From Patescibacteria group bacterium UBA1400 (GTDB taxonomy: Bacteria > Patescibacteriota > Microgenomatia > UBA1400): a stretch of 43,536 nt of DNA. Position 1 is the stretch's first letter, and each line of letters begins with the position of its first letter. Location: the NCBI GenBank assembly GCA_002305125.1, contig DBQG01000001.1, forward strand, positions 1-43,536, given 5' to 3'. The translations under genes and the position numbers were made by a program. Shown in pieces: positions 1 to 43,536 of this stretch. The notes under the pieces are model-generated. The model worked only from the letters and a program-made list of their open reading frames with translations. It had not been told where the DNA came from and did not search any database.

Positions 1-1650
1 TGCCTGAGCAATACGAAAAGCCAGCCCTGACCATTTTTCTTTAACTTCGTCGTCCATTGCACTCATAGCCATTTCTCTCCGCCAACCGCTTTGAGTAAAT
101 GGTCCTCCTGCCATATTAAAATTAACCACATCAATAAGTCTTAAATTTAATGGATCAACTTTACCCCCCTGTTCAAATAGTTTTTGAATTTGTTTACGAC
201 TGGAAAAAGGCAATGCCTTTCCCTCAGTGACCATAAACATTAAAAAGTTGGCTGCTTCATCACCATCCTGATATTTTTCTAAAAAATGTTCAAAAGCATC
301 TAGGGGTCTGACAAAATCCTCATAAGCAGGAGAAACAACGCCGGGAAAATTAGGATCCTGAGGAAGTCTGCCTCTGGCTACCATTTCCGGCATTCTTAAA
401 ATCAGCATTTCATAGCCTTTACCAATGCTCATTGCTCTTCTAACTCTTTGCTCTGACCACTCCTTTTTAAACTGCTCATCATCCAGTCCATATTTTGCTT
501 TTATCACTTTTTCCATTCTGCCTCTTACCCACTCATCCACATCGCTTTCTCTATCATGAGCGCCGTACAATACGCTTTCTGAAGGAATCCAGTTTCCATT
601 TCTTGACCTTATGGTAGTCATACCAACTTCATAAAGTCTGGCCGCCAGCTCCACTTCTTCTTCTTTAAAAAGCTGATCAAAAAGATCGGGAGTAAACCTT
701 TCCATCATGTGTTCAAACTCTTCAGGCTTGGCCGCTCCATGCTCTACTGCAGCCAGTCCGTCATGAACCATCTTTCTCATTTTTAATCTAGCACTATACT
801 CGTTTCTTATTTTCTGTCCTTCCTGACCAGGAATAGCTGTCAGCTGTAGCATAAATTCTGCTGCCTTATTTAACTGATCCATACCCATGTTTCTTAAAGC
901 GTCTGAAGAGAATTCGCTAGGAAAAGCATCAACAATTGCAAAATATTCTTCAAATACCTGTTCTCTAAAATCTCTACCTGTTGCACCAATATCTTTTATT
1001 AAAGATTTTTCCCTATCAGAAAAAAATTCATATCTACTTTTTCTAGATTGCTCTTCCTGGCTTAGCATCCTATCCGCTTCAGCCTCTGTCAGTCCTTGAT
1101 TATCCATTAGCATTTGCTTTTTAATCTGCCTAAAGGCTGCTTCTTCTTCTGGAGTTCTTACTTTTCCAACATCTCCCTTAGTAAGTAAAATTCTATCTAG
1201 TTCATTTTTTTTCTCTGATAGAGTGGTTGTTAATCTGTGCCTGGCAATTTCATCAAGTTTCCAATCAAAATCTTTGGGCTGAGCCTCAACTTGCCTAGTT
1301 AGCCTTTCGCTGGCTCTAGCTAGTGCCACTCTAGCCTGGGCTTTTTTGTCTCCTAAATCCTCAGAAGAAGCTTTTCTCAACTCCTCCAGCGCATCTTCTA
1401 CCTGCTGATCAATACTTCTCCTTATCTCTTCTGTTTGTTTGCCATAATCTGTTTGTAAAAATCTTTCAACTCTTTCGTTTCTTTCTTTAAGAGACTCCTG
1501 AAGTTGTTTTTTTTCCTCTGCAGTAAGTTCTCTTTCTCCCTGTTTGTCGGTTAGATTTCTTATTTTTTCTAAAAGCTGATGAAAAGAAGCAAGCAAAGCA
1601 CTAAAGCCCTTTTTTTCTTTTTTAGAGTTTTCTGTCTCTCTCTCAGTCAT
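1..1650 (-). CDS. large hypothetical helical protein, N-terminal 550 codons (3' end lies beyond the left window edge)
   Basis: Hand translation of the minus strand from ATG at 1650..1648 is open to position 1 (MTERETENSKKEKKGFSALLASFHQLLEKIRNL ... EKWSGLAFRIAQA). It is absent from the ORF track because it has no stop inside the window. Its ATG overlaps the stop of the upstream riboflavin kinase gene by 8 nt (ATGACTGA). E/R/K-rich with no domain I recognise. Confidence 0.6.
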   Translation of the reverse strand, partial: MTERETENSKKEKKGFSALLASFHQLLEKIRNLTDKQGERELTAEEKKQLQESLKERNERVERFLQTDYGKQTEEIRRSIDQQVEDALEELRKASSEDLGDKKAQARVALARASERLTRQVEAQPKDFDWKLDEIARHRLTTTLSEKKNELDRILLTKGDVGKVRTPEEEAAFRQIKKQMLMDNQGLTEAEADRMLSQEEQSRKSRYEFFSDREKSLIKDIGATGRDFREQVFEEYFAIVDAFPSEFSSDALRNMGMDQLNKAAEFMLQLTAIPGQEGQKIRNEYSARLKMRKMVHDGLAAVEHGAAKPEEFEHMMERFTPDLFDQLFKEEEVELAARLYEVGMTTIRSRNGNWIPSESVLYGAHDRESDVDEWVRGRMEKVIKAKYGLDDEQFKKEWSEQRVRRAMSIGKGYEMLILRMPEMVARGRLPQDPNFPGVVSPAYEDFVRPLDAFEHFLEKYQDGDEAANFLMFMVTEGKALPFSSRKQIQKLFEQGGKVDPLNLRLIDVVNFNMAGGPFTQSGWRREMAMSAMDDEVKEKWSGLAFRIAQA

Positions 1651-2068
1651 TGTTTTTATTATACATTTTTACTAAATTTTGGCCAATTAATTTAGACCTG
1701 TTTATGTCTTTTCTAATTTGCTCTTGAAGTTCTTTTTTTGTTTTAAAAACCATTACAGGCCTTAAAAAGGCCAGAAGCTGAAAAAATATTTTTTCTCCCA
1801 ATTCAACCTCATCTTTCAGATTAAAAATAAATATTTCTGCTACCAGCTCTTTTTCTTTGAAAACGGGCCGTGGGCCATAATAAAGCAATCCTGTTTTCAT
1901 CTCCTTGCCTAATTTAACTCTACACAGAAAAACTCCATTTTTAAAAGGAAAGTTTTCTTTTAAGTTTATAGTCGGAAAGCCTAGTTTTTTTCCCCTTCCT
2001 TTCCCCTTAACCGCTGTTCCAAAAAACCATTTATCTGTTACAATATTTTTAATGTTTATCGCTGCCAT
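1643..2068 (-). CDS. riboflavin kinase (RibF C-terminal-domain-only, monofunctional)
   Basis: GKGRGKKLGFPTINL matches the riboflavin kinase G-x-GRG-x-x-LG-x-PT-x-N signature. Start trimmed to ATG at 2068 (MAAINIKN...) because the 31 upstream codons of the track ORF look non-coding. No N-terminal FAD synthetase domain is present. Confidence 0.8.
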   Translation of the reverse strand: MAAINIKNIVTDKWFFGTAVKGKGRGKKLGFPTINLKENFPFKNGVFLCRVKLGKEMKTGLLYYGPRPVFKEKELVAEIFIFNLKDEVELGEKIFFQLLAFLRPVMVFKTKKELQEQIRKDINRSKLIGQNLVKMYNKNND

Positions 2069-2765
2069 AATTTTCCTTACCTTAACTATTATAATTTTTT
2101 TTACTTCACAGGGTTTGATTAAAAATCTTTTTAAAAACTTTTTTCTTTTAACTAAAAACAAATTAGCTGCTATTCAGATTATAACCTGGTTTTTGCTTCC
2201 AGGAACAGTAATCCATGAACTTTCTCACATGTTGGTGGCAGAAATTTTGGGCGTCAGAACCGGAGCATTCAGTTTTATCCCTGAACAAATAGATGAAACG
2301 AGGTTTAAGGTCGGCAGTCTTAAAATAAATAAAACTGATCCTTTCCGCTATACCCTTATAGGATTGGCTCCTCTTTTGTTGGGTCTTATTATTGTTTTTG
2401 CTGTTTTTAAATTTGGTCTTGAGTCTTTTTTTAGAAATCCTTCAAGCTTTTTTTCTCTTCATGTTTATCTTAAAATCTTTTATCTTTTTTTGACTTATTT
2501 GCTTTTTACTGTTATCAACACCATGTTTTCTTCCCAAAAAGACCTAGAAGCAGTCCTAATTCCCCTGGTCTTTTTTTTGATTTTACTTACTAGCCTTTGG
2601 CTTGCCAGGTTTGAATTGTCTTTTTCCCATCAAACTTTAAACCTAATGGCCGACATTATTGCTGATTTTAACAAAGCTTTATTTCTGGGGCTGATTCTAA
2701 ACCTACTGGTCTTAGGATTAACCAAGCTGATAAATTTTGTTATCATAAAAATATATGGCCACTAA
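2052..2765 (+). CDS. polytopic membrane protein with HExxH zinc-metalloprotease-like motif
   Basis: Track ORF 1905..2765 trimmed to ATG 2052 (MFIAAIIFLTL...). Several hydrophobic helices and the motif VIHELSHMLVAEILG. An in-frame TTG at 2115 is an alternative start. The 3' end overlaps the next gene by 11 nt. Confidence 0.6.
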   Translation: MFIAAIIFLTLTIIIFFTSQGLIKNLFKNFFLLTKNKLAAIQIITWFLLPGTVIHELSHMLVAEILGVRTGAFSFIPEQIDETRFKVGSLKINKTDPFRYTLIGLAPLLLGLIIVFAVFKFGLESFFRNPSSFFSLHVYLKIFYLFLTYLLFTVINTMFSSQKDLEAVLIPLVFFLILLTSLWLARFELSFSHQTLNLMADIIADFNKALFLGLILNLLVLGLTKLINFVIIKIYGH

Positions 2766-5700
2766 AAAAACCTTTGCCCAACTCCTTAACCAGCAGGGTG
2801 TTCCTTTGGTCAAAACAATTGTTTATCAGCTAAATGATCCCAAAAAAGAGTTTTTTGTTTTTAACGGTGAAAAAATCACAAAACAAGAAGCAGAAAATGC
2901 TTTAAGAGGATGGGCCAATGCTAATTATCCCGAGATATTTCCAAGAACTTATTTTTTAACTGAAGACTATTCTCTGCCTGTTTTCCTAAGTTCTCTTTTA
3001 AAAGAAATTCAAGCTGCTCAACCAGAACAAAGCCTGCCTGCTATTGATAAATTGGCTGCCTGGCAAAAAGCCCTGGAAGAAGATGAACAGTGGAGAGATA
3101 CCTTAGCCTATGCCAGCTCTCATGACCTTGATTATCTGTCTCAGCTTGATTTGGAAAACCAGCTTAAATTAATCAATCAAGTACAACAACAAACTAAAGC
3201 CCAGGTTCAGGTAAGCCAATCTGACCGTCTAAACAAACTACAGACTCATTGGCAAACTTATCTTCCAAATGAACAACAAGAAGAAATCTTGTCTTCTATT
3301 GTAGAACATGTTACTCAAGAGGTTGTTAATGCTCAACAAGAAATAGAGCATCAAAGCTTGCAAGAACCTGAAACTAGTAAACAAGAAAGAAACTCTGTTG
3401 TTTTTAACCAAGATTTTTTTCAATTATCCTTACAGGGTTTGTGCGAACAAGACCAAGAGATTGCTGCCGCCCTACCCGTTAGTGAAAGAAGAAAATTAGC
3501 AGCTGTTTTAGCTGAAAGTAGCCTAACTACTACTGATCCTAAAACCCTAACAAAAGCTCACCGTGCTTTAAATGAGGCGGCTATAAGGCTTGATCTTAAC
3601 AGGGAGGGAGTAATTACTGCTGTGGGAAATACTCTTGGTTTAGAAGAAAGAAAGGCTCAGGAATATGTTAATTTGCTTGAAGCCAATCTTCCCTCCAATC
3701 CTTCCCCAACCACTAGACAGACTTTAAAGGCAATGGAAACAAGCTTAAACGACCTTGATGTTTTAACCAATGCCTCCCTGGTTGCTTCAGAAACCGATCT
3801 TTTAGCCGCTCAAAGACAACTAGCTCCTTTAATTAAGAACTACTATCGGGCCCTACCTTTAGCTCAGGTCGAGGGTTGGCAAAATATGCCTGTTTCTAAG
3901 CAGGCGCGCTTATGGAGTAAAAGAATTAGCAAATTAGCCAAAGAAAACGGCTGGAAAAATCTGCAAAATTTAGATCCTGTTGTTGTTGAAAACTTGTTAA
4001 GGGGTATTGGTACAAAAAAATTAGAACAAATACTTGAGCAGCAGGGAGAAAAAATTAAGGGTTCCACTGAAGATGAAGAGGTTAAAAAAGCTAAAAATCG
4101 AAAAACTAAACTTCTGCGCCTTTATTTTAAAATTGAAAGTCTAGAAAAACTTCTTAAAGATAAAAATCTTCCCCTTGCTTTTAGACTTAATGTTAGGGGA
4201 GCTGCAATTAAGGCTGCTTTTTTAGAATTTTCAGAAAAGGTTAATCCTTTTAAATTGTCCTTTTACAATTATCATATGCCTGGACCAACCCAGTTTGCCG
4301 TCGGCAAACTTAAAGCTTTTAATAAAAAATGGAACTATCTTAACAGAGAAACTCCGTTGGGTTTTATTTTTGCTCCCTTTTTTAAAATTAGACAGGCTGA
4401 TTATAAATTTTACTCTTGGCGCTGGAAACAATGGGGAAGGTTAGTAGGTAAAATTTCTCTGCCTGGTTCAAGCAAACACAGTTTCCTTTATCAACTTCCT
4501 AATAAGCTTAAACCTTCTCACTGGTTAAGACCTGTTTATTGGGGAAGGATTGGAGCCGGCAAAGCAATGAGCTGGATAGGATCAAAGCTGGGTCAACAAG
4601 CCCTGGGAAAAGCCTTTAGTTTCCTGGGAAAAACATTTTTAAACTACACCTTTAAGGGTATGTTTAAAAAACTTCTGAGCACTGGTTTGGGCCTAGCTTT
4701 AAAAGGGTTAATTGGCGCCGGAACAGGAGGGATTGGCATTGTTATTGGTGTTGCCAGCACGCTTTTAAATTCTCAAAAAATAAAGATGCTTTTAAAAACC
4801 GCTGCCACGGGGGCAGTAATTTTGCTTGGTGCCGCCATCGGCTGGCTGGCCTCTCATATTTTTACTATGGCAGGCATGATTTTAGGAGCTAAGGTGGGTG
4901 GTATTTTAGGCTTCATGGTAGGAGGAACTTTTGGATTTGCCCTTGACAGCCTCATTGCTTCCATGGGAGGAATGCCTGAGGTGGCTGCTGCTGCTGGAAA
5001 AATTGGGGGAAGTGCGGCAGGGTTCTTGCCTGCTGCTGCCTCTTCTTTTGCCACCTCTTCTGTTTTAGGAACAACCATTGTTGTAAGCGGTGGTTCCGCC
5101 CTTATAGGAACCTCTGTTGCTTATGGCCTTATTCAACACAATACTTCTTCTGCCTTTGTTTCTCCTCCAGACATTACTGCAGAAATTGCCCCAGAAAAAA
5201 AACCTTTAATTGTCCAAAAAAGCGCCCTTCCTTCCACTGCTAAACCAGGAGACACTATTACCTACACTATTTCTCTCACTACAGGCACGGGCAACATTAC
5301 GGAAATAAAACTAACCGACGATATTGATCAGCAAAGCTTAACCAACATCCAAGTTAATCCACCGGCCTCCTACAATCCCTCTCAAATTAACGGAGAAATT
5401 GTATTAGAAGGACTTGAATTAACGTCTCCAGGATCTACTATTAATTTTTCTTATACTGTCCAGGTTAAAAATGACATTGATCCGAACACCGTCATTTTTA
5501 ATAAAGCTGTTGTTACGGGTTTACATGAGAATCAAACCATAAGTCAAACCGCAACTTTTTCTTTAAATAGCGATGGATCTGATATTGCCAAACGGGCTAA
5601 AGAAATTACTAACAATTTAGAACGAGGTTTTTGGGACTTTTACAATTATTCACCTGATTATCCCGAACTTTTTGACCAGGTTGAGTTTGCCTGTTGCCCT

Positions 5701-6144
5701 AATCATTGTTATTCTTGCGTTAGCTATCCCGACGTTTGTGAACCCGAAAATTGCAGTGGCAACCCTAGCGACTTACAAAAAGCAGACTCTTTATTTTGGT
5801 GTACTTGGCTGCCGATTAAAGCATATACAGAAACAGGACATTCTATTGGCAAACATTTGGGGGTTGGTTCTTTAAAAAACTGGTTTGAACAACAGGGAAG
5901 ATTTTTGCCCTCCACAACCCGGGTTACCGATCTTAAGCCTGGTTATGTTATTTTTTTTCAAAAACAAAACAGTCAGGGAAGTACCTACTGGGCTCACACC
6001 GGGGTTGTTTGTGAGGTTTATCCAGACGGCATCCAGGTTTGTGAATCTAACAACTATTGTAAATTTTGCGATTATACTGCCTCTCAACAGGGACATGTTC
6101 AGAATAAAGGTAGTTTAATTATAGGAGGGTATGGAACTCCGTGA
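2755..6144 (+). CDS. 1129-aa multidomain T4SS-associated protein: Q/E-rich helical N-half, Gly-zipper membrane region, DUF11-like repeat domain, Cys-rich linker, C-terminal CHAP peptidoglycan hydrolase
   Basis: Long uninterrupted ORF. Residues ~640-795 (nt ~4672-5139) are Gly/Ala-rich hydrophobic (GLGLALKGLIGAGTGGIGIVIGVAS, GAKVGGILGFMVGGTFGF). TAKPGDTITYTISLTTGTGNITEIKLTD (nt ~5197-5559) resembles the DUF11 'conserved repeat domain'. The C-terminus (nt ~5782-6141) has CHAP-like catalytic context: FWCTWLP (Cys) and YWAHTGVV (His). Confidence 0.85.
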   Translation: MATKKTFAQLLNQQGVPLVKTIVYQLNDPKKEFFVFNGEKITKQEAENALRGWANANYPEIFPRTYFLTEDYSLPVFLSSLLKEIQAAQPEQSLPAIDKLAAWQKALEEDEQWRDTLAYASSHDLDYLSQLDLENQLKLINQVQQQTKAQVQVSQSDRLNKLQTHWQTYLPNEQQEEILSSIVEHVTQEVVNAQQEIEHQSLQEPETSKQERNSVVFNQDFFQLSLQGLCEQDQEIAAALPVSERRKLAAVLAESSLTTTDPKTLTKAHRALNEAAIRLDLNREGVITAVGNTLGLEERKAQEYVNLLEANLPSNPSPTTRQTLKAMETSLNDLDVLTNASLVASETDLLAAQRQLAPLIKNYYRALPLAQVEGWQNMPVSKQARLWSKRISKLAKENGWKNLQNLDPVVVENLLRGIGTKKLEQILEQQGEKIKGSTEDEEVKKAKNRKTKLLRLYFKIESLEKLLKDKNLPLAFRLNVRGAAIKAAFLEFSEKVNPFKLSFYNYHMPGPTQFAVGKLKAFNKKWNYLNRETPLGFIFAPFFKIRQADYKFYSWRWKQWGRLVGKISLPGSSKHSFLYQLPNKLKPSHWLRPVYWGRIGAGKAMSWIGSKLGQQALGKAFSFLGKTFLNYTFKGMFKKLLSTGLGLALKGLIGAGTGGIGIVIGVASTLLNSQKIKMLLKTAATGAVILLGAAIGWLASHIFTMAGMILGAKVGGILGFMVGGTFGFALDSLIASMGGMPEVAAAAGKIGGSAAGFLPAAASSFATSSVLGTTIVVSGGSALIGTSVAYGLIQHNTSSAFVSPPDITAEIAPEKKPLIVQKSALPSTAKPGDTITYTISLTTGTGNITEIKLTDDIDQQSLTNIQVNPPASYNPSQINGEIVLEGLELTSPGSTINFSYTVQVKNDIDPNTVIFNKAVVTGLHENQTISQTATFSLNSDGSDIAKRAKEITNNLERGFWDFYNYSPDYPELFDQVEFACCPNHCYSCVSYPDVCEPENCSGNPSDLQKADSLFWCTWLPIKAYTETGHSIGKHLGVGSLKNWFEQQGRFLPSTTRVTDLKPGYVIFFQKQNSQGSTYWAHTGVVCEVYPDGIQVCESNNYCKFCDYTASQQGHVQNKGSLIIGGYGTP

Positions 6145-6635
6145 TAAAAAACTTTCTCAATAAAATAAACATTAAAGTTATTATTTTTGCTTGTTTCCTA
6201 TTTTTAACAACAGTGCTTGTTTTTGCTTATTTTTTAACTAAAAACTCCTCCACTAATCAACCCCTTCCTTCTTTAAATCCAAATCTTAAAACAAAAATAC
6301 CTTCTCAGTCTAAAGCGCAAGAAGATTTTTCCAGGCTTGATAAAGAGATTAAAATAGAGAAGGTGGACCCTCCAAGCATTGGCAACGAACTTAAAAGCAT
6401 TTATCAGCAAAACCCCTGGCTAGAACAACTTCCTTTAAGAACTAAAAGGTATGTTATCTTATATGACTGGGAGCTTAAATCTATAAGAATAAGAATTATT
6501 GTAGATGCTTCTTCCTCTATTTCTTATGATAATCAAATTAAAAGCATAAAAGAAGAGGCCTTAAAAAACTTACAAAAAATAGGCGTAGATATTAATAAGG
6601 TTCCTTTTTATTATGTTGTCTCGCCTTTTAATTAA
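6141..6635 (+). CDS. small N-terminally membrane-anchored hypothetical protein (T4SS-like cluster)
   Basis: GTG start overlapping the previous stop (GTGA). N-terminal hydrophobic helix VIIFACFLFLTTVLVFAYFL followed by a soluble domain. No recognisable motif. Confidence 0.6.
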   Translation: MIKNFLNKINIKVIIFACFLFLTTVLVFAYFLTKNSSTNQPLPSLNPNLKTKIPSQSKAQEDFSRLDKEIKIEKVDPPSIGNELKSIYQQNPWLEQLPLRTKRYVILYDWELKSIRIRIIVDASSSISYDNQIKSIKEEALKNLQKIGVDINKVPFYYVVSPFN

Positions 6636-6703
6636 ACAAGCTATCTAATTTGACCCCATTTGTTATCTTTTCAAGCTTAAAGCTTTCTTGTTATACTTTT
6701 AAT

Positions 6704-7780
6704 ATGAAACAACATCCTGTTCCTCAAAATATTTCTTCTTATCAATTTAGGCTTATAGGAGAAATGACCCTTAAACAATTTTTAGAACTTATTGCTGGCT
6801 TTATTGCTGCCTGGCTTATTTACACTCTTAATGTGCCTGTTTTTATTAAATTTCCATTTATTTTTCTGGCTATTATGGGAGGCGTTGCTTTGGCTTTTCT
6901 TCCCATTGAAGAGCGTCCTTTAGATGTTTGGATCGTTAACTTTTTCAAAGCTGTTTATTCTCCCACTCAATATGTCTGGAAAAAACGCAATCCTATTCCT
7001 CTTGTTTTTCAAAATACAACTTATTATCACCCCCTCTTAAACAAACAAACAAAAGAGCTAAAAAAAGACAGGGGCAAGCTGGAAGAATATTTAAAAACCC
7101 TTCCCTCATCTTCTCTCGTTAAAAGTACAAATAAGATTGAAGAAGACGAAGATGTTAGGTTAAAAAATATTTTTAACCTGCTTGGCCCCTCTCCTTTAGA
7201 CAAAAAAAGAGTTAATGTTCCCGGGGAAGGAAAGGCTGTCATAAAAACAAAAATAAGACAGCTAGCTCCTCAAACAGATATAAAAATTGTCCCTAAACAG
7301 GTTTTTCCAAAAGAAATTGCTGTCCCCGAAGAACAAGTTTTTAAAAAATCTTTGAAAAAAGCCGCCCCCGCCACTGGTCCCATTGTTAAACCGGCTCCCC
7401 GTTTAAATCCACCAATTTTAGTAGATTCAACCAAAGAAGAAAAACTTGATCCGTCTGTGGCTGCTCAATTCTCAACCACTCTTCCTATTCCCCAAACTCC
7501 AGAAACACCTAACCTGGTGGTAGGAATGGTAATAAGCGATTATGACAAAATTATTACTGGAGCCTTAATTGAAATTCTTAATCAAAACAATGAAACCGTG
7601 AGAGCTTTAAAAACAAACAAGCTAGGGCAGTTTTTTTCTGCCTCTCCATTAAACAGCGGTGTTTATCAAATTAAAGTTGAACATCCCGGATGGGAGTTTG
7701 ATATAATCAAACTTAAGGCAGAGGGAAAAATAATTCTTCCCATTAAGATAAAAGCAAAAAATAGAAAAAAAGATCCTTAA
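6704..7780 (+). CDS. PrgI-family (VirB3-like) membrane protein with C-terminal carboxypeptidase-regulatory-like beta-sandwich domain
   Basis: Trimmed to ATG 6704 (MKQHPVPQNISSYQFRLIGEMTLKQFLELIAGFIAAWLIY). This N-terminus plus two TM helices is the pattern of PrgI-family proteins of Gram-positive T4SS. The C-terminal segment VGMVISDYDKIITGALIEIL...TNKLGQFFSASPLNSGVYQIKVEHPGWE (nt ~7511-7753) fits the CarboxypepD_reg pattern. Confidence 0.7.
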   Translation: MKQHPVPQNISSYQFRLIGEMTLKQFLELIAGFIAAWLIYTLNVPVFIKFPFIFLAIMGGVALAFLPIEERPLDVWIVNFFKAVYSPTQYVWKKRNPIPLVFQNTTYYHPLLNKQTKELKKDRGKLEEYLKTLPSSSLVKSTNKIEEDEDVRLKNIFNLLGPSPLDKKRVNVPGEGKAVIKTKIRQLAPQTDIKIVPKQVFPKEIAVPEEQVFKKSLKKAAPATGPIVKPAPRLNPPILVDSTKEEKLDPSVAAQFSTTLPIPQTPETPNLVVGMVISDYDKIITGALIEILNQNNETVRALKTNKLGQFFSASPLNSGVYQIKVEHPGWEFDIIKLKAEGKIILPIKIKAKNRKKDP

Positions 7781-7781
7781 T

Positions 7782-8501
7782 ATGAATCCTGCCCAAGTTC
7801 CTATTAAAGCCAGCACTCAAGAACATCTAGACCTGGAAGATGTTAAAGATAATGTTGTTATCTTAAAAGATGGGTCGTGCCTGATTGTCTTACAAACCAA
7901 TGCCGTTAACTTTGACCTCTTATCAGAAAATGAACAAGATGCCACTATTTATGCTTATGCTGGTCTTTTAAACTCTCTTTCCTTTCCTATTCAAATTTTT
8001 ATCCGTTCCCGCCAAAAAGATATCTCCTCATATCTCAAACTATTAAAACAGCAAAAACAGAAGCAACAATCAGAAAAATTAAAAGAGCAAATAAGTAAAT
8101 ATCAAGAGTTTGTGGAAAAAATGGTTAAAGAGAATGAGGTTTTAGACAAGAAATTTTATGTTATTATTCCTTTTTCTACTTTTGATCTCGGTGTTTCTCA
8201 AACGGTTAAAAAAAGCGTTATTGGAAAAAAGAACCAACTTCCTTTTCCTAAGGAATATATTTTACAAAAGGCAAAAACAAGCCTGCTTCCCAAAAGGGAT
8301 CACATCATAAAACAATTTACTAGAATTGGTTTAAAAATCTCCCAATTAAACACAAGACAACTTGTAGAACTTTTTTATGATATTTATAATCCAGACTTAA
8401 AGGCTCAAAAATTAAGAGCTGCCGACGAATATTCTAACTTTGTTGTTGAACCAAATATTAAAGATCAAGAAGATAAAAAAGATAAAGAAACCAAGGATTA
8501 A
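7782..8501 (+). CDS. hypothetical protein resembling the N-terminal domain of Gram-positive VirB4/ConE-type ATPases (no ATPase domain)
   Basis: VPIKASTQEHLDLEDVKDNVVILKDGSCLIVLQTNAVNFDLLSENEQDATIYAYAGLLNSLSFPIQIFIRS follows the IP..x..DG..x..INF.L..x.Q..I...LN.L...IQI pattern at the N-termini of Tn916/ICEBs1-type VirB4 proteins. No Walker motifs. Starts 2 nt after the previous stop. Confidence 0.65.
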   Translation: MNPAQVPIKASTQEHLDLEDVKDNVVILKDGSCLIVLQTNAVNFDLLSENEQDATIYAYAGLLNSLSFPIQIFIRSRQKDISSYLKLLKQQKQKQQSEKLKEQISKYQEFVEKMVKENEVLDKKFYVIIPFSTFDLGVSQTVKKSVIGKKNQLPFPKEYILQKAKTSLLPKRDHIIKQFTRIGLKISQLNTRQLVELFYDIYNPDLKAQKLRAADEYSNFVVEPNIKDQEDKKDKETKD

Positions 8502-8507
8502 TTTGTT

Positions 8508-10472
8508 ATGAACTTTATTTCCAATCTTTTACCAACTAAAAAACAAAAACCTTCTACTCAAAAAGAAGAAAAAGTCCTCAAAAATAATGATAAAACCGAG
8601 GTTTCCGGCAATTCTACCGAAGCTAAGGCAGCAATTGAGAGCTTAACAAATGGCCTTACTTCTATTAAAGATGTAATTGCTCCCCCTTCTTTAGAGGTTG
8701 ATTTTTCCCATATTAAAATTAATCAAACCTATTATCGTACTCTATTTGTGGCCGGTTTTCCCCGTTTTGTTAATGCTAACTGGCTGGCCCCACTAATTAA
8801 TTTTGATCATCCTTTAAATATTTCTATGTTTATTTACCCTGTTGAAGTTAAAGAAATTTTAGATGATTTAAAAAGAAAGATTGGAGAAATGGAGGCCGAG
8901 GTTCAAACCGACATTCAAAAAGGTAAAATTATAAATATCGATACTCAGGTTAAACTGGAAGATGCTCATGATCTTCAAAAACAGTTGGCCAAAGGAGCGG
9001 AAAGGTTTTTTCAGTTCGGCCTTTACATTACCATCGCTTCAAGGTCAGAAAAGGAACTTAACAGAATTAGCCAACAAGTACAGTCGGCCCTGGGTTCTGT
9101 TATGATTGTTTCTAAAGTTGCTTCTCTTCAAATGGAAGATGCTTTTAAAACCACTCTTCCCACTTGTACAGATAAACTTATGATTACAAGAAATATGGAT
9201 ACCACCAGCCTTGCCACTACTTTTCCCTTTACTTCCTCAGAATTAACCTCCAATGAAGGAATTTTATACGGGATTAATGAACATAATGACTCTCTGGTTA
9301 TTTTTGATCGCTTCTCTCTTGAAAATGCCAACTCTTTAATTTTAGCCAAAAGCGGTTCGGGAAAAAGCTATTTGGTTAAGCTGGAAATTCTGCGCTCTTT
9401 AATGTTTGACACCGAAGTTATTATTCTTGACCCCGAAGGAGAATATAAAACTCTGTGCGAAACTGTCGGTGGTTCTTATATTGATTTTTCTTTTGATTCC
9501 AGCTCTAAAATAAATCCTTTTGATCTGGCTGCCCGACAAGAAGAGGGCGAAAATGAATTAGGTTTAAAAATACTGTCTCTTCATTCTCTTTTTAAAATTA
9601 TTATGGGAAATCTTACCCCTACCCAAGAAGCAATGTTAGATAGGGCTCTTGTTTTAGCCTACAAACAGAAAGGGATTACTGTTGACCCCAACTCTCAAAC
9701 AAAAGAACCTCCCTTAATGGAAGACTTATATAAAGTATTAATTGGTATGGAGCAAAAAGATGCTTTAGAAATGGCCTCAAGGCTGGAAAAGTTTATAAAG
9801 GGTTCTCTGCGTGGTGTTTTTGACCAATATTCTACCGTTGATATTAAAAACCCCTTTACTGTTTTTTGCATTAAAGAGCTTGAAGACGAACTAAGGCCTA
9901 TTGCTATGTTTATTATTCTTGACTTTATTTGGACTAAGGTTAAAAAAGAATTAAAAAGAAGAATTCTTGTTGTTGATGAGGCGTGGTACTTAATGAAACA
10001 TCAGGATTCTGCTACTTTTCTTTATGGAATTGCTAAAAGGGCCAGAAAATATTATCTTGGTCTAACCACCATTACTCAAGACGTTGAAGATTTTTTAAAT
10101 AGTGATCATGGCAAGGCCATTGTTACCAATAGCTCTTTACAAATTTTAATGAAACAATCTCCTGCTGCTATTGAAACGGTGGGAAAGGTTTTTTATTTAT
10201 CTCAGGGTGAAAAAAATCTACTTTTATCTGCTGAGGTTGGTAGGGGCTTATTTTTTGCCGGTAACAACCATGTGGCTATTAGGGCTGTTTCTTCCGAGGA
10301 TGAACATAAATTAATTACCTCAAAACCTCAGGACATCCTTGCTCAACAAAAAGAGGTTGACATTCAGGCTTCAATTAAAAAAGAGCTTGAAGATAATCTT
10401 TCTCAACAATCTTCCAACCCTCAAGAGACTTTAGAAATGATTCAAAAACAAGAGCAGACTTCTAAAACCTAA
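8508..10472 (+). CDS. VirB4/TrbE/CagE-family type IV secretion ATPase
   Basis: Walker A ILAKSGSGKSYLVK, Walker B RILVVDEAWYLM, and the N-terminal YYRTLFVAGFPRFVNANWLAPLI...ISMFIYP motif typical of the VirB4 N-domain. Sits directly downstream of a PrgI-like gene. Confidence 0.9.
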   Translation: MNFISNLLPTKKQKPSTQKEEKVLKNNDKTEVSGNSTEAKAAIESLTNGLTSIKDVIAPPSLEVDFSHIKINQTYYRTLFVAGFPRFVNANWLAPLINFDHPLNISMFIYPVEVKEILDDLKRKIGEMEAEVQTDIQKGKIINIDTQVKLEDAHDLQKQLAKGAERFFQFGLYITIASRSEKELNRISQQVQSALGSVMIVSKVASLQMEDAFKTTLPTCTDKLMITRNMDTTSLATTFPFTSSELTSNEGILYGINEHNDSLVIFDRFSLENANSLILAKSGSGKSYLVKLEILRSLMFDTEVIILDPEGEYKTLCETVGGSYIDFSFDSSSKINPFDLAARQEEGENELGLKILSLHSLFKIIMGNLTPTQEAMLDRALVLAYKQKGITVDPNSQTKEPPLMEDLYKVLIGMEQKDALEMASRLEKFIKGSLRGVFDQYSTVDIKNPFTVFCIKELEDELRPIAMFIILDFIWTKVKKELKRRILVVDEAWYLMKHQDSATFLYGIAKRARKYYLGLTTITQDVEDFLNSDHGKAIVTNSSLQILMKQSPAAIETVGKVFYLSQGEKNLLLSAEVGRGLFFAGNNHVAIRAVSSEDEHKLITSKPQDILAQQKEVDIQASIKKELEDNLSQQSSNPQETLEMIQKQEQTSKT

Positions 10473-10486
10473 AATCTAAATTATTA

Positions 10487-11602
10487 CTATTCTTTTATTC
10501 TTACTGGCATAATAATGTGAAGAAAAGAATTTTTTCCTGCTGGTTTAAAAACCCCCGGTTTAAGGGGCCCTGACAACTCTATTTGAATTTCTTTGGAATC
10601 AAGAATCCCTAAATACTCTTGTAAGAATCTATAATTAAAGGCTATCTCACAATTTTCCCCCTCTTTTTTAATCTCTAGGCTTGTTTTATTTTCTCCAACC
10701 TCAGGGGCATCTGCTTCAATTTCCAGTTTATTTTCAATAATTTTAAATTTAACAATGTTGGCACTGTCTTTGGCTAAAATAGAGGCTGTCTTAACTGCTT
10801 GTTGTAACTCTTCCCTATCCAAAACAATCTTTGTTTCACAATCTTGAGGAATAATTTTTTCAAAGTCAGGATACTCTCCCTCTAAAAGTCTTGTTATAAT
10901 TTCTGCCCCCTTAACCGCAAAAATTATTTGATTGTCGTCTTTTACCATTTCAATTTCTTCTTTTTCTTCCCCCTGTAAATAAACCCTCACCAATTCCATT
11001 AGGGCTAAGGCGGGAATTATTAGCTTCTCATCTTTTTGTTTGGTCTTTAGGTTAATTGTTTTTAAACTCAATCTATAGCCATCAGTAGATGCCAACCCTA
11101 TACTTTCTCCAAAATTCATTTTAACCCCAGTTAAAATAGGCCGTGATTCGTCCTGTGAGGCTGTAAAAGCCACCTGCTCTATGGCTTTTATTAATTTTTT
11201 AGCTTCAAGGCTTACTTTTTCAAATCCCTCTTTTAGTGTTTCAATGCTGGGAACTGCAGGATATTCTGTGGCAGAAATTCCATTAAAAGAGGCCTTATAA
11301 TTTCTACAGGAAACACTTAACTTATCTTTATTAAGCTCAAATAAAACCTTGTCTGCGGGAAGAGAGGAAATAAAATCCACAATTATTCTGGCGGGAATGG
11401 TTATTTTTCCTTCTTGTTCAACTTTTGCCGGCAATCTTAAATTTATTCCCGTTTCAAGATTGGTTGCTGATAATTTTAAACTTCCTTTTTCTGCAGAAAA
11501 TAAAATATTTTCTAAAATAGGAAGCTGGGGTTTTGATTTAACAAACTTTCCTACAATAGAAAGCCCTTTGTTTAAATTTTCCTGTAAAATTGTTAATTTC
11601 AT
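10487..11602 (-). CDS. dnaN: DNA polymerase III beta sliding clamp
   Basis: 371 aa, MKLTILQENLNKGLSIVGKFV..., three-domain clamp length, directly downstream of dnaA. Confidence 0.95.
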   Translation of the reverse strand: MKLTILQENLNKGLSIVGKFVKSKPQLPILENILFSAEKGSLKLSATNLETGINLRLPAKVEQEGKITIPARIIVDFISSLPADKVLFELNKDKLSVSCRNYKASFNGISATEYPAVPSIETLKEGFEKVSLEAKKLIKAIEQVAFTASQDESRPILTGVKMNFGESIGLASTDGYRLSLKTINLKTKQKDEKLIIPALALMELVRVYLQGEEKEEIEMVKDDNQIIFAVKGAEIITRLLEGEYPDFEKIIPQDCETKIVLDREELQQAVKTASILAKDSANIVKFKIIENKLEIEADAPEVGENKTSLEIKKEGENCEIAFNYRFLQEYLGILDSKEIQIELSGPLKPGVFKPAGKNSFLHIIMPVRIKE

Positions 11603-11847
11603 TTGGTTATAAAAAGTATTTTAAACCCTTTTTTATTCTAGCTTCTATTTTGTTTTTATTCAATTATTAAATTAGTAGTATTAGTAGGGGGTGTTTAAAA
11701 GTGGAAAAATGTCTTATTGAGACGTTGTAAAACGCTGTGGAAAACTTGTTTTGTTTTGTGGAAAAGTTTATAAAAAGTTTATAGTTTTCAACTTTTCCCC
11801 AAACAATAAACAATTTCTCTAAAAGTTTTCCACCTACTTTTCCCCAA
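11603..11847. promoter_or_regulatory. oriC-like DnaA-box cluster plus AT-rich stretch in the dnaA-dnaN spacer
   Basis: DnaA-box variants of TTATCCACA: AGTGGAAAA 11700-11708, TGTGGAAAA 11736-11744, TGTGGAAAA 11757-11765 (reverse complement TTTTCCACA), and TTTTCCACC 11826-11834. A degenerate 12-mer ACTTTTCCCCAA is repeated at 11791-11802 and 11836-11847. An AT-rich run lies at 11610-11690. Confidence 0.6.
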
Positions 11848-13239
11848 CTATTCTTCCCCATATATTCTTTTTTTTAGGGCCTCAATATCAAACCTTAAAG
11901 ACTCAGAGGTGATGCTGTTTTTGCTTATTTTTTCAATAGAGTGCATAACCGTAGTATGATCTCTTCCTCCAAAAATTTCTCCTACCCTCATTAAGGGAAA
12001 ATCAAGCTCGGTTTTAAGCAAATACATGGCAACCTGTCGGGGAAAAACAATCTCCTTATTTCTTTTAGGGCCCTTGATTTGATTAAGTTTAATATTAAAA
12101 TAAGAGCAAACAGCCTCAAGAACCTCTTTAGATTTAACATTTTTTTTAGTTTTAGGTTTTTTGTCAGAAACTTTACCCAAAAGCTTTTGTGCCATTTCTG
12201 GAGTAATGGGTTGGTTGGTTGCGTCTCCTTCGGTAATAATTCTAATTAAAAAACCCTCAAGCTTTCTGGTACTTTCTATATTAGAGGCAATAAGCTGGGC
12301 AACGTCCATAGGGAGAGGTCTTCCCCACTGTCTTGACTTAATAAGTAAAATAGCTGTTCTTAGTTCAAAGTTGGGTTGTTGAATGTCTATGGTTAAACCC
12401 CCCTCAAATCTTGATCTTAACCGGTCTTCTAAACCAACAATTTGGTCAGGAAGCTTGTCGCTGGTTAAAACAATGTGTCCTCCGGCCCGGTGAATTGTGT
12501 TAAAGGTGTGGAAAAATTCTTCCTGAACAGTATTTTTACCACCAATAAACTGAACATCATCAATTAATAAGAGCTTGGCCGAACGGTATTTTTCTCTAAA
12601 AGAAGAAGTGGACTTGGTGCGGATGGCATTAATAATTTCGTTGGTAAACTCTTCGGCAGAGGAATAAACAATTAAAGCCCGAGGGTTTTGATTTATGAGT
12701 TGATGACCAATAGCCTGCATTAAATGGGTTTTTCCCACCCCTACCCCTCCATATAAAAAAAGAAGGTGATAGGATTTGCCGGAGTTTTTAATAACAGACC
12801 TGGCCGCAGCATAAGCAACCTCGTTTGAAGAAGAAACGGCAAAATTTTCAAAAGTAAAGTCAGGCCTAAGACCGGTAAATCTAATAGCTTTTTTAATGGA
12901 TCTTTTGTTTTCTTTTTCATAATTTAAAGACAAAAGGGGAGTTTCAGATTTTTTAGTAGATCCTTTGCCATTTAAAAAATCAGGTTTAACGGTAAATTTA
13001 AGTTCATTTTTAAGCTTGGTTAGGTTATCTAAAATTTCTTTTACTTGTCCCAGATATCTTTCTTCAATTGTATTTTTAGCAAAAGGATTTGCTACAGCCA
13101 CCTCTATAATTTGTCTTTTTTCAGAAACCTTTTTAGTGGTTAAAATTTTAGTGTTGGCAAACCATGAAGAAAAAATTGGTTTAGAAAGATTAAGTTGAAG
13201 TTCTGTTAAGGTTGATTGCCAAAGATCTTTATTATTCAT
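11848..13239 (-). CDS. dnaA: chromosomal replication initiator protein DnaA
   Basis: 463 aa. AAA+ Walker A GGVGVGKTHL, Walker B LLLIDDVQF, and C-terminal DNA-binding helix region ...FGGRDHTTVMHSIEKI. Confidence 0.97.
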   Translation of the reverse strand: MNNKDLWQSTLTELQLNLSKPIFSSWFANTKILTTKKVSEKRQIIEVAVANPFAKNTIEERYLGQVKEILDNLTKLKNELKFTVKPDFLNGKGSTKKSETPLLSLNYEKENKRSIKKAIRFTGLRPDFTFENFAVSSSNEVAYAAARSVIKNSGKSYHLLFLYGGVGVGKTHLMQAIGHQLINQNPRALIVYSSAEEFTNEIINAIRTKSTSSFREKYRSAKLLLIDDVQFIGGKNTVQEEFFHTFNTIHRAGGHIVLTSDKLPDQIVGLEDRLRSRFEGGLTIDIQQPNFELRTAILLIKSRQWGRPLPMDVAQLIASNIESTRKLEGFLIRIITEGDATNQPITPEMAQKLLGKVSDKKPKTKKNVKSKEVLEAVCSYFNIKLNQIKGPKRNKEIVFPRQVAMYLLKTELDFPLMRVGEIFGGRDHTTVMHSIEKISKNSITSESLRFDIEALKKRIYGEE

Positions 13240-13373
13240 AATTCTTTTTAAACAATTAAAAATTGAGGGCAGAGGGTTTTTTAACGCAAGGAAAGCCTTT
13301 TGTTTAACATCTTATTTTTAATAAGTTTTCCACAATTTGTCAACCACAACTTACTATATCAAGTTTAAAAAAA
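13240..13373 (-). promoter_or_regulatory. dnaA upstream region with DnaA box(es)
   Basis: TTTTCCACA at 13326-13334 and the weaker TCAACCACA at 13340-13348, in the 134-nt spacer between the 383-aa gene stop and the dnaA start. Confidence 0.45.
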
Positions 13374-14525
13374 TTAACGGGGAGTCTCTGCGGCCACCTC
13401 ACCAACCTTGGCAGTAGCATCAAAGGCAAAAAACAAGGCCATCAGTAGTTTTGTAAAACCATCACCTCCTTTTTTGCCGAGTTTTAAAATATCTTTCCAG
13501 CTCTTTTTATCTTTGGTTAAACCTAGAGATTTTAAAACCTCATTTTGTACTTCTTCTAAGCTTGCTTCGTCAGACACTCTAATTCCGTGTTGGGATAAGG
13601 CCCTTTTGGCCAAAAGAAGAGCTTTTTGATGTTCTTGAGAAGACAGGGATTCTTGTATTTGCCTAAGCCTCTCTTTTATTTCTTCAGTGTCTAGACCCTC
13701 TTCTTCTTGAGCTTGTTTAAAAAGTGCCTCAAAAGCTTCTTCTTCTCCCTTTTTAATTCCTAAAATATCATGAAGATAAGATCTTTCAGTTGTTACAGCT
13801 TCAGGGGAAGCTGTTGCGGCAGGGGGTTTTTCTTGAGAAGAGCGGACTTCCGGCGGTTTGGTTTTAAAAGAATAAGTCGGTGAAAGTTGCTTTTCCGCCC
13901 TAGAAAGAACAGCCGCTTGTTCTCCGGGGGATAGCTCAGTAAAGTTTTTCGAACTTAAATCATCAGCCTGGGCAGCTATTGTCTGAGCCTCCTGGACAAG
14001 CCTGTTTTCAAAAGTATTATAATCAATAGTTTCTCCTCCCAACTCAACCTGTAAACTATTTTTTAATTTTTTTAAAGCCTCTGTAGCCCTCATTTTTAAG
14101 ACAGGATCTTGGGTTTGATCAGCAACTTCTGTTAAGGCAAAAACATAATCTCCTAAATAAATTGTGCCCGGATGTTGGCCATCAGCCTCGTCAATCCAGC
14201 AAAACTCAACAGCCCCACTTTGATCACCTGCAGCCCTAACATCAGCACCTTCTCTTCCCTGTTTTTTTTGTTCTGCTGCCGTTATTGCTCCGGCTACCCG
14301 GTGAGCCTGCTCTACTAATGGTTCTAAATGAGTTCTAGGAATATTTTGAAAGCGTTCTTGTCCTTGAATATCTCCCAATCTTGAGAAAAGGCCAACTTTT
14401 CCGGTGGGGTTTTCTGGTGATAAAATTGCTGGAACTAAAACCCCTTCCACAGCACTATCAAAAGTACTAACTACTTGTTCTCTGGGAAGAAGTTCTGTCT
14501 GGGGAGGTTTTTGTTCTTCGGACAT
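13374..14525 (-). CDS. 383-aa hypothetical protein with C-terminal hydrophobic tail (orphan cassette gene 1)
   Basis: Track ORF 13374..14747 trimmed to ATG 14525 (MSEEQKPPQTELLPREQ...). The upstream 74 codons are antisense to the start of the 1250-aa gene and look non-coding. E/Q/A-rich, ending ...GFTKLLMALFFAFDATAKVGEVAAETPR. No SD is visible upstream. Confidence 0.6.
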   Translation of the reverse strand: MSEEQKPPQTELLPREQVVSTFDSAVEGVLVPAILSPENPTGKVGLFSRLGDIQGQERFQNIPRTHLEPLVEQAHRVAGAITAAEQKKQGREGADVRAAGDQSGAVEFCWIDEADGQHPGTIYLGDYVFALTEVADQTQDPVLKMRATEALKKLKNSLQVELGGETIDYNTFENRLVQEAQTIAAQADDLSSKNFTELSPGEQAAVLSRAEKQLSPTYSFKTKPPEVRSSQEKPPAATASPEAVTTERSYLHDILGIKKGEEEAFEALFKQAQEEEGLDTEEIKERLRQIQESLSSQEHQKALLLAKRALSQHGIRVSDEASLEEVQNEVLKSLGLTKDKKSWKDILKLGKKGGDGFTKLLMALFFAFDATAKVGEVAAETPR

Positions 14526-14556
14526 TTGATTTAATACTAACTTTTTTTTACTTCTA

Positions 14557-14586
14557 TTGCAAGCAATCTTGTTTATATGATATTCT
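14557..14586 (+). promoter_or_regulatory. candidate sigma70-type promoter for the 1250-aa gene
   Basis: TTGCAA at 14557-14562, an 18-nt spacer, and TATTCT at 14581-14586, followed by the SD AAGAGGA and ATG 14604. Lies in the 78-bp divergent spacer 14526-14603. Confidence 0.3.
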
Positions 14587-14603
14587 GATTTTAAGAGGAA
14601 AAA

Positions 14604-17600
14604 ATGACTGAAACCAGAACAGTAAATCCTTTGACAGTTGCAACTTTTCCCCCAGAAGGAGCCCCTATTGTAAATGAGGGGAATGCTGCTAGTGCCGTTG
14701 TTCACCAATTGAGAAGCGAGGCGGAACAGAGAAGACAGGCATCTCAAAGAGAAGCAGGACCCAGAAGTTTAAAACAAAGATATGAAGAACAAAAGCCTAG
14801 AGAAGAAGGGGTAGCAGCAATTGCCAATAAAGAACAATGCATTCCTGGTAGAAAGTTTAAAAGTCTTGAATTTTTAACCTCAGGGGAAGGAGAGTTTGAG
14901 CTTAGTAAAGAACAGGACAAAAGGCTTTATGATGAGGTAGATAGAGTTTATAGGAACATTCAGCGTCTTTCTCAGGATGATCCGGTGGTAAGAAGATTAA
15001 GACAGGTTTTTGAAAAACAATTTCCGGCACTTAGAGGAAGAGCAGAATTTGTTAAAGGGTTAAGAATTCAAAGAAATGAAAGAATTTTTCATACAGAAGA
15101 AGAGCTAATTACAGCCTTAGTAACCTTAGAACAGCATCAACATTTAGTAGCAGCCTCTTTGGCTTGTGAAATTTCTAACAACGGACAAAGAACAGTTGAG
15201 ATTAATGTTCCTTCCAACACAGAAATAGAAGCAATTATTAGAGACAAAATTCCTAACATTGCAGAAACATCGCTTGGAATTGTGGTGGAATCCTTGAAAG
15301 TGGGAGATTTTGCCGGAGCTTATGCGGCTATTGGAGCTTTAGTAGGATCAGGAGGGGTAGTAGCTACAGAAATTATCAGTAATTTTGTTGGGGCTGCCGG
15401 AGCCGGTGGGCCGGATGTAGCGGTGGCAGCAGCTCTTGCAGGATTGGCAGGAGCAGGTATTGGTTTGGCTATGAAAACTGAGTTTATTGTGGGTCGGAAA
15501 GCGGAAAAAAGCAAGTTAAGAATCAGCTTGCCTAAGTCCGATGCTAGGGTGGTAACAGAATATGGAGCAAACCTTGGAATTTTAAATAAAACTCCTGAAG
15601 AAATTTTAGCAATCATAGAAAGAACTGAAAGAGTTAGGCATGAAGTATGGGCAAGAGCGGGCGTAAATCTAGAATCTTTAGAACAAAGAGCAGCTTTAAA
15701 CCTGGATACTCTCGCCCTTGATCCTACTAAAACAGAAATTACCCAGGGTAAGGGAGATATTATTTATGTTAACAGAAGACAAGAGCATCTTTATAGGCTA
15801 CTGGGAAATGGAGAAAGATCTTTGGCAGACCTAACTGCAGCAGAACAGTTAATGTTTAAACTTGATGCTTCCACGGCTGCTTTATTTCAGGAAAATGGTC
15901 AGATAGCCAGGCAGATAGCAGACGAAGCTGAAGCAAAAAGTACAACGGAAAGACTAAGCGAAGCAGGACAAATAGACAAGTTGGCCTCAGAATATGAGCA
16001 GGGTAAAAGAGGGCTTCAGGTGGTTGATAAGGCTGAGGTTAAAGCTAAGCAGGAAGAGCTGGCAGAGGCAACAGAAAAAGTTTCTCAAATAACAGAACTT
16101 CAGGAAGAACTTCAGGAAGTTGTTGATAAGCTGGCCCCGCTTCAACAAAAGATTGAAACAGCCAAGGCTGCAAGACAGGTTTTAACCCAACACCATGAAA
16201 CAGATTTAGGAACAGGAGAAACAGAAATTCAGCAGCTAGGTAGAGAAATAGGAGAGTTGGAAGATCAGATTATAGGAACAACGGGAATAGATGTTAGTCT
16301 GGCAGATATTAGAAGGAACATAAGAATAAAACAGGCAGAGATGATGAGATTAAAAAGAGAAATAGAAACATTAAAAGAAGAGCAAAGAGGAATTTCTGTC
16401 AAAATTACCAATCCAACAACCGGCGTCAAATATACAGCAGATGAAGTTAAAAATGAGCATGCAAGAATAAGGGGAGAGGTTTCTCTTAAACAGCAAGAGC
16501 ATGATAATTTTAAGACAGAGATAGAAGAGGACGAAGGTGATAAGGAGGCTTTAGAGGAAAGAAAAAAGTTTTTGACTAAAGAAAGACAGGATAGAAAAGA
16601 TAAATTAGACAGAATAAGAGCAGACATTCGTGCAGCTGACACTTTAGTAGCAGAGGCGGAGGCAGAGGGAAATGTAGCTAATTTAAAAGTTCTTGAAACA
16701 GAAAGAGATAGGATTTTAGCTGAGCTGGCTTTAGTAGTTAATCCGGCTGCTCCACCAACTTTAAGCGTTGAAGAAGTTCCTGGTCAAATTAATTTGGCTC
16801 AAAAAGAGCAGGCAAGATTGCAAAAGGAAGCAGAAAAGTTACAGTTGCAGCTTGAAAGATTTGAGGCAGGTCAGGGTAGGGCCAGCCCTCAAGACTTACA
16901 AACAGCTAAAATTTTAAGAAGATCAGCCGAACTGGTAAGACCCGTGAGTCGTGAAGGGAGAGAAGGAAGATTTAATGAAATAAGCGGGGAGCTGGTTTTA
17001 AATGATGAACTAAGAGTGAAGTTAGCTGATCCAAACCTTGGTTATAATGAATGGTTGATGTTAATGTTTGGACCTGATGCTATTGCTCCAGACGAGATGA
17101 GAGTTAATCGTCAGGTGGTTTCCAAAGCAGACATGGTGATGGCTGCCGTTGATGTATGGCGGCTTGATGATGGTTATTTTGGAAGGAATCAGGAAGGAGA
17201 GTTTTTCTTAACAGCAGTAAGAGGAAAGATAAACAGAATTGCTTCTTTGCAAGATCAGATTGCTGAAAGGGAAAGATATCAGAATCCGGGTTGGCAGGCA
17301 GAGATAGAAGCACTTCGAGGACAAATAAAGGCTTTGCGTCAGGAAAACAATCAAGAGTTGGCAGCTTTGTATGATCGTGCAGCTCATTTTTTTAACAGCG
17401 ATCCTTTTAAGGTGAGGGAGTTTTATGCAGAATTGGCAGGAAGGGTAGCTAAAAAAGCCTTAAGAGGAGGAGAGGGAGAAACTTACGAAAGAGCTCAGGT
17501 TAGAATGGGCATTAGAAAAGAATCGAGACAACAAGTAGAAAGTAGGGAGGGTTATGGAGTTTTAGTTTATGAAGGTCCGCGCCAAGTTGAAGGAACTGAA

Positions 17601-18356
17601 GTAAACCACGGTATTTTACGGTTTACCACCCCTCCTGAGCATAAAATTGCTGGAACTGAGGCTAAGATTACTTTAGAAACTTCTTTGCAAAAACCAGCAG
17701 ATAGTGGAGATGCTGATGCTTTACATACCCAAATTTCTCTTCAGTTAACACCAGAGCTATATGAAGCAATGCCAGACACAAGGCCTGCTTTTGATGACTG
17801 GCCTCCTGAGCTTTTAAATGCAGTATATGAAGCAGGAGCAATTGGAACTGCCCGTAAAAAAGAGCTGGCAGAAGTTGGGGGAAAGGTTTTGCAGCTTGAG
17901 ATTGATGCAACCGACTTTGACTCTTTAAGCACACAGCTTGAGGCCTGGAAAAACTTAGGTGATTTGCAAAATTTATATCCTCTTTCAGTAGGAGAGGCAG
18001 CTGTTAATATGTCTCAAGAAATGCAAGAGGCCCTATTTAGCAACAACAGAACTGTTTTAATTACTCTAGGTAGAGGAACTCCCCGGTCTGGCTCTTATTA
18101 TTTAAAAAGGGATCCGGCCACAGGTCAACTTATAGTTAATCTTCAGCGAACAAGAGGGGGTAGGGGAAGAGGAATAATTAATAATATTCCTTTAAAAGAG
18201 TTCGTTTCTAAATATGAAGATCAGTATAAAAGAATAAGACATATTAGGCTTGATCAAGCCTTAACTACAAGACAAAGAAGAGAGATGGAAAGTGAAAAAC
18301 AGGAATTTTTAAAAGAAACAGGAAAAGAAATATTAAGAACCTTGCATCGTTATTAA
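14604..18356 (+). CDS. 1250-aa hypothetical coiled-coil protein with Gly/Ala-zipper membrane segment (orphan cassette gene 2)
   Basis: Uninterrupted ORF with a good SD. Residues ~234-290 (nt ~15303-15473) read GDFAGAYAAIGALVGSGGVVATEIISNFVGAAGAGGPDVAVAAALAGLAGAGIGLAM. Residues ~440-790 are heptad-like and E/K/Q/R-rich. No Walker, HExxH or nuclease motif seen. Confidence 0.85.
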   Translation: MTETRTVNPLTVATFPPEGAPIVNEGNAASAVVHQLRSEAEQRRQASQREAGPRSLKQRYEEQKPREEGVAAIANKEQCIPGRKFKSLEFLTSGEGEFELSKEQDKRLYDEVDRVYRNIQRLSQDDPVVRRLRQVFEKQFPALRGRAEFVKGLRIQRNERIFHTEEELITALVTLEQHQHLVAASLACEISNNGQRTVEINVPSNTEIEAIIRDKIPNIAETSLGIVVESLKVGDFAGAYAAIGALVGSGGVVATEIISNFVGAAGAGGPDVAVAAALAGLAGAGIGLAMKTEFIVGRKAEKSKLRISLPKSDARVVTEYGANLGILNKTPEEILAIIERTERVRHEVWARAGVNLESLEQRAALNLDTLALDPTKTEITQGKGDIIYVNRRQEHLYRLLGNGERSLADLTAAEQLMFKLDASTAALFQENGQIARQIADEAEAKSTTERLSEAGQIDKLASEYEQGKRGLQVVDKAEVKAKQEELAEATEKVSQITELQEELQEVVDKLAPLQQKIETAKAARQVLTQHHETDLGTGETEIQQLGREIGELEDQIIGTTGIDVSLADIRRNIRIKQAEMMRLKREIETLKEEQRGISVKITNPTTGVKYTADEVKNEHARIRGEVSLKQQEHDNFKTEIEEDEGDKEALEERKKFLTKERQDRKDKLDRIRADIRAADTLVAEAEAEGNVANLKVLETERDRILAELALVVNPAAPPTLSVEEVPGQINLAQKEQARLQKEAEKLQLQLERFEAGQGRASPQDLQTAKILRRSAELVRPVSREGREGRFNEISGELVLNDELRVKLADPNLGYNEWLMLMFGPDAIAPDEMRVNRQVVSKADMVMAAVDVWRLDDGYFGRNQEGEFFLTAVRGKINRIASLQDQIAERERYQNPGWQAEIEALRGQIKALRQENNQELAALYDRAAHFFNSDPFKVREFYAELAGRVAKKALRGGEGETYERAQVRMGIRKESRQQVESREGYGVLVYEGPRQVEGTEVNHGILRFTTPPEHKIAGTEAKITLETSLQKPADSGDADALHTQISLQLTPELYEAMPDTRPAFDDWPPELLNAVYEAGAIGTARKKELAEVGGKVLQLEIDATDFDSLSTQLEAWKNLGDLQNLYPLSVGEAAVNMSQEMQEALFSNNRTVLITLGRGTPRSGSYYLKRDPATGQLIVNLQRTRGGRGRGIINNIPLKEFVSKYEDQYKRIRHIRLDQALTTRQRREMESEKQEFLKETGKEILRTLHRY

Positions 18357-18368
18357 AAAGGAGTTTAA

Positions 18369-18725
18369 ATGGCAATAGATTTGGCTAGTTTAATAAAAGT
18401 AGCTCCGTTTGCTCAGGAAGATAAGCAACGTCTTTTAGCAAACCTAGACAAGTTAACAGAAGAACAGCAAGTCAGGCTATCTAATGCTGCCTGGAGCTCT
18501 TTAGCACAGGCTTACTATCTTAAGTTAAAATATGAGTTTGATAAGTTAAATCTTGAGATTCAGGAAGGAAAAAGAGAGTTTAATAAAAAAGATTATGATG
18601 AGCTTAAAGAAAGAGTTTTACAAGAATATCTTAAGAAACTTAAATTTGCTGATAGTCAAGAATCCATGAAAAAGTTAAGGGAAGAACTACAAAAACAGAT
18701 GCAAAAAACCTCAATGACTTCTTAA
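18369..18725 (+). CDS. 118-aa helical hypothetical protein (orphan cassette gene 3)
   Basis: SD AAAGGAG 6 nt upstream of the ATG, 12 nt after the previous stop. All-helical K/E/L-rich sequence with no motif. Confidence 0.7.
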   Translation: MAIDLASLIKVAPFAQEDKQRLLANLDKLTEEQQVRLSNAAWSSLAQAYYLKLKYEFDKLNLEIQEGKREFNKKDYDELKERVLQEYLKKLKFADSQESMKKLREELQKQMQKTSMTS

Positions 18726-18777
18726 ATGTTCTTTAGCATTTCTATTTTTTTTCCTCTTTGTTAAAATAAAATAACTT

Positions 18778-19740
18778 ATGACTAATGAATCATTAGAATT
18801 TTTAGGAGATAGAAGACCTCAAGTATTAAAAGACATTGAAAGACAGGAGCCCTTTACTTTAGACAAAGATGATGAAAGACAAAAAGGGGAAGTTGGGGAA
18901 CTTAGTCAAAGCATTGACAGAATTGAAACAGAAGCAGTAAGACAGGATTTGGTTCAGTTAAATGAACGGCCCCCAAGTTTTCCTATTGCTGAAAATATAA
19001 CACCAGTTGCCCCTCCTGAAAAAAAATCCTGGAAGCAACTGGTTAAGATGGGGGAAGACCCAGAATCAGCAAGGGAATATTTTAATGAAGTTATTTCCTA
19101 CGAAGTAAGCCAGGGAAGGTTGCCGTCATCTTTATCTCAGGAAGTGAGAGATAATATTGACACTTTTGAACCAAATGTTGCGATAAGGGATGTGGTAGTC
19201 AATCTTGCCATTGGTGGTGGGCTTTTTTTAGGAGAGGCAGTTGGTGGTGCTATCTTAGGAAAAGAATTTTTAGGAGATATTATTAAAAATGCAGGAATTA
19301 TTTTAAAACACTATATTCCTTTTCTTCCTCCTTTTTTAACGGGAGGGGCGTTAGCATACCTTCTTCCTATTGACGGCCTTTTAAGAGCTCCTTACTTGGC
19401 TTTTCGCTCGGTTCAGGAAATTACTAAACTTGCTAGGGAAGAGGGGTTTAAAAAAAGCCTGAATTATTTACGTTTTTTTGCAGCTATAAACTTTTTAAAT
19501 CTAACTCCTGTAGGCGGTTGGTTTGCCCCCATGGTTTCTTTTCCCCGAAATCGAGATATGGGTATTACCCTGATTAACCATAAAGTACAAACTTCTAGAG
19601 CGCCCCATTTTATTAAAAACACTGTTAATGAGGGAATTCAATGGTTTTATAAAAGATCTGCAAGAAAACTTGAAGCCAGGCAGCAAGTTAAAAAATCACA
19701 AAAAATTGGTTTAAAACTTCAGCAGCAAGCGGCAGCATAA
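18778..19740 (+). CDS. 320-aa hypothetical membrane protein with Gly-rich hydrophobic segments (orphan cassette gene 4)
   Basis: The acidic N-terminal third is followed by VVVNLAIGGGLFLGEAVGGAILG and IPFLPPFLTGGALAYLLPI (nt ~19192-19377), then a basic tail. No recognisable family. Confidence 0.7.
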   Translation: MTNESLEFLGDRRPQVLKDIERQEPFTLDKDDERQKGEVGELSQSIDRIETEAVRQDLVQLNERPPSFPIAENITPVAPPEKKSWKQLVKMGEDPESAREYFNEVISYEVSQGRLPSSLSQEVRDNIDTFEPNVAIRDVVVNLAIGGGLFLGEAVGGAILGKEFLGDIIKNAGIILKHYIPFLPPFLTGGALAYLLPIDGLLRAPYLAFRSVQEITKLAREEGFKKSLNYLRFFAAINFLNLTPVGGWFAPMVSFPRNRDMGITLINHKVQTSRAPHFIKNTVNEGIQWFYKRSARKLEARQQVKKSQKIGLKLQQQAAA

Positions 19741-19776
19741 TTGTTTTTTTTAATTCTTTTTGTTAAGATAACTATT

Positions 19777-19914
19777 ATGACAAAGAGAACTTATCAGCCA
19801 AAACCTAAAAAACGTAAAAGAACTCATGGTTTTCTTGTTAAGATGAGAACCAAAGATGGCCGTAATGTAATTAAGAGAAGAAGGCAAAAGGGAAGAAAAA
19901 AGCTGACTGTTTAA
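19777..19914 (+). CDS. rpmH: 50S ribosomal protein L34
   Basis: Hand translation gives [45 protein letters not shown]. Too short for the ORF track. Stop lies 1 nt before the rnpA ATG. Confidence 0.95.
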
Positions 19915-19915
19915 A

Positions 19916-20266
19916 ATGCTTCCTGCAAAAAACAGACTGTCTTCATTTTTAATTCTTGAACTCCTTGGTTCTGGACAGCGTTTCCACGGTAAATATTTAA
20001 GCCTTTATATCGCCCGGTCCTTAGAAAAAAAGAATAATTCTTATTTTGCCTTTCTGGTTCCTAAAAAAATTACCAAGCAAGTAGTGGAAAAAAACAAAAT
20101 GAAAAGAAAAGTGAAAGCTGCTGTAAAACAAAATCTAGAACAAATTAAAAAAGGTTATAACGTTTTATTTTTGGTGAAAGAGAACATAAACAGTGAAACA
20201 CATAGGACAATCAAAGCCGAAGTCGAAGAGCTTTTAAAACAAGCAGGCTTATTTCAATGCTTTTAA
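19916..20266 (+). CDS. rnpA: ribonuclease P protein component
   Basis: 116 aa, basic, MLPAKNRLSS..., in the canonical position after rpmH. Confidence 0.9.
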   Translation: MLPAKNRLSSFLILELLGSGQRFHGKYLSLYIARSLEKKNNSYFAFLVPKKITKQVVEKNKMKRKVKAAVKQNLEQIKKGYNVLFLVKENINSETHRTIKAEVEELLKQAGLFQCF

Positions 20267-20361
20267 TAATTAAAGCAATTAAAGCTTAAAATGCGGAAAT
20301 TATAAGCAGGAAAATTGTCCTAAAGCATAAATATTTTTATTAAATTTAGAAACCTTAAATA

Positions 20362-20598
20362 GTGAGAAAAATAATATTACAACTAATTCGTTGGTATCAG
20401 GATTCTAAGTTTTTTTCAGGAAACCTATTTAAGGGTTTTTTAATTTCTGACGTCTGTTGCCGGTTTCGTCCTACCTGCAGTGAGTATTGCTACCAAGCCA
20501 TAGAAAAATATGGTATTATAAAAGGTATCCTCCTGGGATTGCGGAGGATTTTTAAATGCCACCCTTGGTCAAAGGGAGGGAAGGATCTTTTAGATTAA
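20362..20598 (+). CDS. yidD: membrane protein insertion efficiency factor YidD
   Basis: CRFRPTCSEYCYQAIEKYGIIKGILLGLRRIFKCHPWSKGGKD is the YidD signature. GTG start. Confidence 0.9.
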   Translation: MRKIILQLIRWYQDSKFFSGNLFKGFLISDVCCRFRPTCSEYCYQAIEKYGIIKGILLGLRRIFKCHPWSKGGKDLLD

Positions 20599-20613
20599 AA
20601 TTAACTTTAAAAA

Positions 20614-21426
20614 ATGAACATTTGGCAGCTTTTGCTTTATCAACCACTACTAAATCTCTTAATTTTATTTTATAAAATATTGGGACAGAATTTAGGTTTG
20701 GCCATTATTGGCCTAACCTTATTTATCCGATTGCTTTTAACCCCCCTAACAAAACCTTCTTTAGAAGCTTCTCAGAAGTTAAAAGACTTAGCTCCGGAGT
20801 TGGAAAAACTTAAACAAAAACACAAAAACAATAAGCAGGCTTTGGCTCAGGCCCAGTTGGAGCTGTATCGCAAGCATGGTGTTAATCCCGGTGCTGGCTG
20901 TTTGCCTCAAATTGTCCAAATAGTGATTTTAATCGCTCTTTTTCAGGCATTTAATCAGACCCTAGTTGCTGATGGCAATATTGTTCAAAAATTAAACGAA
21001 CTTTTATATATTCCTTTGAAGTTTGTTGAAGACCAACATATTAATGCCCGCTTTTTATATTTAGATTTGACTCAGCCCGACTTAATAACGCTGCCTTTTT
21101 CTTTAAACCTATTTGGTTTTACTTTAAATAAATTACCAGGACTGTTTTTAATTGCCGCTGCTGTTACCCAATTTTTATCTTCCAAACTTATGCTTCCGGC
21201 AGCCAAGCAAGCTGAGAAAACTGCTAAAAAGACTCCTGTTAAAGAAGACGATATGGCCGCCATGATGCAAAAACAGATGCTTTTTATGATGCCCTTAATG
21301 ACTTTAATAATTGGTTTTCGTTTTGCCTCGGGCCTTGTTTTATATTGGCTGACTTTTTCCAGCTTTATGTTGGTTCAGCAGATAATAGTAGGAAAGCAAA
21401 GGAGTAAAAATGGTAACAAAAAATAA
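20614..21426 (+). CDS. yidC: membrane protein insertase YidC (short form)
   Basis: 270 aa and polytopic, with LTPLTKPSLEASQKLKDLAPELEKLKQKHK...YRKHGVNPGAGCLP, the conserved YidC/Oxa1 core. Confidence 0.9.
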   Translation: MNIWQLLLYQPLLNLLILFYKILGQNLGLAIIGLTLFIRLLLTPLTKPSLEASQKLKDLAPELEKLKQKHKNNKQALAQAQLELYRKHGVNPGAGCLPQIVQIVILIALFQAFNQTLVADGNIVQKLNELLYIPLKFVEDQHINARFLYLDLTQPDLITLPFSLNLFGFTLNKLPGLFLIAAAVTQFLSSKLMLPAAKQAEKTAKKTPVKEDDMAAMMQKQMLFMMPLMTLIIGFRFASGLVLYWLTFSSFMLVQQIIVGKQRSKNGNKK

Positions 21427-21883
21427 TCAAGAATTGACTAAAAAAACAATAGAAGAACTTTTAGATCTTCTAGGCATTACTGACGCCAAAGTTTCTATTG
21501 AACCGGAAGACGAAGGTGTTTTTAAAATTGACATTGATTCGGAACATACTGGTGTTTTAATTGGTAGGCAGGGAGAAACAATTGTTAATCTACAGCTGCT
21601 TTTATCTTTAATTATTTACAAAAAATTAGGTGAATGGCAAAGACTGGTAGTTGATGTAGGTGGGTGGAGGCAGCAAAGAGAAGAAAGTTTAAAAAAATTA
21701 GCCCAAAATACAGCTCAAAAAGTAAAACTATCAGGTGAGGAAGTAATTTTAACCAGATTAAGTCCTTTTGAGCGGCGGATTATTCATATGGAGTTATCTG
21801 AAAACCCAGATGTAGTTACCCAGTCTCAAGGTGAAGGGTCTCAAAGAGTTTTGGTTGTTAAGCTCAGGCAAGCCAATGGTTAA
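21410..21883 (+). CDS. jag: Jag/KhpB-like RNA-binding protein (KH + R3H)
   Basis: GVLIGRQGETIVNLQ (KH GXXG) and LSPFERRIIHMEL (R3H). Overlaps the yidC end by 17 nt. Confidence 0.85.
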   Translation: MVTKNNQELTKKTIEELLDLLGITDAKVSIEPEDEGVFKIDIDSEHTGVLIGRQGETIVNLQLLLSLIIYKKLGEWQRLVVDVGGWRQQREESLKKLAQNTAQKVKLSGEEVILTRLSPFERRIIHMELSENPDVVTQSQGEGSQRVLVVKLRQANG

Positions 21884-22334
21884 AAAAGAAAATAAGCTAA
21901 CAGTTTTTGCTGATGGCGGAGCCAGAGGCAATCCCGGTCCTTCAGCCTGGGCGTTTGTAGTTAAAAATCCTAATAATGATATTTTAGTTGAAAAAGCCGG
22001 TTTTTTTGGCAACGCAACCAATAATGTTGCTGAATATAAAGCTGTTTTAGCTGCTTTTAGCTGGCTTGTTGCTAATAAAAGTCTTGTTAAGCATATTGAA
22101 GAGATTGTTTTTTTTCTTGATTCTCAGTTAGTAGTAAATCAGCTTAGCGGCAGTTTTAAAATAAAAAATGAAAATTTGAGAAAATTGGTAATTGAGATTA
22201 AAAAACTTGAAGCAGAGTTGAAAATTTTTATTGCCAACCTGCAGGTTATATATAACCATATCCCCAGAGAGGAAAATAAGCATGCCGACAGCCTTCTTAA
22301 TAAAGCCCTTGATGAAGCCTTATCTGCTTTTTAA
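21876..22334 (+). CDS. rnhA: ribonuclease HI
   Basis: Trimmed to ATG 21876 (MVKKENKLTVFADGGARGNPGPSAW...), which overlaps the jag stop by 8 nt. Contains NNVAEYKAVL, LDSQLVVNQLSG and REENKHADSLLNKALD. Confidence 0.85.
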   Translation: MVKKENKLTVFADGGARGNPGPSAWAFVVKNPNNDILVEKAGFFGNATNNVAEYKAVLAAFSWLVANKSLVKHIEEIVFFLDSQLVVNQLSGSFKIKNENLRKLVIEIKKLEAELKIFIANLQVIYNHIPREENKHADSLLNKALDEALSAF

Positions 22335-22393
22335 ATTTCAACTTGATTTCACTCCAAAGTAAATTAAAATTAAATTAAGATTTAAACTGCCCA

Positions 22394-25300
22394 ATGAATA
22401 AAAAAGTAAAACATCAAGTTCAGCATACGCAAGAACTTACTCAGGTTCTTGTGGCTGGAGGAGCTGGTTTTATCGGCAGTTACCTTTGCCAGTTGTTGTT
22501 GGACCAAAACTGTTATGTTTATTGTCTGGATAACTTAAAAACAGGTACAAAGCAAAACATCTCTTCTTTTATTGATAAAGCTAATTTTCAGTTTATTGAT
22601 CATGATCTTACCAAGCCTTTAGATAAATTAAAACTTCCTAAGCTTGATTATGTTTTTCATTTGGCAGGCTTGGATAATCACTTACATAAACAACAAATAT
22701 CTTTACAGACGTTATTAACTAATTCTGAAGGTACTAAAAATATTTTAGATTTAGCCAAAGATAAGAAAAGTAAATTTTTGTTGGGGTCTTCTTTAGCTGT
22801 TTTTGAAGGTATGGTTTCAGCCGATCAGTTAAAACATTATTTTGGCCCCAAAGAAGATAAAGAAAGTTTTTATTCTTTAGCTGAGGCTAAAAGATTTTCC
22901 GAATCTTTGGTTTTTGAATACTTTAAAAACTACAGCCTTGATTGCCGCATTGTTAGACTTTTGGATGTTTATGGACCCAGAATGAACATTGACTCTACCG
23001 GATCTATTCCGGCTCTTTTTAAAAATATTTTAAATAAAGAGCCTTTTGCTGTTCCTCAGGACGGATTAACACCTATTTATCCTACCTTTGTTACCGATGT
23101 TGTATATGGACTTTTAAAAGCTATGTTTAATCAACAAACAGCCGGAAAAATATATACTCTTGCCAACGTTAAAGGAATAACTGTTTTAGATTTTGCCCAC
23201 AAACTAAAAGAACTTGGCGGACATCAAAACGAAATTGTATTTACCGGAAAAGAAATAAAAACTTTATTTAGTAAGGAAGAGATAGTAAAAACTCAAGAAG
23301 AGCTTAATTGGCATCCTCAAATTGATTTAAATCAGGGGATTAAGAAGACTTTTGAGTGGCTAAGGTTGATGGAACCAACGGTTGTTATAAAAGAAGCTTT
23401 TGAGAAAAAAGAACAAACAGAAGAAGTTGAAGTGTTAGAAGAACTTGAAGTAGTGGAAGAAGCAGAGGTTTTAACCAAGCCCTTATTAGAAGAAACAGAG
23501 CCGGAAAAAAAGGTTGACCAAGTGAAGACAGAAACAAAAATAGTAGTAAATAAACCAATAAAAGATCAAAAAACTAACAAAGAAGAAAGGGGTGAAAAAA
23601 GAAGAAGGGAAAGACTGGTAATAAAGTTGGTTAAAAGCATATCTTTTAAAAAAATAGGTTTGTTAAAAATATTGTTGGGATTTTTTACCCTTTCTCTTAT
23701 TACTCTGCTGTTGCCTTTTTTGTTTTTTTACCACAATCTTCAAAACGGGAGTAAGTTTTTAACCGACAGAGAGTATAAGCAGGCAGCTGTTTCCTGGCAA
23801 AAAAGCAAAAAGCTTCTTTTAGGATTTTCTAACATTCTTTCTTTCTTTTCTCCTCAGCAAAGCGAGCAGGTTCTTTCTTTCATAGATTTAGGGATGGAGT
23901 TTTTACAAGCAAAACAGGAAGAGACTTTAGCCAAACAGCATCTTTATAATTTAACCAATATTATTGTTAAGGGAGAAAGAGGAGATGGTTTACATGAAAT
24001 AAGACAGGCAAACCTTTATCTTAATCAAGTCTATCAAAGTTTAAGTTTAATCGAGGGAGAGATAAAGCAGCTCGATTTAGATAAAAAAGAGCCATTTTTC
24101 TTAAAAAACATTAAAGAAGAAATTGTTGTATATGAGAAAGAGGTTCCTAAATTAAGGGAAAAAATTAAATTGACAAGACAGCTTCTTCCTGTTTTGCCCA
24201 ACTTTTTTTCCTTTGAGGGTAAAAAAACCTATTTAGTTTTGATTCAAGATAATTTAGAGTTAAGGCCAACAGGCGGGTTTATTACTGCTTATGGGCTTTT
24301 AACTTTTGAAAAAGGTAAGCTGCTGGATTTTGAAATAAAAAATACCACCAGCATAGATTCAAAACTTAAGGGACAGGTTGAACCACCGGAGATTTTAAAA
24401 CATCATTTAAATCTGGATGGTTGGTATTTAAGAGATGTTAACTGGAGCCCTGACTTTCCTGCTACCAGCTTTCAAGCTCAATGGTTGTTGGAAAAAGAAA
24501 TAGGAGTTAAAACGGACGGGGTTATTGCCTTAAACCTCTATGTTTTACAAGAGCTTTTACAAGTAACAGGGCCAGTTCAACTGTTAAACTATAATGAGGT
24601 TATTACTCCAGATAATTTATTTGCTAAAACAATTCAGTATTTTGAAGTGGACTTTTCTGCCAACAACGTTGAAGTAGATTTTATTTCTCAGCTTACTCAG
24701 TTAATGTTTGAAAAAATTAAACAACTTGATAATGAAGAATGGTTTTTGCTGGCAGAGGGAATCCAGCAGAGCTTAAAACAAAAACAACTACTTCTTTCTT
24801 TTCAGGATCAGATTCTTGATAGAATTGCGGTAGAAAAAGACTGGAATGGTTCTTTAAGAAAACAGGCAAGTGATCTGCCCTCAAATACAGTTGGTGATTA
24901 TTTAATGGTGAACGAAGCTAATCTGGGAATTAATAAAGTTAACTACTTTTTAAAAAGAAATCTACAGCACGAGGTAACAATTTTGGACAATGGAGATCTG
25001 CTTGAAAGCCTAACTTTGATTTACCAAAATCAAAGCACTTCTAAGGGTTGGCCTGCGGGCGATTACCGTAACTATTTAAGAACCTATATTCCTTTAAACA
25101 GCAGGTTGGTCAATATTAAAACTGGAAGTAGTTTGAACAGTTTGATAGAAGTTTCCGAAGATAAAATAGAAATTAATGAAATCTTTGGAAAAAGCGAGTT
25201 GGGTTTTTTGTTGGAAGTACCGGCCCAACAAACAAGAATTGTTAAAATTACCTATCAACCTCCTTATAAACTTACTTTTAACAAGGGGCAAGCATCTTAT

Positions 25301-25480
25301 CTTTTTTATTGGCAAAAGCAGCCGGGATGGGGGGCTGAACCGGTTCAGTTGAAAATTAATATAGCTTCAAATATAAAACCCTTAAGAATTGCTCCGACAG
25401 CTAAAGTTAACGGTTCGCAAATTAACTTTACCGGCGATACTACTAGTGATAATTTTTATGTGGTTGATTTTATAAATTAA
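22394..25480 (+). CDS. fusion protein: N-terminal extended-SDR NAD-dependent sugar epimerase/dehydratase-like domain, acidic linker, TM helix, C-terminal DUF4012 domain
   Basis: Rossmann motif VLVAGGAGFIGSYLC at the N-terminus. E/V-rich linker, then TM helix LLKILLGFFTLSLITLLLPFLFF. YLVLIQDNLELRPTGGFITAYGLL is the hallmark DUF4012 motif. Confidence 0.85.
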   Translation: MNKKVKHQVQHTQELTQVLVAGGAGFIGSYLCQLLLDQNCYVYCLDNLKTGTKQNISSFIDKANFQFIDHDLTKPLDKLKLPKLDYVFHLAGLDNHLHKQQISLQTLLTNSEGTKNILDLAKDKKSKFLLGSSLAVFEGMVSADQLKHYFGPKEDKESFYSLAEAKRFSESLVFEYFKNYSLDCRIVRLLDVYGPRMNIDSTGSIPALFKNILNKEPFAVPQDGLTPIYPTFVTDVVYGLLKAMFNQQTAGKIYTLANVKGITVLDFAHKLKELGGHQNEIVFTGKEIKTLFSKEEIVKTQEELNWHPQIDLNQGIKKTFEWLRLMEPTVVIKEAFEKKEQTEEVEVLEELEVVEEAEVLTKPLLEETEPEKKVDQVKTETKIVVNKPIKDQKTNKEERGEKRRRERLVIKLVKSISFKKIGLLKILLGFFTLSLITLLLPFLFFYHNLQNGSKFLTDREYKQAAVSWQKSKKLLLGFSNILSFFSPQQSEQVLSFIDLGMEFLQAKQEETLAKQHLYNLTNIIVKGERGDGLHEIRQANLYLNQVYQSLSLIEGEIKQLDLDKKEPFFLKNIKEEIVVYEKEVPKLREKIKLTRQLLPVLPNFFSFEGKKTYLVLIQDNLELRPTGGFITAYGLLTFEKGKLLDFEIKNTTSIDSKLKGQVEPPEILKHHLNLDGWYLRDVNWSPDFPATSFQAQWLLEKEIGVKTDGVIALNLYVLQELLQVTGPVQLLNYNEVITPDNLFAKTIQYFEVDFSANNVEVDFISQLTQLMFEKIKQLDNEEWFLLAEGIQQSLKQKQLLLSFQDQILDRIAVEKDWNGSLRKQASDLPSNTVGDYLMVNEANLGINKVNYFLKRNLQHEVTILDNGDLLESLTLIYQNQSTSKGWPAGDYRNYLRTYIPLNSRLVNIKTGSSLNSLIEVSEDKIEINEIFGKSELGFLLEVPAQQTRIVKITYQPPYKLTFNKGQASYLFYWQKQPGWGAEPVQLKINIASNIKPLRIAPTAKVNGSQINFTGDTTSDNFYVVDFIN

Positions 25481-25484
25481 CTGC

Positions 25485-25513
25485 TTGTCTTTTTAAAAAA
25501 TAATTGATACAAT
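25485..25513 (+). promoter_or_regulatory. candidate promoter for rplY
   Basis: TTGTCT at 25485-25490, a 17-nt spacer, and TACAAT at 25508-25513. The leader to ATG 25524 is only ~10 nt and has no SD. Confidence 0.35.
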
Positions 25514-25523
25514 TACTTCTGTT

Positions 25524-26204
25524 ATGAAAAAGTTAATATTAAGAGCAGATAAAAGACAGCTTTTAGGTCGAAAAGTTAAAGCCCTAAGAAAAGACGGTTT
25601 GTTGCCGGCTAATATTTATGGCAAGAAAATAAAATCTCAGGCGATTAAAGTTGCTGTTAAAGACTTCATGGAGATTTTTAAACAGGTTGGAGAAACAGGA
25701 GTAGTTGAAGTAAGTCTAGGTTCTGAAAAAACCCCCTATTCAGTTCTAATTCATAATTTACAAGTTGATCCTGTTTCAGGAGAGCCGTTGCATGCTGACT
25801 TGAGAAATATTGACTTGCTTGAAAAAGTAGAAGTAGCTATTCCGGTTGAGTTGGTCGGTGATGCTCCTGGTGTTACCAAGGGTGGAATTTTAGTTCAAGT
25901 AATGAATGAAGTTGAAGTGGAAGCTCTTCCCACGGACCTTCCTGATAAATTTGAAGTTGACATTTCTGGTCTAGAAGAAGCCGGTCAATCAATTTTGGTT
26001 AAAGATCTTAAAGTTAATAAAGATAAAATAAAAGTTTTGGCTGATGAAGAGCAAGTAATAACAAAGGTTGAAGCTCCAAAAGAAGAAAAAGAAGAAGTTC
26101 CAGCTGTGGCAGAAGCTCCTGAAACACCAGAGGGAGAAGCTAAGCCTGCAGAAGAAAAAGCAGAAGAAAAGCCTGAACAAAAAGAAGAACAACAGGAAAA
26201 ATAA
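25524..26204 (+). CDS. rplY: 50S ribosomal protein L25/Ctc-form with acidic C-terminal tail
   Basis: MKKLILRADKRQLLGRKVKALRKDGLLPANIYGK is the classic L25/Ctc N-terminus. The tail is E/K/P/A-rich and low in complexity. Confidence 0.9.
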   Translation: MKKLILRADKRQLLGRKVKALRKDGLLPANIYGKKIKSQAIKVAVKDFMEIFKQVGETGVVEVSLGSEKTPYSVLIHNLQVDPVSGEPLHADLRNIDLLEKVEVAIPVELVGDAPGVTKGGILVQVMNEVEVEALPTDLPDKFEVDISGLEEAGQSILVKDLKVNKDKIKVLADEEQVITKVEAPKEEKEEVPAVAEAPETPEGEAKPAEEKAEEKPEQKEEQQEK

Positions 26205-26251
26205 CTCTTAAGAACCCCTTTTTTTATTTTAGCTGTTAATTACTATTTGTT

Positions 26252-26848
26252 TTATTGACTTATAATACTTTTAATTGCAGTGGTAGTTTCACTGTTGGGA
26301 TCAAGATAAAAAGCAGCATTCCAAGCCTTTAAGGCCTCTTCATCTTTATAAGTTTGCCAATAAGCAAGGGATAGTCGGTAATAAATATCTTTAGCAAATG
26401 GTTTAGCCTTTAAAACTAACTGATAACTGTTTATTTGTTGATTTATTTGCTCTGGCTTGTTTACTATGTTATGACATAAACTGATTAAAGCCTGATTTTG
26501 TTTTTTAAAGTCAAAAATAGAAAAAAGATTAGCCAGGGCTTGAACACGGTGAACTTCTTTTAGGGCCAAATCAAAGTAGCCGTTGCTAAAAAACTGCTCG
26601 GTAAGAAGAACGTGTTTTTTTAAAGACAACGGTTGTCTGGCCGATTCAAGCAAAGCATTTTTAAAACCTCCTCTTGGAATTAAAAAAGCAGTAAGCTGAA
26701 TTATAAAAATAAACATAAGTAAGGAAAATTTTATATTAGTTAAGTTAAACCACCTTTGAGCAATGCAAAGAAAAAAGTTGTCAGTTGTTTTTGCGGCAAC
26801 TAACTTTTTACTGGTAGTTTTAATGATAATCCTTTTATAAAAACCCAT
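26252..26848 (-). CDS. membrane-anchored TPR-like hypothetical protein
   Basis: TM helix LLMFIFIIQLTAFLI, and a C-terminal YRLSLAYWQTYKDEEALKAWNAAFYLDPNS TPR-like repeat. Start codon uncertain. Confidence 0.5.
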   Translation of the reverse strand: MGFYKRIIIKTTSKKLVAAKTTDNFFLCIAQRWFNLTNIKFSLLMFIFIIQLTAFLIPRGGFKNALLESARQPLSLKKHVLLTEQFFSNGYFDLALKEVHRVQALANLFSIFDFKKQNQALISLCHNIVNKPEQINQQINSYQLVLKAKPFAKDIYYRLSLAYWQTYKDEEALKAWNAAFYLDPNSETTTAIKSIISQ

Positions 26849-27108
26849 ATGTGTTTATGTTTTATTAATAAAAGTTTTTAATATAAATGATTTAATCATA
26901 ATATAAACTAACTGTTTAAGTAATTAAACCCCAAATATTTTAACATTCGGTCTTTATTGTTATAACAAAAATTTTTCATAACAGGGTTAGAACCAAAAAA
27001 AGATAGTAAAAAACTATTGGACTAGTTGATATATTAGTTAAAAGTTAAGGTTTGTAAAAAATTTAGTTATTTAAGGTTCTCAAAATTAGAAATAAATATT
27101 TTAGTCAG

Positions 27109-29373
27109 TTATTTTTTAGGCCAGAAAGAAGAGGCTAATAATCCTTTAGCTTGAGGAAATTGTTGCCAAATAGTTTCCGTTACAAACGGCATAAAGGGAT
27201 GAAGAAGCTTGAGGCTGGTTAAGTAAACATGAGTTAAAACCGCTAAGACTACGGGATCTTTTTCTTCCAGCCTTTTTTTAGAAGCTTCTAAATATTTATC
27301 AGCAAATTCATGCCACAAAAATTGGTAAATGAGTTCTCCGGCTAAAGAAAACTTATAGTTTTCTAAATGCTCAGTTATTTTTGAAATAATTTTCTCCAAA
27401 CCGCCTATAATAGATTTGTCTTCTTTTTTAAGACCCTTAAGGGTCGGATGATATAAAGGAATTTTTTTGTTTGTTTTTTCCAAATTTAAAAATATAAATC
27501 TGCCTATATTCCAAACTTTATTAGCAAAGTTACGGTATCCTTTTATTTTGTCATCACCAACAGAAACATCATTGCCCGGAGAGGCACCAACAATTAAGGC
27601 CATTCTTAGAGCATCGGCCCCATGTTGGCTTATTACTTTTAAAGGATCAACAACATTTCCCTTGGACTTGCTCATTTTTTCTCCAAAAGCATCTCTAACC
27701 AAACCGTGAAGATAAACAGTGTGAAAGGGAGGCATTTTTGTTTGAAACAAGCTAAGCATAATCATTTTAGCTACCCAGATAGGTAGGATTTCATAACCCG
27801 TTTCCATAACCGAGGTTGGATACCAGTATTTATAATCAGATCCGTTAGGATAACCAAGGGCGTTATGGGCCCATTGGCCTGAAGAAAACCAGGTATCAAA
27901 AGTGTCGGGGTCTTGAATAATGGTAGTTTTTTTACCACACTTATCGCATTTTTTAGGTTTATTAATCGTGACCATGGTGTGTCCACACCCTTGTTTTTTT
28001 TGGGCTAATTTAGGATTCATTTGTTTTTGTAAAGAAGACAGGCCGTTGGAGCCGCAATACCAGATAGGTAGCCTGTGTCCCCACCACAACTGTCTGGAGA
28101 CGCACCAATCATGAAGGTTGTTCATCCAGTCAAGATAGTTTTTCTTAAATCTTTTGGGAAGGATTTTAACTAACTTATTTTTGACAGGTAAGCTGCCAAA
28201 CTCTTTTAAAGCGGCTTTGTCAGTTTTTAATAAATTTTTTAAATCTTTAGTTTTTATATTTATTTTTTTAGTGGTAGAAATAAACCATTGCCGGGAAACC
28301 ATGGGTTCAATAATGGTTTTGCAGCGCTCACAGTGCCCTACTGAGTGAAGATAAGCTCTTTCTTTAATGAGAAGATTTTTTCTATTTAAATATTCTATAA
28401 TTTTGGCTCTTGCATCATTTGCCTTAAGACCGATATATGAACCGGCGTTTTTATTCATTCTGTTGTTAAAATCAATAACGGAAATAACTTTTAATTGATG
28501 TTTTTCTCCTACTTTCCAGTCATCAGAATCATGGGCAGGAGTAACTTTAACCACACCCGTGCCAAATTCAGGATCAACATAGTTGTCTGCTATTACCGGG
28601 ATTTCTCTTTTAACTATTGGTAGCTTGATTGTTTGTCCGATAAATTTTTGATAACGGGTATCTTCAGGATTAACAGCCACAGCTGTATCTCCCATCATGG
28701 TTTCTGGTCTAGTGGTTGCTACTACTAAAAATCTTTGTTGTCCAGTAATCTGAGCCTTATCTTTCAGGGGGTACTTAATATACCAGAGCTTGCTTTTAAT
28801 TTCTTTATACTCTACTTCCAGATCAGACAGGGCGGTCATGCAGCGAGGACACCAGTTTATTAACCTTGTTCCCCGATAAGCCAAGCCTTCTTTATATAGT
28901 TTGATAAAAGTTAGTAATACCTGTTTAGAGACGTCTTTGTCCAAAGTAAATTTTTCTCTGGTCCAATCACAGGACGTACCCAATTTTTTAAACTGATCAT
29001 ACATTATTTCTTTGTTTTTTAAAGTAAAGCAAAGACATTCTTTAAAAAATTTTTTTCTACCCAGATCAAATCTTGTTTTTCCTTCTTTGGCTAGTTTTTT
29101 TTCAAAAACTACCTGGGTTAAGATGCCGGCGTGGTCAGCTCCCGGCAAAAGGAGAACTGATAGTCCTTTCATTCTTTGAAATCGGGCTAAAATATCTTCT
29201 ACGGTTAAAAACATGGCATGTCCGATATGAAGAGGAGCATTGGCATTGGGGGGAGGCATAACAATGCAAAAAGGCTGCTTTTTTTTGTCTTTAATAGCAG
29301 TAAAAACCTTATTTTTTTCCCAAAGGTTATAAATATCTTGTTCAAAAGCTTGTGGCTGGTAACGTTTATTCAT
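27109..29373 (-). CDS. valS: valine--tRNA ligase (short, no C-terminal coiled-coil extension)
   Basis: Class I motifs PPPNANAPLHIGHA (HIGH) and KMSKSKGN (KMSKS), with the ValRS-type N-terminus MNKRYQPQAFEQDIYNLWEKNKVF. 754 aa. Confidence 0.95.
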   Translation of the reverse strand: MNKRYQPQAFEQDIYNLWEKNKVFTAIKDKKKQPFCIVMPPPNANAPLHIGHAMFLTVEDILARFQRMKGLSVLLLPGADHAGILTQVVFEKKLAKEGKTRFDLGRKKFFKECLCFTLKNKEIMYDQFKKLGTSCDWTREKFTLDKDVSKQVLLTFIKLYKEGLAYRGTRLINWCPRCMTALSDLEVEYKEIKSKLWYIKYPLKDKAQITGQQRFLVVATTRPETMMGDTAVAVNPEDTRYQKFIGQTIKLPIVKREIPVIADNYVDPEFGTGVVKVTPAHDSDDWKVGEKHQLKVISVIDFNNRMNKNAGSYIGLKANDARAKIIEYLNRKNLLIKERAYLHSVGHCERCKTIIEPMVSRQWFISTTKKINIKTKDLKNLLKTDKAALKEFGSLPVKNKLVKILPKRFKKNYLDWMNNLHDWCVSRQLWWGHRLPIWYCGSNGLSSLQKQMNPKLAQKKQGCGHTMVTINKPKKCDKCGKKTTIIQDPDTFDTWFSSGQWAHNALGYPNGSDYKYWYPTSVMETGYEILPIWVAKMIMLSLFQTKMPPFHTVYLHGLVRDAFGEKMSKSKGNVVDPLKVISQHGADALRMALIVGASPGNDVSVGDDKIKGYRNFANKVWNIGRFIFLNLEKTNKKIPLYHPTLKGLKKEDKSIIGGLEKIISKITEHLENYKFSLAGELIYQFLWHEFADKYLEASKKRLEEKDPVVLAVLTHVYLTSLKLLHPFMPFVTETIWQQFPQAKGLLASSFWPKK

Positions 29374-29639
29374 ACAAAAAAGCAGGTTTCATTAAAAAAT
29401 CCCCATAGGGAATACTTATCTTTATTTTACCTTAAAAGAGAAAACTTTCCAAGTTATAAACGATGTTTTAAGAATGCTTTCTCTCTAATTTTAGATTTTG
29501 CTTTATTGTTTCTGCGTGAAGAAGTTCAAAAACATTATTAAACTAATCAGATAAGGGAGGTTTTTATGGGTTGTAAAATTTTTAGGCTTATTTGCTCTTT
29601 TTTAAAGTTTAATTTTTGAAAAATGTTAAAATTAACTAT

Positions 29640-30278
29640 ATGAAAATTGAAGTTTTACCGGTTGGTCAGTTAAGGGCCAATTGCTATCTTGTTTATGATA
29701 ATAAAGGAAAATGTTTTATTATTGATCCTGGAGATGATGCTGAGTTTATAATAAACAGGATTAAAGATCTTGATTTATTGCCAAAGGCAGTTCTTGCTAC
29801 CCATGGGCATTTTGATCATGTTTTAGGAGCAGTTGAGCTTCAACTGGGTTTTAATGTTCCTTTTTATATTCATAAACAAGATGCTTCGCTTGTAAAACGT
29901 GCTTCCAAAACAGCCAAGTTTTTTTTAGGAACAAATTTAGGTCCTAGTCCGGAGCCAGATGGTTTTTTTTCCCAAGAAGAATTGAATTTATCTGATTTTA
30001 AACTTCAAGTACTTCATACCCCCGGACATACTCCCGGTGGAGTTAGTTTTTACTGTGTCAAACAAAGCTTAGTTTTTGTCGGTGATCTTCTTTTTGCCCA
30101 GGGAGGATATGGTCGGACTGACCTTGCCGGTGGAAATTATATGTTATTGCAAAAATCAATTAAAAAGATTCTTTCTTTGCCTGATCAAACCATTATTTAT
30201 CCAGGACATGGTGAGGTTACCAGCGTTGGTCAGGAAAAAGAGTTTTGGAATAATAACAATCAGGATCTGCTGGTATAA
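29640..30278 (+). CDS. MBL-fold metallo-hydrolase (glyoxalase II-like)
   Basis: Trimmed to ATG 29640 (MKIEVLPVG...). Contains ATHGHFDHVLGA (HxHxDH), HTPGHTPGG and YPGHG. Confidence 0.85.
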   Translation: MKIEVLPVGQLRANCYLVYDNKGKCFIIDPGDDAEFIINRIKDLDLLPKAVLATHGHFDHVLGAVELQLGFNVPFYIHKQDASLVKRASKTAKFFLGTNLGPSPEPDGFFSQEELNLSDFKLQVLHTPGHTPGGVSFYCVKQSLVFVGDLLFAQGGYGRTDLAGGNYMLLQKSIKKILSLPDQTIIYPGHGEVTSVGQEKEFWNNNNQDLLV

Positions 30279-30337
30279 TATTATTTGCTTTAAGCAGGCA
30301 GTAGCTTTTATAAAATATTTTTATTTTTCAACTTGTT

Positions 30338-32326
30338 ATGGATAAATTTAAATTAGTTTCTTCTTATAAGCCTAAAGGAGACCAGCCGGAGGCAATTAAC
30401 AAGCTAATTGCCGGTCTTAAAAATAATCACAACCATCAGGTTTTGCTGGGGGTAACCGGCAGCGGCAAGACTTTTACAATTGCCAATGTAATAGAAAAGA
30501 CTCAGCTGCCGACTCTGATTATTTCTCATAACAAAACCCTGGCAGCTCAACTTTATCAAGAGGTTAAAGAGTTTTTTCCTCATAGTCCGGTTTCCTACTT
30601 TGTTTCTTACTATGATTATTATCAGCCTGAAGCTTATCTACCCTCATCTGACACTTATATTGCCAAAGAAGTGGATATTAACCCCCTTATAGATCAGTTA
30701 AGACTACAGGCTACAGCCAATATTTTTTCTTACCCAAGAAGCATTGTTATAGCCTCTGTTTCCTGTATTTATAATATCGGTGCCCCTCAGACTTATCAGG
30801 AAAAGACTTTTTTGCTTAAAAAAGGAGCTAAGGGAAGTCTGAATGCTTCACAGGAAAAACTAGTAGATCTTTACTATCAAAAAGCTTTAACTGATTTTAC
30901 TTCAGGTACTTTTAGGCAAAGAGGTGAGCGGTTGGATATTTTCCTGCCTTATTTTGAGGACAAGGTTTTAAGAGTGTTTTTTGCCAAAGACCAGGTGGTT
31001 AAGCTTGAACTGCAAAGTATTGTTTCCGGAAAACTGGAAGAAAAAGAGAGCTTTGCTGTTTATCCGGCAAAGCATTATTTAACAGGCTTTGATAATTTAG
31101 ACAGTATTTTTACGGCTATTAAAAAAGAAGTAGAAGAGCAGGTTAAGTTTTTTAAAGACCAGGGAAGGGAAATAGAAGCTTACAGAATTGAAAAAAAAGT
31201 TAATTATGATTTACAGATGATTTCTCAAACAGGCTATGTTAATGGAATTGAAAATTACTCCCGCTACTTTGATGGCCGGGCACCTGGGGAGGCTCCTTAC
31301 TCTTTGGTTGATTATTTTAAATTTAAATTTGGAAATGATTTTTTAGTTGTTTTGGACGAGTCTCATGTTACCATTCCTCAGATAAGAGGAATGTATAATG
31401 GAGATGAAGCTAGAAAAAAGATTTTAATTGACTTTGGTTTCCGGCTGCCTTCAGCTTTAGATAACAGGCCTTTAAAGTTTGCTGAGTTTATGGCTAGAGT
31501 TCCTCGGGCTATTTATGTCTCTGCCACTCCCACAGATTGGGAAAAGGAAAAAAGCCAGGGAAGAGTTATAGAGCAGGTTATAAGACCCACTGGTCTTATT
31601 GATCCGCCGATAACTGTAAAACCAGCAGAAAACCAAATTGTTGATTTGATTAAACAAATAAAAAAGAAAAAGCAAAAAGGCCAAAGAGTATTAGTAGTAA
31701 CCTTAACTAAAAGGTTAGCAGAAGACTTAGCGTCTTACTTGTCTGATTCTAATAAGACCGGTACCAGCCTTAAAGTTACTTATCTTCACGCAGAAATAGA
31801 TACCTTAAAAAGATCAGATGTATTGGCTGATTTAAGGTCAGGAAACTTTGATGTTCTGGTGGGAATAAATTTACTCAGAGAAGGGCTGGATCTTCCTGAA
31901 GTGGGATTGGTAGCTATTCTAGAGGCGGATAAACAAGGATTCCTGCGTTCAAAAACAAGTTTAATTCAGATTATGGGCAGGGCGGCCAGAAATATAGCAG
32001 GAGAGGTTATTTTATATGCTGATCAAAAGTCCTTAGCTATGAAACAGGCGATGGCCGAAGTGGAAAGGCGGAGAGAAAAGCAATTGACCTATAATAAAAA
32101 ACATAATATTACTCCTGAGTCTATTAAAAAGGCCATAAGGCCAAGAATTATTGAAGAAGAAAAAGAAGAAGAAGAAAAGCCTGATTTGGCCCAGCTTACA
32201 CCCCAAGAAAGAAGAAACTTGCAAAAAGACTTGGAGAAAAAAATGAGGCAGGCAGCCAGGGATCTTGATTTTGAACTGGCCGCCAAACTTAGGGACAAGA
32301 TTGATATTGTGAAAGATTATAGTTAA
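30338..32326 (+). CDS. uvrB: excinuclease ABC subunit B
   Basis: LLGVTGSGKTFTIANVI, VSYYDYYQPEAY, and the C-terminal UVR motif ARDLDFELAAKLRDKI. Confidence 0.97.
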   Translation: MDKFKLVSSYKPKGDQPEAINKLIAGLKNNHNHQVLLGVTGSGKTFTIANVIEKTQLPTLIISHNKTLAAQLYQEVKEFFPHSPVSYFVSYYDYYQPEAYLPSSDTYIAKEVDINPLIDQLRLQATANIFSYPRSIVIASVSCIYNIGAPQTYQEKTFLLKKGAKGSLNASQEKLVDLYYQKALTDFTSGTFRQRGERLDIFLPYFEDKVLRVFFAKDQVVKLELQSIVSGKLEEKESFAVYPAKHYLTGFDNLDSIFTAIKKEVEEQVKFFKDQGREIEAYRIEKKVNYDLQMISQTGYVNGIENYSRYFDGRAPGEAPYSLVDYFKFKFGNDFLVVLDESHVTIPQIRGMYNGDEARKKILIDFGFRLPSALDNRPLKFAEFMARVPRAIYVSATPTDWEKEKSQGRVIEQVIRPTGLIDPPITVKPAENQIVDLIKQIKKKKQKGQRVLVVTLTKRLAEDLASYLSDSNKTGTSLKVTYLHAEIDTLKRSDVLADLRSGNFDVLVGINLLREGLDLPEVGLVAILEADKQGFLRSKTSLIQIMGRAARNIAGEVILYADQKSLAMKQAMAEVERRREKQLTYNKKHNITPESIKKAIRPRIIEEEKEEEEKPDLAQLTPQERRNLQKDLEKKMRQAARDLDFELAAKLRDKIDIVKDYS

Positions 32327-32514
32327 TTTTTTAGAGCTTTTCGACTGGTTTCTTAGCTTTTAAAATGTTATAATCTTTAGGCCATAAATGAAGTGTTCAT
32401 TTTTCATTGACGGCGGTTTTCTAGTGGTAGCGTTTACCTCGTTTTCTCTTTTGGTAATGTAAAAATTTATGATTTTAATTAATCTATTTTTAATTTAAAT
32501 AAGTGGGGAAAGTT

Positions 32515-35175
32515 ATGGACAAGATAATCATTAAGGGTGCCAGAGAACATAATCTTAAAGATGTTAATCTGGAGATTCCTAAAGGCAAGTTGGTGGTATT
32601 TACCGGCGTTTCCGGTTCAGGAAAATCCTCCTTGGCCTTTGATACTTTGTATGCTGAGGGTCAAAGACGGTATGTGGAAAGCCTATCTTCTTATGCCCGG
32701 CAGTTTTTACAGACTTCAGGCAGGCCTGACGTCGATTATATTGAAGGTTTATCACCCTCTATTGCTATTGATCAGAAAAGCATTTCTTCCAATCCCCGGT
32801 CTACCGTAGGAACGGTGACGGAAATTTATGATTATCTGCGCCTACTTTTTGCCCGTATTGGTCATCCTCATTGCCCTCAGTGTGGAAATGAGATTTCTCA
32901 GCAGTCAATTCAGGAAATAGTAAACCTTGTTTGGGAAGAGGTAAAACAGGAAGTTTTGCAGTCTGGAGTAGTCAAAATTTACTTTTTATCTCCTGTTATC
33001 AGATCAAGGAAAGGCAGTTTTGAACAGTTATTTTTAAGTTTGAAAAAACAGGGTTATGAGCGAGCCAGGGTAGATAATTTTTTGGTTAATCTCAACAAAG
33101 AAATTAACCTTTTAAAAAATAACAAACATACAATTGAAGCAGTTACTGACAGATTAATGGTAAGGTCTTCTGACTTAAAAAAGGAAAAAGAGCTGAAGTC
33201 AAGATTTTTTGAGGCTGCAAGACAGGCCTTGACTTTATCTGATGGTTTTTTAATTTTAAGCAGAGTAATAGATCCGGGCTTTACCTTAACGGACAGTCCT
33301 AAAAGTTGGCATGATAAACTTTTCTCAGAACACTATGCTTGCCCCAAATGTAACATTTCTGTTCATCAGCTTCAGCCCAATTCTTTTTCTTTTAACTCTC
33401 CTATTGGTGCCTGCATTGAGTGTAAAGGTTTGGGGGTAAAGTTAAGCATTGACAGGAGCAGGATGCCTGAATGGCGGGCACAAAAGTTTGAAAGCCGTTA
33501 CTACTCTACTTCTTCTGAATATATAAGGAAAGAGATAGAAAAAATGATGATTAAAAAAATATGTCCTCTTTGCCGGGGAGCTAGATTAAAGCAGGAGATG
33601 TTGTCAGTAACTGTAAATGGTAAAAATATTCATGAGATTACCTTAATGCCTTTGGCTAAACTTGAAAATTGGTTTATTAATTTGCCTAAAAATTTGACGT
33701 CAGAAAAGGAAAAAAAGATAAGCCAGCCGATTTTAAAAGAGATTCAAACTAGACTTAAATTTTTATTGGCGGTTGGTCTTGATTATTTAGATCTTGCTCG
33801 GAATGCTGGAAGCTTGTCAACCGGAGAAGGGCAAAGAATCAGGCTGGCTAGTCAAATAGGTACGGGATTAACAGGAGTATTATATATTTTGGACGAACCG
33901 ACCGTTGGTCTTCATCCCCGCGATAACCAAAGATTGATAAAGACCTTAAAAAGACTACGTGATATTGGAAATAATCCAATTATCATTGAACATGACATTG
34001 AGGTTATGGCTGAAGCTGATTGGATTGTTGATTTTGGCCCTTTAGCCGGGAAAAAGGGAGGTCAGGTCGTTGCCCAAGGAAAACTGGAACAGCTTAAAAA
34101 AGATAAGAATTCTTTAACTGGCATGTATCTTTCTGGGGAAAAAAAGATTCCTGTTTATCCTAAGAAAAAAAACTTTGATCGTTGGTTAAGGATTATGGGT
34201 GCCAGTCAGTATAACCTTAAACAGGTTAATTTGGAGTTTCCCCTAAACAGTCTGGTTTGTATTACCGGCGTTTCCGGTTCGGGTAAATCTACTCTGGTTG
34301 AAGAGATTTTATACAGGGCTTTAAAAAAGTATTTTAATCCTGAATTTGACGAAGAAGTGGGAAGTTTTGCCAACCTTTTCGGAGCAGAAAATTTAGATAG
34401 GGTTTTATTGGTTGATCAAAGCCCCATCGGAAAAACCTCAAGATCTAATCCGGCTACTTATATTTCGGTATTTACTGAGATAAGAGATTTATTTTCCCAA
34501 ACCAAAGAGGCGAAGCTTAAAGGTTTTGATAAAACTTTTTTCTCTTTTAACACTAAAGGGGGCCGTTGCGAAGCTTGTCAAGGTCAGGGTGAGATTAAAA
34601 TAGAGATGCAGTTTTTGTCAGACCTTTGGGTTAAATGTGATGTTTGTTCTGGTTTCCGTTTTATTGACGAGGTGTTGGATATAACCTGGAAAGATAAAAA
34701 TATTTATGAAGTATTACAACTTACTGTAGAAGAGGGTTTGGAATTTTTTAAGGATATGCCTAGAATAAAAAGCAAACTGGAGAAATTAAAAGAGATAGGT
34801 CTTGACTATTTAACTTTGGGCCAGCCTTCGCCGACCCTATCCGGAGGTGAATCTCAAAGATTAAAACTGGCTAGAGAATTGGTTAAGCCTAGTCAAGGAA
34901 GCACTATTTATATTTTAGATGAACCGACCGTTGGTCTCCATTTTCATGATTTAAACAAACTACTTTTAATTTTAAAAAAGTTAATTGAAAAAGGAAACAG
35001 CATTGTTATTATTGAACACAACCTTGATATTATTAAAAACGCTGATTGGTTGGTTGATTTAGGACCCGAAGGGGGAGATAGGGGTGGAGAGATTGTGGCT
35101 CAGGGAAGACCTGAGGAGATTTTAGACAACACCAGATCCTATACAGTTAGTTTTTTAAAAGATTATTTAAAATGA
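32515..35175 (+). CDS. uvrA: excinuclease ABC subunit A
   Basis: ATG 32515 is preferred over GTG 32503 (SD GGGGA 5 nt upstream). Two ABC modules ([12 protein letters not shown] and [11 protein letters not shown]) and zinc modules CPQCG, CPKC and CEACQGQG. Confidence 0.97.
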
Positions 35176-36467
35176 AAGAAAGTTTAAAGAAGAAAATTAA
35201 TAACTTACCTTTTAAGCCGGGCATTTACTTTTTTAAAAACAAACAGGGTAAGATTATTTATATTGGCAAATCGGTAAGTTTGCGCAAAAGAGTTAAAAGC
35301 TATTTTCAAAAATTAAATCTACCCGGATTAACCCAAAAAATGATAATGGCCATTGCTGATGTTGAGGTAAGAGTTTGTGAGTCTGAATTTGAAGCCTTGC
35401 TTTTAGAGGCAGAGTTTATTAATAAGCTACAACCGTATTTTAATATTCGTTTTAAAGATGATAAACATTTTTTAATGATTGCTATTTCTCAGGATGAGGA
35501 TTATCCCCGCATTTATACAACCAGAAAAAAAGAAGGAAAAGCTTTCTATTTTGGTCCCTTTCCTTCTTCGGCGGATGTTAAAAGAGTGTTAAAAACAGTT
35601 CGTAGGATCTTTCCTTATTGTACTTGTAAGCCTAGGTTGGGGCAAAAAAAAGCCTGTTTATACTATCATCTGGGCCTTTGTCCCGGGTGCTGTATTGGTC
35701 TTGATAAAAAAGAATATAAAAAAACCGTTAAAAAGATAATTAAATTTTTACAGGGAAATATTAAGGGGGTAAAATCACAGTTGAAAAAAGAAATGATTCA
35801 GGCCTCCAAACTTCTGGAGTTTGAAAAAGCCAATAGCTTGAAAAAACAGTTGGAGGCGATTGACTATATTGTTTTAAACTGGCAAAGTCTTGATGATAAT
35901 AGTTTAACCAACCTGCTTTCTAGCGATCAAAAGGAACAGATCTTAGTTGAAGCCAAAAAAATTTTTCCTCAGCTTAAAAGTTTAAATAGGGTTGAGGCTT
36001 ATGATATTTCCAATCTTTATGGTCAGCAAGCTACAGGCTCGATGGTAGTTTTTTCTTATTTAAGTCCTGATAAAAGCGAGTATCGCCATTTTAAAATTAG
36101 AAGTGTTAATCAACCTGATGATGTGGCTATGATGAAGGAGGTGTTGCAAAGAAGGTTTAACCGGCAGGATTGGTTTTATCCCCAATTGGTGATTGTGGAT
36201 GGTGGTAAAGGTCAGGTAATGGCTGCTCTAGATGTATTGATAGAAAAAAAGCTGGATAAAATTAACTTGTTGGGATTGGCTAAAAAACAGGAGACTATTT
36301 TTGTGCCTAATGTTAAAAAAGGAATTGTTTTTTCTTGGCAAGAAGTAAAGCTTGAAAAAAACTCCCCCTTTTTGCGCTTTTTACAAAGTTTAAGGGATGA
36401 ATCTCACCGTTTTGCCAAAAACTATCATCTTTTGCTCAGAAAAAAAAGTCTTAAACTGGTAAAATAA
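35172..36467 (+). CDS. uvrC: excinuclease ABC subunit C, truncated form lacking the C-terminal (HhH)2 domain
   Basis: GIY-YIG domain (PGIYFFKNKQGKIIYIGKS), UVR domain (LEFEKANSLKKQLEAIDYI) and endonuclease domain (VEAYDISNLYGQQATGSMVVF, VIVDGGKGQV, LRDESHRFA). The protein ends at 431 aa. ATGA overlap with the uvrA stop. Confidence 0.9.
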   Translation: MKESLKKKINNLPFKPGIYFFKNKQGKIIYIGKSVSLRKRVKSYFQKLNLPGLTQKMIMAIADVEVRVCESEFEALLLEAEFINKLQPYFNIRFKDDKHFLMIAISQDEDYPRIYTTRKKEGKAFYFGPFPSSADVKRVLKTVRRIFPYCTCKPRLGQKKACLYYHLGLCPGCCIGLDKKEYKKTVKKIIKFLQGNIKGVKSQLKKEMIQASKLLEFEKANSLKKQLEAIDYIVLNWQSLDDNSLTNLLSSDQKEQILVEAKKIFPQLKSLNRVEAYDISNLYGQQATGSMVVFSYLSPDKSEYRHFKIRSVNQPDDVAMMKEVLQRRFNRQDWFYPQLVIVDGGKGQVMAALDVLIEKKLDKINLLGLAKKQETIFVPNVKKGIVFSWQEVKLEKNSPFLRFLQSLRDESHRFAKNYHLLLRKKSLKLVK

Positions 36468-36470
36468 ACT

Positions 36471-37352
36471 ATGATGGATCTTGATTTTGCCAAAATTTAC
36501 TCTGTTTCCAAACTTAGCTTGTTTGATCAATGTCCTAAGGCTTACCACTTTTCCTATCTTGATCCTATTTATTCCCGGATGAAGAGCAAGCTAAGAAAAG
36601 ACCCGGCCAATATTTTTGCTTTTAATACTTTAGGGCGGGCGGTTCATGACGCATTAACTTTATTTTTTCATCTTGAAAAAACGGAGCAGAACTTGAAGAA
36701 CCTTAAAAATCAGCTTAAACTTAGCTGGCGCTCTGAGGCTATGCCTCACAAGCTGCCTCCTCTGGGTGCATGGGGTGGATTTACTGATATAGAAGAGGAA
36801 AGAAGATATTATCAGGATGCCTTAAACATGTTGATTAACTTTTATAAAAACTTCGATCTTTCTCTTAAGGTTTATTACCTGCCTACCAAAGATCTTCTTA
36901 GATCTATTGAAGACTATAAAAAACTTATTAAGCCGATCTCTCTTGACAGTGATATTTCTGGCAAGTTTGATCTTATTGTTGAGGCAGACGATGGTTTGGA
37001 AGTGGTTGATTTTAAAACTGGCAAAAATGAAGAACAGGACAACTTTCAGCTTAGATTTTATAAACTTTTAGCAGAACTTAATTTTAATAAGTTTATTAAA
37101 AAGGCCAGTTTTTATTATTTAAAAACTGGAAATATTAAAGAGTTTGATTTGGAAACAGAAAATAAAACTGAAGAGATTAAAGAAGAGATTTTAGATAAGA
37201 TAGCCAAAATTAAAACTGCTCAGGAGTTTGAGGCCAGGCCCTCAAAATTATGTAAATACTGTTTATTTAAAAATTTTTGTCCGGCCAAAAACGAAGTTAG
37301 AGAATTTATTAAACAGCCTGAAGATAATGAAGTTGAAGACTTGCCCTTTTAA
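36471..37352 (+). CDS. PD-(D/E)XK nuclease, Cas4/AddB-like with 4-Cys Fe-S motif
   Basis: N-terminal Cys (DQCPKAYHF), nuclease motif DLIVEADDGLEVVDFKTGK (D...D-x-K), QLRFY (QxxxY) and C-terminal CKYCLFKNFC (CxxCx5C). Starts 3 nt after the uvrC stop. Confidence 0.75.
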   Translation: MMDLDFAKIYSVSKLSLFDQCPKAYHFSYLDPIYSRMKSKLRKDPANIFAFNTLGRAVHDALTLFFHLEKTEQNLKNLKNQLKLSWRSEAMPHKLPPLGAWGGFTDIEEERRYYQDALNMLINFYKNFDLSLKVYYLPTKDLLRSIEDYKKLIKPISLDSDISGKFDLIVEADDGLEVVDFKTGKNEEQDNFQLRFYKLLAELNFNKFIKKASFYYLKTGNIKEFDLETENKTEEIKEEILDKIAKIKTAQEFEARPSKLCKYCLFKNFCPAKNEVREFIKQPEDNEVEDLPF

Positions 37353-37405
37353 GCAGGCAATTTAGACCTTTTTCTTTTAAATAATGTTTAGGGTAAAACT
37401 GTTAT

Positions 37406-37633
37406 ATGAAGCAGATTTTAGTTAAAGTTAAGCCTTCAAGCCGGCAAATTAAAGTTGAGAAGATTAGTAACAGTGAGTTTAAAGTTTTTTTAACTGCCGT
37501 GGCTCAGAATAATCAGGCTAACAGACAGCTTCTGAAAGTTTTAGCTAAGTTTTTTCAGCTTAAACCAGGACAGGTTTTGTTTAAATCAGGCTTGAAAAGT
37601 AGGACTAAAAAAATTATTTTAAGAGAAGATTAG
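37406..37633 (+). CDS. DUF167/YggU-family small protein
   Basis: 75 aa. VKVKPSSRQIKVEKI....FKVFLTA.AQNNQANRQLLKVLAKFF matches the DUF167 pattern (V.p.a....i.......l.v.v.apP..GkAN..l...la). Confidence 0.7.
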   Translation: MKQILVKVKPSSRQIKVEKISNSEFKVFLTAVAQNNQANRQLLKVLAKFFQLKPGQVLFKSGLKSRTKKIILRED

Positions 37634-37663
37634 TTTATTAATTAATTTTCTAAAAGATAATAC

Positions 37664-37692
37664 TTGACTTATTCATATCAAGTATGTAAGCT
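37664..37692 (+). promoter_or_regulatory. candidate promoter upstream of the glpX leader
   Basis: TTGACT at 37664-37669, a 17-nt spacer, and TAAGCT at 37687-37692. Confidence 0.3.
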
Positions 37693-37748
37693 AAAAAAGC
37701 TTTTGGAAAAAGACATGAACAAAAAAAATTTGAAACAACAAGTTTTTA

Positions 37749-37779
37749 AAGCAGCTTCTTATTTTTAAGCTGCTTTTTT
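37749..37779 (+). terminator. intrinsic terminator-like hairpin immediately upstream of the glpX SD
   Basis: Perfect 9-bp stem AAGCAGCTT (37749-37757) / AAGCTGCTT (37767-37775), a 9-nt loop, then a T-run ending at 37779. The SD AGGAGGA follows at ~37783. Confidence 0.6.
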
Positions 37780-37791
37780 ATTAGGAGGAAC

Positions 37792-38754
37792 ATGGAAAAT
37801 ACTTTAATAATGCAGATTTCTCATGCTACGGAATTGGCAGCGATGGCCGCAGCTAGAGCCGCAGGCTTTGGTGATAAAAAGGCAGCTGATGGTGAGGCAG
37901 TTAAGGCTATGAGGCAGTTTTTTAACTCCGTTGATTTTAAAGCCCGCGTGGTTATTGGCGAAGGTGAAAGAGATAAGGCCCCCATGCTTTATATTGGAGA
38001 AAAACTGGGTACGGGTAAGGGGATGAGTGTAGATATCGCAGTTGATCCCTTAGAAAACACCAACGCCACAGCTAGTCTTGGTCCCAGAGCTATTGCCGTC
38101 TTGGCAGCAGCAGAAAAGGGCGGTTTATTTCATGCGCCTGATATGTATATGAACAAGCTTATAGTTGGTCCTGAAGCAGCGGGTAAGATAAATATTGATG
38201 CTCCGGTAGGAAAAAATCTTGAGGTTTTAGCTAAAGTGTTGAAAAGGGATGTTAAGGATTTAGTTATTGTTGTGCTTGATAGGCCAAGGAATGAGGAGTT
38301 AGTGGCTGATATTAGGAAAGCCGGAGCCAGGGTTAAACTGATTTTAGACGGTGATCTGCTTCCCGGAATTGCAGTGGCAATGAGGGGTAGCGGTGTTCAT
38401 GCAGTAATGGGAATTGGGGCTGCGCCTGAAGGAGTAATGAGTGCGGCCGGACTGAGGTGTTTGAAAGGAGAGATGCAGGCCAGATTTTGGCCCAAAAGCA
38501 GGGAAGAGGAAGAGCGTTTAAAGAAGATGGGAGGTAATGTAAAAAAGGTTTATAAAACCGAGGATCTGGCTTCGGGCAAACAGATAGTTTTTTGTGCTAC
38601 CGGTGTTACTAATGGAGATATTTTAAAAGGGGTAAGATTTTTCGGCGGCGGAGCCAGAACCAACACTTTGCTGATGAATACTATTTCTGACAAGATCAGA
38701 TTTATAGATACTACCCATGTGTTTGACAAAAAACAGATTGAATATCGGATTTAA
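37792..38754 (+). CDS. glpX: class II fructose-1,6-bisphosphatase (GlpX type)
   Basis: 320 aa. AAARAAGFGDKKAADGEAVKAMR, VIGEGERDKAPMLYIGEKLG and VDPLENTN are GlpX signatures. Confidence 0.9.
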   Translation: MENTLIMQISHATELAAMAAARAAGFGDKKAADGEAVKAMRQFFNSVDFKARVVIGEGERDKAPMLYIGEKLGTGKGMSVDIAVDPLENTNATASLGPRAIAVLAAAEKGGLFHAPDMYMNKLIVGPEAAGKINIDAPVGKNLEVLAKVLKRDVKDLVIVVLDRPRNEELVADIRKAGARVKLILDGDLLPGIAVAMRGSGVHAVMGIGAAPEGVMSAAGLRCLKGEMQARFWPKSREEEERLKKMGGNVKKVYKTEDLASGKQIVFCATGVTNGDILKGVRFFGGGARTNTLLMNTISDKIRFIDTTHVFDKKQIEYRI

Positions 38755-38791
38755 TTCTTAAAAGAAAAAACTTGAATTTAAAGGAGGAGTT

Positions 38792-40060
38792 ATGAGTGAC
38801 ATCATTGATGGTTTGGTTTGGCAGCTAGTTTTTGCCGACAGCAAAGAAGATAAAAACACTGCCTATACAAAACTTTGGAATTTGGGTCAGGAAAAGGGGG
38901 TTTTGCCGGCATCTATTAATGATTTATATCTGGCTCGGGCGCAGGGACAGACACCTTTAGATTTTACAGTTCCTGCTATAAATTTACGGGGTATGACTTA
39001 TGATTCGGCCCAGGCAGTTTTTAGGGCTGCGGTGAATAAAAATGTTGGTGCTTTGATTTTTGAGATTGCCAGATCTGAAATTGGTTATACTGACCAATCT
39101 CCTCAGGAGTATGTAGGTGTTATTATTGCTGCTGCTTTAGCTCAGGGATTTACAGGACCTTTGTTTATTCAAGGAGATCATTTTCAAGTTAAAGTTTCTG
39201 ATCAACCAGGAGTAGCTAAGGAAGGTGAGGTGGACAAGGTTAAAGAACTTATTGCTCAAGCTTTAGAAGCGGGTTTTTATAATGTTGACATTGATGCTTC
39301 AACCTTGGTTGATTATGCAAAGCCTGATATTTATGACCAGCAGCAGACTAATTTTTTGGTCTCTTCCCAGCTTTCCCAGTATGTTCGCAGTCTTCAACCT
39401 GAAGGAATAACTGTTTCTTTAGGAGGAGAGATTGGCCATATTGGCGGAAAAAACTCTACTGAAGAAGAGCTGAGGGCTTATATTAAAGGTTTTAAGGAAA
39501 ACATTTCTGAAGGAATGATAGGACTGTCTAAAGTATCTATTCAGACAGGAACTCACCATGGTGGTGTCCCTTTGGCTGATGGCAGTCTGGCTGATGTAGA
39601 TGTTGACTTTGGTACTTTAAAAAATTTGGCTCAAGTATCACGGCAGCTGGGAATGGCAGGAACAGTTCAGCACGGTGCTTCTACTTTGCCTAAAGACTAT
39701 TTTGCCCAGTTTCCTGCCTCAGAAGCAGTAGAAGTGCATTTGGCAACCGGTTTCCAGAATATTATTATGGATCACCCCCAGTTTCCTGAAAAACTACTTG
39801 GGAAAATGTATGATTGGATTGACCAGAATCAGCAAGATGAGAAGAAAGAAGGCCAAACCGACGAGCAGTTTCATTATAAATTAAGAAAAAAAGCCTGGGG
39901 ACCCTTTAAAAAAGAAGTTTGGTCCTTGTCAGGGGAAATAAAAGAAGCGATTGGCAGCCAGCTGGAAAAAGAGTTTGCTTTTATGTTTCAGGCTTTAAAA
40001 GTAGAAAATAGCAAAGATTTGGTCAGCAGATTTGTTAAGCCTGTTATATTAAAAAAGTAA
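38792..40060 (+). CDS. fba: class II fructose-bisphosphate aldolase (long form)
   Basis: PAINLRG, LFIQGDHF, NVDIDAST, GGEIGHIGG, TGTHHG and VQHGAST match the class II aldolase metal/substrate motifs. Strong SD AAAGGAGG. Confidence 0.8.
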   Translation: MSDIIDGLVWQLVFADSKEDKNTAYTKLWNLGQEKGVLPASINDLYLARAQGQTPLDFTVPAINLRGMTYDSAQAVFRAAVNKNVGALIFEIARSEIGYTDQSPQEYVGVIIAAALAQGFTGPLFIQGDHFQVKVSDQPGVAKEGEVDKVKELIAQALEAGFYNVDIDASTLVDYAKPDIYDQQQTNFLVSSQLSQYVRSLQPEGITVSLGGEIGHIGGKNSTEEELRAYIKGFKENISEGMIGLSKVSIQTGTHHGGVPLADGSLADVDVDFGTLKNLAQVSRQLGMAGTVQHGASTLPKDYFAQFPASEAVEVHLATGFQNIIMDHPQFPEKLLGKMYDWIDQNQQDEKKEGQTDEQFHYKLRKKAWGPFKKEVWSLSGEIKEAIGSQLEKEFAFMFQALKVENSKDLVSRFVKPVILKK

Positions 40061-40076
40061 CCCTTAAAGGAGTTAT

Positions 40077-41264
40077 ATGAAAAAGAAGACAATTAAAGAT
40101 ATTAGGCTTGATAATAAAAAGGTGCTTGTCAGGGTTGATTACAATGTTTCTTTAGGTGAGGATTTTAAGATTGCCGATGACTTTCGTATCAGGCAAACCC
40201 TGACAACTTTGGATTATTTGTCCAAAAAAGGCTGTACAATTTTTCTCCTTTCTCATTTAGGTAGACCTGAGGGGCTAAAGAATAAAGATTTTTCTTTAAA
40301 ACCAGTGGCCCAGCATTTGCAAAAAATATTAGGAAGAAAAGTTTTCTTTTTTGACAAAGACATAACTGATGCAAATGCCAGAAAAGAACTTAGCAGTTTT
40401 AATAAGGGAGAGATTGTTTTGCTGGAAAATATTAGGTTTTATAAACAGGAAGAAGAAAATGATCAGCAATTTGCTCAAAATCTTGCCGGCTTGGCTGATA
40501 TTTTTGTCAACGATGCTTTTGGTGTTTCCCACAGGGTACATGCTTCAACTGTAGGAGTAACCCAGTTTCTTCCCTCAGTGGCAGGATTGCTTTTAGAAAA
40601 AGAGGTTAAAGTTATTTCTCAGGCTTTAAACAAACCCAAGAGGCCTTTGGTGGCTATAATTGGCGGAGCCAAGGCTGAGGATAAAATTACTCTGGTAGGC
40701 AAGCTTCTAGAAAAAGCAGATTATTGTCTGGTAGGCGGTGGAACAGCCAATACTTTTTTAAGTGCCTGGGGTTATAAAGTCGGTCAATCTAAGGTTTATC
40801 ATGAGATGGTGGAGTTGGCGAAAAAACTTTTTTGGAAAGCTTCAAGACGGAATACGGCCATGCTTTTGCCCACAGATGTAGTTCTGGGAAACCTTAAAGA
40901 AAAAACAACCAACGGAGTGGTGGATGTAGAAAAAATTCCTGCTTCCTGGCAGGCCTTGGATATTGGTCCTAAAACCCAGGCAGAGTTTGGTAATGCTATT
41001 GCCAAAGCCAACACCATTATTTGGAACGGACCAATGGGGGTTTTTGAAAAACAGGAGTTTAAAAATGGCACTGAATTTATTTACTGGGCTATTGCCCAAA
41101 ATTCCCAATCATTAAGCATTATTGGCGGCGGCGATACTATTTCTGCTTTGAAGAAAAAAGAGTATTTAAAGGTTATTGACCATGTTTCCACCGGAGGCGG
41201 AGCCATGCTTGAGTTTATTGAACAGGGCACACTGCCGGGCATACAGGCTTTGGAAGATAAATAA
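40077..41264 (+). CDS. pgk: phosphoglycerate kinase
   Basis: VLVRVDYNV, LSHLGRP, FVNDAFG.SHR, IIGGAK..DKI, WNGPMGVFE and GGGDT. Confidence 0.97.
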   Translation: MKKKTIKDIRLDNKKVLVRVDYNVSLGEDFKIADDFRIRQTLTTLDYLSKKGCTIFLLSHLGRPEGLKNKDFSLKPVAQHLQKILGRKVFFFDKDITDANARKELSSFNKGEIVLLENIRFYKQEEENDQQFAQNLAGLADIFVNDAFGVSHRVHASTVGVTQFLPSVAGLLLEKEVKVISQALNKPKRPLVAIIGGAKAEDKITLVGKLLEKADYCLVGGGTANTFLSAWGYKVGQSKVYHEMVELAKKLFWKASRRNTAMLLPTDVVLGNLKEKTTNGVVDVEKIPASWQALDIGPKTQAEFGNAIAKANTIIWNGPMGVFEKQEFKNGTEFIYWAIAQNSQSLSIIGGGDTISALKKKEYLKVIDHVSTGGGAMLEFIEQGTLPGIQALEDK

Positions 41265-41291
41265 ATTCTAACTATACTTCTTTTGAACAAT

Positions 41292-41320
41292 TTGCCTAAT
41301 TTATTGGTTAAAGCTATACT
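41292..41320 (+). promoter_or_regulatory. candidate promoter for the histidine kinase gene
   Basis: TTGCCT at 41292-41297, a 17-nt spacer, and TATACT at 41315-41320. Confidence 0.35.
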
Positions 41321-41344
41321 GTTATTAGCCAGCTTTTTTATTTT

Positions 41345-42367
41345 ATGTCAGAAAAAAGAGGTTCAGTTTTAGCGCTTCCTGATTTAAGACCTTTATACTT
41401 AGATGCTTTGGAATTTACTCCTCAACAATATTTTAACCTTGTATTTCATGATTTTAAGAACAACCTTACTCCCATGTTTGGTTTTGTAGATTTAGCCATA
41501 GAAGGTGCTTTTACTGATGAAGAAAATAGTTTTTTTCTTCAGATAGCTCCTTATGTTAGACAGGTAAAGGCAATTTTTGACTTTTTACAGGATAGTTTCA
41601 GCAACGATGATTTATATCAATGTCAGTCAGGTTTAAAAGAAGACACGTTAGCATTTTTACAAGGTTTAAGGGAAGAGTTTTTTGTCGAAGAAGATGAAAA
41701 AAGAATGTTGCCTGAAGAGTATCAACAGCAAAGTTGTTTGCAAATTATGATTCGGGAAATAGAATGGTATTTAGATTTTATTGCGGTTTTTCCTGAAACC
41801 ATAGCTATTCCTGATGGGATATGTGACAAATCTTTAGTAAAACTTAATAAGGCTAGGCAACTGCTGGAAGAAGTGCCGGCTGAAATAATGAATTTTGATC
41901 TTTTAATTCCCAATTATGAACCTGTAAACATTAAGCAGAAAATAGAAGAAGTTTTATTTCAACAACGGAAGTTAAATGGTCACTCTTTTGAAACGAATTA
42001 TCCTAAAGAGCTAGAAGATCAAATAGTTGAAACAGATGGTCATTTTTTACAAAGGATTTTAGACAACCTTATAGACAATGGCTGTAAATATAGTGCAAAA
42101 GGGTCTCCTTTAACAATTAAAATGGAATCAAGTTGCGGTTTTTTAGCTATAGTTGTTCAGGATTTTGGTATGGGTTTACCCTTAGAATGTCTGCAAGATC
42201 CTGCTGCTCTTTTTAGTCCAGGAAAAAGATTTGCTCCAGAAATTGGAGGTAGTGGTTATGGTTTATGTTTTAGTCAGATGCTAGCCAACAAGTTGGGAGG
42301 TTGGATTACTCCTTATTCTGCGGGAGAGGGTCAAGGCTCTGCGTTTAAACTTTTTTTACCTCTTTGA
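41345..42367 (+). CDS. soluble sensor histidine kinase (HisKA-like H-box + HATPase_c), no TM segment
   Basis: H-box FHDFKNNLTPMFGFVDLA, N-box LDNLIDNGCKYS, G1 DFGMGL and G2 GGSGYGLCFSQMLANKLGG. No hydrophobic helices. Confidence 0.75.
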   Translation: MSEKRGSVLALPDLRPLYLDALEFTPQQYFNLVFHDFKNNLTPMFGFVDLAIEGAFTDEENSFFLQIAPYVRQVKAIFDFLQDSFSNDDLYQCQSGLKEDTLAFLQGLREEFFVEEDEKRMLPEEYQQQSCLQIMIREIEWYLDFIAVFPETIAIPDGICDKSLVKLNKARQLLEEVPAEIMNFDLLIPNYEPVNIKQKIEEVLFQQRKLNGHSFETNYPKELEDQIVETDGHFLQRILDNLIDNGCKYSAKGSPLTIKMESSCGFLAIVVQDFGMGLPLECLQDPAALFSPGKRFAPEIGGSGYGLCFSQMLANKLGGWITPYSAGEGQGSAFKLFLPL

Positions 42368-42375
42368 TTTTTATC

Positions 42376-42404
42376 TTGACAAAATTTTTCTAAAGGTTTA
42401 AACT
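42376..42404 (+). promoter_or_regulatory. candidate promoter for the Rrf2 operon
   Basis: TTGACA at 42376-42381, a 17-nt spacer, and TAAACT at 42399-42404, 21 nt upstream of ATG 42426. Confidence 0.4.
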
Positions 42405-42425
42405 CCTACTTGAAAGGTATGATAT

Positions 42426-42818
42426 ATGTTTCAAGTAACTAAATCCGTTGAGTATGCTATCTTGCTTCTAGTTGGTTTATATAAAACTAAAGGAAAGCCT
42501 GTTTCTTTGGCTTCTTTAGCCCAAATCCAGGGTTTGCCTCATAAATATCTGGAAAAAATAGCTGCAAAATTAAAGAAAAAAGACATTTTGGCCAGCAGTC
42601 AAGGAGTTAATGGCGGTTACTTTTTTAAAAAGAAGCCTTCTCAGGTTTCTTTACAGGACATTATTTTATCTGTTGATGGAAGAAAGGGCTTGGTCAGCTG
42701 TTTGTATGGCAAATGCGATTTGGAAGACTCTTGTTTTCATAAAAAAGTTTGGCTTAATTTACAGCAGAAACTGTTTAAAGAACTTGAACAGATTAAATTA
42801 TCTGATTTAGTGAGTTAA
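42426..42818 (+). CDS. Rrf2-family transcriptional regulator (IscR/NsrR-like, three-Cys cluster site)
   Basis: The N-terminal wHTH region (VTKSVEYAILLLVGL...VSLASLAQIQGLPHKYLEKIAAKLKKKDIL.SSQGVNGGY) and the CLYGKCDLEDSC Cys triad. Confidence 0.85.
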   Translation: MFQVTKSVEYAILLLVGLYKTKGKPVSLASLAQIQGLPHKYLEKIAAKLKKKDILASSQGVNGGYFFKKKPSQVSLQDIILSVDGRKGLVSCLYGKCDLEDSCFHKKVWLNLQQKLFKELEQIKLSDLVS

Positions 42819-42819
42819 T

Positions 42820-43392
42820 ATGCTGGTTGTTTTAGATGTAGAAACTAAAAATATGTTTGACGGGGTTAACAGAAAAAAACCTGAAGATTTAGGGATATCT
42901 TTTGTTGGGGTTTTAACGGTGGATAGCGGCAGGGAAAAGTATCTTGGTTTTTGGGAACATGAACTTCCCAAGTTGTGGCCCCTGCTTGAACAGGTGGATT
43001 TGGTAGTTGGCTTTAATCTGTTTGGTTTTGATTTTCCGGCCCTGTCTTCTTACTATTCAGGAGATTTAACCAAACTGCCAGCTTTGGATCTTTTAAAGGA
43101 GTTTGAAAGCGTAGCCGGACACAGAATCAGTTTAAATAGTCTGGCTAAAGCTACTTTGGGTTTGGAAAAAAGCGGAACCGGCATTCAGGCCATTGATCTT
43201 TTTGCCCAAGGAAAGCTTGAGGAGCTGAAAAAATACTGTTTAAAAGATGTAGAAATTACTTATAAACTTTATCAGCATGCTCGGCAATTTGGGTTTTTAA
43301 AATATGTTAATAAGTGGAATAATGTTTGTCAGATTAAGCTTGAACTTAAAAATCAAAATCAGGAGGCTAAGGTACAGATGACCCTAGGATAG
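42820..43392 (+). CDS. DEDD-type 3'-5' exonuclease / RNase H-like fold protein
   Basis: ExoI-like VLDVET, ExoII-like VGFNLFGFDFPAL and ExoIII-like KYCLKDVEITYKLY. Starts 1 nt after the Rrf2 stop. Confidence 0.6.
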   Translation: MLVVLDVETKNMFDGVNRKKPEDLGISFVGVLTVDSGREKYLGFWEHELPKLWPLLEQVDLVVGFNLFGFDFPALSSYYSGDLTKLPALDLLKEFESVAGHRISLNSLAKATLGLEKSGTGIQAIDLFAQGKLEELKKYCLKDVEITYKLYQHARQFGFLKYVNKWNNVCQIKLELKNQNQEAKVQMTLG

Positions 43393-43393
43393 A

Positions 43394-43536
43394 ATGAAAA
43401 AAGTTTACCTGGATTATGCTGCCACCAGTCCCTTAGATAAAAAAGCCCTGAAGGCGATGCAGCCCTTTTTTACAACTTATTTTGGCAATCCCAGCAGTCT
43501 TCACTCCTGGGGACAGAAAGCAAGAGCTAAAGTTGA
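43394..43536 (+). CDS. cysteine desulfurase (NifS/IscS class V aminotransferase), 5' fragment running off the window
   Basis: Hand translation from ATG 43394 gives MKKVYLDYAATSPLDKKALKAMQPFFTTYFGNPSSLHSWGQKARAKV..., the canonical NifS/IscS N-terminus. Starts 1 nt after the previous stop. Confidence 0.8.
   Translation, partial: MKKVYLDYAATSPLDKKALKAMQPFFTTYFGNPSSLHSWGQKARAKV

Follow-up and report, generated by a model that had tools for sequence, protein, structure and literature searches.

The gene cluster at positions 2052-10472 encodes a type IV secretion system (T4SS). It is real and intact, and it lies beside the replication origin. With a probability of about 0.9, it is the Microgenomates-type form of a T4SS clade that is nested in the monoderm MPF-FATA systems, and not a mobile element. 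The source is an ultra-small candidate-phyla bacterium (Patescibacteria, Microgenomates-type). The window, which is the whole stretch of DNA that was analysed, covers 43.5 kb of a 44.6-kb contig. Non-conjugative T4SS of Patescibacteria are already known from papers published in 2023-2025, and the window provides one more example. Three small points are new: a conserved hydrolase of about 1000 aa in which M23 and CHAP domains are interchangeable, together with its partner gene; a beta-sandwich domain that almost every PrgI protein of the Microgenomates-type clade carries; and a 164-aa anchored protein that is not VirB8-like.

Gene content and genomic context

The cluster consists of six abutting genes, all on the forward strand. 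Together with the adjacent origin genes and two weaker candidates, they are:

2052-2765, +, HExxH membrane protein, 237 aa, with five hydrophobic helices and HELSH at aa 55-59 (ORF, hydrophobic segments)
2755-6144, +, 1129-aa envelope protein with CHAP and DUF11-type domains
6141-6635, +, 164-aa bitopic partner protein (TM prediction, AF2 model)
6704-7780, +, PrgI/VirB3-like membrane protein, 358 aa (PF12666)
7782-8501, +, TrsD-like protein, 239 aa, a separately encoded VirB4 N-terminal domain (NCBIfam, PF26593)
8508-10472, +, VirB4-family ATPase, 654 aa, CD1110/MPF-FATA type, lacking the N-terminal domain (family profiles, motifs)
10487-11602, -, dnaN, starting 14 nt past the VirB4 stop codon
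11848-13239, -, dnaA (replication-origin context)
18369-18725, +, candidate accessory gene for a 118-aa protein (weak; homologues beside T4SS genes)
18778-19740, +, candidate accessory gene for a 320-aa protein (weak; homologue beside T4SS genes)

All six ORFs of the cluster are intact and closely packed (in order, overlaps of 11 nt and 4 nt, followed by gaps of 68, 1 and 6 nt), and their GC content is that of the surroundings. To the left, the contig extends only about 3 kb beyond the module. The initial annotation had described the region as T4SS-like and as abutting dnaN, with a PrgI-like (VirB3-like) protein, a VirB4-family ATPase with Walker A and B motifs, an extra protein resembling the VirB4 N-domain, a giant protein ending in a CHAP domain, an HExxH membrane protein and a small anchored protein. 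Each of these elements is present where it had been placed. Two details required correction: the genes number six on the gene map and not seven, and the protein resembling the VirB4 N-domain is one half of a split VirB4, not an extra component.

The region 10487-13239 is the replication-origin region, which the T4SS module abuts. DnaA-box-like TTTTCCACA motifs occur at 11736, 11757, 12507 and 13326, and the cumulative GC skew has its minimum at dnaN/dnaA. The other genes in the window are housekeeping or uncharacterised, and none matches a DNA-processing family.

For comparison, we used 80 species-representative Microgenomates-type loci, with neighbourhoods of ±10 kb that total 1.39 Mb. The 118-aa protein has homologues in two of these, just upstream of the HExxH and giant genes in L004 and just upstream of PrgI in L023. 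A homologue of the 320-aa protein is found in L003, left of the genes for flavokinase, the HExxH protein and the giant protein. Neither of the two proteins belongs to a Pfam family.

The split VirB4 ATPase

The 654-aa protein scores 404 bits against the CD1110 family (NF045971, cut-off 325) and covers model positions 174-734 of 752. It contains a Walker A motif (AKSGSGKS, aa 280-287, nt 9345-9368) and a Walker B motif (ILVVDE, aa 486-491, nt 9963-9980), and it matches the structure of a VirB4 C-terminal domain (PDB 4AG5, E 8e-49). Scores decrease for the other NCBIfam models: Mycoplasma ICE VirB4 (281 bits), F-type TraC (183), VirB4/CagE (102), CedB (61) and TcpF (24.5). More than 8000 homologues exist in Patescibacteria; among the 120 listed, identity is 67-82%, and all named sources of the nearest homologues are Patescibacteria. 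The closest plasmid-encoded relatives are from Bacillota and Actinomycetota, with 30-38% identity, and relatives outside the CPR do not exceed 38%. By profile scores and nearest neighbours, this VirB4 is a predicted member of the Patescibacteria clade nested in monoderm MPF-FATA.

The 239-aa ORF directly upstream matches N-terminal portions of the same families, namely VirB4_plasma (model positions 109-292, E 1.7e-9), TrsD/TraD (E 5.5e-5) and CD1110 (model positions 25-122). It also has a precomputed match to PF26593 (TraC-like) and aligns with aa 115-185 of an unsplit 786-aa VirB4 from Paenibacillus. Because the 654-aa protein lacks that domain, the two ORFs represent one split VirB4. A TrsD-like gene adjoins VirB4 in about 70 of the 80 related loci.

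The PrgI/VirB3-like protein

The 358-aa protein exceeds the cut-off for PF12666 (32.3 bits, cut-off 27). Two TM helices are followed by a Lys/Pro-rich linker and a C-terminal beta-sandwich that resembles CarboxypepD_reg (nt ~7517-7693; PF13620, 25.7 bits, which is under the cut-off of 32.3). This architecture is common to the family: 61 of 63 orthologues match PrgI, and 59 of 63 match CarboxypepD_reg. The start codon at 6704 is backed by the family alignment and by the gene call.

The putative 1129-aa hydrolase, its partner and the HExxH protein

The 1129-aa protein begins with a soluble region of about 640 aa that lacks a signal peptide. Next come a polytopic, Gly-rich hydrophobic span (aa 645-793, nt 4687-5133), a DUF11-type repeat (aa 818-924, nt 5206-5526) and a CHAP peptidoglycan hydrolase domain (aa 1011-1099, nt 5785-6051). 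The CHAP domain is above threshold (PF05257, 28.7 bits, cut-off 26) and carries the motifs FWCTW with Cys1016, AHTG with His1081, and CESNN. A check of the repeat against DUF11 profiles, as proposed in the initial annotation, gave a divided outcome: TIGR01451 is above its cut-off (26.6 bits versus 24), while Pfam DUF11 is slightly below (21.7 bits versus 24.6).

Proteins of the PrgK/TraG(pIP501)/CwlT type are membrane-anchored, carry a CHAP or NlpC/P60 domain, usually together with a lytic transglycosylase or muramidase domain, and are encoded in a T4SS operon. Judged by domain content and gene linkage, the 1129-aa hydrolase may be an analogue of PrgK, CwlT or VirB1. No glycosidase domain was found in it, and its anchor is the polytopic Gly-rich span behind the long N-terminal region, not a single N-terminal helix. 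The family occurs in 49 of the 80 related loci and is T4SS-linked in all 49. Its C-terminal domain is Peptidase_M23 in 20 of 36 members and CHAP in seven.

In the 164-aa protein, a disordered linker joins a single TM helix near the N-terminus (aa 13-31) to a small alpha/beta domain (aa ~80-164). In the AF2 model, this C-terminal domain of about 85 aa is arranged as helix/three-strand/helix, with a pLDDT of about 90 (mean for the whole protein, 77). An identity as a VirB8/NTF2-like protein was considered and rejected: a Foldseek search of the PDB brought up nothing with E below 0.07 and did not retrieve VirB8, TraM, TcpC or PrgL, and PDB sequences searched by profile gave no match either. The gene occurs in 10 loci, always after the gene of the 1129-aa family. 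The protein is probably related to a family of about 343 aa that occupies the same position in 29 loci, to judge from an hhalign comparison (83% probability, E 9e-6).

The HExxH gene is a lineage-specific accessory gene outside the conserved core. It was not called by the Logan gene caller, and only L003 and L004 gave homologues, in the same place upstream of the gene of the 1129-aa family. Its Pfam matches are sub-threshold (DUF6350, 19 bits; Peptidase_M50 at the HExxH motif, E 0.078).

Comparison with known systems

The T4SS clade that occurs across most Patescibacteria has been characterized by its VirB4 clade, TrsD, PrgI, the lack of a relaxase and proximity to dnaA/dnaN (Quinonero-Coronel et al. 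2025, Microb Genom, PMC12102498). All of these features are found at the locus: a VirB4 of MPF-FATA ancestry with adjacent TrsD-like and PrgI/VirB3 genes, a peptidoglycan hydrolase beside the cluster, no nearby relaxase, and a chromosomal position by dnaA/dnaN. VirB2-like pilins and VirB6, which are frequent but not universal in the clade, were not found within the window. In Microgenomatia, only 22.6% of the VirB3 homologues were reported to be virB4-associated (PMC12102498), whereas among the 80 closest relatives the genes for PrgI, TrsD and VirB4 stand side by side in 50 of the 61 loci with enough upstream sequence. The C-terminal beta-sandwich on PrgI distinguishes the locus from the described systems of this clade. 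The T4SS cluster of Southlakia epibionticum ML1 (SEML1_0006-0019; Wang et al. 2023, Cell, PMC10633639) has a VirB2-like pilin array and VirB6, while the window has neither a pilin array nor a recognisable VirB6. The S. epibionticum cluster also has a separate peptidase and lysozyme in place of the polytopic CHAP protein of about 1100 aa.

Among Gram-positive MPF-FATA systems, pGO1/pSK41 Trs (TrsC, TrsD, TrsE, TrsG), pCF10 Prg (PrgI, PrgJ, PrgK), the CD1110 family of CTn2 and a Paenibacillus brasilensis plasmid (NZ_CP045297) served as examples. They share with the locus an operon that combines PrgI/VirB3, a CD1110-family VirB4 and a CHAP or NlpC/P60-type hydrolase; the separate TrsD-like N-domain is common to the pGO1 subclass. 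Conjugative members are mobile and have a VirD4-type coupling protein, a relaxase (MOBP in the Paenibacillus plasmid) and replication or integration genes, all of which the locus lacks. Their VirB4 is usually unsplit (about 790 aa), identity to the locus is only about 30-38%, and the locus is a fixed core feature.

The best VirB4 match in the plasmid database (38% identity) is on an 898-kb replicon of Pontibacillus sp. ALD_SL1 (NZ_CP062975). As at the locus, VirB4 is split there: a TrsD-like 274-aa ORF (30% identity, E 4e-29) precedes a VirB4 of 621 aa. An M23 hydrolase of about 1050 aa is encoded beside it, neither a T4CP nor a relaxase is present within 12 kb, and by its type the replicon is non-mobilizable. 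It differs in its Bacillota host, in the presence of a pilin-like Mbov_0395 gene and a 779-aa protein, and in being flanked by flagellar genes, away from dnaA.

Proposed machine and its function

We infer that the parts assemble into one machine. The cytoplasmic VirB4 ATPase, made up of the TrsD-like N-domain and the 654-aa P-loop protein, would supply energy, with the two-helix PrgI/VirB3 protein anchoring it at the membrane. A Gly-rich polytopic membrane segment would come from the 1129-aa protein, whose extracellular arm (DUF11 repeat and CHAP amidase/peptidase) would cut peptidoglycan, so that the machine may cross the symbiont's own wall or breach that of the host. The 164-aa anchored protein would be the extracytoplasmic partner of the 1129-aa protein. 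Export of proteins or effectors is our tentative choice of function, at somewhat less than even odds.

Import of DNA or other host macromolecules, in the manner of archaeal Ced or ComB of Helicobacter pylori, would feed a nucleotide-auxotrophic symbiont, and we consider it rather unlikely. Such import has been proposed, and comF, recG and radA adjoin the T4SS in class ABY1 (PMC12102498). DNA-processing genes of the export type are absent nearby. The Ced system resembles the locus in having a VirB4/HerA-like ATPase in a non-conjugative-export role and no relaxase. Membership in Ced was nevertheless rejected: the likeness to CedB is weak (61 bits against a cut-off of 700), CedD scores 22 bits against 600, and neither CedA-like nor ComB-specific partners were recognised in the window. 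The sequence gives no sign of which way cargo would move. In S. epibionticum, comEC is required for natural transformation and yet dispensable, in contrast to the essential T4SS (PMC10633639, PMC12857230). This sets the T4SS apart from ComEC-dependent uptake and is still compatible with import of other cargo.

A role mainly in pilus assembly or attachment, in which VirB4 would build VirB2-like pilins encoded elsewhere into a host-contacting filament, is more doubtful still. S. epibionticum requires its pilin array (PMC10633639, PMC12857230), and Pontibacillus, the nearest relative outside the CPR, has its pilin-like gene within the cluster. A small two-TM ORF as a possible pilin was, however, found nowhere in the window, and therefore the locus itself gives no direct support to this role.

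Conservation and the question of mobility

Conjugation as a function is very improbable. A similarly small chance is given to an ICE or a degraded plasmid transfer module, with relaxase, coupling protein and integrase beyond the window. Gram-positive conjugation systems have homologues of VirB4, PrgI, TrsD and the cell-wall hydrolase, the contig ends a short way to the left of the module, and a VirD4-type coupling protein (T4CP) is encoded near the cluster in three of the 80 related loci. Against this, 67 of the 80 species-level genomes have dnaA/dnaN no more than 6 kb from virB4, and in 65 of 65 loci VirB4 is better conserved than DnaA and DnaN (median identity across loci: VirB4 67%, DnaA 42%, DnaN 36%). 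The cluster is therefore a vertically inherited core machine and not an ICE.

The gene inventory agrees with this. Searches of the window, which is almost the whole contig, gave no relaxase, T4CP, integrase or Rep. The window also has no tRNA or Rfam match and no meaningful flanking, att-like, oriT-like or other notable inverted repeat. Reference queries for relaxase, integrase, RepA, MobC and FtsK had no match in the 1.39 Mb of related neighbourhoods. The combination typical of conjugative MPF-FATA systems (relaxase/oriT, VirD4/TcpA coupling protein, and an integration/replication module with patchy distribution) was not found in the window and the ±10 kb of its relatives. Among 3,035 Patescibacteria genomes, 2,918 have VirD4-like genes, mostly distant from virB4, and only 103 have relaxases; VirB6 is scarce in Microgenomatia (PMC12102498). 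Profiles, a TM scan and a fold search recognised no VirB6-, VirB8-, VirB2-like or PrgH protein in the window.

The initial annotation had reported that a coupling ATPase, relaxase, oriT repeat, integrase and replication gene are missing, which holds for the window. Its view that this is no conjugative element agrees with the fixed, dnaA/dnaN-linked locus, and the comparison of related genomes that it called for identified the block as a conserved chromosomal core feature across 80 genomes.

The idea that an ancient T4SS has decayed here into a non-functional remnant, as might be suspected from a VirB4 in two ORFs and from locally unrecognised VirB6, VirB8 and T4CP, merits almost no credence and is rejected by the conservation pattern. 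The ORFs are intact, as are the Walker and the CHAP Cys/His motifs, VirB4 shows higher identity than DnaA, and the TrsD/VirB4 split is retained among the relatives and also in Pontibacillus and pGO1-type systems (PMC12102498).

Core conservation and the lack of nearby DNA-processing genes support the earlier description of a VirB4-centred machine in a reduced-genome episymbiont, a view that published work also takes (PMC10633639, PMC12102498, PMC12857230). In one Saccharimonadia strain, S. epibionticum, the T4SS is essential for epibiotic growth by Tn-seq (PMC10633639); Patescibacteria T4SS were covered in a 2025 FEMS review (PMC12857230). By analogy with S. epibionticum, the machine encoded at the locus most likely works at the contact between symbiont and host.

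Organization of the T4SS Block

The T4SS block (2052-10472) consists of six genes, all on the forward strand, and not of seven co-directional genes as counted in the initial annotation. The block and the adjoining replication genes are as follows.

2052-2765, forward strand, HExxH membrane protein (ORF)
2755-6144, forward strand, giant protein of 1129 aa (ORF)
6141-6635, forward strand, anchored protein of 164 aa (ORF)
6704-7780, forward strand, PrgI-like protein (ORF)
7782-8501, forward strand, TrsD-like protein of 239 aa (ORF)
8508-10472, forward strand, VirB4 of 654 aa (ORF)
10487-11602, reverse strand, dnaN, convergent with VirB4 (14-nt gap from the VirB4 stop codon)
11848-13239, reverse strand, dnaA, next after dnaN

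The junctions through the six ORFs are, in order, an 11-nt overlap, a 4-nt overlap and gaps of 68, 1 and 6 nt. Scans for promoters and terminators gave counts no higher than in shuffled sequence. The window represents nearly all of the 44.6-kb Logan contig SRR5321235_36 (window position equals contig position minus 1053). The Logan gene caller left out the HExxH gene, yet L003 and L004, the Beckwithbacteria-like loci nearest to this one, have conserved homologues of it. As these are the only homologues among the 80 related loci compared, it is taken to be a lineage-specific accessory gene. Its assignment as an S2P/M50 protease is unsupported (Pfam match with an E-value of only 0.078). The 5' ends of this gene (ATG at 2052, forward) and of the divergent riboflavin-kinase gene (start at 2068, reverse) overlap by 17 nt, which is unusual.

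Upstream of the block and divergent from it is the gene for a 901-aa protein (1-1650, reverse strand), which runs on to contig position 1 in the contig record (L001). This protein has no Pfam family, and the sole sequence homologue found is that in the related locus L023. Many related loci have an unrelated minus-strand ORF of 700-1300 aa at this place.

VirB4, TrsD and PrgI

The domains named in the initial annotation (PrgI, VirB4, CHAP and DUF11, the last via TIGR01451) were checked by profile and score at least at the curated cut-offs of Pfam/NCBIfam. The PrgI model reached 32.3 bits (cut-off 27) and the NCBIfam model for the VirB4 CD1110 family 404 bits (cut-off 325). In the giant protein, the CHAP model reached 28.7 bits (cut-off 26) and the DUF11-type repeat TIGR01451 26.6 bits (cut-off 24). 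VirB4 has a Walker A motif (AKSGSGKS, aa 280-287) and a Walker B motif (ILVVDE, aa 486-491), and its closest solved structure is 4AG5, the C-terminal domain of VirB4 from Thermoanaerobacter pseudethanolicus (E 8e-49).

The match of VirB4 to the CD1110 model is limited to model positions 174-734 of 752. The 239-aa ORF matches the TrsD/TraD family (NCBIfam) as well as the N-terminal part of VirB4 models, and it aligns with aa 115-185 of an unsplit 786-aa VirB4 from Paenibacillus. Since one protein lacks the model N-terminus and the other matches it, the 239-aa protein is the split-off N-domain of the same ATPase (TrsD), and not an extra VirB4-N-domain protein as initially proposed.

The class of VirB4 was assigned from class-specific profile scores and a published tree. 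Among plasmid-borne relatives, the best matches (30-38% identity) come from Bacillota and Actinomycetota.

Scores of class models against VirB4
CD1110 (MPF-FATA): 404 bits
Mycoplasma ICE VirB4 (MPF-FATA): 281 bits
F-type TraC: 183 bits
VirB4/CagE: 102 bits
Bacteroidetes TraG: 65 bits
CedB: 61 bits
TcpF (MPF-FA): 24.5 bits

In a survey of 3,035 Patescibacteria genomes (Quinonero-Coronel et al. 2025, PMC12102498), 2,425 VirB4 proteins formed a single clade nested in MPF-FATA. TrsD was the most abundant VirB4 partner and PrgI/VirB3 was frequent, while VirB6 was scarce in Microgenomatia and VirB8 almost undetectable in Patescibacteria.

PrgI proteins of conjugative systems have ca. 120-130 aa and are devoid of a beta-sandwich. 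In contrast, the Microgenomates-type family has a C-terminal CarboxypepD_reg-like beta-sandwich (window 7517-7693), preceded by a Lys/Pro-rich linker and present in 59 of the 63 aligned orthologues.

Conservation and Lack of Mobility Genes

More than 8000 VirB4 homologues were found in a collection of 5.8 billion proteins. The 120 that were listed are 67-82% identical, and the named ones bear the names Patescibacteria, Beckwithbacteria or Woesebacteria. For the comparison of loci (tblastn and ORF clustering), genomes were scanned at one per species, which provided 80 loci from Microgenomates-type lineages (Beckwith-, Shapiro-, Woese-, Chisholm- and Gottesmanbacteria). Many of them, including L002, L004 and L006, are from MAGs titled "uncultured Pseudomonadales", "Gammaproteobacteria", "Bathyarchaeia" or "Limisphaerales". 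These have a PrgI-TrsD-VirB4-dnaN-dnaA content that is clearly Patescibacteria-type, with 60-73% VirB4 identity, and are probably mislabelled or contaminated bins.

Block conservation across related genomes, a check proposed in the initial annotation, could be confirmed: where the upstream sequence suffices (61 loci), PrgI-TrsD-VirB4 are contiguous in 50, and virB4 is at most 6 kb from dnaA/dnaN in 67 of 80. VirB4 identity exceeds that of both DnaA and DnaN in every locus having all three (65/65).

Median identity to the window protein in related loci
VirB4: 67%
TrsD: 50%
DnaA: 42%
YidC: 40%
DnaN: 36%
PrgI: 34%

Mobility functions were searched in every ORF of the 80 loci and the window (1.39 Mb in total), with queries from a canonical conjugative Paenibacillus plasmid (FtsK-like, VirD4 CD1115, MOBP relaxase, MobC, integrase and RepA) and from an Embleya plasmid (T4CP and replication-relaxation protein). 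By single-sequence phmmer, which has a limited reach, matches came solely from the Embleya T4CP, in only three loci (L022, L040 and L080) and not in the window. In these loci, a VirD4-like coupling protein is encoded within 10 kb of virB4 (in L080 between rnpA and yidC), so that a T4CP close to the cluster at the origin has been kept in some members of the clade. When 105 representative neighbouring proteins were scanned with Pfam, the matches listed (25 of 64) were all to housekeeping or uncharacterised families. The other proteins of the window are housekeeping proteins or lack a Pfam family, tRNA and Rfam searches of the window were both empty, and att/oriT-like repeats in it were restricted to short AT-rich chance matches. 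The GC content of the block is unremarkable.

The absence of a coupling ATPase, relaxase, oriT-like repeat, integrase and replication gene thus holds for the window, which is most of one contig. Judged from the fixed location at dnaA/dnaN, the conservation of VirB4 and the lack of DNA-processing genes nearby, the block is a core locus passed on vertically rather than an ICE. This backs the initial view that it is not a conjugative element. In Patescibacteria, relaxases were found in only 103 of 3,035 genomes; VirD4-like genes occur in 2,918 of these but rarely near virB4, and the T4SS cluster is frequently near dnaA, dnaN, rnpA and rpmH (PMC12102498).

The Replication Origin and Neighbouring ORFans

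The cumulative GC-skew minimum coincides with the dnaN-dnaA region, which has four DnaA-box-like TTTTCCACA motifs (11736, 11757, 12507 and 13326); therefore, the replication origin is placed here. The intervals 11603-11847 and 13240-13373 probably form a bipartite oriC. The two arms of an inverted pair (11756-11776 and 13315-13335) bracket dnaA. A 64-aa "gene" in the Logan record (11667-11861) overlaps DnaA-box-like motifs and is probably spurious. As the T4SS genes are on the forward strand and left of the origin, their transcription runs head-on against replication.

Four ORFans, none with a Pfam family, are located between dnaA and rpmH/rnpA (13374-19740). Their order is 383 aa (reverse), a 1250-aa coiled-coil protein, 118 aa (orf118) and 320 aa (orf320), the latter three on the forward strand. 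The stretch has a GC content of ca. 0.40 (compared to ca. 0.34) and a strongly positive GC skew. For the 1250-aa protein, no homologue was detectable in the 80 loci, and a comparison with the large proteins encoded ahead of the orf118 homologues in L004 and L023 revealed no similarity. The proteins of orf118 and orf320 (18369-19740) have homologues directly adjoining T4SS genes in L004, L023 and L003 and may thus serve the T4SS as accessory factors or be among its substrates.

The Giant Protein and Its Partner

The Cys and His motifs expected of a CHAP domain are both present in the giant protein (FWCTW with C1016, AHTG with H1081). The family was found in 49 of 80 loci. Its gene precedes PrgI or follows VirB4, and the gene for a small partner invariably comes next. 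All 36 members analysed share one plan: an N-terminus without signal or TM segment, a central Gly-rich hydrophobic span (median start near aa 650) and ca. 300 extracytoplasmic residues. The C-terminal enzyme is a Peptidase_M23 in 20 of the 36 and a CHAP domain, as in the window, in 7.

HMMER searches with aa 1-800 against 1.84 billion representative proteins gave only 18 relatives, and no function emerged; by this measure, the N-terminal 800 aa are fast-evolving and lineage-restricted. A profile search from a messy 36-sequence alignment returned three proteins, and the AF2 model, from a 2-sequence alignment, was unusable (mean pLDDT 32). Homology of the giant protein to VirB6 was considered and rejected: it has no Pfam/NCBIfam match to VirB6, and hhalign of the family profile against a 779-aa protein in the VirB6 position of a Pontibacillus cluster (see below) was empty. 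The window has no small ORF of the VirB2 type with two TM segments.

The partners belong to four families: the 164-aa type (10 loci), a ca. 343-aa type (29 loci) and two smaller ones. The first two are probably related (hhalign probability 83%, E 9e-6). AF2 gives a confident small C-terminal alpha/beta domain for the 164-aa protein. It was considered as the missing VirB8 and is not detectably VirB8-like: Foldseek against PDB gave no match below E 0.07, and a sequence-profile search against PDB sequences was empty.

A Related Cluster in Pontibacillus

The closest non-CPR relative of the module is on an 898-kb replicon of Pontibacillus sp. ALD_SL1 (Bacillota; NZ_CP062975.1, L082 7483-17036). It encodes a TrsD-like 274-aa protein (30% identical to TrsD of the window), a split 621-aa VirB4 (38% identical) and a 1050-aa M23 hydrolase, to which the giant-protein family aligns only in the M23 domain. 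A pilin-like Mbov_0395 gene and proteins of 779 and 116 aa are additional. The cluster is flanked by flagellar genes, and neither a T4CP nor a relaxase is present within 12 kb. By gene content, it is a CPR-like, non-conjugative split-VirB4 T4SS layout outside Patescibacteria.

Function and Meaning

Established here are the domain identities, the split VirB4, the origin-proximal core status, the lack of DNA-processing genes nearby and a linkage, conserved among the loci, that joins VirB4, TrsD and PrgI with the giant hydrolase and the partner of the latter. VirB4 and TrsD would dock on PrgI at the membrane and power assembly or translocation, while the giant protein would cross the membrane with its CHAP domain opening peptidoglycan. 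The machine would operate at the host contact site.

The functional options were ranked by rough probability. Protein or effector export leads, with a probability of ca. 0.4. Import of host macromolecules is somewhat less likely, a role as pilus or in attachment is a weaker candidate still, and conjugation is very improbable.

Protein export or another role was also suggested for the T4SS of Southlakia epibionticum. Its cluster SEML1_0006-0019 proved essential for epibiotic growth by Tn-seq; the composition is Gram-positive-like, and neither a coupling protein nor a relaxase was recognisable (Wang et al. 2023, PMC10633639). A 2025 FEMS review counts the Patescibacteria systems as a new T4SS type (PMC12857230). 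The initial observation and its interpretation agree with these published conclusions (PMC10633639, PMC12102498, PMC12857230): the feature is real, was correctly read and is already known.

It is tempting to speculate, although the combination as a whole is rather unlikely, that the Microgenomates-type T4SS is a distinct sub-architecture. The seemingly absent VirB6 channel and VirB1 wall-cutting roles may be united in one fast-evolving protein of ca. 1000 aa, which may have its N-terminal region in the cytoplasm, a polytopic membrane domain of Gly-zipper type and, outside the cell, an M23/CHAP hydrolase that can be swapped. It may act with the variable small anchored partner and with PrgI carrying the conserved beta-sandwich. 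The hydrolase may be directed at the host wall and not at that of the symbiont, which would account for rapid divergence and domain swapping. A role as accessory factors or as substrates is conceivable for the ORFans between dnaA and rpmH (14604-19740).

The window locus, a clean and typical case from a Beckwithbacteria-like genome of Microgenomates type, leaves the general picture unchanged. What it adds is minor: the domain swap of the hydrolase, the PrgI beta-sandwich, the negative VirB8 test, the stronger conservation of VirB4 compared to DnaA and the CPR-like split-VirB4 cluster in the Pontibacillus replicon. Among these, the M23/CHAP swap in the linked giant hydrolase, the beta-sandwich and the VirB4 conservation may be of modest use for structural and biochemical work. 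The T4SS of Patescibacteria is of biological importance. It is among the few conserved envelope machines in a vast radiation of host-dependent bacteria, most of them uncultured, and it is the first T4SS shown to be essential to its own bacterium.

Follow-up and report, generated by a model that had tools for sequence, protein, structure and literature searches.

Genes at the replication origin of UBA1400

The stretch of DNA that we analyzed (43,536 nucleotides from Patescibacteria group bacterium UBA1400, GCA_002305125.1 DBQG01000001.1; hereafter, the window) carries dnaN-dnaA on the minus strand and rpmH-rnpA-yidD-yidC-jag on the plus strand, both blocks intact and set apart by ~6.5 kb that holds four open reading frames (ORFs). 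Pfam assigns the flanking genes (DnaN, DnaA, L34, RnpA, YidD, YidC, Jag, and RNase H) and, together with our ORF list, bears out the layout given in the first-pass annotation of this DNA. That annotation also called the spacing unusual, and rightly so: from start codon to start codon, the gap is 6534 bp, as against a median of 486 bp (97 to 5450 bp) taken over those dnaA loci in other genomes (52 of 80) that have rpmH divergently upstream of dnaA. The synteny comparison that it proposed points the same way, as the closest DnaA relative (locus L001, 58% identity) has a dnaA-rpmH gap of 221 bp and carries none of the four genes, which are absent from the nearest dnaA relatives in our comparison of dnaA loci. 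The spacer between dnaA and dnaN (11603..11847) is likely oriC, containing four TTTTCCAC[ACT] DnaA-box-like sites and an AT-rich stretch; one further box-like site lies upstream of dnaA (13326-13334), and the cumulative GC-skew minimum falls at ~11 to 14 kb of the window.

Gene A (p383; 13374..14525, minus strand) encodes an acidic, helical protein of 383 amino acids (aa) from ATG and runs towards dnaA, divergent from gene B (p1250; 14604..18356, plus strand), which encodes a large conserved protein of 1250 aa. An alternative TTG start would give 457 aa for A, but the product listed in a public protein collection is exactly the 383-aa form. Gene C (p118; 18369..18725, plus strand) encodes a small helical protein of 118 aa behind a strong Shine-Dalgarno site, and p320 (18778..19740, plus strand) encodes 320 aa with Gly-rich hydrophobic segments. 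The 78 bp between the start codons of A and B (14526..14603), already described as a divergent control region, are confirmed here; they include a Shine-Dalgarno-like AAGAGGA ahead of B, and the same divergent arrangement recurs at the other loci described below.

It is exceedingly improbable that some or all of these ORFs are chance open frames in purine-rich DNA. Open runs of 1250, 383, and 320 codons are implausible at 36 to 41% GC, and GC1>GC2>GC3 holds in all four ORFs, as is typical of coding sequence and seen in known genes. Although p320 and p383 have neither detectable relatives nor a Shine-Dalgarno site, most bona fide genes in the window also do without such a site. For B and C, protein-level conservation over ten loci effectively refutes the idea.

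Searches for family membership were uniformly negative. None of the four proteins could be placed in Pfam, NCBIfam, PHROGs, PADLOC, or the PDB sequences, where nothing beyond coiled-coil noise was returned; in PADLOC, a type I methyltransferase model matched p118 at chance level (E 0.007, 12.8 bits), and no model matched the other three. Curated libraries and motif tests thus agree with the first reading, which had found neither a known family nor a catalytic motif.

Conservation and architecture of B and C

Gene B is no orphan. An exhaustive HMMER search of 1.84 billion representatives recovered ~13 full-length relatives at 21 to 35% identity (E<=1e-10 for 13 representatives, of which 8 reach E<=1e-30; P0007-P0018 range from 3e-135 to 1e-14), and proteins of this family are 1200 to 1400 aa long. 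No Pfam domain was found in any member, the Walker A motif ([AG]xxxxGK[ST]) occurs in 0 of 13, and a lone HExxH string in one member (P0010) is unconserved.

In the B protein, a variable N-terminus precedes a helical N-domain that is conserved; next come a predicted Gly/Ala hydrophobic hairpin and a small alpha/beta segment, and then long helices and a conserved C-terminal domain. The Gly/Ala stretch (residues 235-296; 15306..15491, plus strand) is moderately hydrophobic by hydropathy, with a central Pro, and is predicted from its sequence to form a two-helix membrane hairpin. A Gly/Ala-rich block is kept at this place across the family (alignment columns ~350-440), and the segment that follows the hairpin is K/R-rich. 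Because the segments are of moderate hydrophobicity (Kyte-Doolittle 1.3-2.05) and AF2 is unconfident there, membrane insertion is uncertain. The rod (residues ~412-778; 15837..16937, plus strand) comprises long helices with short breaks over ~350 residues in the AF2 secondary structure; it is the most variable region of the family, and its matches to SMC, Rad50, and keratin are coiled-coil-only. Hydropathy and AF2 therefore agree with the earlier description of a Gly/Ala stretch followed by ~350 residues of coiled coil. The C-terminal domain (residues ~790-1250; 16971..18353, plus strand), helical and beta-rich with conserved motifs, is where the model is most confident, block-mean pLDDT lying mostly at 80 to 90 with short low dips. 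The fragment P0013 aligns solely to this part, for which no plasmid or phage match was found, and its extreme end is conserved across the family as ...LQRY (HRY in p1250). For the whole protein, AF2 run on the 13-sequence alignment gave a mean pLDDT of 71.6 and a pTM of 0.35, with low confidence at residues 235-296; at that pTM, the overall fold-back is unreliable. The structural check suggested by the first-pass annotation, run here on B, was productive in part: it yielded long helices and a C-terminal domain predicted with confidence, and a Foldseek comparison with PDB and BFVD gave no matching fold.

Gene C is the most conserved member of the set, with 21 invariant columns in its family alignment. 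Homologues at 35 to 56% identity lie directly after B in L081, L083, L084, L086/L087, L088, L090, L091, and L093, that is, in eight of the nine other loci, the ninth contig stopping within 25 bp of B; on the JGI contig with P0010, a 128-aa gene occupies the position of C. The p118 protein is predicted to be all-helical, has nearly balanced charge (K+R 22, D+E 20), and has no relatives in Pfam or PDB.

Gene A, p320, and the conserved core

The p383 protein has one hydrophobic stretch, a C-terminal helix at residues 360-379 by hydropathy, and neither a family nor a homologue was identified for it in sequence and profile searches. A divergent gene of tail-anchored type (423 to 661 aa) nevertheless lies upstream of B in L081, L084, L086, L088, L091, and L093, and no locus with sequence on that side lacks such a gene, whose product has a hydrophobic helix at its C-terminus. 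Its resemblance to p383 in sequence is slight: the upstream protein of L081 matches weakly (E 0.002), and hhalign of the p383 group against the other A proteins returned a probability of 0.7%. The upstream genes are positional analogues of p383, grouped by place and tail, and A is a fast-evolving, putatively tail-anchored protein.

The pattern of B followed by C with the divergent, tail-hydrophobic gene upstream is seen in the window, L081, L084, L086, L088, L091, and L093; L083 and L090 are cut upstream of B, and L094, cut at both ends, shows B and a stub of the divergent gene. The conserved core is thus three genes, the divergent pair A|B-C, rather than the four-gene cassette first proposed. 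Toxin-antitoxin pairs flank the core in L083, L090, L091, and L093, a possible sign that the region is a variable one, or one of defence type, rather than a secretion locus.

The fourth ORF stands outside this core. Hydrophobic stretches occur in p320 at residues 133-161 and 180-198 by hydropathy, and a 13-residue KKSWKxxxKxG motif is common to p320 and A. Its search returned a self-hit alone among 5.8 billion clusters, and it was not found in the 80 dnaA loci nor in the nine other module loci. It is, on its sequence, a putative membrane protein specific to the UBA1400 genome, and the term "orphan" fits it; p1250 and p118, to which the term had also been applied, belong to small uncharacterised families.

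Composition and mobility

Could the 6.4 kb have entered the dnaA-rpmH spacer recently as a foreign or mobile cassette, whether an island, the remnant of a prophage, or a defence system? The normally short junction and its uninterrupted state in the closest dnaA relatives are what such an event would leave, and the toxin-antitoxin pairs at four loci would suit it. Overall GC of the insert genes (0.40-0.42) is also slightly above that of their neighbours (~0.33-0.37). The excess sits in codon positions 1 and 2, however, and so reflects amino-acid composition; GC3 of the four genes is 0.255-0.269, within the 0.21-0.38 of the other genes in the window. In the codon-usage check, GC3 was that of native genes, and a preference for A-ending over C-ending codons set the insert apart from the rest of the window. 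Profile searches found no integrase, transposase, or recombinase domain in the insert, no tRNA lies within the window, and the flanking direct and inverted repeats are short chance-level matches. PHROGs and PADLOC gave coiled-coil noise only, plasmids, phages, and IMG/VR held no match to the module, and the relatives lie in Patescibacterial chromosomes among the same neighbours. We consider recent acquisition very unlikely. The insert is instead one copy of a rare conserved module, lineage-restricted within a small clade of Patescibacteria; being conserved, and close to type IV secretion genes wherever enough sequence can be seen, it is not a solitary orphan, nor is it a mobile insert. Of the two origins offered in the first-pass annotation, acquisition or lineage-specific innovation, lineage specificity is upheld by the nearest dnaA relatives and recent acquisition is not.

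A type IV secretion neighbourhood

The same window contains a type IV secretion operon on the other side of the dnaN-dnaA block from the module. It opens with gene M (2052..2765, plus strand), encoding a polytopic membrane protein with an HExxH motif (IHELSH), which overlaps the next gene by 11 nt; the secretion genes proper (2755..10472, plus strand) encode, by Pfam, a CHAP-domain protein of 1129 aa, a 164-aa protein, PrgI (VirB3-like), a TrsD/TraC-like protein of 239 aa, and VirB4, the last recognised by its TraG P-loop. Divergent from M lies the 5' part of gene R (1..1650, minus strand), cut by the start of the window, which encodes a large E/R-rich protein without a Pfam domain. Genes 37 to 45% identical to M adjoin A in three loci (L084, L088, and L091), are close to it in L093, and lie downstream of C in L083; R is 35% identical over 570 aa to a 973-aa protein adjoining A in L081. 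M and R belong to the same lineage-specific set as A|B-C. Neither occurs in any of the 80 other dnaA loci, those bearing PrgI-TrsD-VirB4 included, and since both are missing beside VirB4 in the other Patescibacteria examined, the set is not a general part of the secretion machine.

In each of the three loci with sufficient context, of which the UBA1400 window is one, VirB4, TrsD, and PrgI lie within 12 kb of the module, so the co-occurrence proposed in the first-pass annotation is borne out; the linkage rests on these three loci, the other module contigs being 3 to 9 kb and too short for it. In L084 and L091, the order is VirB4, TrsD, and PrgI in one orientation, ClpB in the other, and then M and A, again leftward, divergent from B and C. 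Identity of the window genes to these two loci, respectively, is 67 and 66% for VirB4, 54 and 52% for TrsD, and 41 and 36% for PrgI, with B at 27 and 21%. The module in both is away from dnaA and rpmH, yet beside the secretion genes, and L084 continues with rnhA-DUF4012-L25, matching the order after jag in the window. In the window itself, 2.9 kb separate the end of VirB4 from A, with dnaN-dnaA in between. Measured against the span used in the literature for proximity to secretion genes (within 20 genes of virB4), A lies 3 genes from virB4 in the window, and A and B lie 5 to 6 genes away in L084 and L091. Gene order can persist passively in small genomes, a consideration that bears on this linkage.

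This neighbourhood is of a described kind. The secretion genes in the window are of the Patescibacterial (MPF-FATA-like) class treated by Quinonero-Coronel et al. (2025, PMC12102498), and according to that study, such clusters commonly lie near dnaA, dnaN, rpmH, and rnpA, in an origin-proximal neighbourhood that mixes housekeeping and secretion genes; the window has the same VirB4-TrsD-PrgI set beside dnaN/dnaA and rpmH/rnpA. Whereas the secretion system is common across the phylum, A, B, C, M, and R occur in only a handful of genomes, and we came across no mention of them in the consulted sections of PMC12102498. By Pfam, A, B, C, p320, M, and R have no profile homology to a known type IV secretion component.

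Comparison with known systems

The best weak look-alikes of B are the coiled-coil arms of SMC, Rad50, SbcC, and MukB. Sequence matches are faint (NCBIfam ASRP, E 0.0018; a PHROG SbcC-like model, E 2e-5), and the top Foldseek matches (condensin, MukB, and Smc5/6) have E>=1e-3 and TM<=0.13. B resembles these proteins in that conserved globular regions flank a long helical rod on either side; unlike SMC-type ATPases, it carries a predicted hydrophobic hairpin. As to a long antiparallel arm, AF2 predicts long helices at ~412-778 and the top Foldseek matches are these weak ones to SMC-type arms, while a pTM of 0.35 leaves the packing unfixed. We reject an SMC/Rad50/SbcC ATPase: Walker A is found in 0 of 13 members, and none has an SMC_N, AAA_23, or Rad50 Pfam match. 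Phage tail tape-measure proteins offer another likeness, being helical, ~1200 aa long, and furnished with Gly-rich hydrophobic segments, and tape-measure models are among the weak BFVD matches of B (E 0.03-0.06). This identity, too, is rejected, given the lack of a PHROGs tape-measure match, of tail, capsid, or other phage genes nearby, and of any phage or IMG/VR match, and neighbours that are dnaA and rpmH.

Scaffolds of the EzrA and DivIVA/Scy/FilP type share with B a non-enzymatic character, a build of mainly long helices, and attachment to the membrane, which in B is predicted. The differences are that B has no homology to them, that its anchor would be an internal hairpin rather than an N-terminal helix, and that its distribution is very narrow rather than phylum-wide. 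The likeness raises the question of whether the module is a coiled-coil membrane scaffold unrelated to secretion, serving shape, division, the envelope, or the tethering of the origin to the membrane, its position being inherited gene order. A long rod with a putative membrane anchor, the absence of enzymatic motifs from the B family, the adjacency to dnaA and a cluster of DnaA boxes, and the mixed character of origin neighbourhoods noted above all accord with that idea. A family of ~13 representatives in 1.84 billion that is absent from the nearest dnaA relatives is, however, far too rare for a core role in cell biology; in L084 and L091, the module lies away from dnaA and rpmH yet still beside secretion genes; and no similarity to a known divisome or segregation family was found. 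We regard a role apart from secretion as unlikely.

A further analogy is with chlamydial Inc-type effectors and their chaperones. As in B, a two-lobed, moderately hydrophobic segment of ~60 residues is followed by coiled coil, and the small conserved C directly after B, together with the secretion-gene linkage, recalls effector-chaperone pairs. B has no sequence or fold relationship to Inc proteins and is several times larger. Inc proteins, moreover, are exported by type III rather than type IV secretion.

The analogy bears on a second alternative, namely, that B and perhaps A and R are type IV secretion substrates that insert in the host membrane after transfer, with C as a dedicated chaperone or adaptor. 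The linkage to secretion genes would serve this account as well as it serves a scaffold, and the segment and coiled coil of B recall transmembrane effectors of Inc type and others. C, small and highly conserved, is fixed directly downstream of a large, faster-evolving B. The conserved extreme C-terminus of B is suggestive, because type IV secretion signals are usually C-terminal; so is the very fast divergence of A, since host-interaction proteins often evolve fast. No signal peptide is evident in A, B, or C when their N-termini are read by eye. Against these points, no VirD4 coupling protein was found within the window, C is predicted to be all-helical and is not markedly acidic, unlike classical secretion chaperones, and the conservation of B over its whole length, both terminal domains included, suits a structural protein equally well. 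Overall, we think it unlikely that these proteins are secreted.

Possible implications for the Patescibacterial secretion apparatus

We judge the chances to be even that the module is a lineage-restricted, membrane-anchored coiled-coil module tied to the neighbourhood of type IV secretion genes that Patescibacteria have at the origin. Helical proteins, three of which have hydrophobic segments, make a membrane-associated structural assembly a reasonable reading. The first-pass annotation had favoured a membrane-anchored structural or pore-like assembly over an enzyme pathway; motif and profile tests, the helices, and the hydrophobic segments favour the structural, non-enzymatic part of that proposal, and nothing specific speaks for a pore.

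A bolder proposal, which we put forward tentatively and hold to be improbable as a whole, is that A|B-C with M and R is an undescribed membrane-anchored coiled-coil apparatus that works together with Patescibacterial type IV secretion. It would be either a lineage-specific replacement for the VirB6/VirB8-like parts of the inner-membrane platform, which are hard to find in these bacteria, or a group of giant substrates that insert into membranes and, with a dedicated small partner, serve host attachment or manipulation.

Returning to the membrane-anchored module that we prefer, a rearrangement of the origin-proximal neighbourhood may have left A|B-C between dnaA and rpmH. The hairpin of B would insert in the cytoplasmic membrane, with both large domains remaining cytoplasmic; the C-terminal helix of A would tether that protein to the same membrane; and C may bind B. 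The resulting A-B-C assembly would assist the secretion machine, itself used for host contact, as a non-enzymatic accessory scaffold in this small clade of Patescibacteria.

The dnaA-rpmH junction and the replication origin

Four ORFs divide dnaA (11848-13239, minus strand) from rpmH (19774-19914, followed by rnpA, yidD, yidC, jag, and rnhA): p383 (383 aa) on the minus strand (13374-14525), and p1250 (14604-18356), p118 (18369-18725), and p320 (18778-19740), of 1250, 118, and 320 aa, on the plus strand. The start codons of p383 and p1250 diverge across 78 bp, and the public protein collection lists p383 in its 383-aa form. All of the flanking genes were identified by Pfam, and the layout described in the first-pass annotation is accurate. 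It had also called the junction unusual. Of 80 dnaA loci taken from other genomes, 52 have a divergently oriented rpmH at 97 to 5450 bp from dnaA (median, 486 bp), compared with 6534 bp here. The nearest DnaA relative, locus L001 (58% identity), has a gap of 221 bp and none of the four ORFs, so that a relative does carry the junction without them. Its downstream order matches ours (rpmH-rnpA-yidD-yidC-jag ... rnhA-DUF4012-L25), except that two membrane-protein genes separate jag from rnhA. This contig (CAZZNI010000001.1) is labelled "uncultured Gammaproteobacteria," probably mistakenly, as its content and synteny are of the Patescibacteria type (small YidC, DUF4012, and its DnaA identity to the window). 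The window itself has a small YidC, a DUF4012 protein, low GC, and a VirB4/PrgI/CHAP cluster, which mark it as patescibacterial; Amesbacteria, Paceibacteria, and also Chloroflexota genomes are among its best DnaA matches after L001. Both its DnaA and its YidC are singletons at 90% identity, which indicates a poorly sampled lineage.

The 245-bp spacer between dnaA and dnaN (10487-11602, minus strand) holds 4 of the 16 relaxed DnaA-box sites in the window, and another lies upstream of dnaA (13326-13334), about 40 bp before the four-ORF block begins. Cumulative GC skew turns at 11 to 14 kb, which together with the box positions places the origin at dnaA. From its four TTTTCCAC[ACT] sites and AT-rich stretch, the spacer (11603-11847) is the likely oriC.

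Farther along the window, the called rnhA ORF has a GTG start and overlaps jag by 53 nt (21831-21883); because its Pfam match starts only at residue 21, translation may really begin further downstream. A 1028-aa product (22394-25480) fuses an NAD-dependent epimerase domain to a DUF4012 protein, while its 784-aa counterpart in L084, a locus discussed below, has DUF4012 as its only recorded match. The glpX, class II aldolase, and pgk genes (37792-41264) are higher in GC (0.39 to 0.44) and, unlike most window genes, have strong Shine-Dalgarno sites.

A rare, conserved module of three genes

The four proteins had been said to belong to no known family, and Pfam, NCBIfam, PHROGs, PADLOC, and PDB searches left all of them without an assignment. 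Matches for p383, p118, and p320 did not rise above chance in the first four collections, p1250 drew only sub-threshold coiled-coil matches there (among them an SMC-related protein, E 0.0018, and SbcC-like, E 2e-5), and PDB sequence searches with all four were empty or at chance level. As part of a broader claim that catalytic motifs are missing, p1250 had been described as lacking a Walker A motif, and none is present in it or its relatives. An SMC-like ATPase was dropped as a candidate on this ground, its matches being coiled-coil only, and a defence system was dropped for want of a PADLOC match above chance.

Word-indexed homologue searches with p1250, p320, and p383 returned self-matches only, a result that proved misleading for p1250: an exhaustive HMMER scan (residues 1-1200 against 1.84 billion representatives) then revealed a family, here called B. 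The scan yielded 18 proteins at E<=0.001 and 13 at E<=1e-10, p1250 itself counted. Full-length relatives are 1134 to 1411 aa long and 21 to 35% identical to p1250; no member has a Pfam domain, and the family profile gave only coiled-coil noise against solved-structure (PDB) sequences. A protein that seemed an orphan at k-mer-filtered sensitivity thus gained relatives when all proteins were scored, a caution for similar scans.

The B alignment runs from a variable N-terminus through a conserved N-domain (ERIFH..EELI.AL, TN.G), a Gly/Ala hydrophobic block with Pro at its centre, a conserved following segment (GR.G...RV.T.Y, GLDL, DP..N), and a variable coiled-coil middle to a conserved C-terminal region (YD.WL.L.FG, LSKAD.V.AA, DRL..KAL..DPF, HG....TP). 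The very last stretch is conserved as well (G..AL..LQRY), where p1250 reads ILRTLHRY.

Directly after B, every locus with visible downstream sequence encodes a protein of 116 to 138 aa, 35 to 56% identical to p118 (family C). The C alignment has 21 invariant columns; its profile found no match among solved-structure sequences, and the sole match in a metagenome-contig scan was a contig identical to L084. Upstream of B, wherever that side is visible, lies a divergent gene for a protein of 423 to 661 aa (A) that, as in p383, ends in a short hydrophobic helix and a polar tail. The A proteins of L084, L093, and L091, all loci with this arrangement, are mutually related (E 1e-6 to 1e-10), and p383 is weakly similar to that of L081 (E 0.002). 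Since an hhalign profile-profile comparison found no link between these two groups (probability 0.7%), we regard A as a positional analogue that diverges quickly rather than as a proven family.

No counterpart of p320 was found in the other module loci, the 80 dnaA loci, or a protein-cluster search. The earlier description of the ORFs as orphans therefore stands for p320 and falls for p1250 and p118, and the proposed four-gene unit shrinks to its conserved part: "orphan four-gene cassette" is the wrong label for what is a rare, conserved, divergent A/B-C module.

Compared among themselves, the four proteins share nothing beyond coiled-coil similarity and one 13-residue motif, KKSWK(D/Q)(I/L)(L/V)K(L/M)G, in p383 (residues 339-351; 13470-13508) and p320 (residues 81-93; 19018-19056), which is either coincidental or the remnant of a partial duplication. 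Toxin-antitoxin pairs (HTH/Gp49, HicAB, DUF433/PIN, HepT/MNT) directly adjoin the module in four other loci (L083, 4185-4819; L090, 3919-4384; L091, 14525-15119; L093, 517-1354).

Probable rearrangement rather than acquisition

Acquisition of the region as a foreign island, as first suggested, is poorly supported. Third-position GC of the four genes (0.255 to 0.269) falls within the range of other window genes (0.21 to 0.38), and their surplus GC sits in codon positions 1 and 2, reflecting A/E/R/G-rich proteins. Profile searches of the four proteins found no recombinase domain, tRNA and Rfam scans of the window were empty, and flanking repeats amounted to short, chance-level matches. Neither tblastn against plasmids and phages nor an IMG/VR scan with C gave a match, and we dropped the mobile island; the B alignment offers no stretch of sufficient conservation for an IMG/VR scan. 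Codon usage, although host-like in GC3, is odd in one respect: within four-fold families the four genes (13374-19740) use codons ending in A more than those ending in C (GCA 0.38 against 0.16, ACA 0.41 against 0.21, GGA 0.52 against 0.36). Purines are also strongly enriched on the B coding strand (at 16 to 17 kb, GC skew is +0.31 and AT skew +0.33).

What resembled an insertion into a normally fixed junction is best accounted for by rearrangement of genes near the origin, where gene order is shuffled from one patescibacterial genome to another. The placement of virB4, for example, varies among the other dnaA loci: in L004, L006, and L013 it lies upstream of dnaA, and in L008 it is flanked by rnhA and DUF4012.

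Linkage to secretion genes

Two further genes travel with the module. M (2052-2765, plus strand) encodes a polytopic membrane protein that contains HExxH (IHELSH). Its last 11 nt are shared with the beginning of the CHAP-domain gene, and M is therefore likely to open the secretion operon; a profile search against solved-structure sequences gave no match. Its homologues, 37 to 45% identical, adjoin A in L084, L088, and L091, lie near A in L093, and stand downstream of C in L083. Divergent from M is R (1-1650, minus strand), a large E/R-rich gene of which the window, beginning inside it, contains the 5' portion. R has no Pfam domain and shares 35% identity over 570 aa with a 973-aa E/R-rich protein adjoining A in L081. 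Neither M nor R occurs in any of the 80 dnaA loci, including those bearing PrgI-TrsD-VirB4; they are a property of the lineage with the module rather than of the secretion system at large.

L084 and L091 share one order: VirB4, TrsD, and PrgI pointing left, ClpB right, M and A left, and B and C right. Their B proteins are 27% and 21% identical to p1250, their VirB4 proteins 67% and 66% identical to that of the window, and L084 runs on into rnhA-DUF4012-L25, which in the window comes after jag. Co-occurrence with VirB4/PrgI, proposed earlier as a check, was found in all three loci with enough context (the window, L084, and L091): the module lies within 12 kb of secretion genes, while the surrounding housekeeping genes differ. 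The ClpB-type AAA+ gene between PrgI and the module with M (L084, 3661-7500; L091, 4232-7069) is unusually long in L084 (1279 aa) and has no counterpart in the window.

The excerpted text of a 2025 survey (PMC12102498) places patescibacterial type IV secretion clusters (VirB4, PrgI/VirB3, TrsD) commonly near dnaA, dnaN, rpmH, and rnpA, describes VirB6/VirB8 homologues as scarce in Microgenomatia, and mentions nothing resembling A, B, or C.

Predicted structure and proposed role

Single-sequence AlphaFold2 (AF2) modelling of the C-terminal part of B was unusable (pLDDT 39.7). With a 13-sequence alignment, the model of residues 51-1250 reached a mean pLDDT of 71.6 (pTM 0.35), with block means mostly around 80 to 90 in the C-terminal half, broken by short low-confidence dips, and low confidence in the hydrophobic block. 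It predicts long helices (residues ~412-778) and a beta-rich segment (~978-1047) followed by an alpha/beta region. When the full-length model was compared with PDB and BFVD by Foldseek, the matches were confined to coiled-coil look-alikes from SMC, MukB, Rad50, and tape-measure proteins (E>=1e-3, TM<=0.13). A tape-measure protein was dropped as a candidate: PHROGs gave no tape-measure match, the neighbouring genes are dnaA and rpmH, and the phage and IMG/VR searches were negative.

We have, then, a rare conserved A/B-C module with linked M and R, of native composition and linked to the origin-proximal secretion genes. Given the absence of an evident signal peptide, a K/R-rich segment past the hairpin, and moderate hydrophobicity, B would insert a two-helix hairpin in the cytoplasmic membrane and keep its two large domains in the cytoplasm. 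A would be tail-anchored, C may bind B, and the set could support the secretion machine as an accessory scaffold. It is unlikely that B and A are instead exported, membrane-inserting substrates with C as a chaperone-like partner. A scaffold unrelated to secretion is about as unlikely, given the shared proximity to secretion genes amid differing housekeeping genes. The secretion link is our best lead to the module's function.

Proteins without an assigned function are common in these genomes; for this reason, and because the B family is tiny and its function is proposed, we regard the finding as moderately rather than highly surprising. Together with M and R, the module amounts to as many as five protein families for which no annotation yet exists. 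Patescibacteria are host-dependent, and in the single lineage where this was tested that way of life required the type IV secretion genes, according to work cited in PMC12102498. The large, non-enzymatic, secretion-linked, putative membrane proteins described here are concrete candidates for secretion substrates or membrane machinery.
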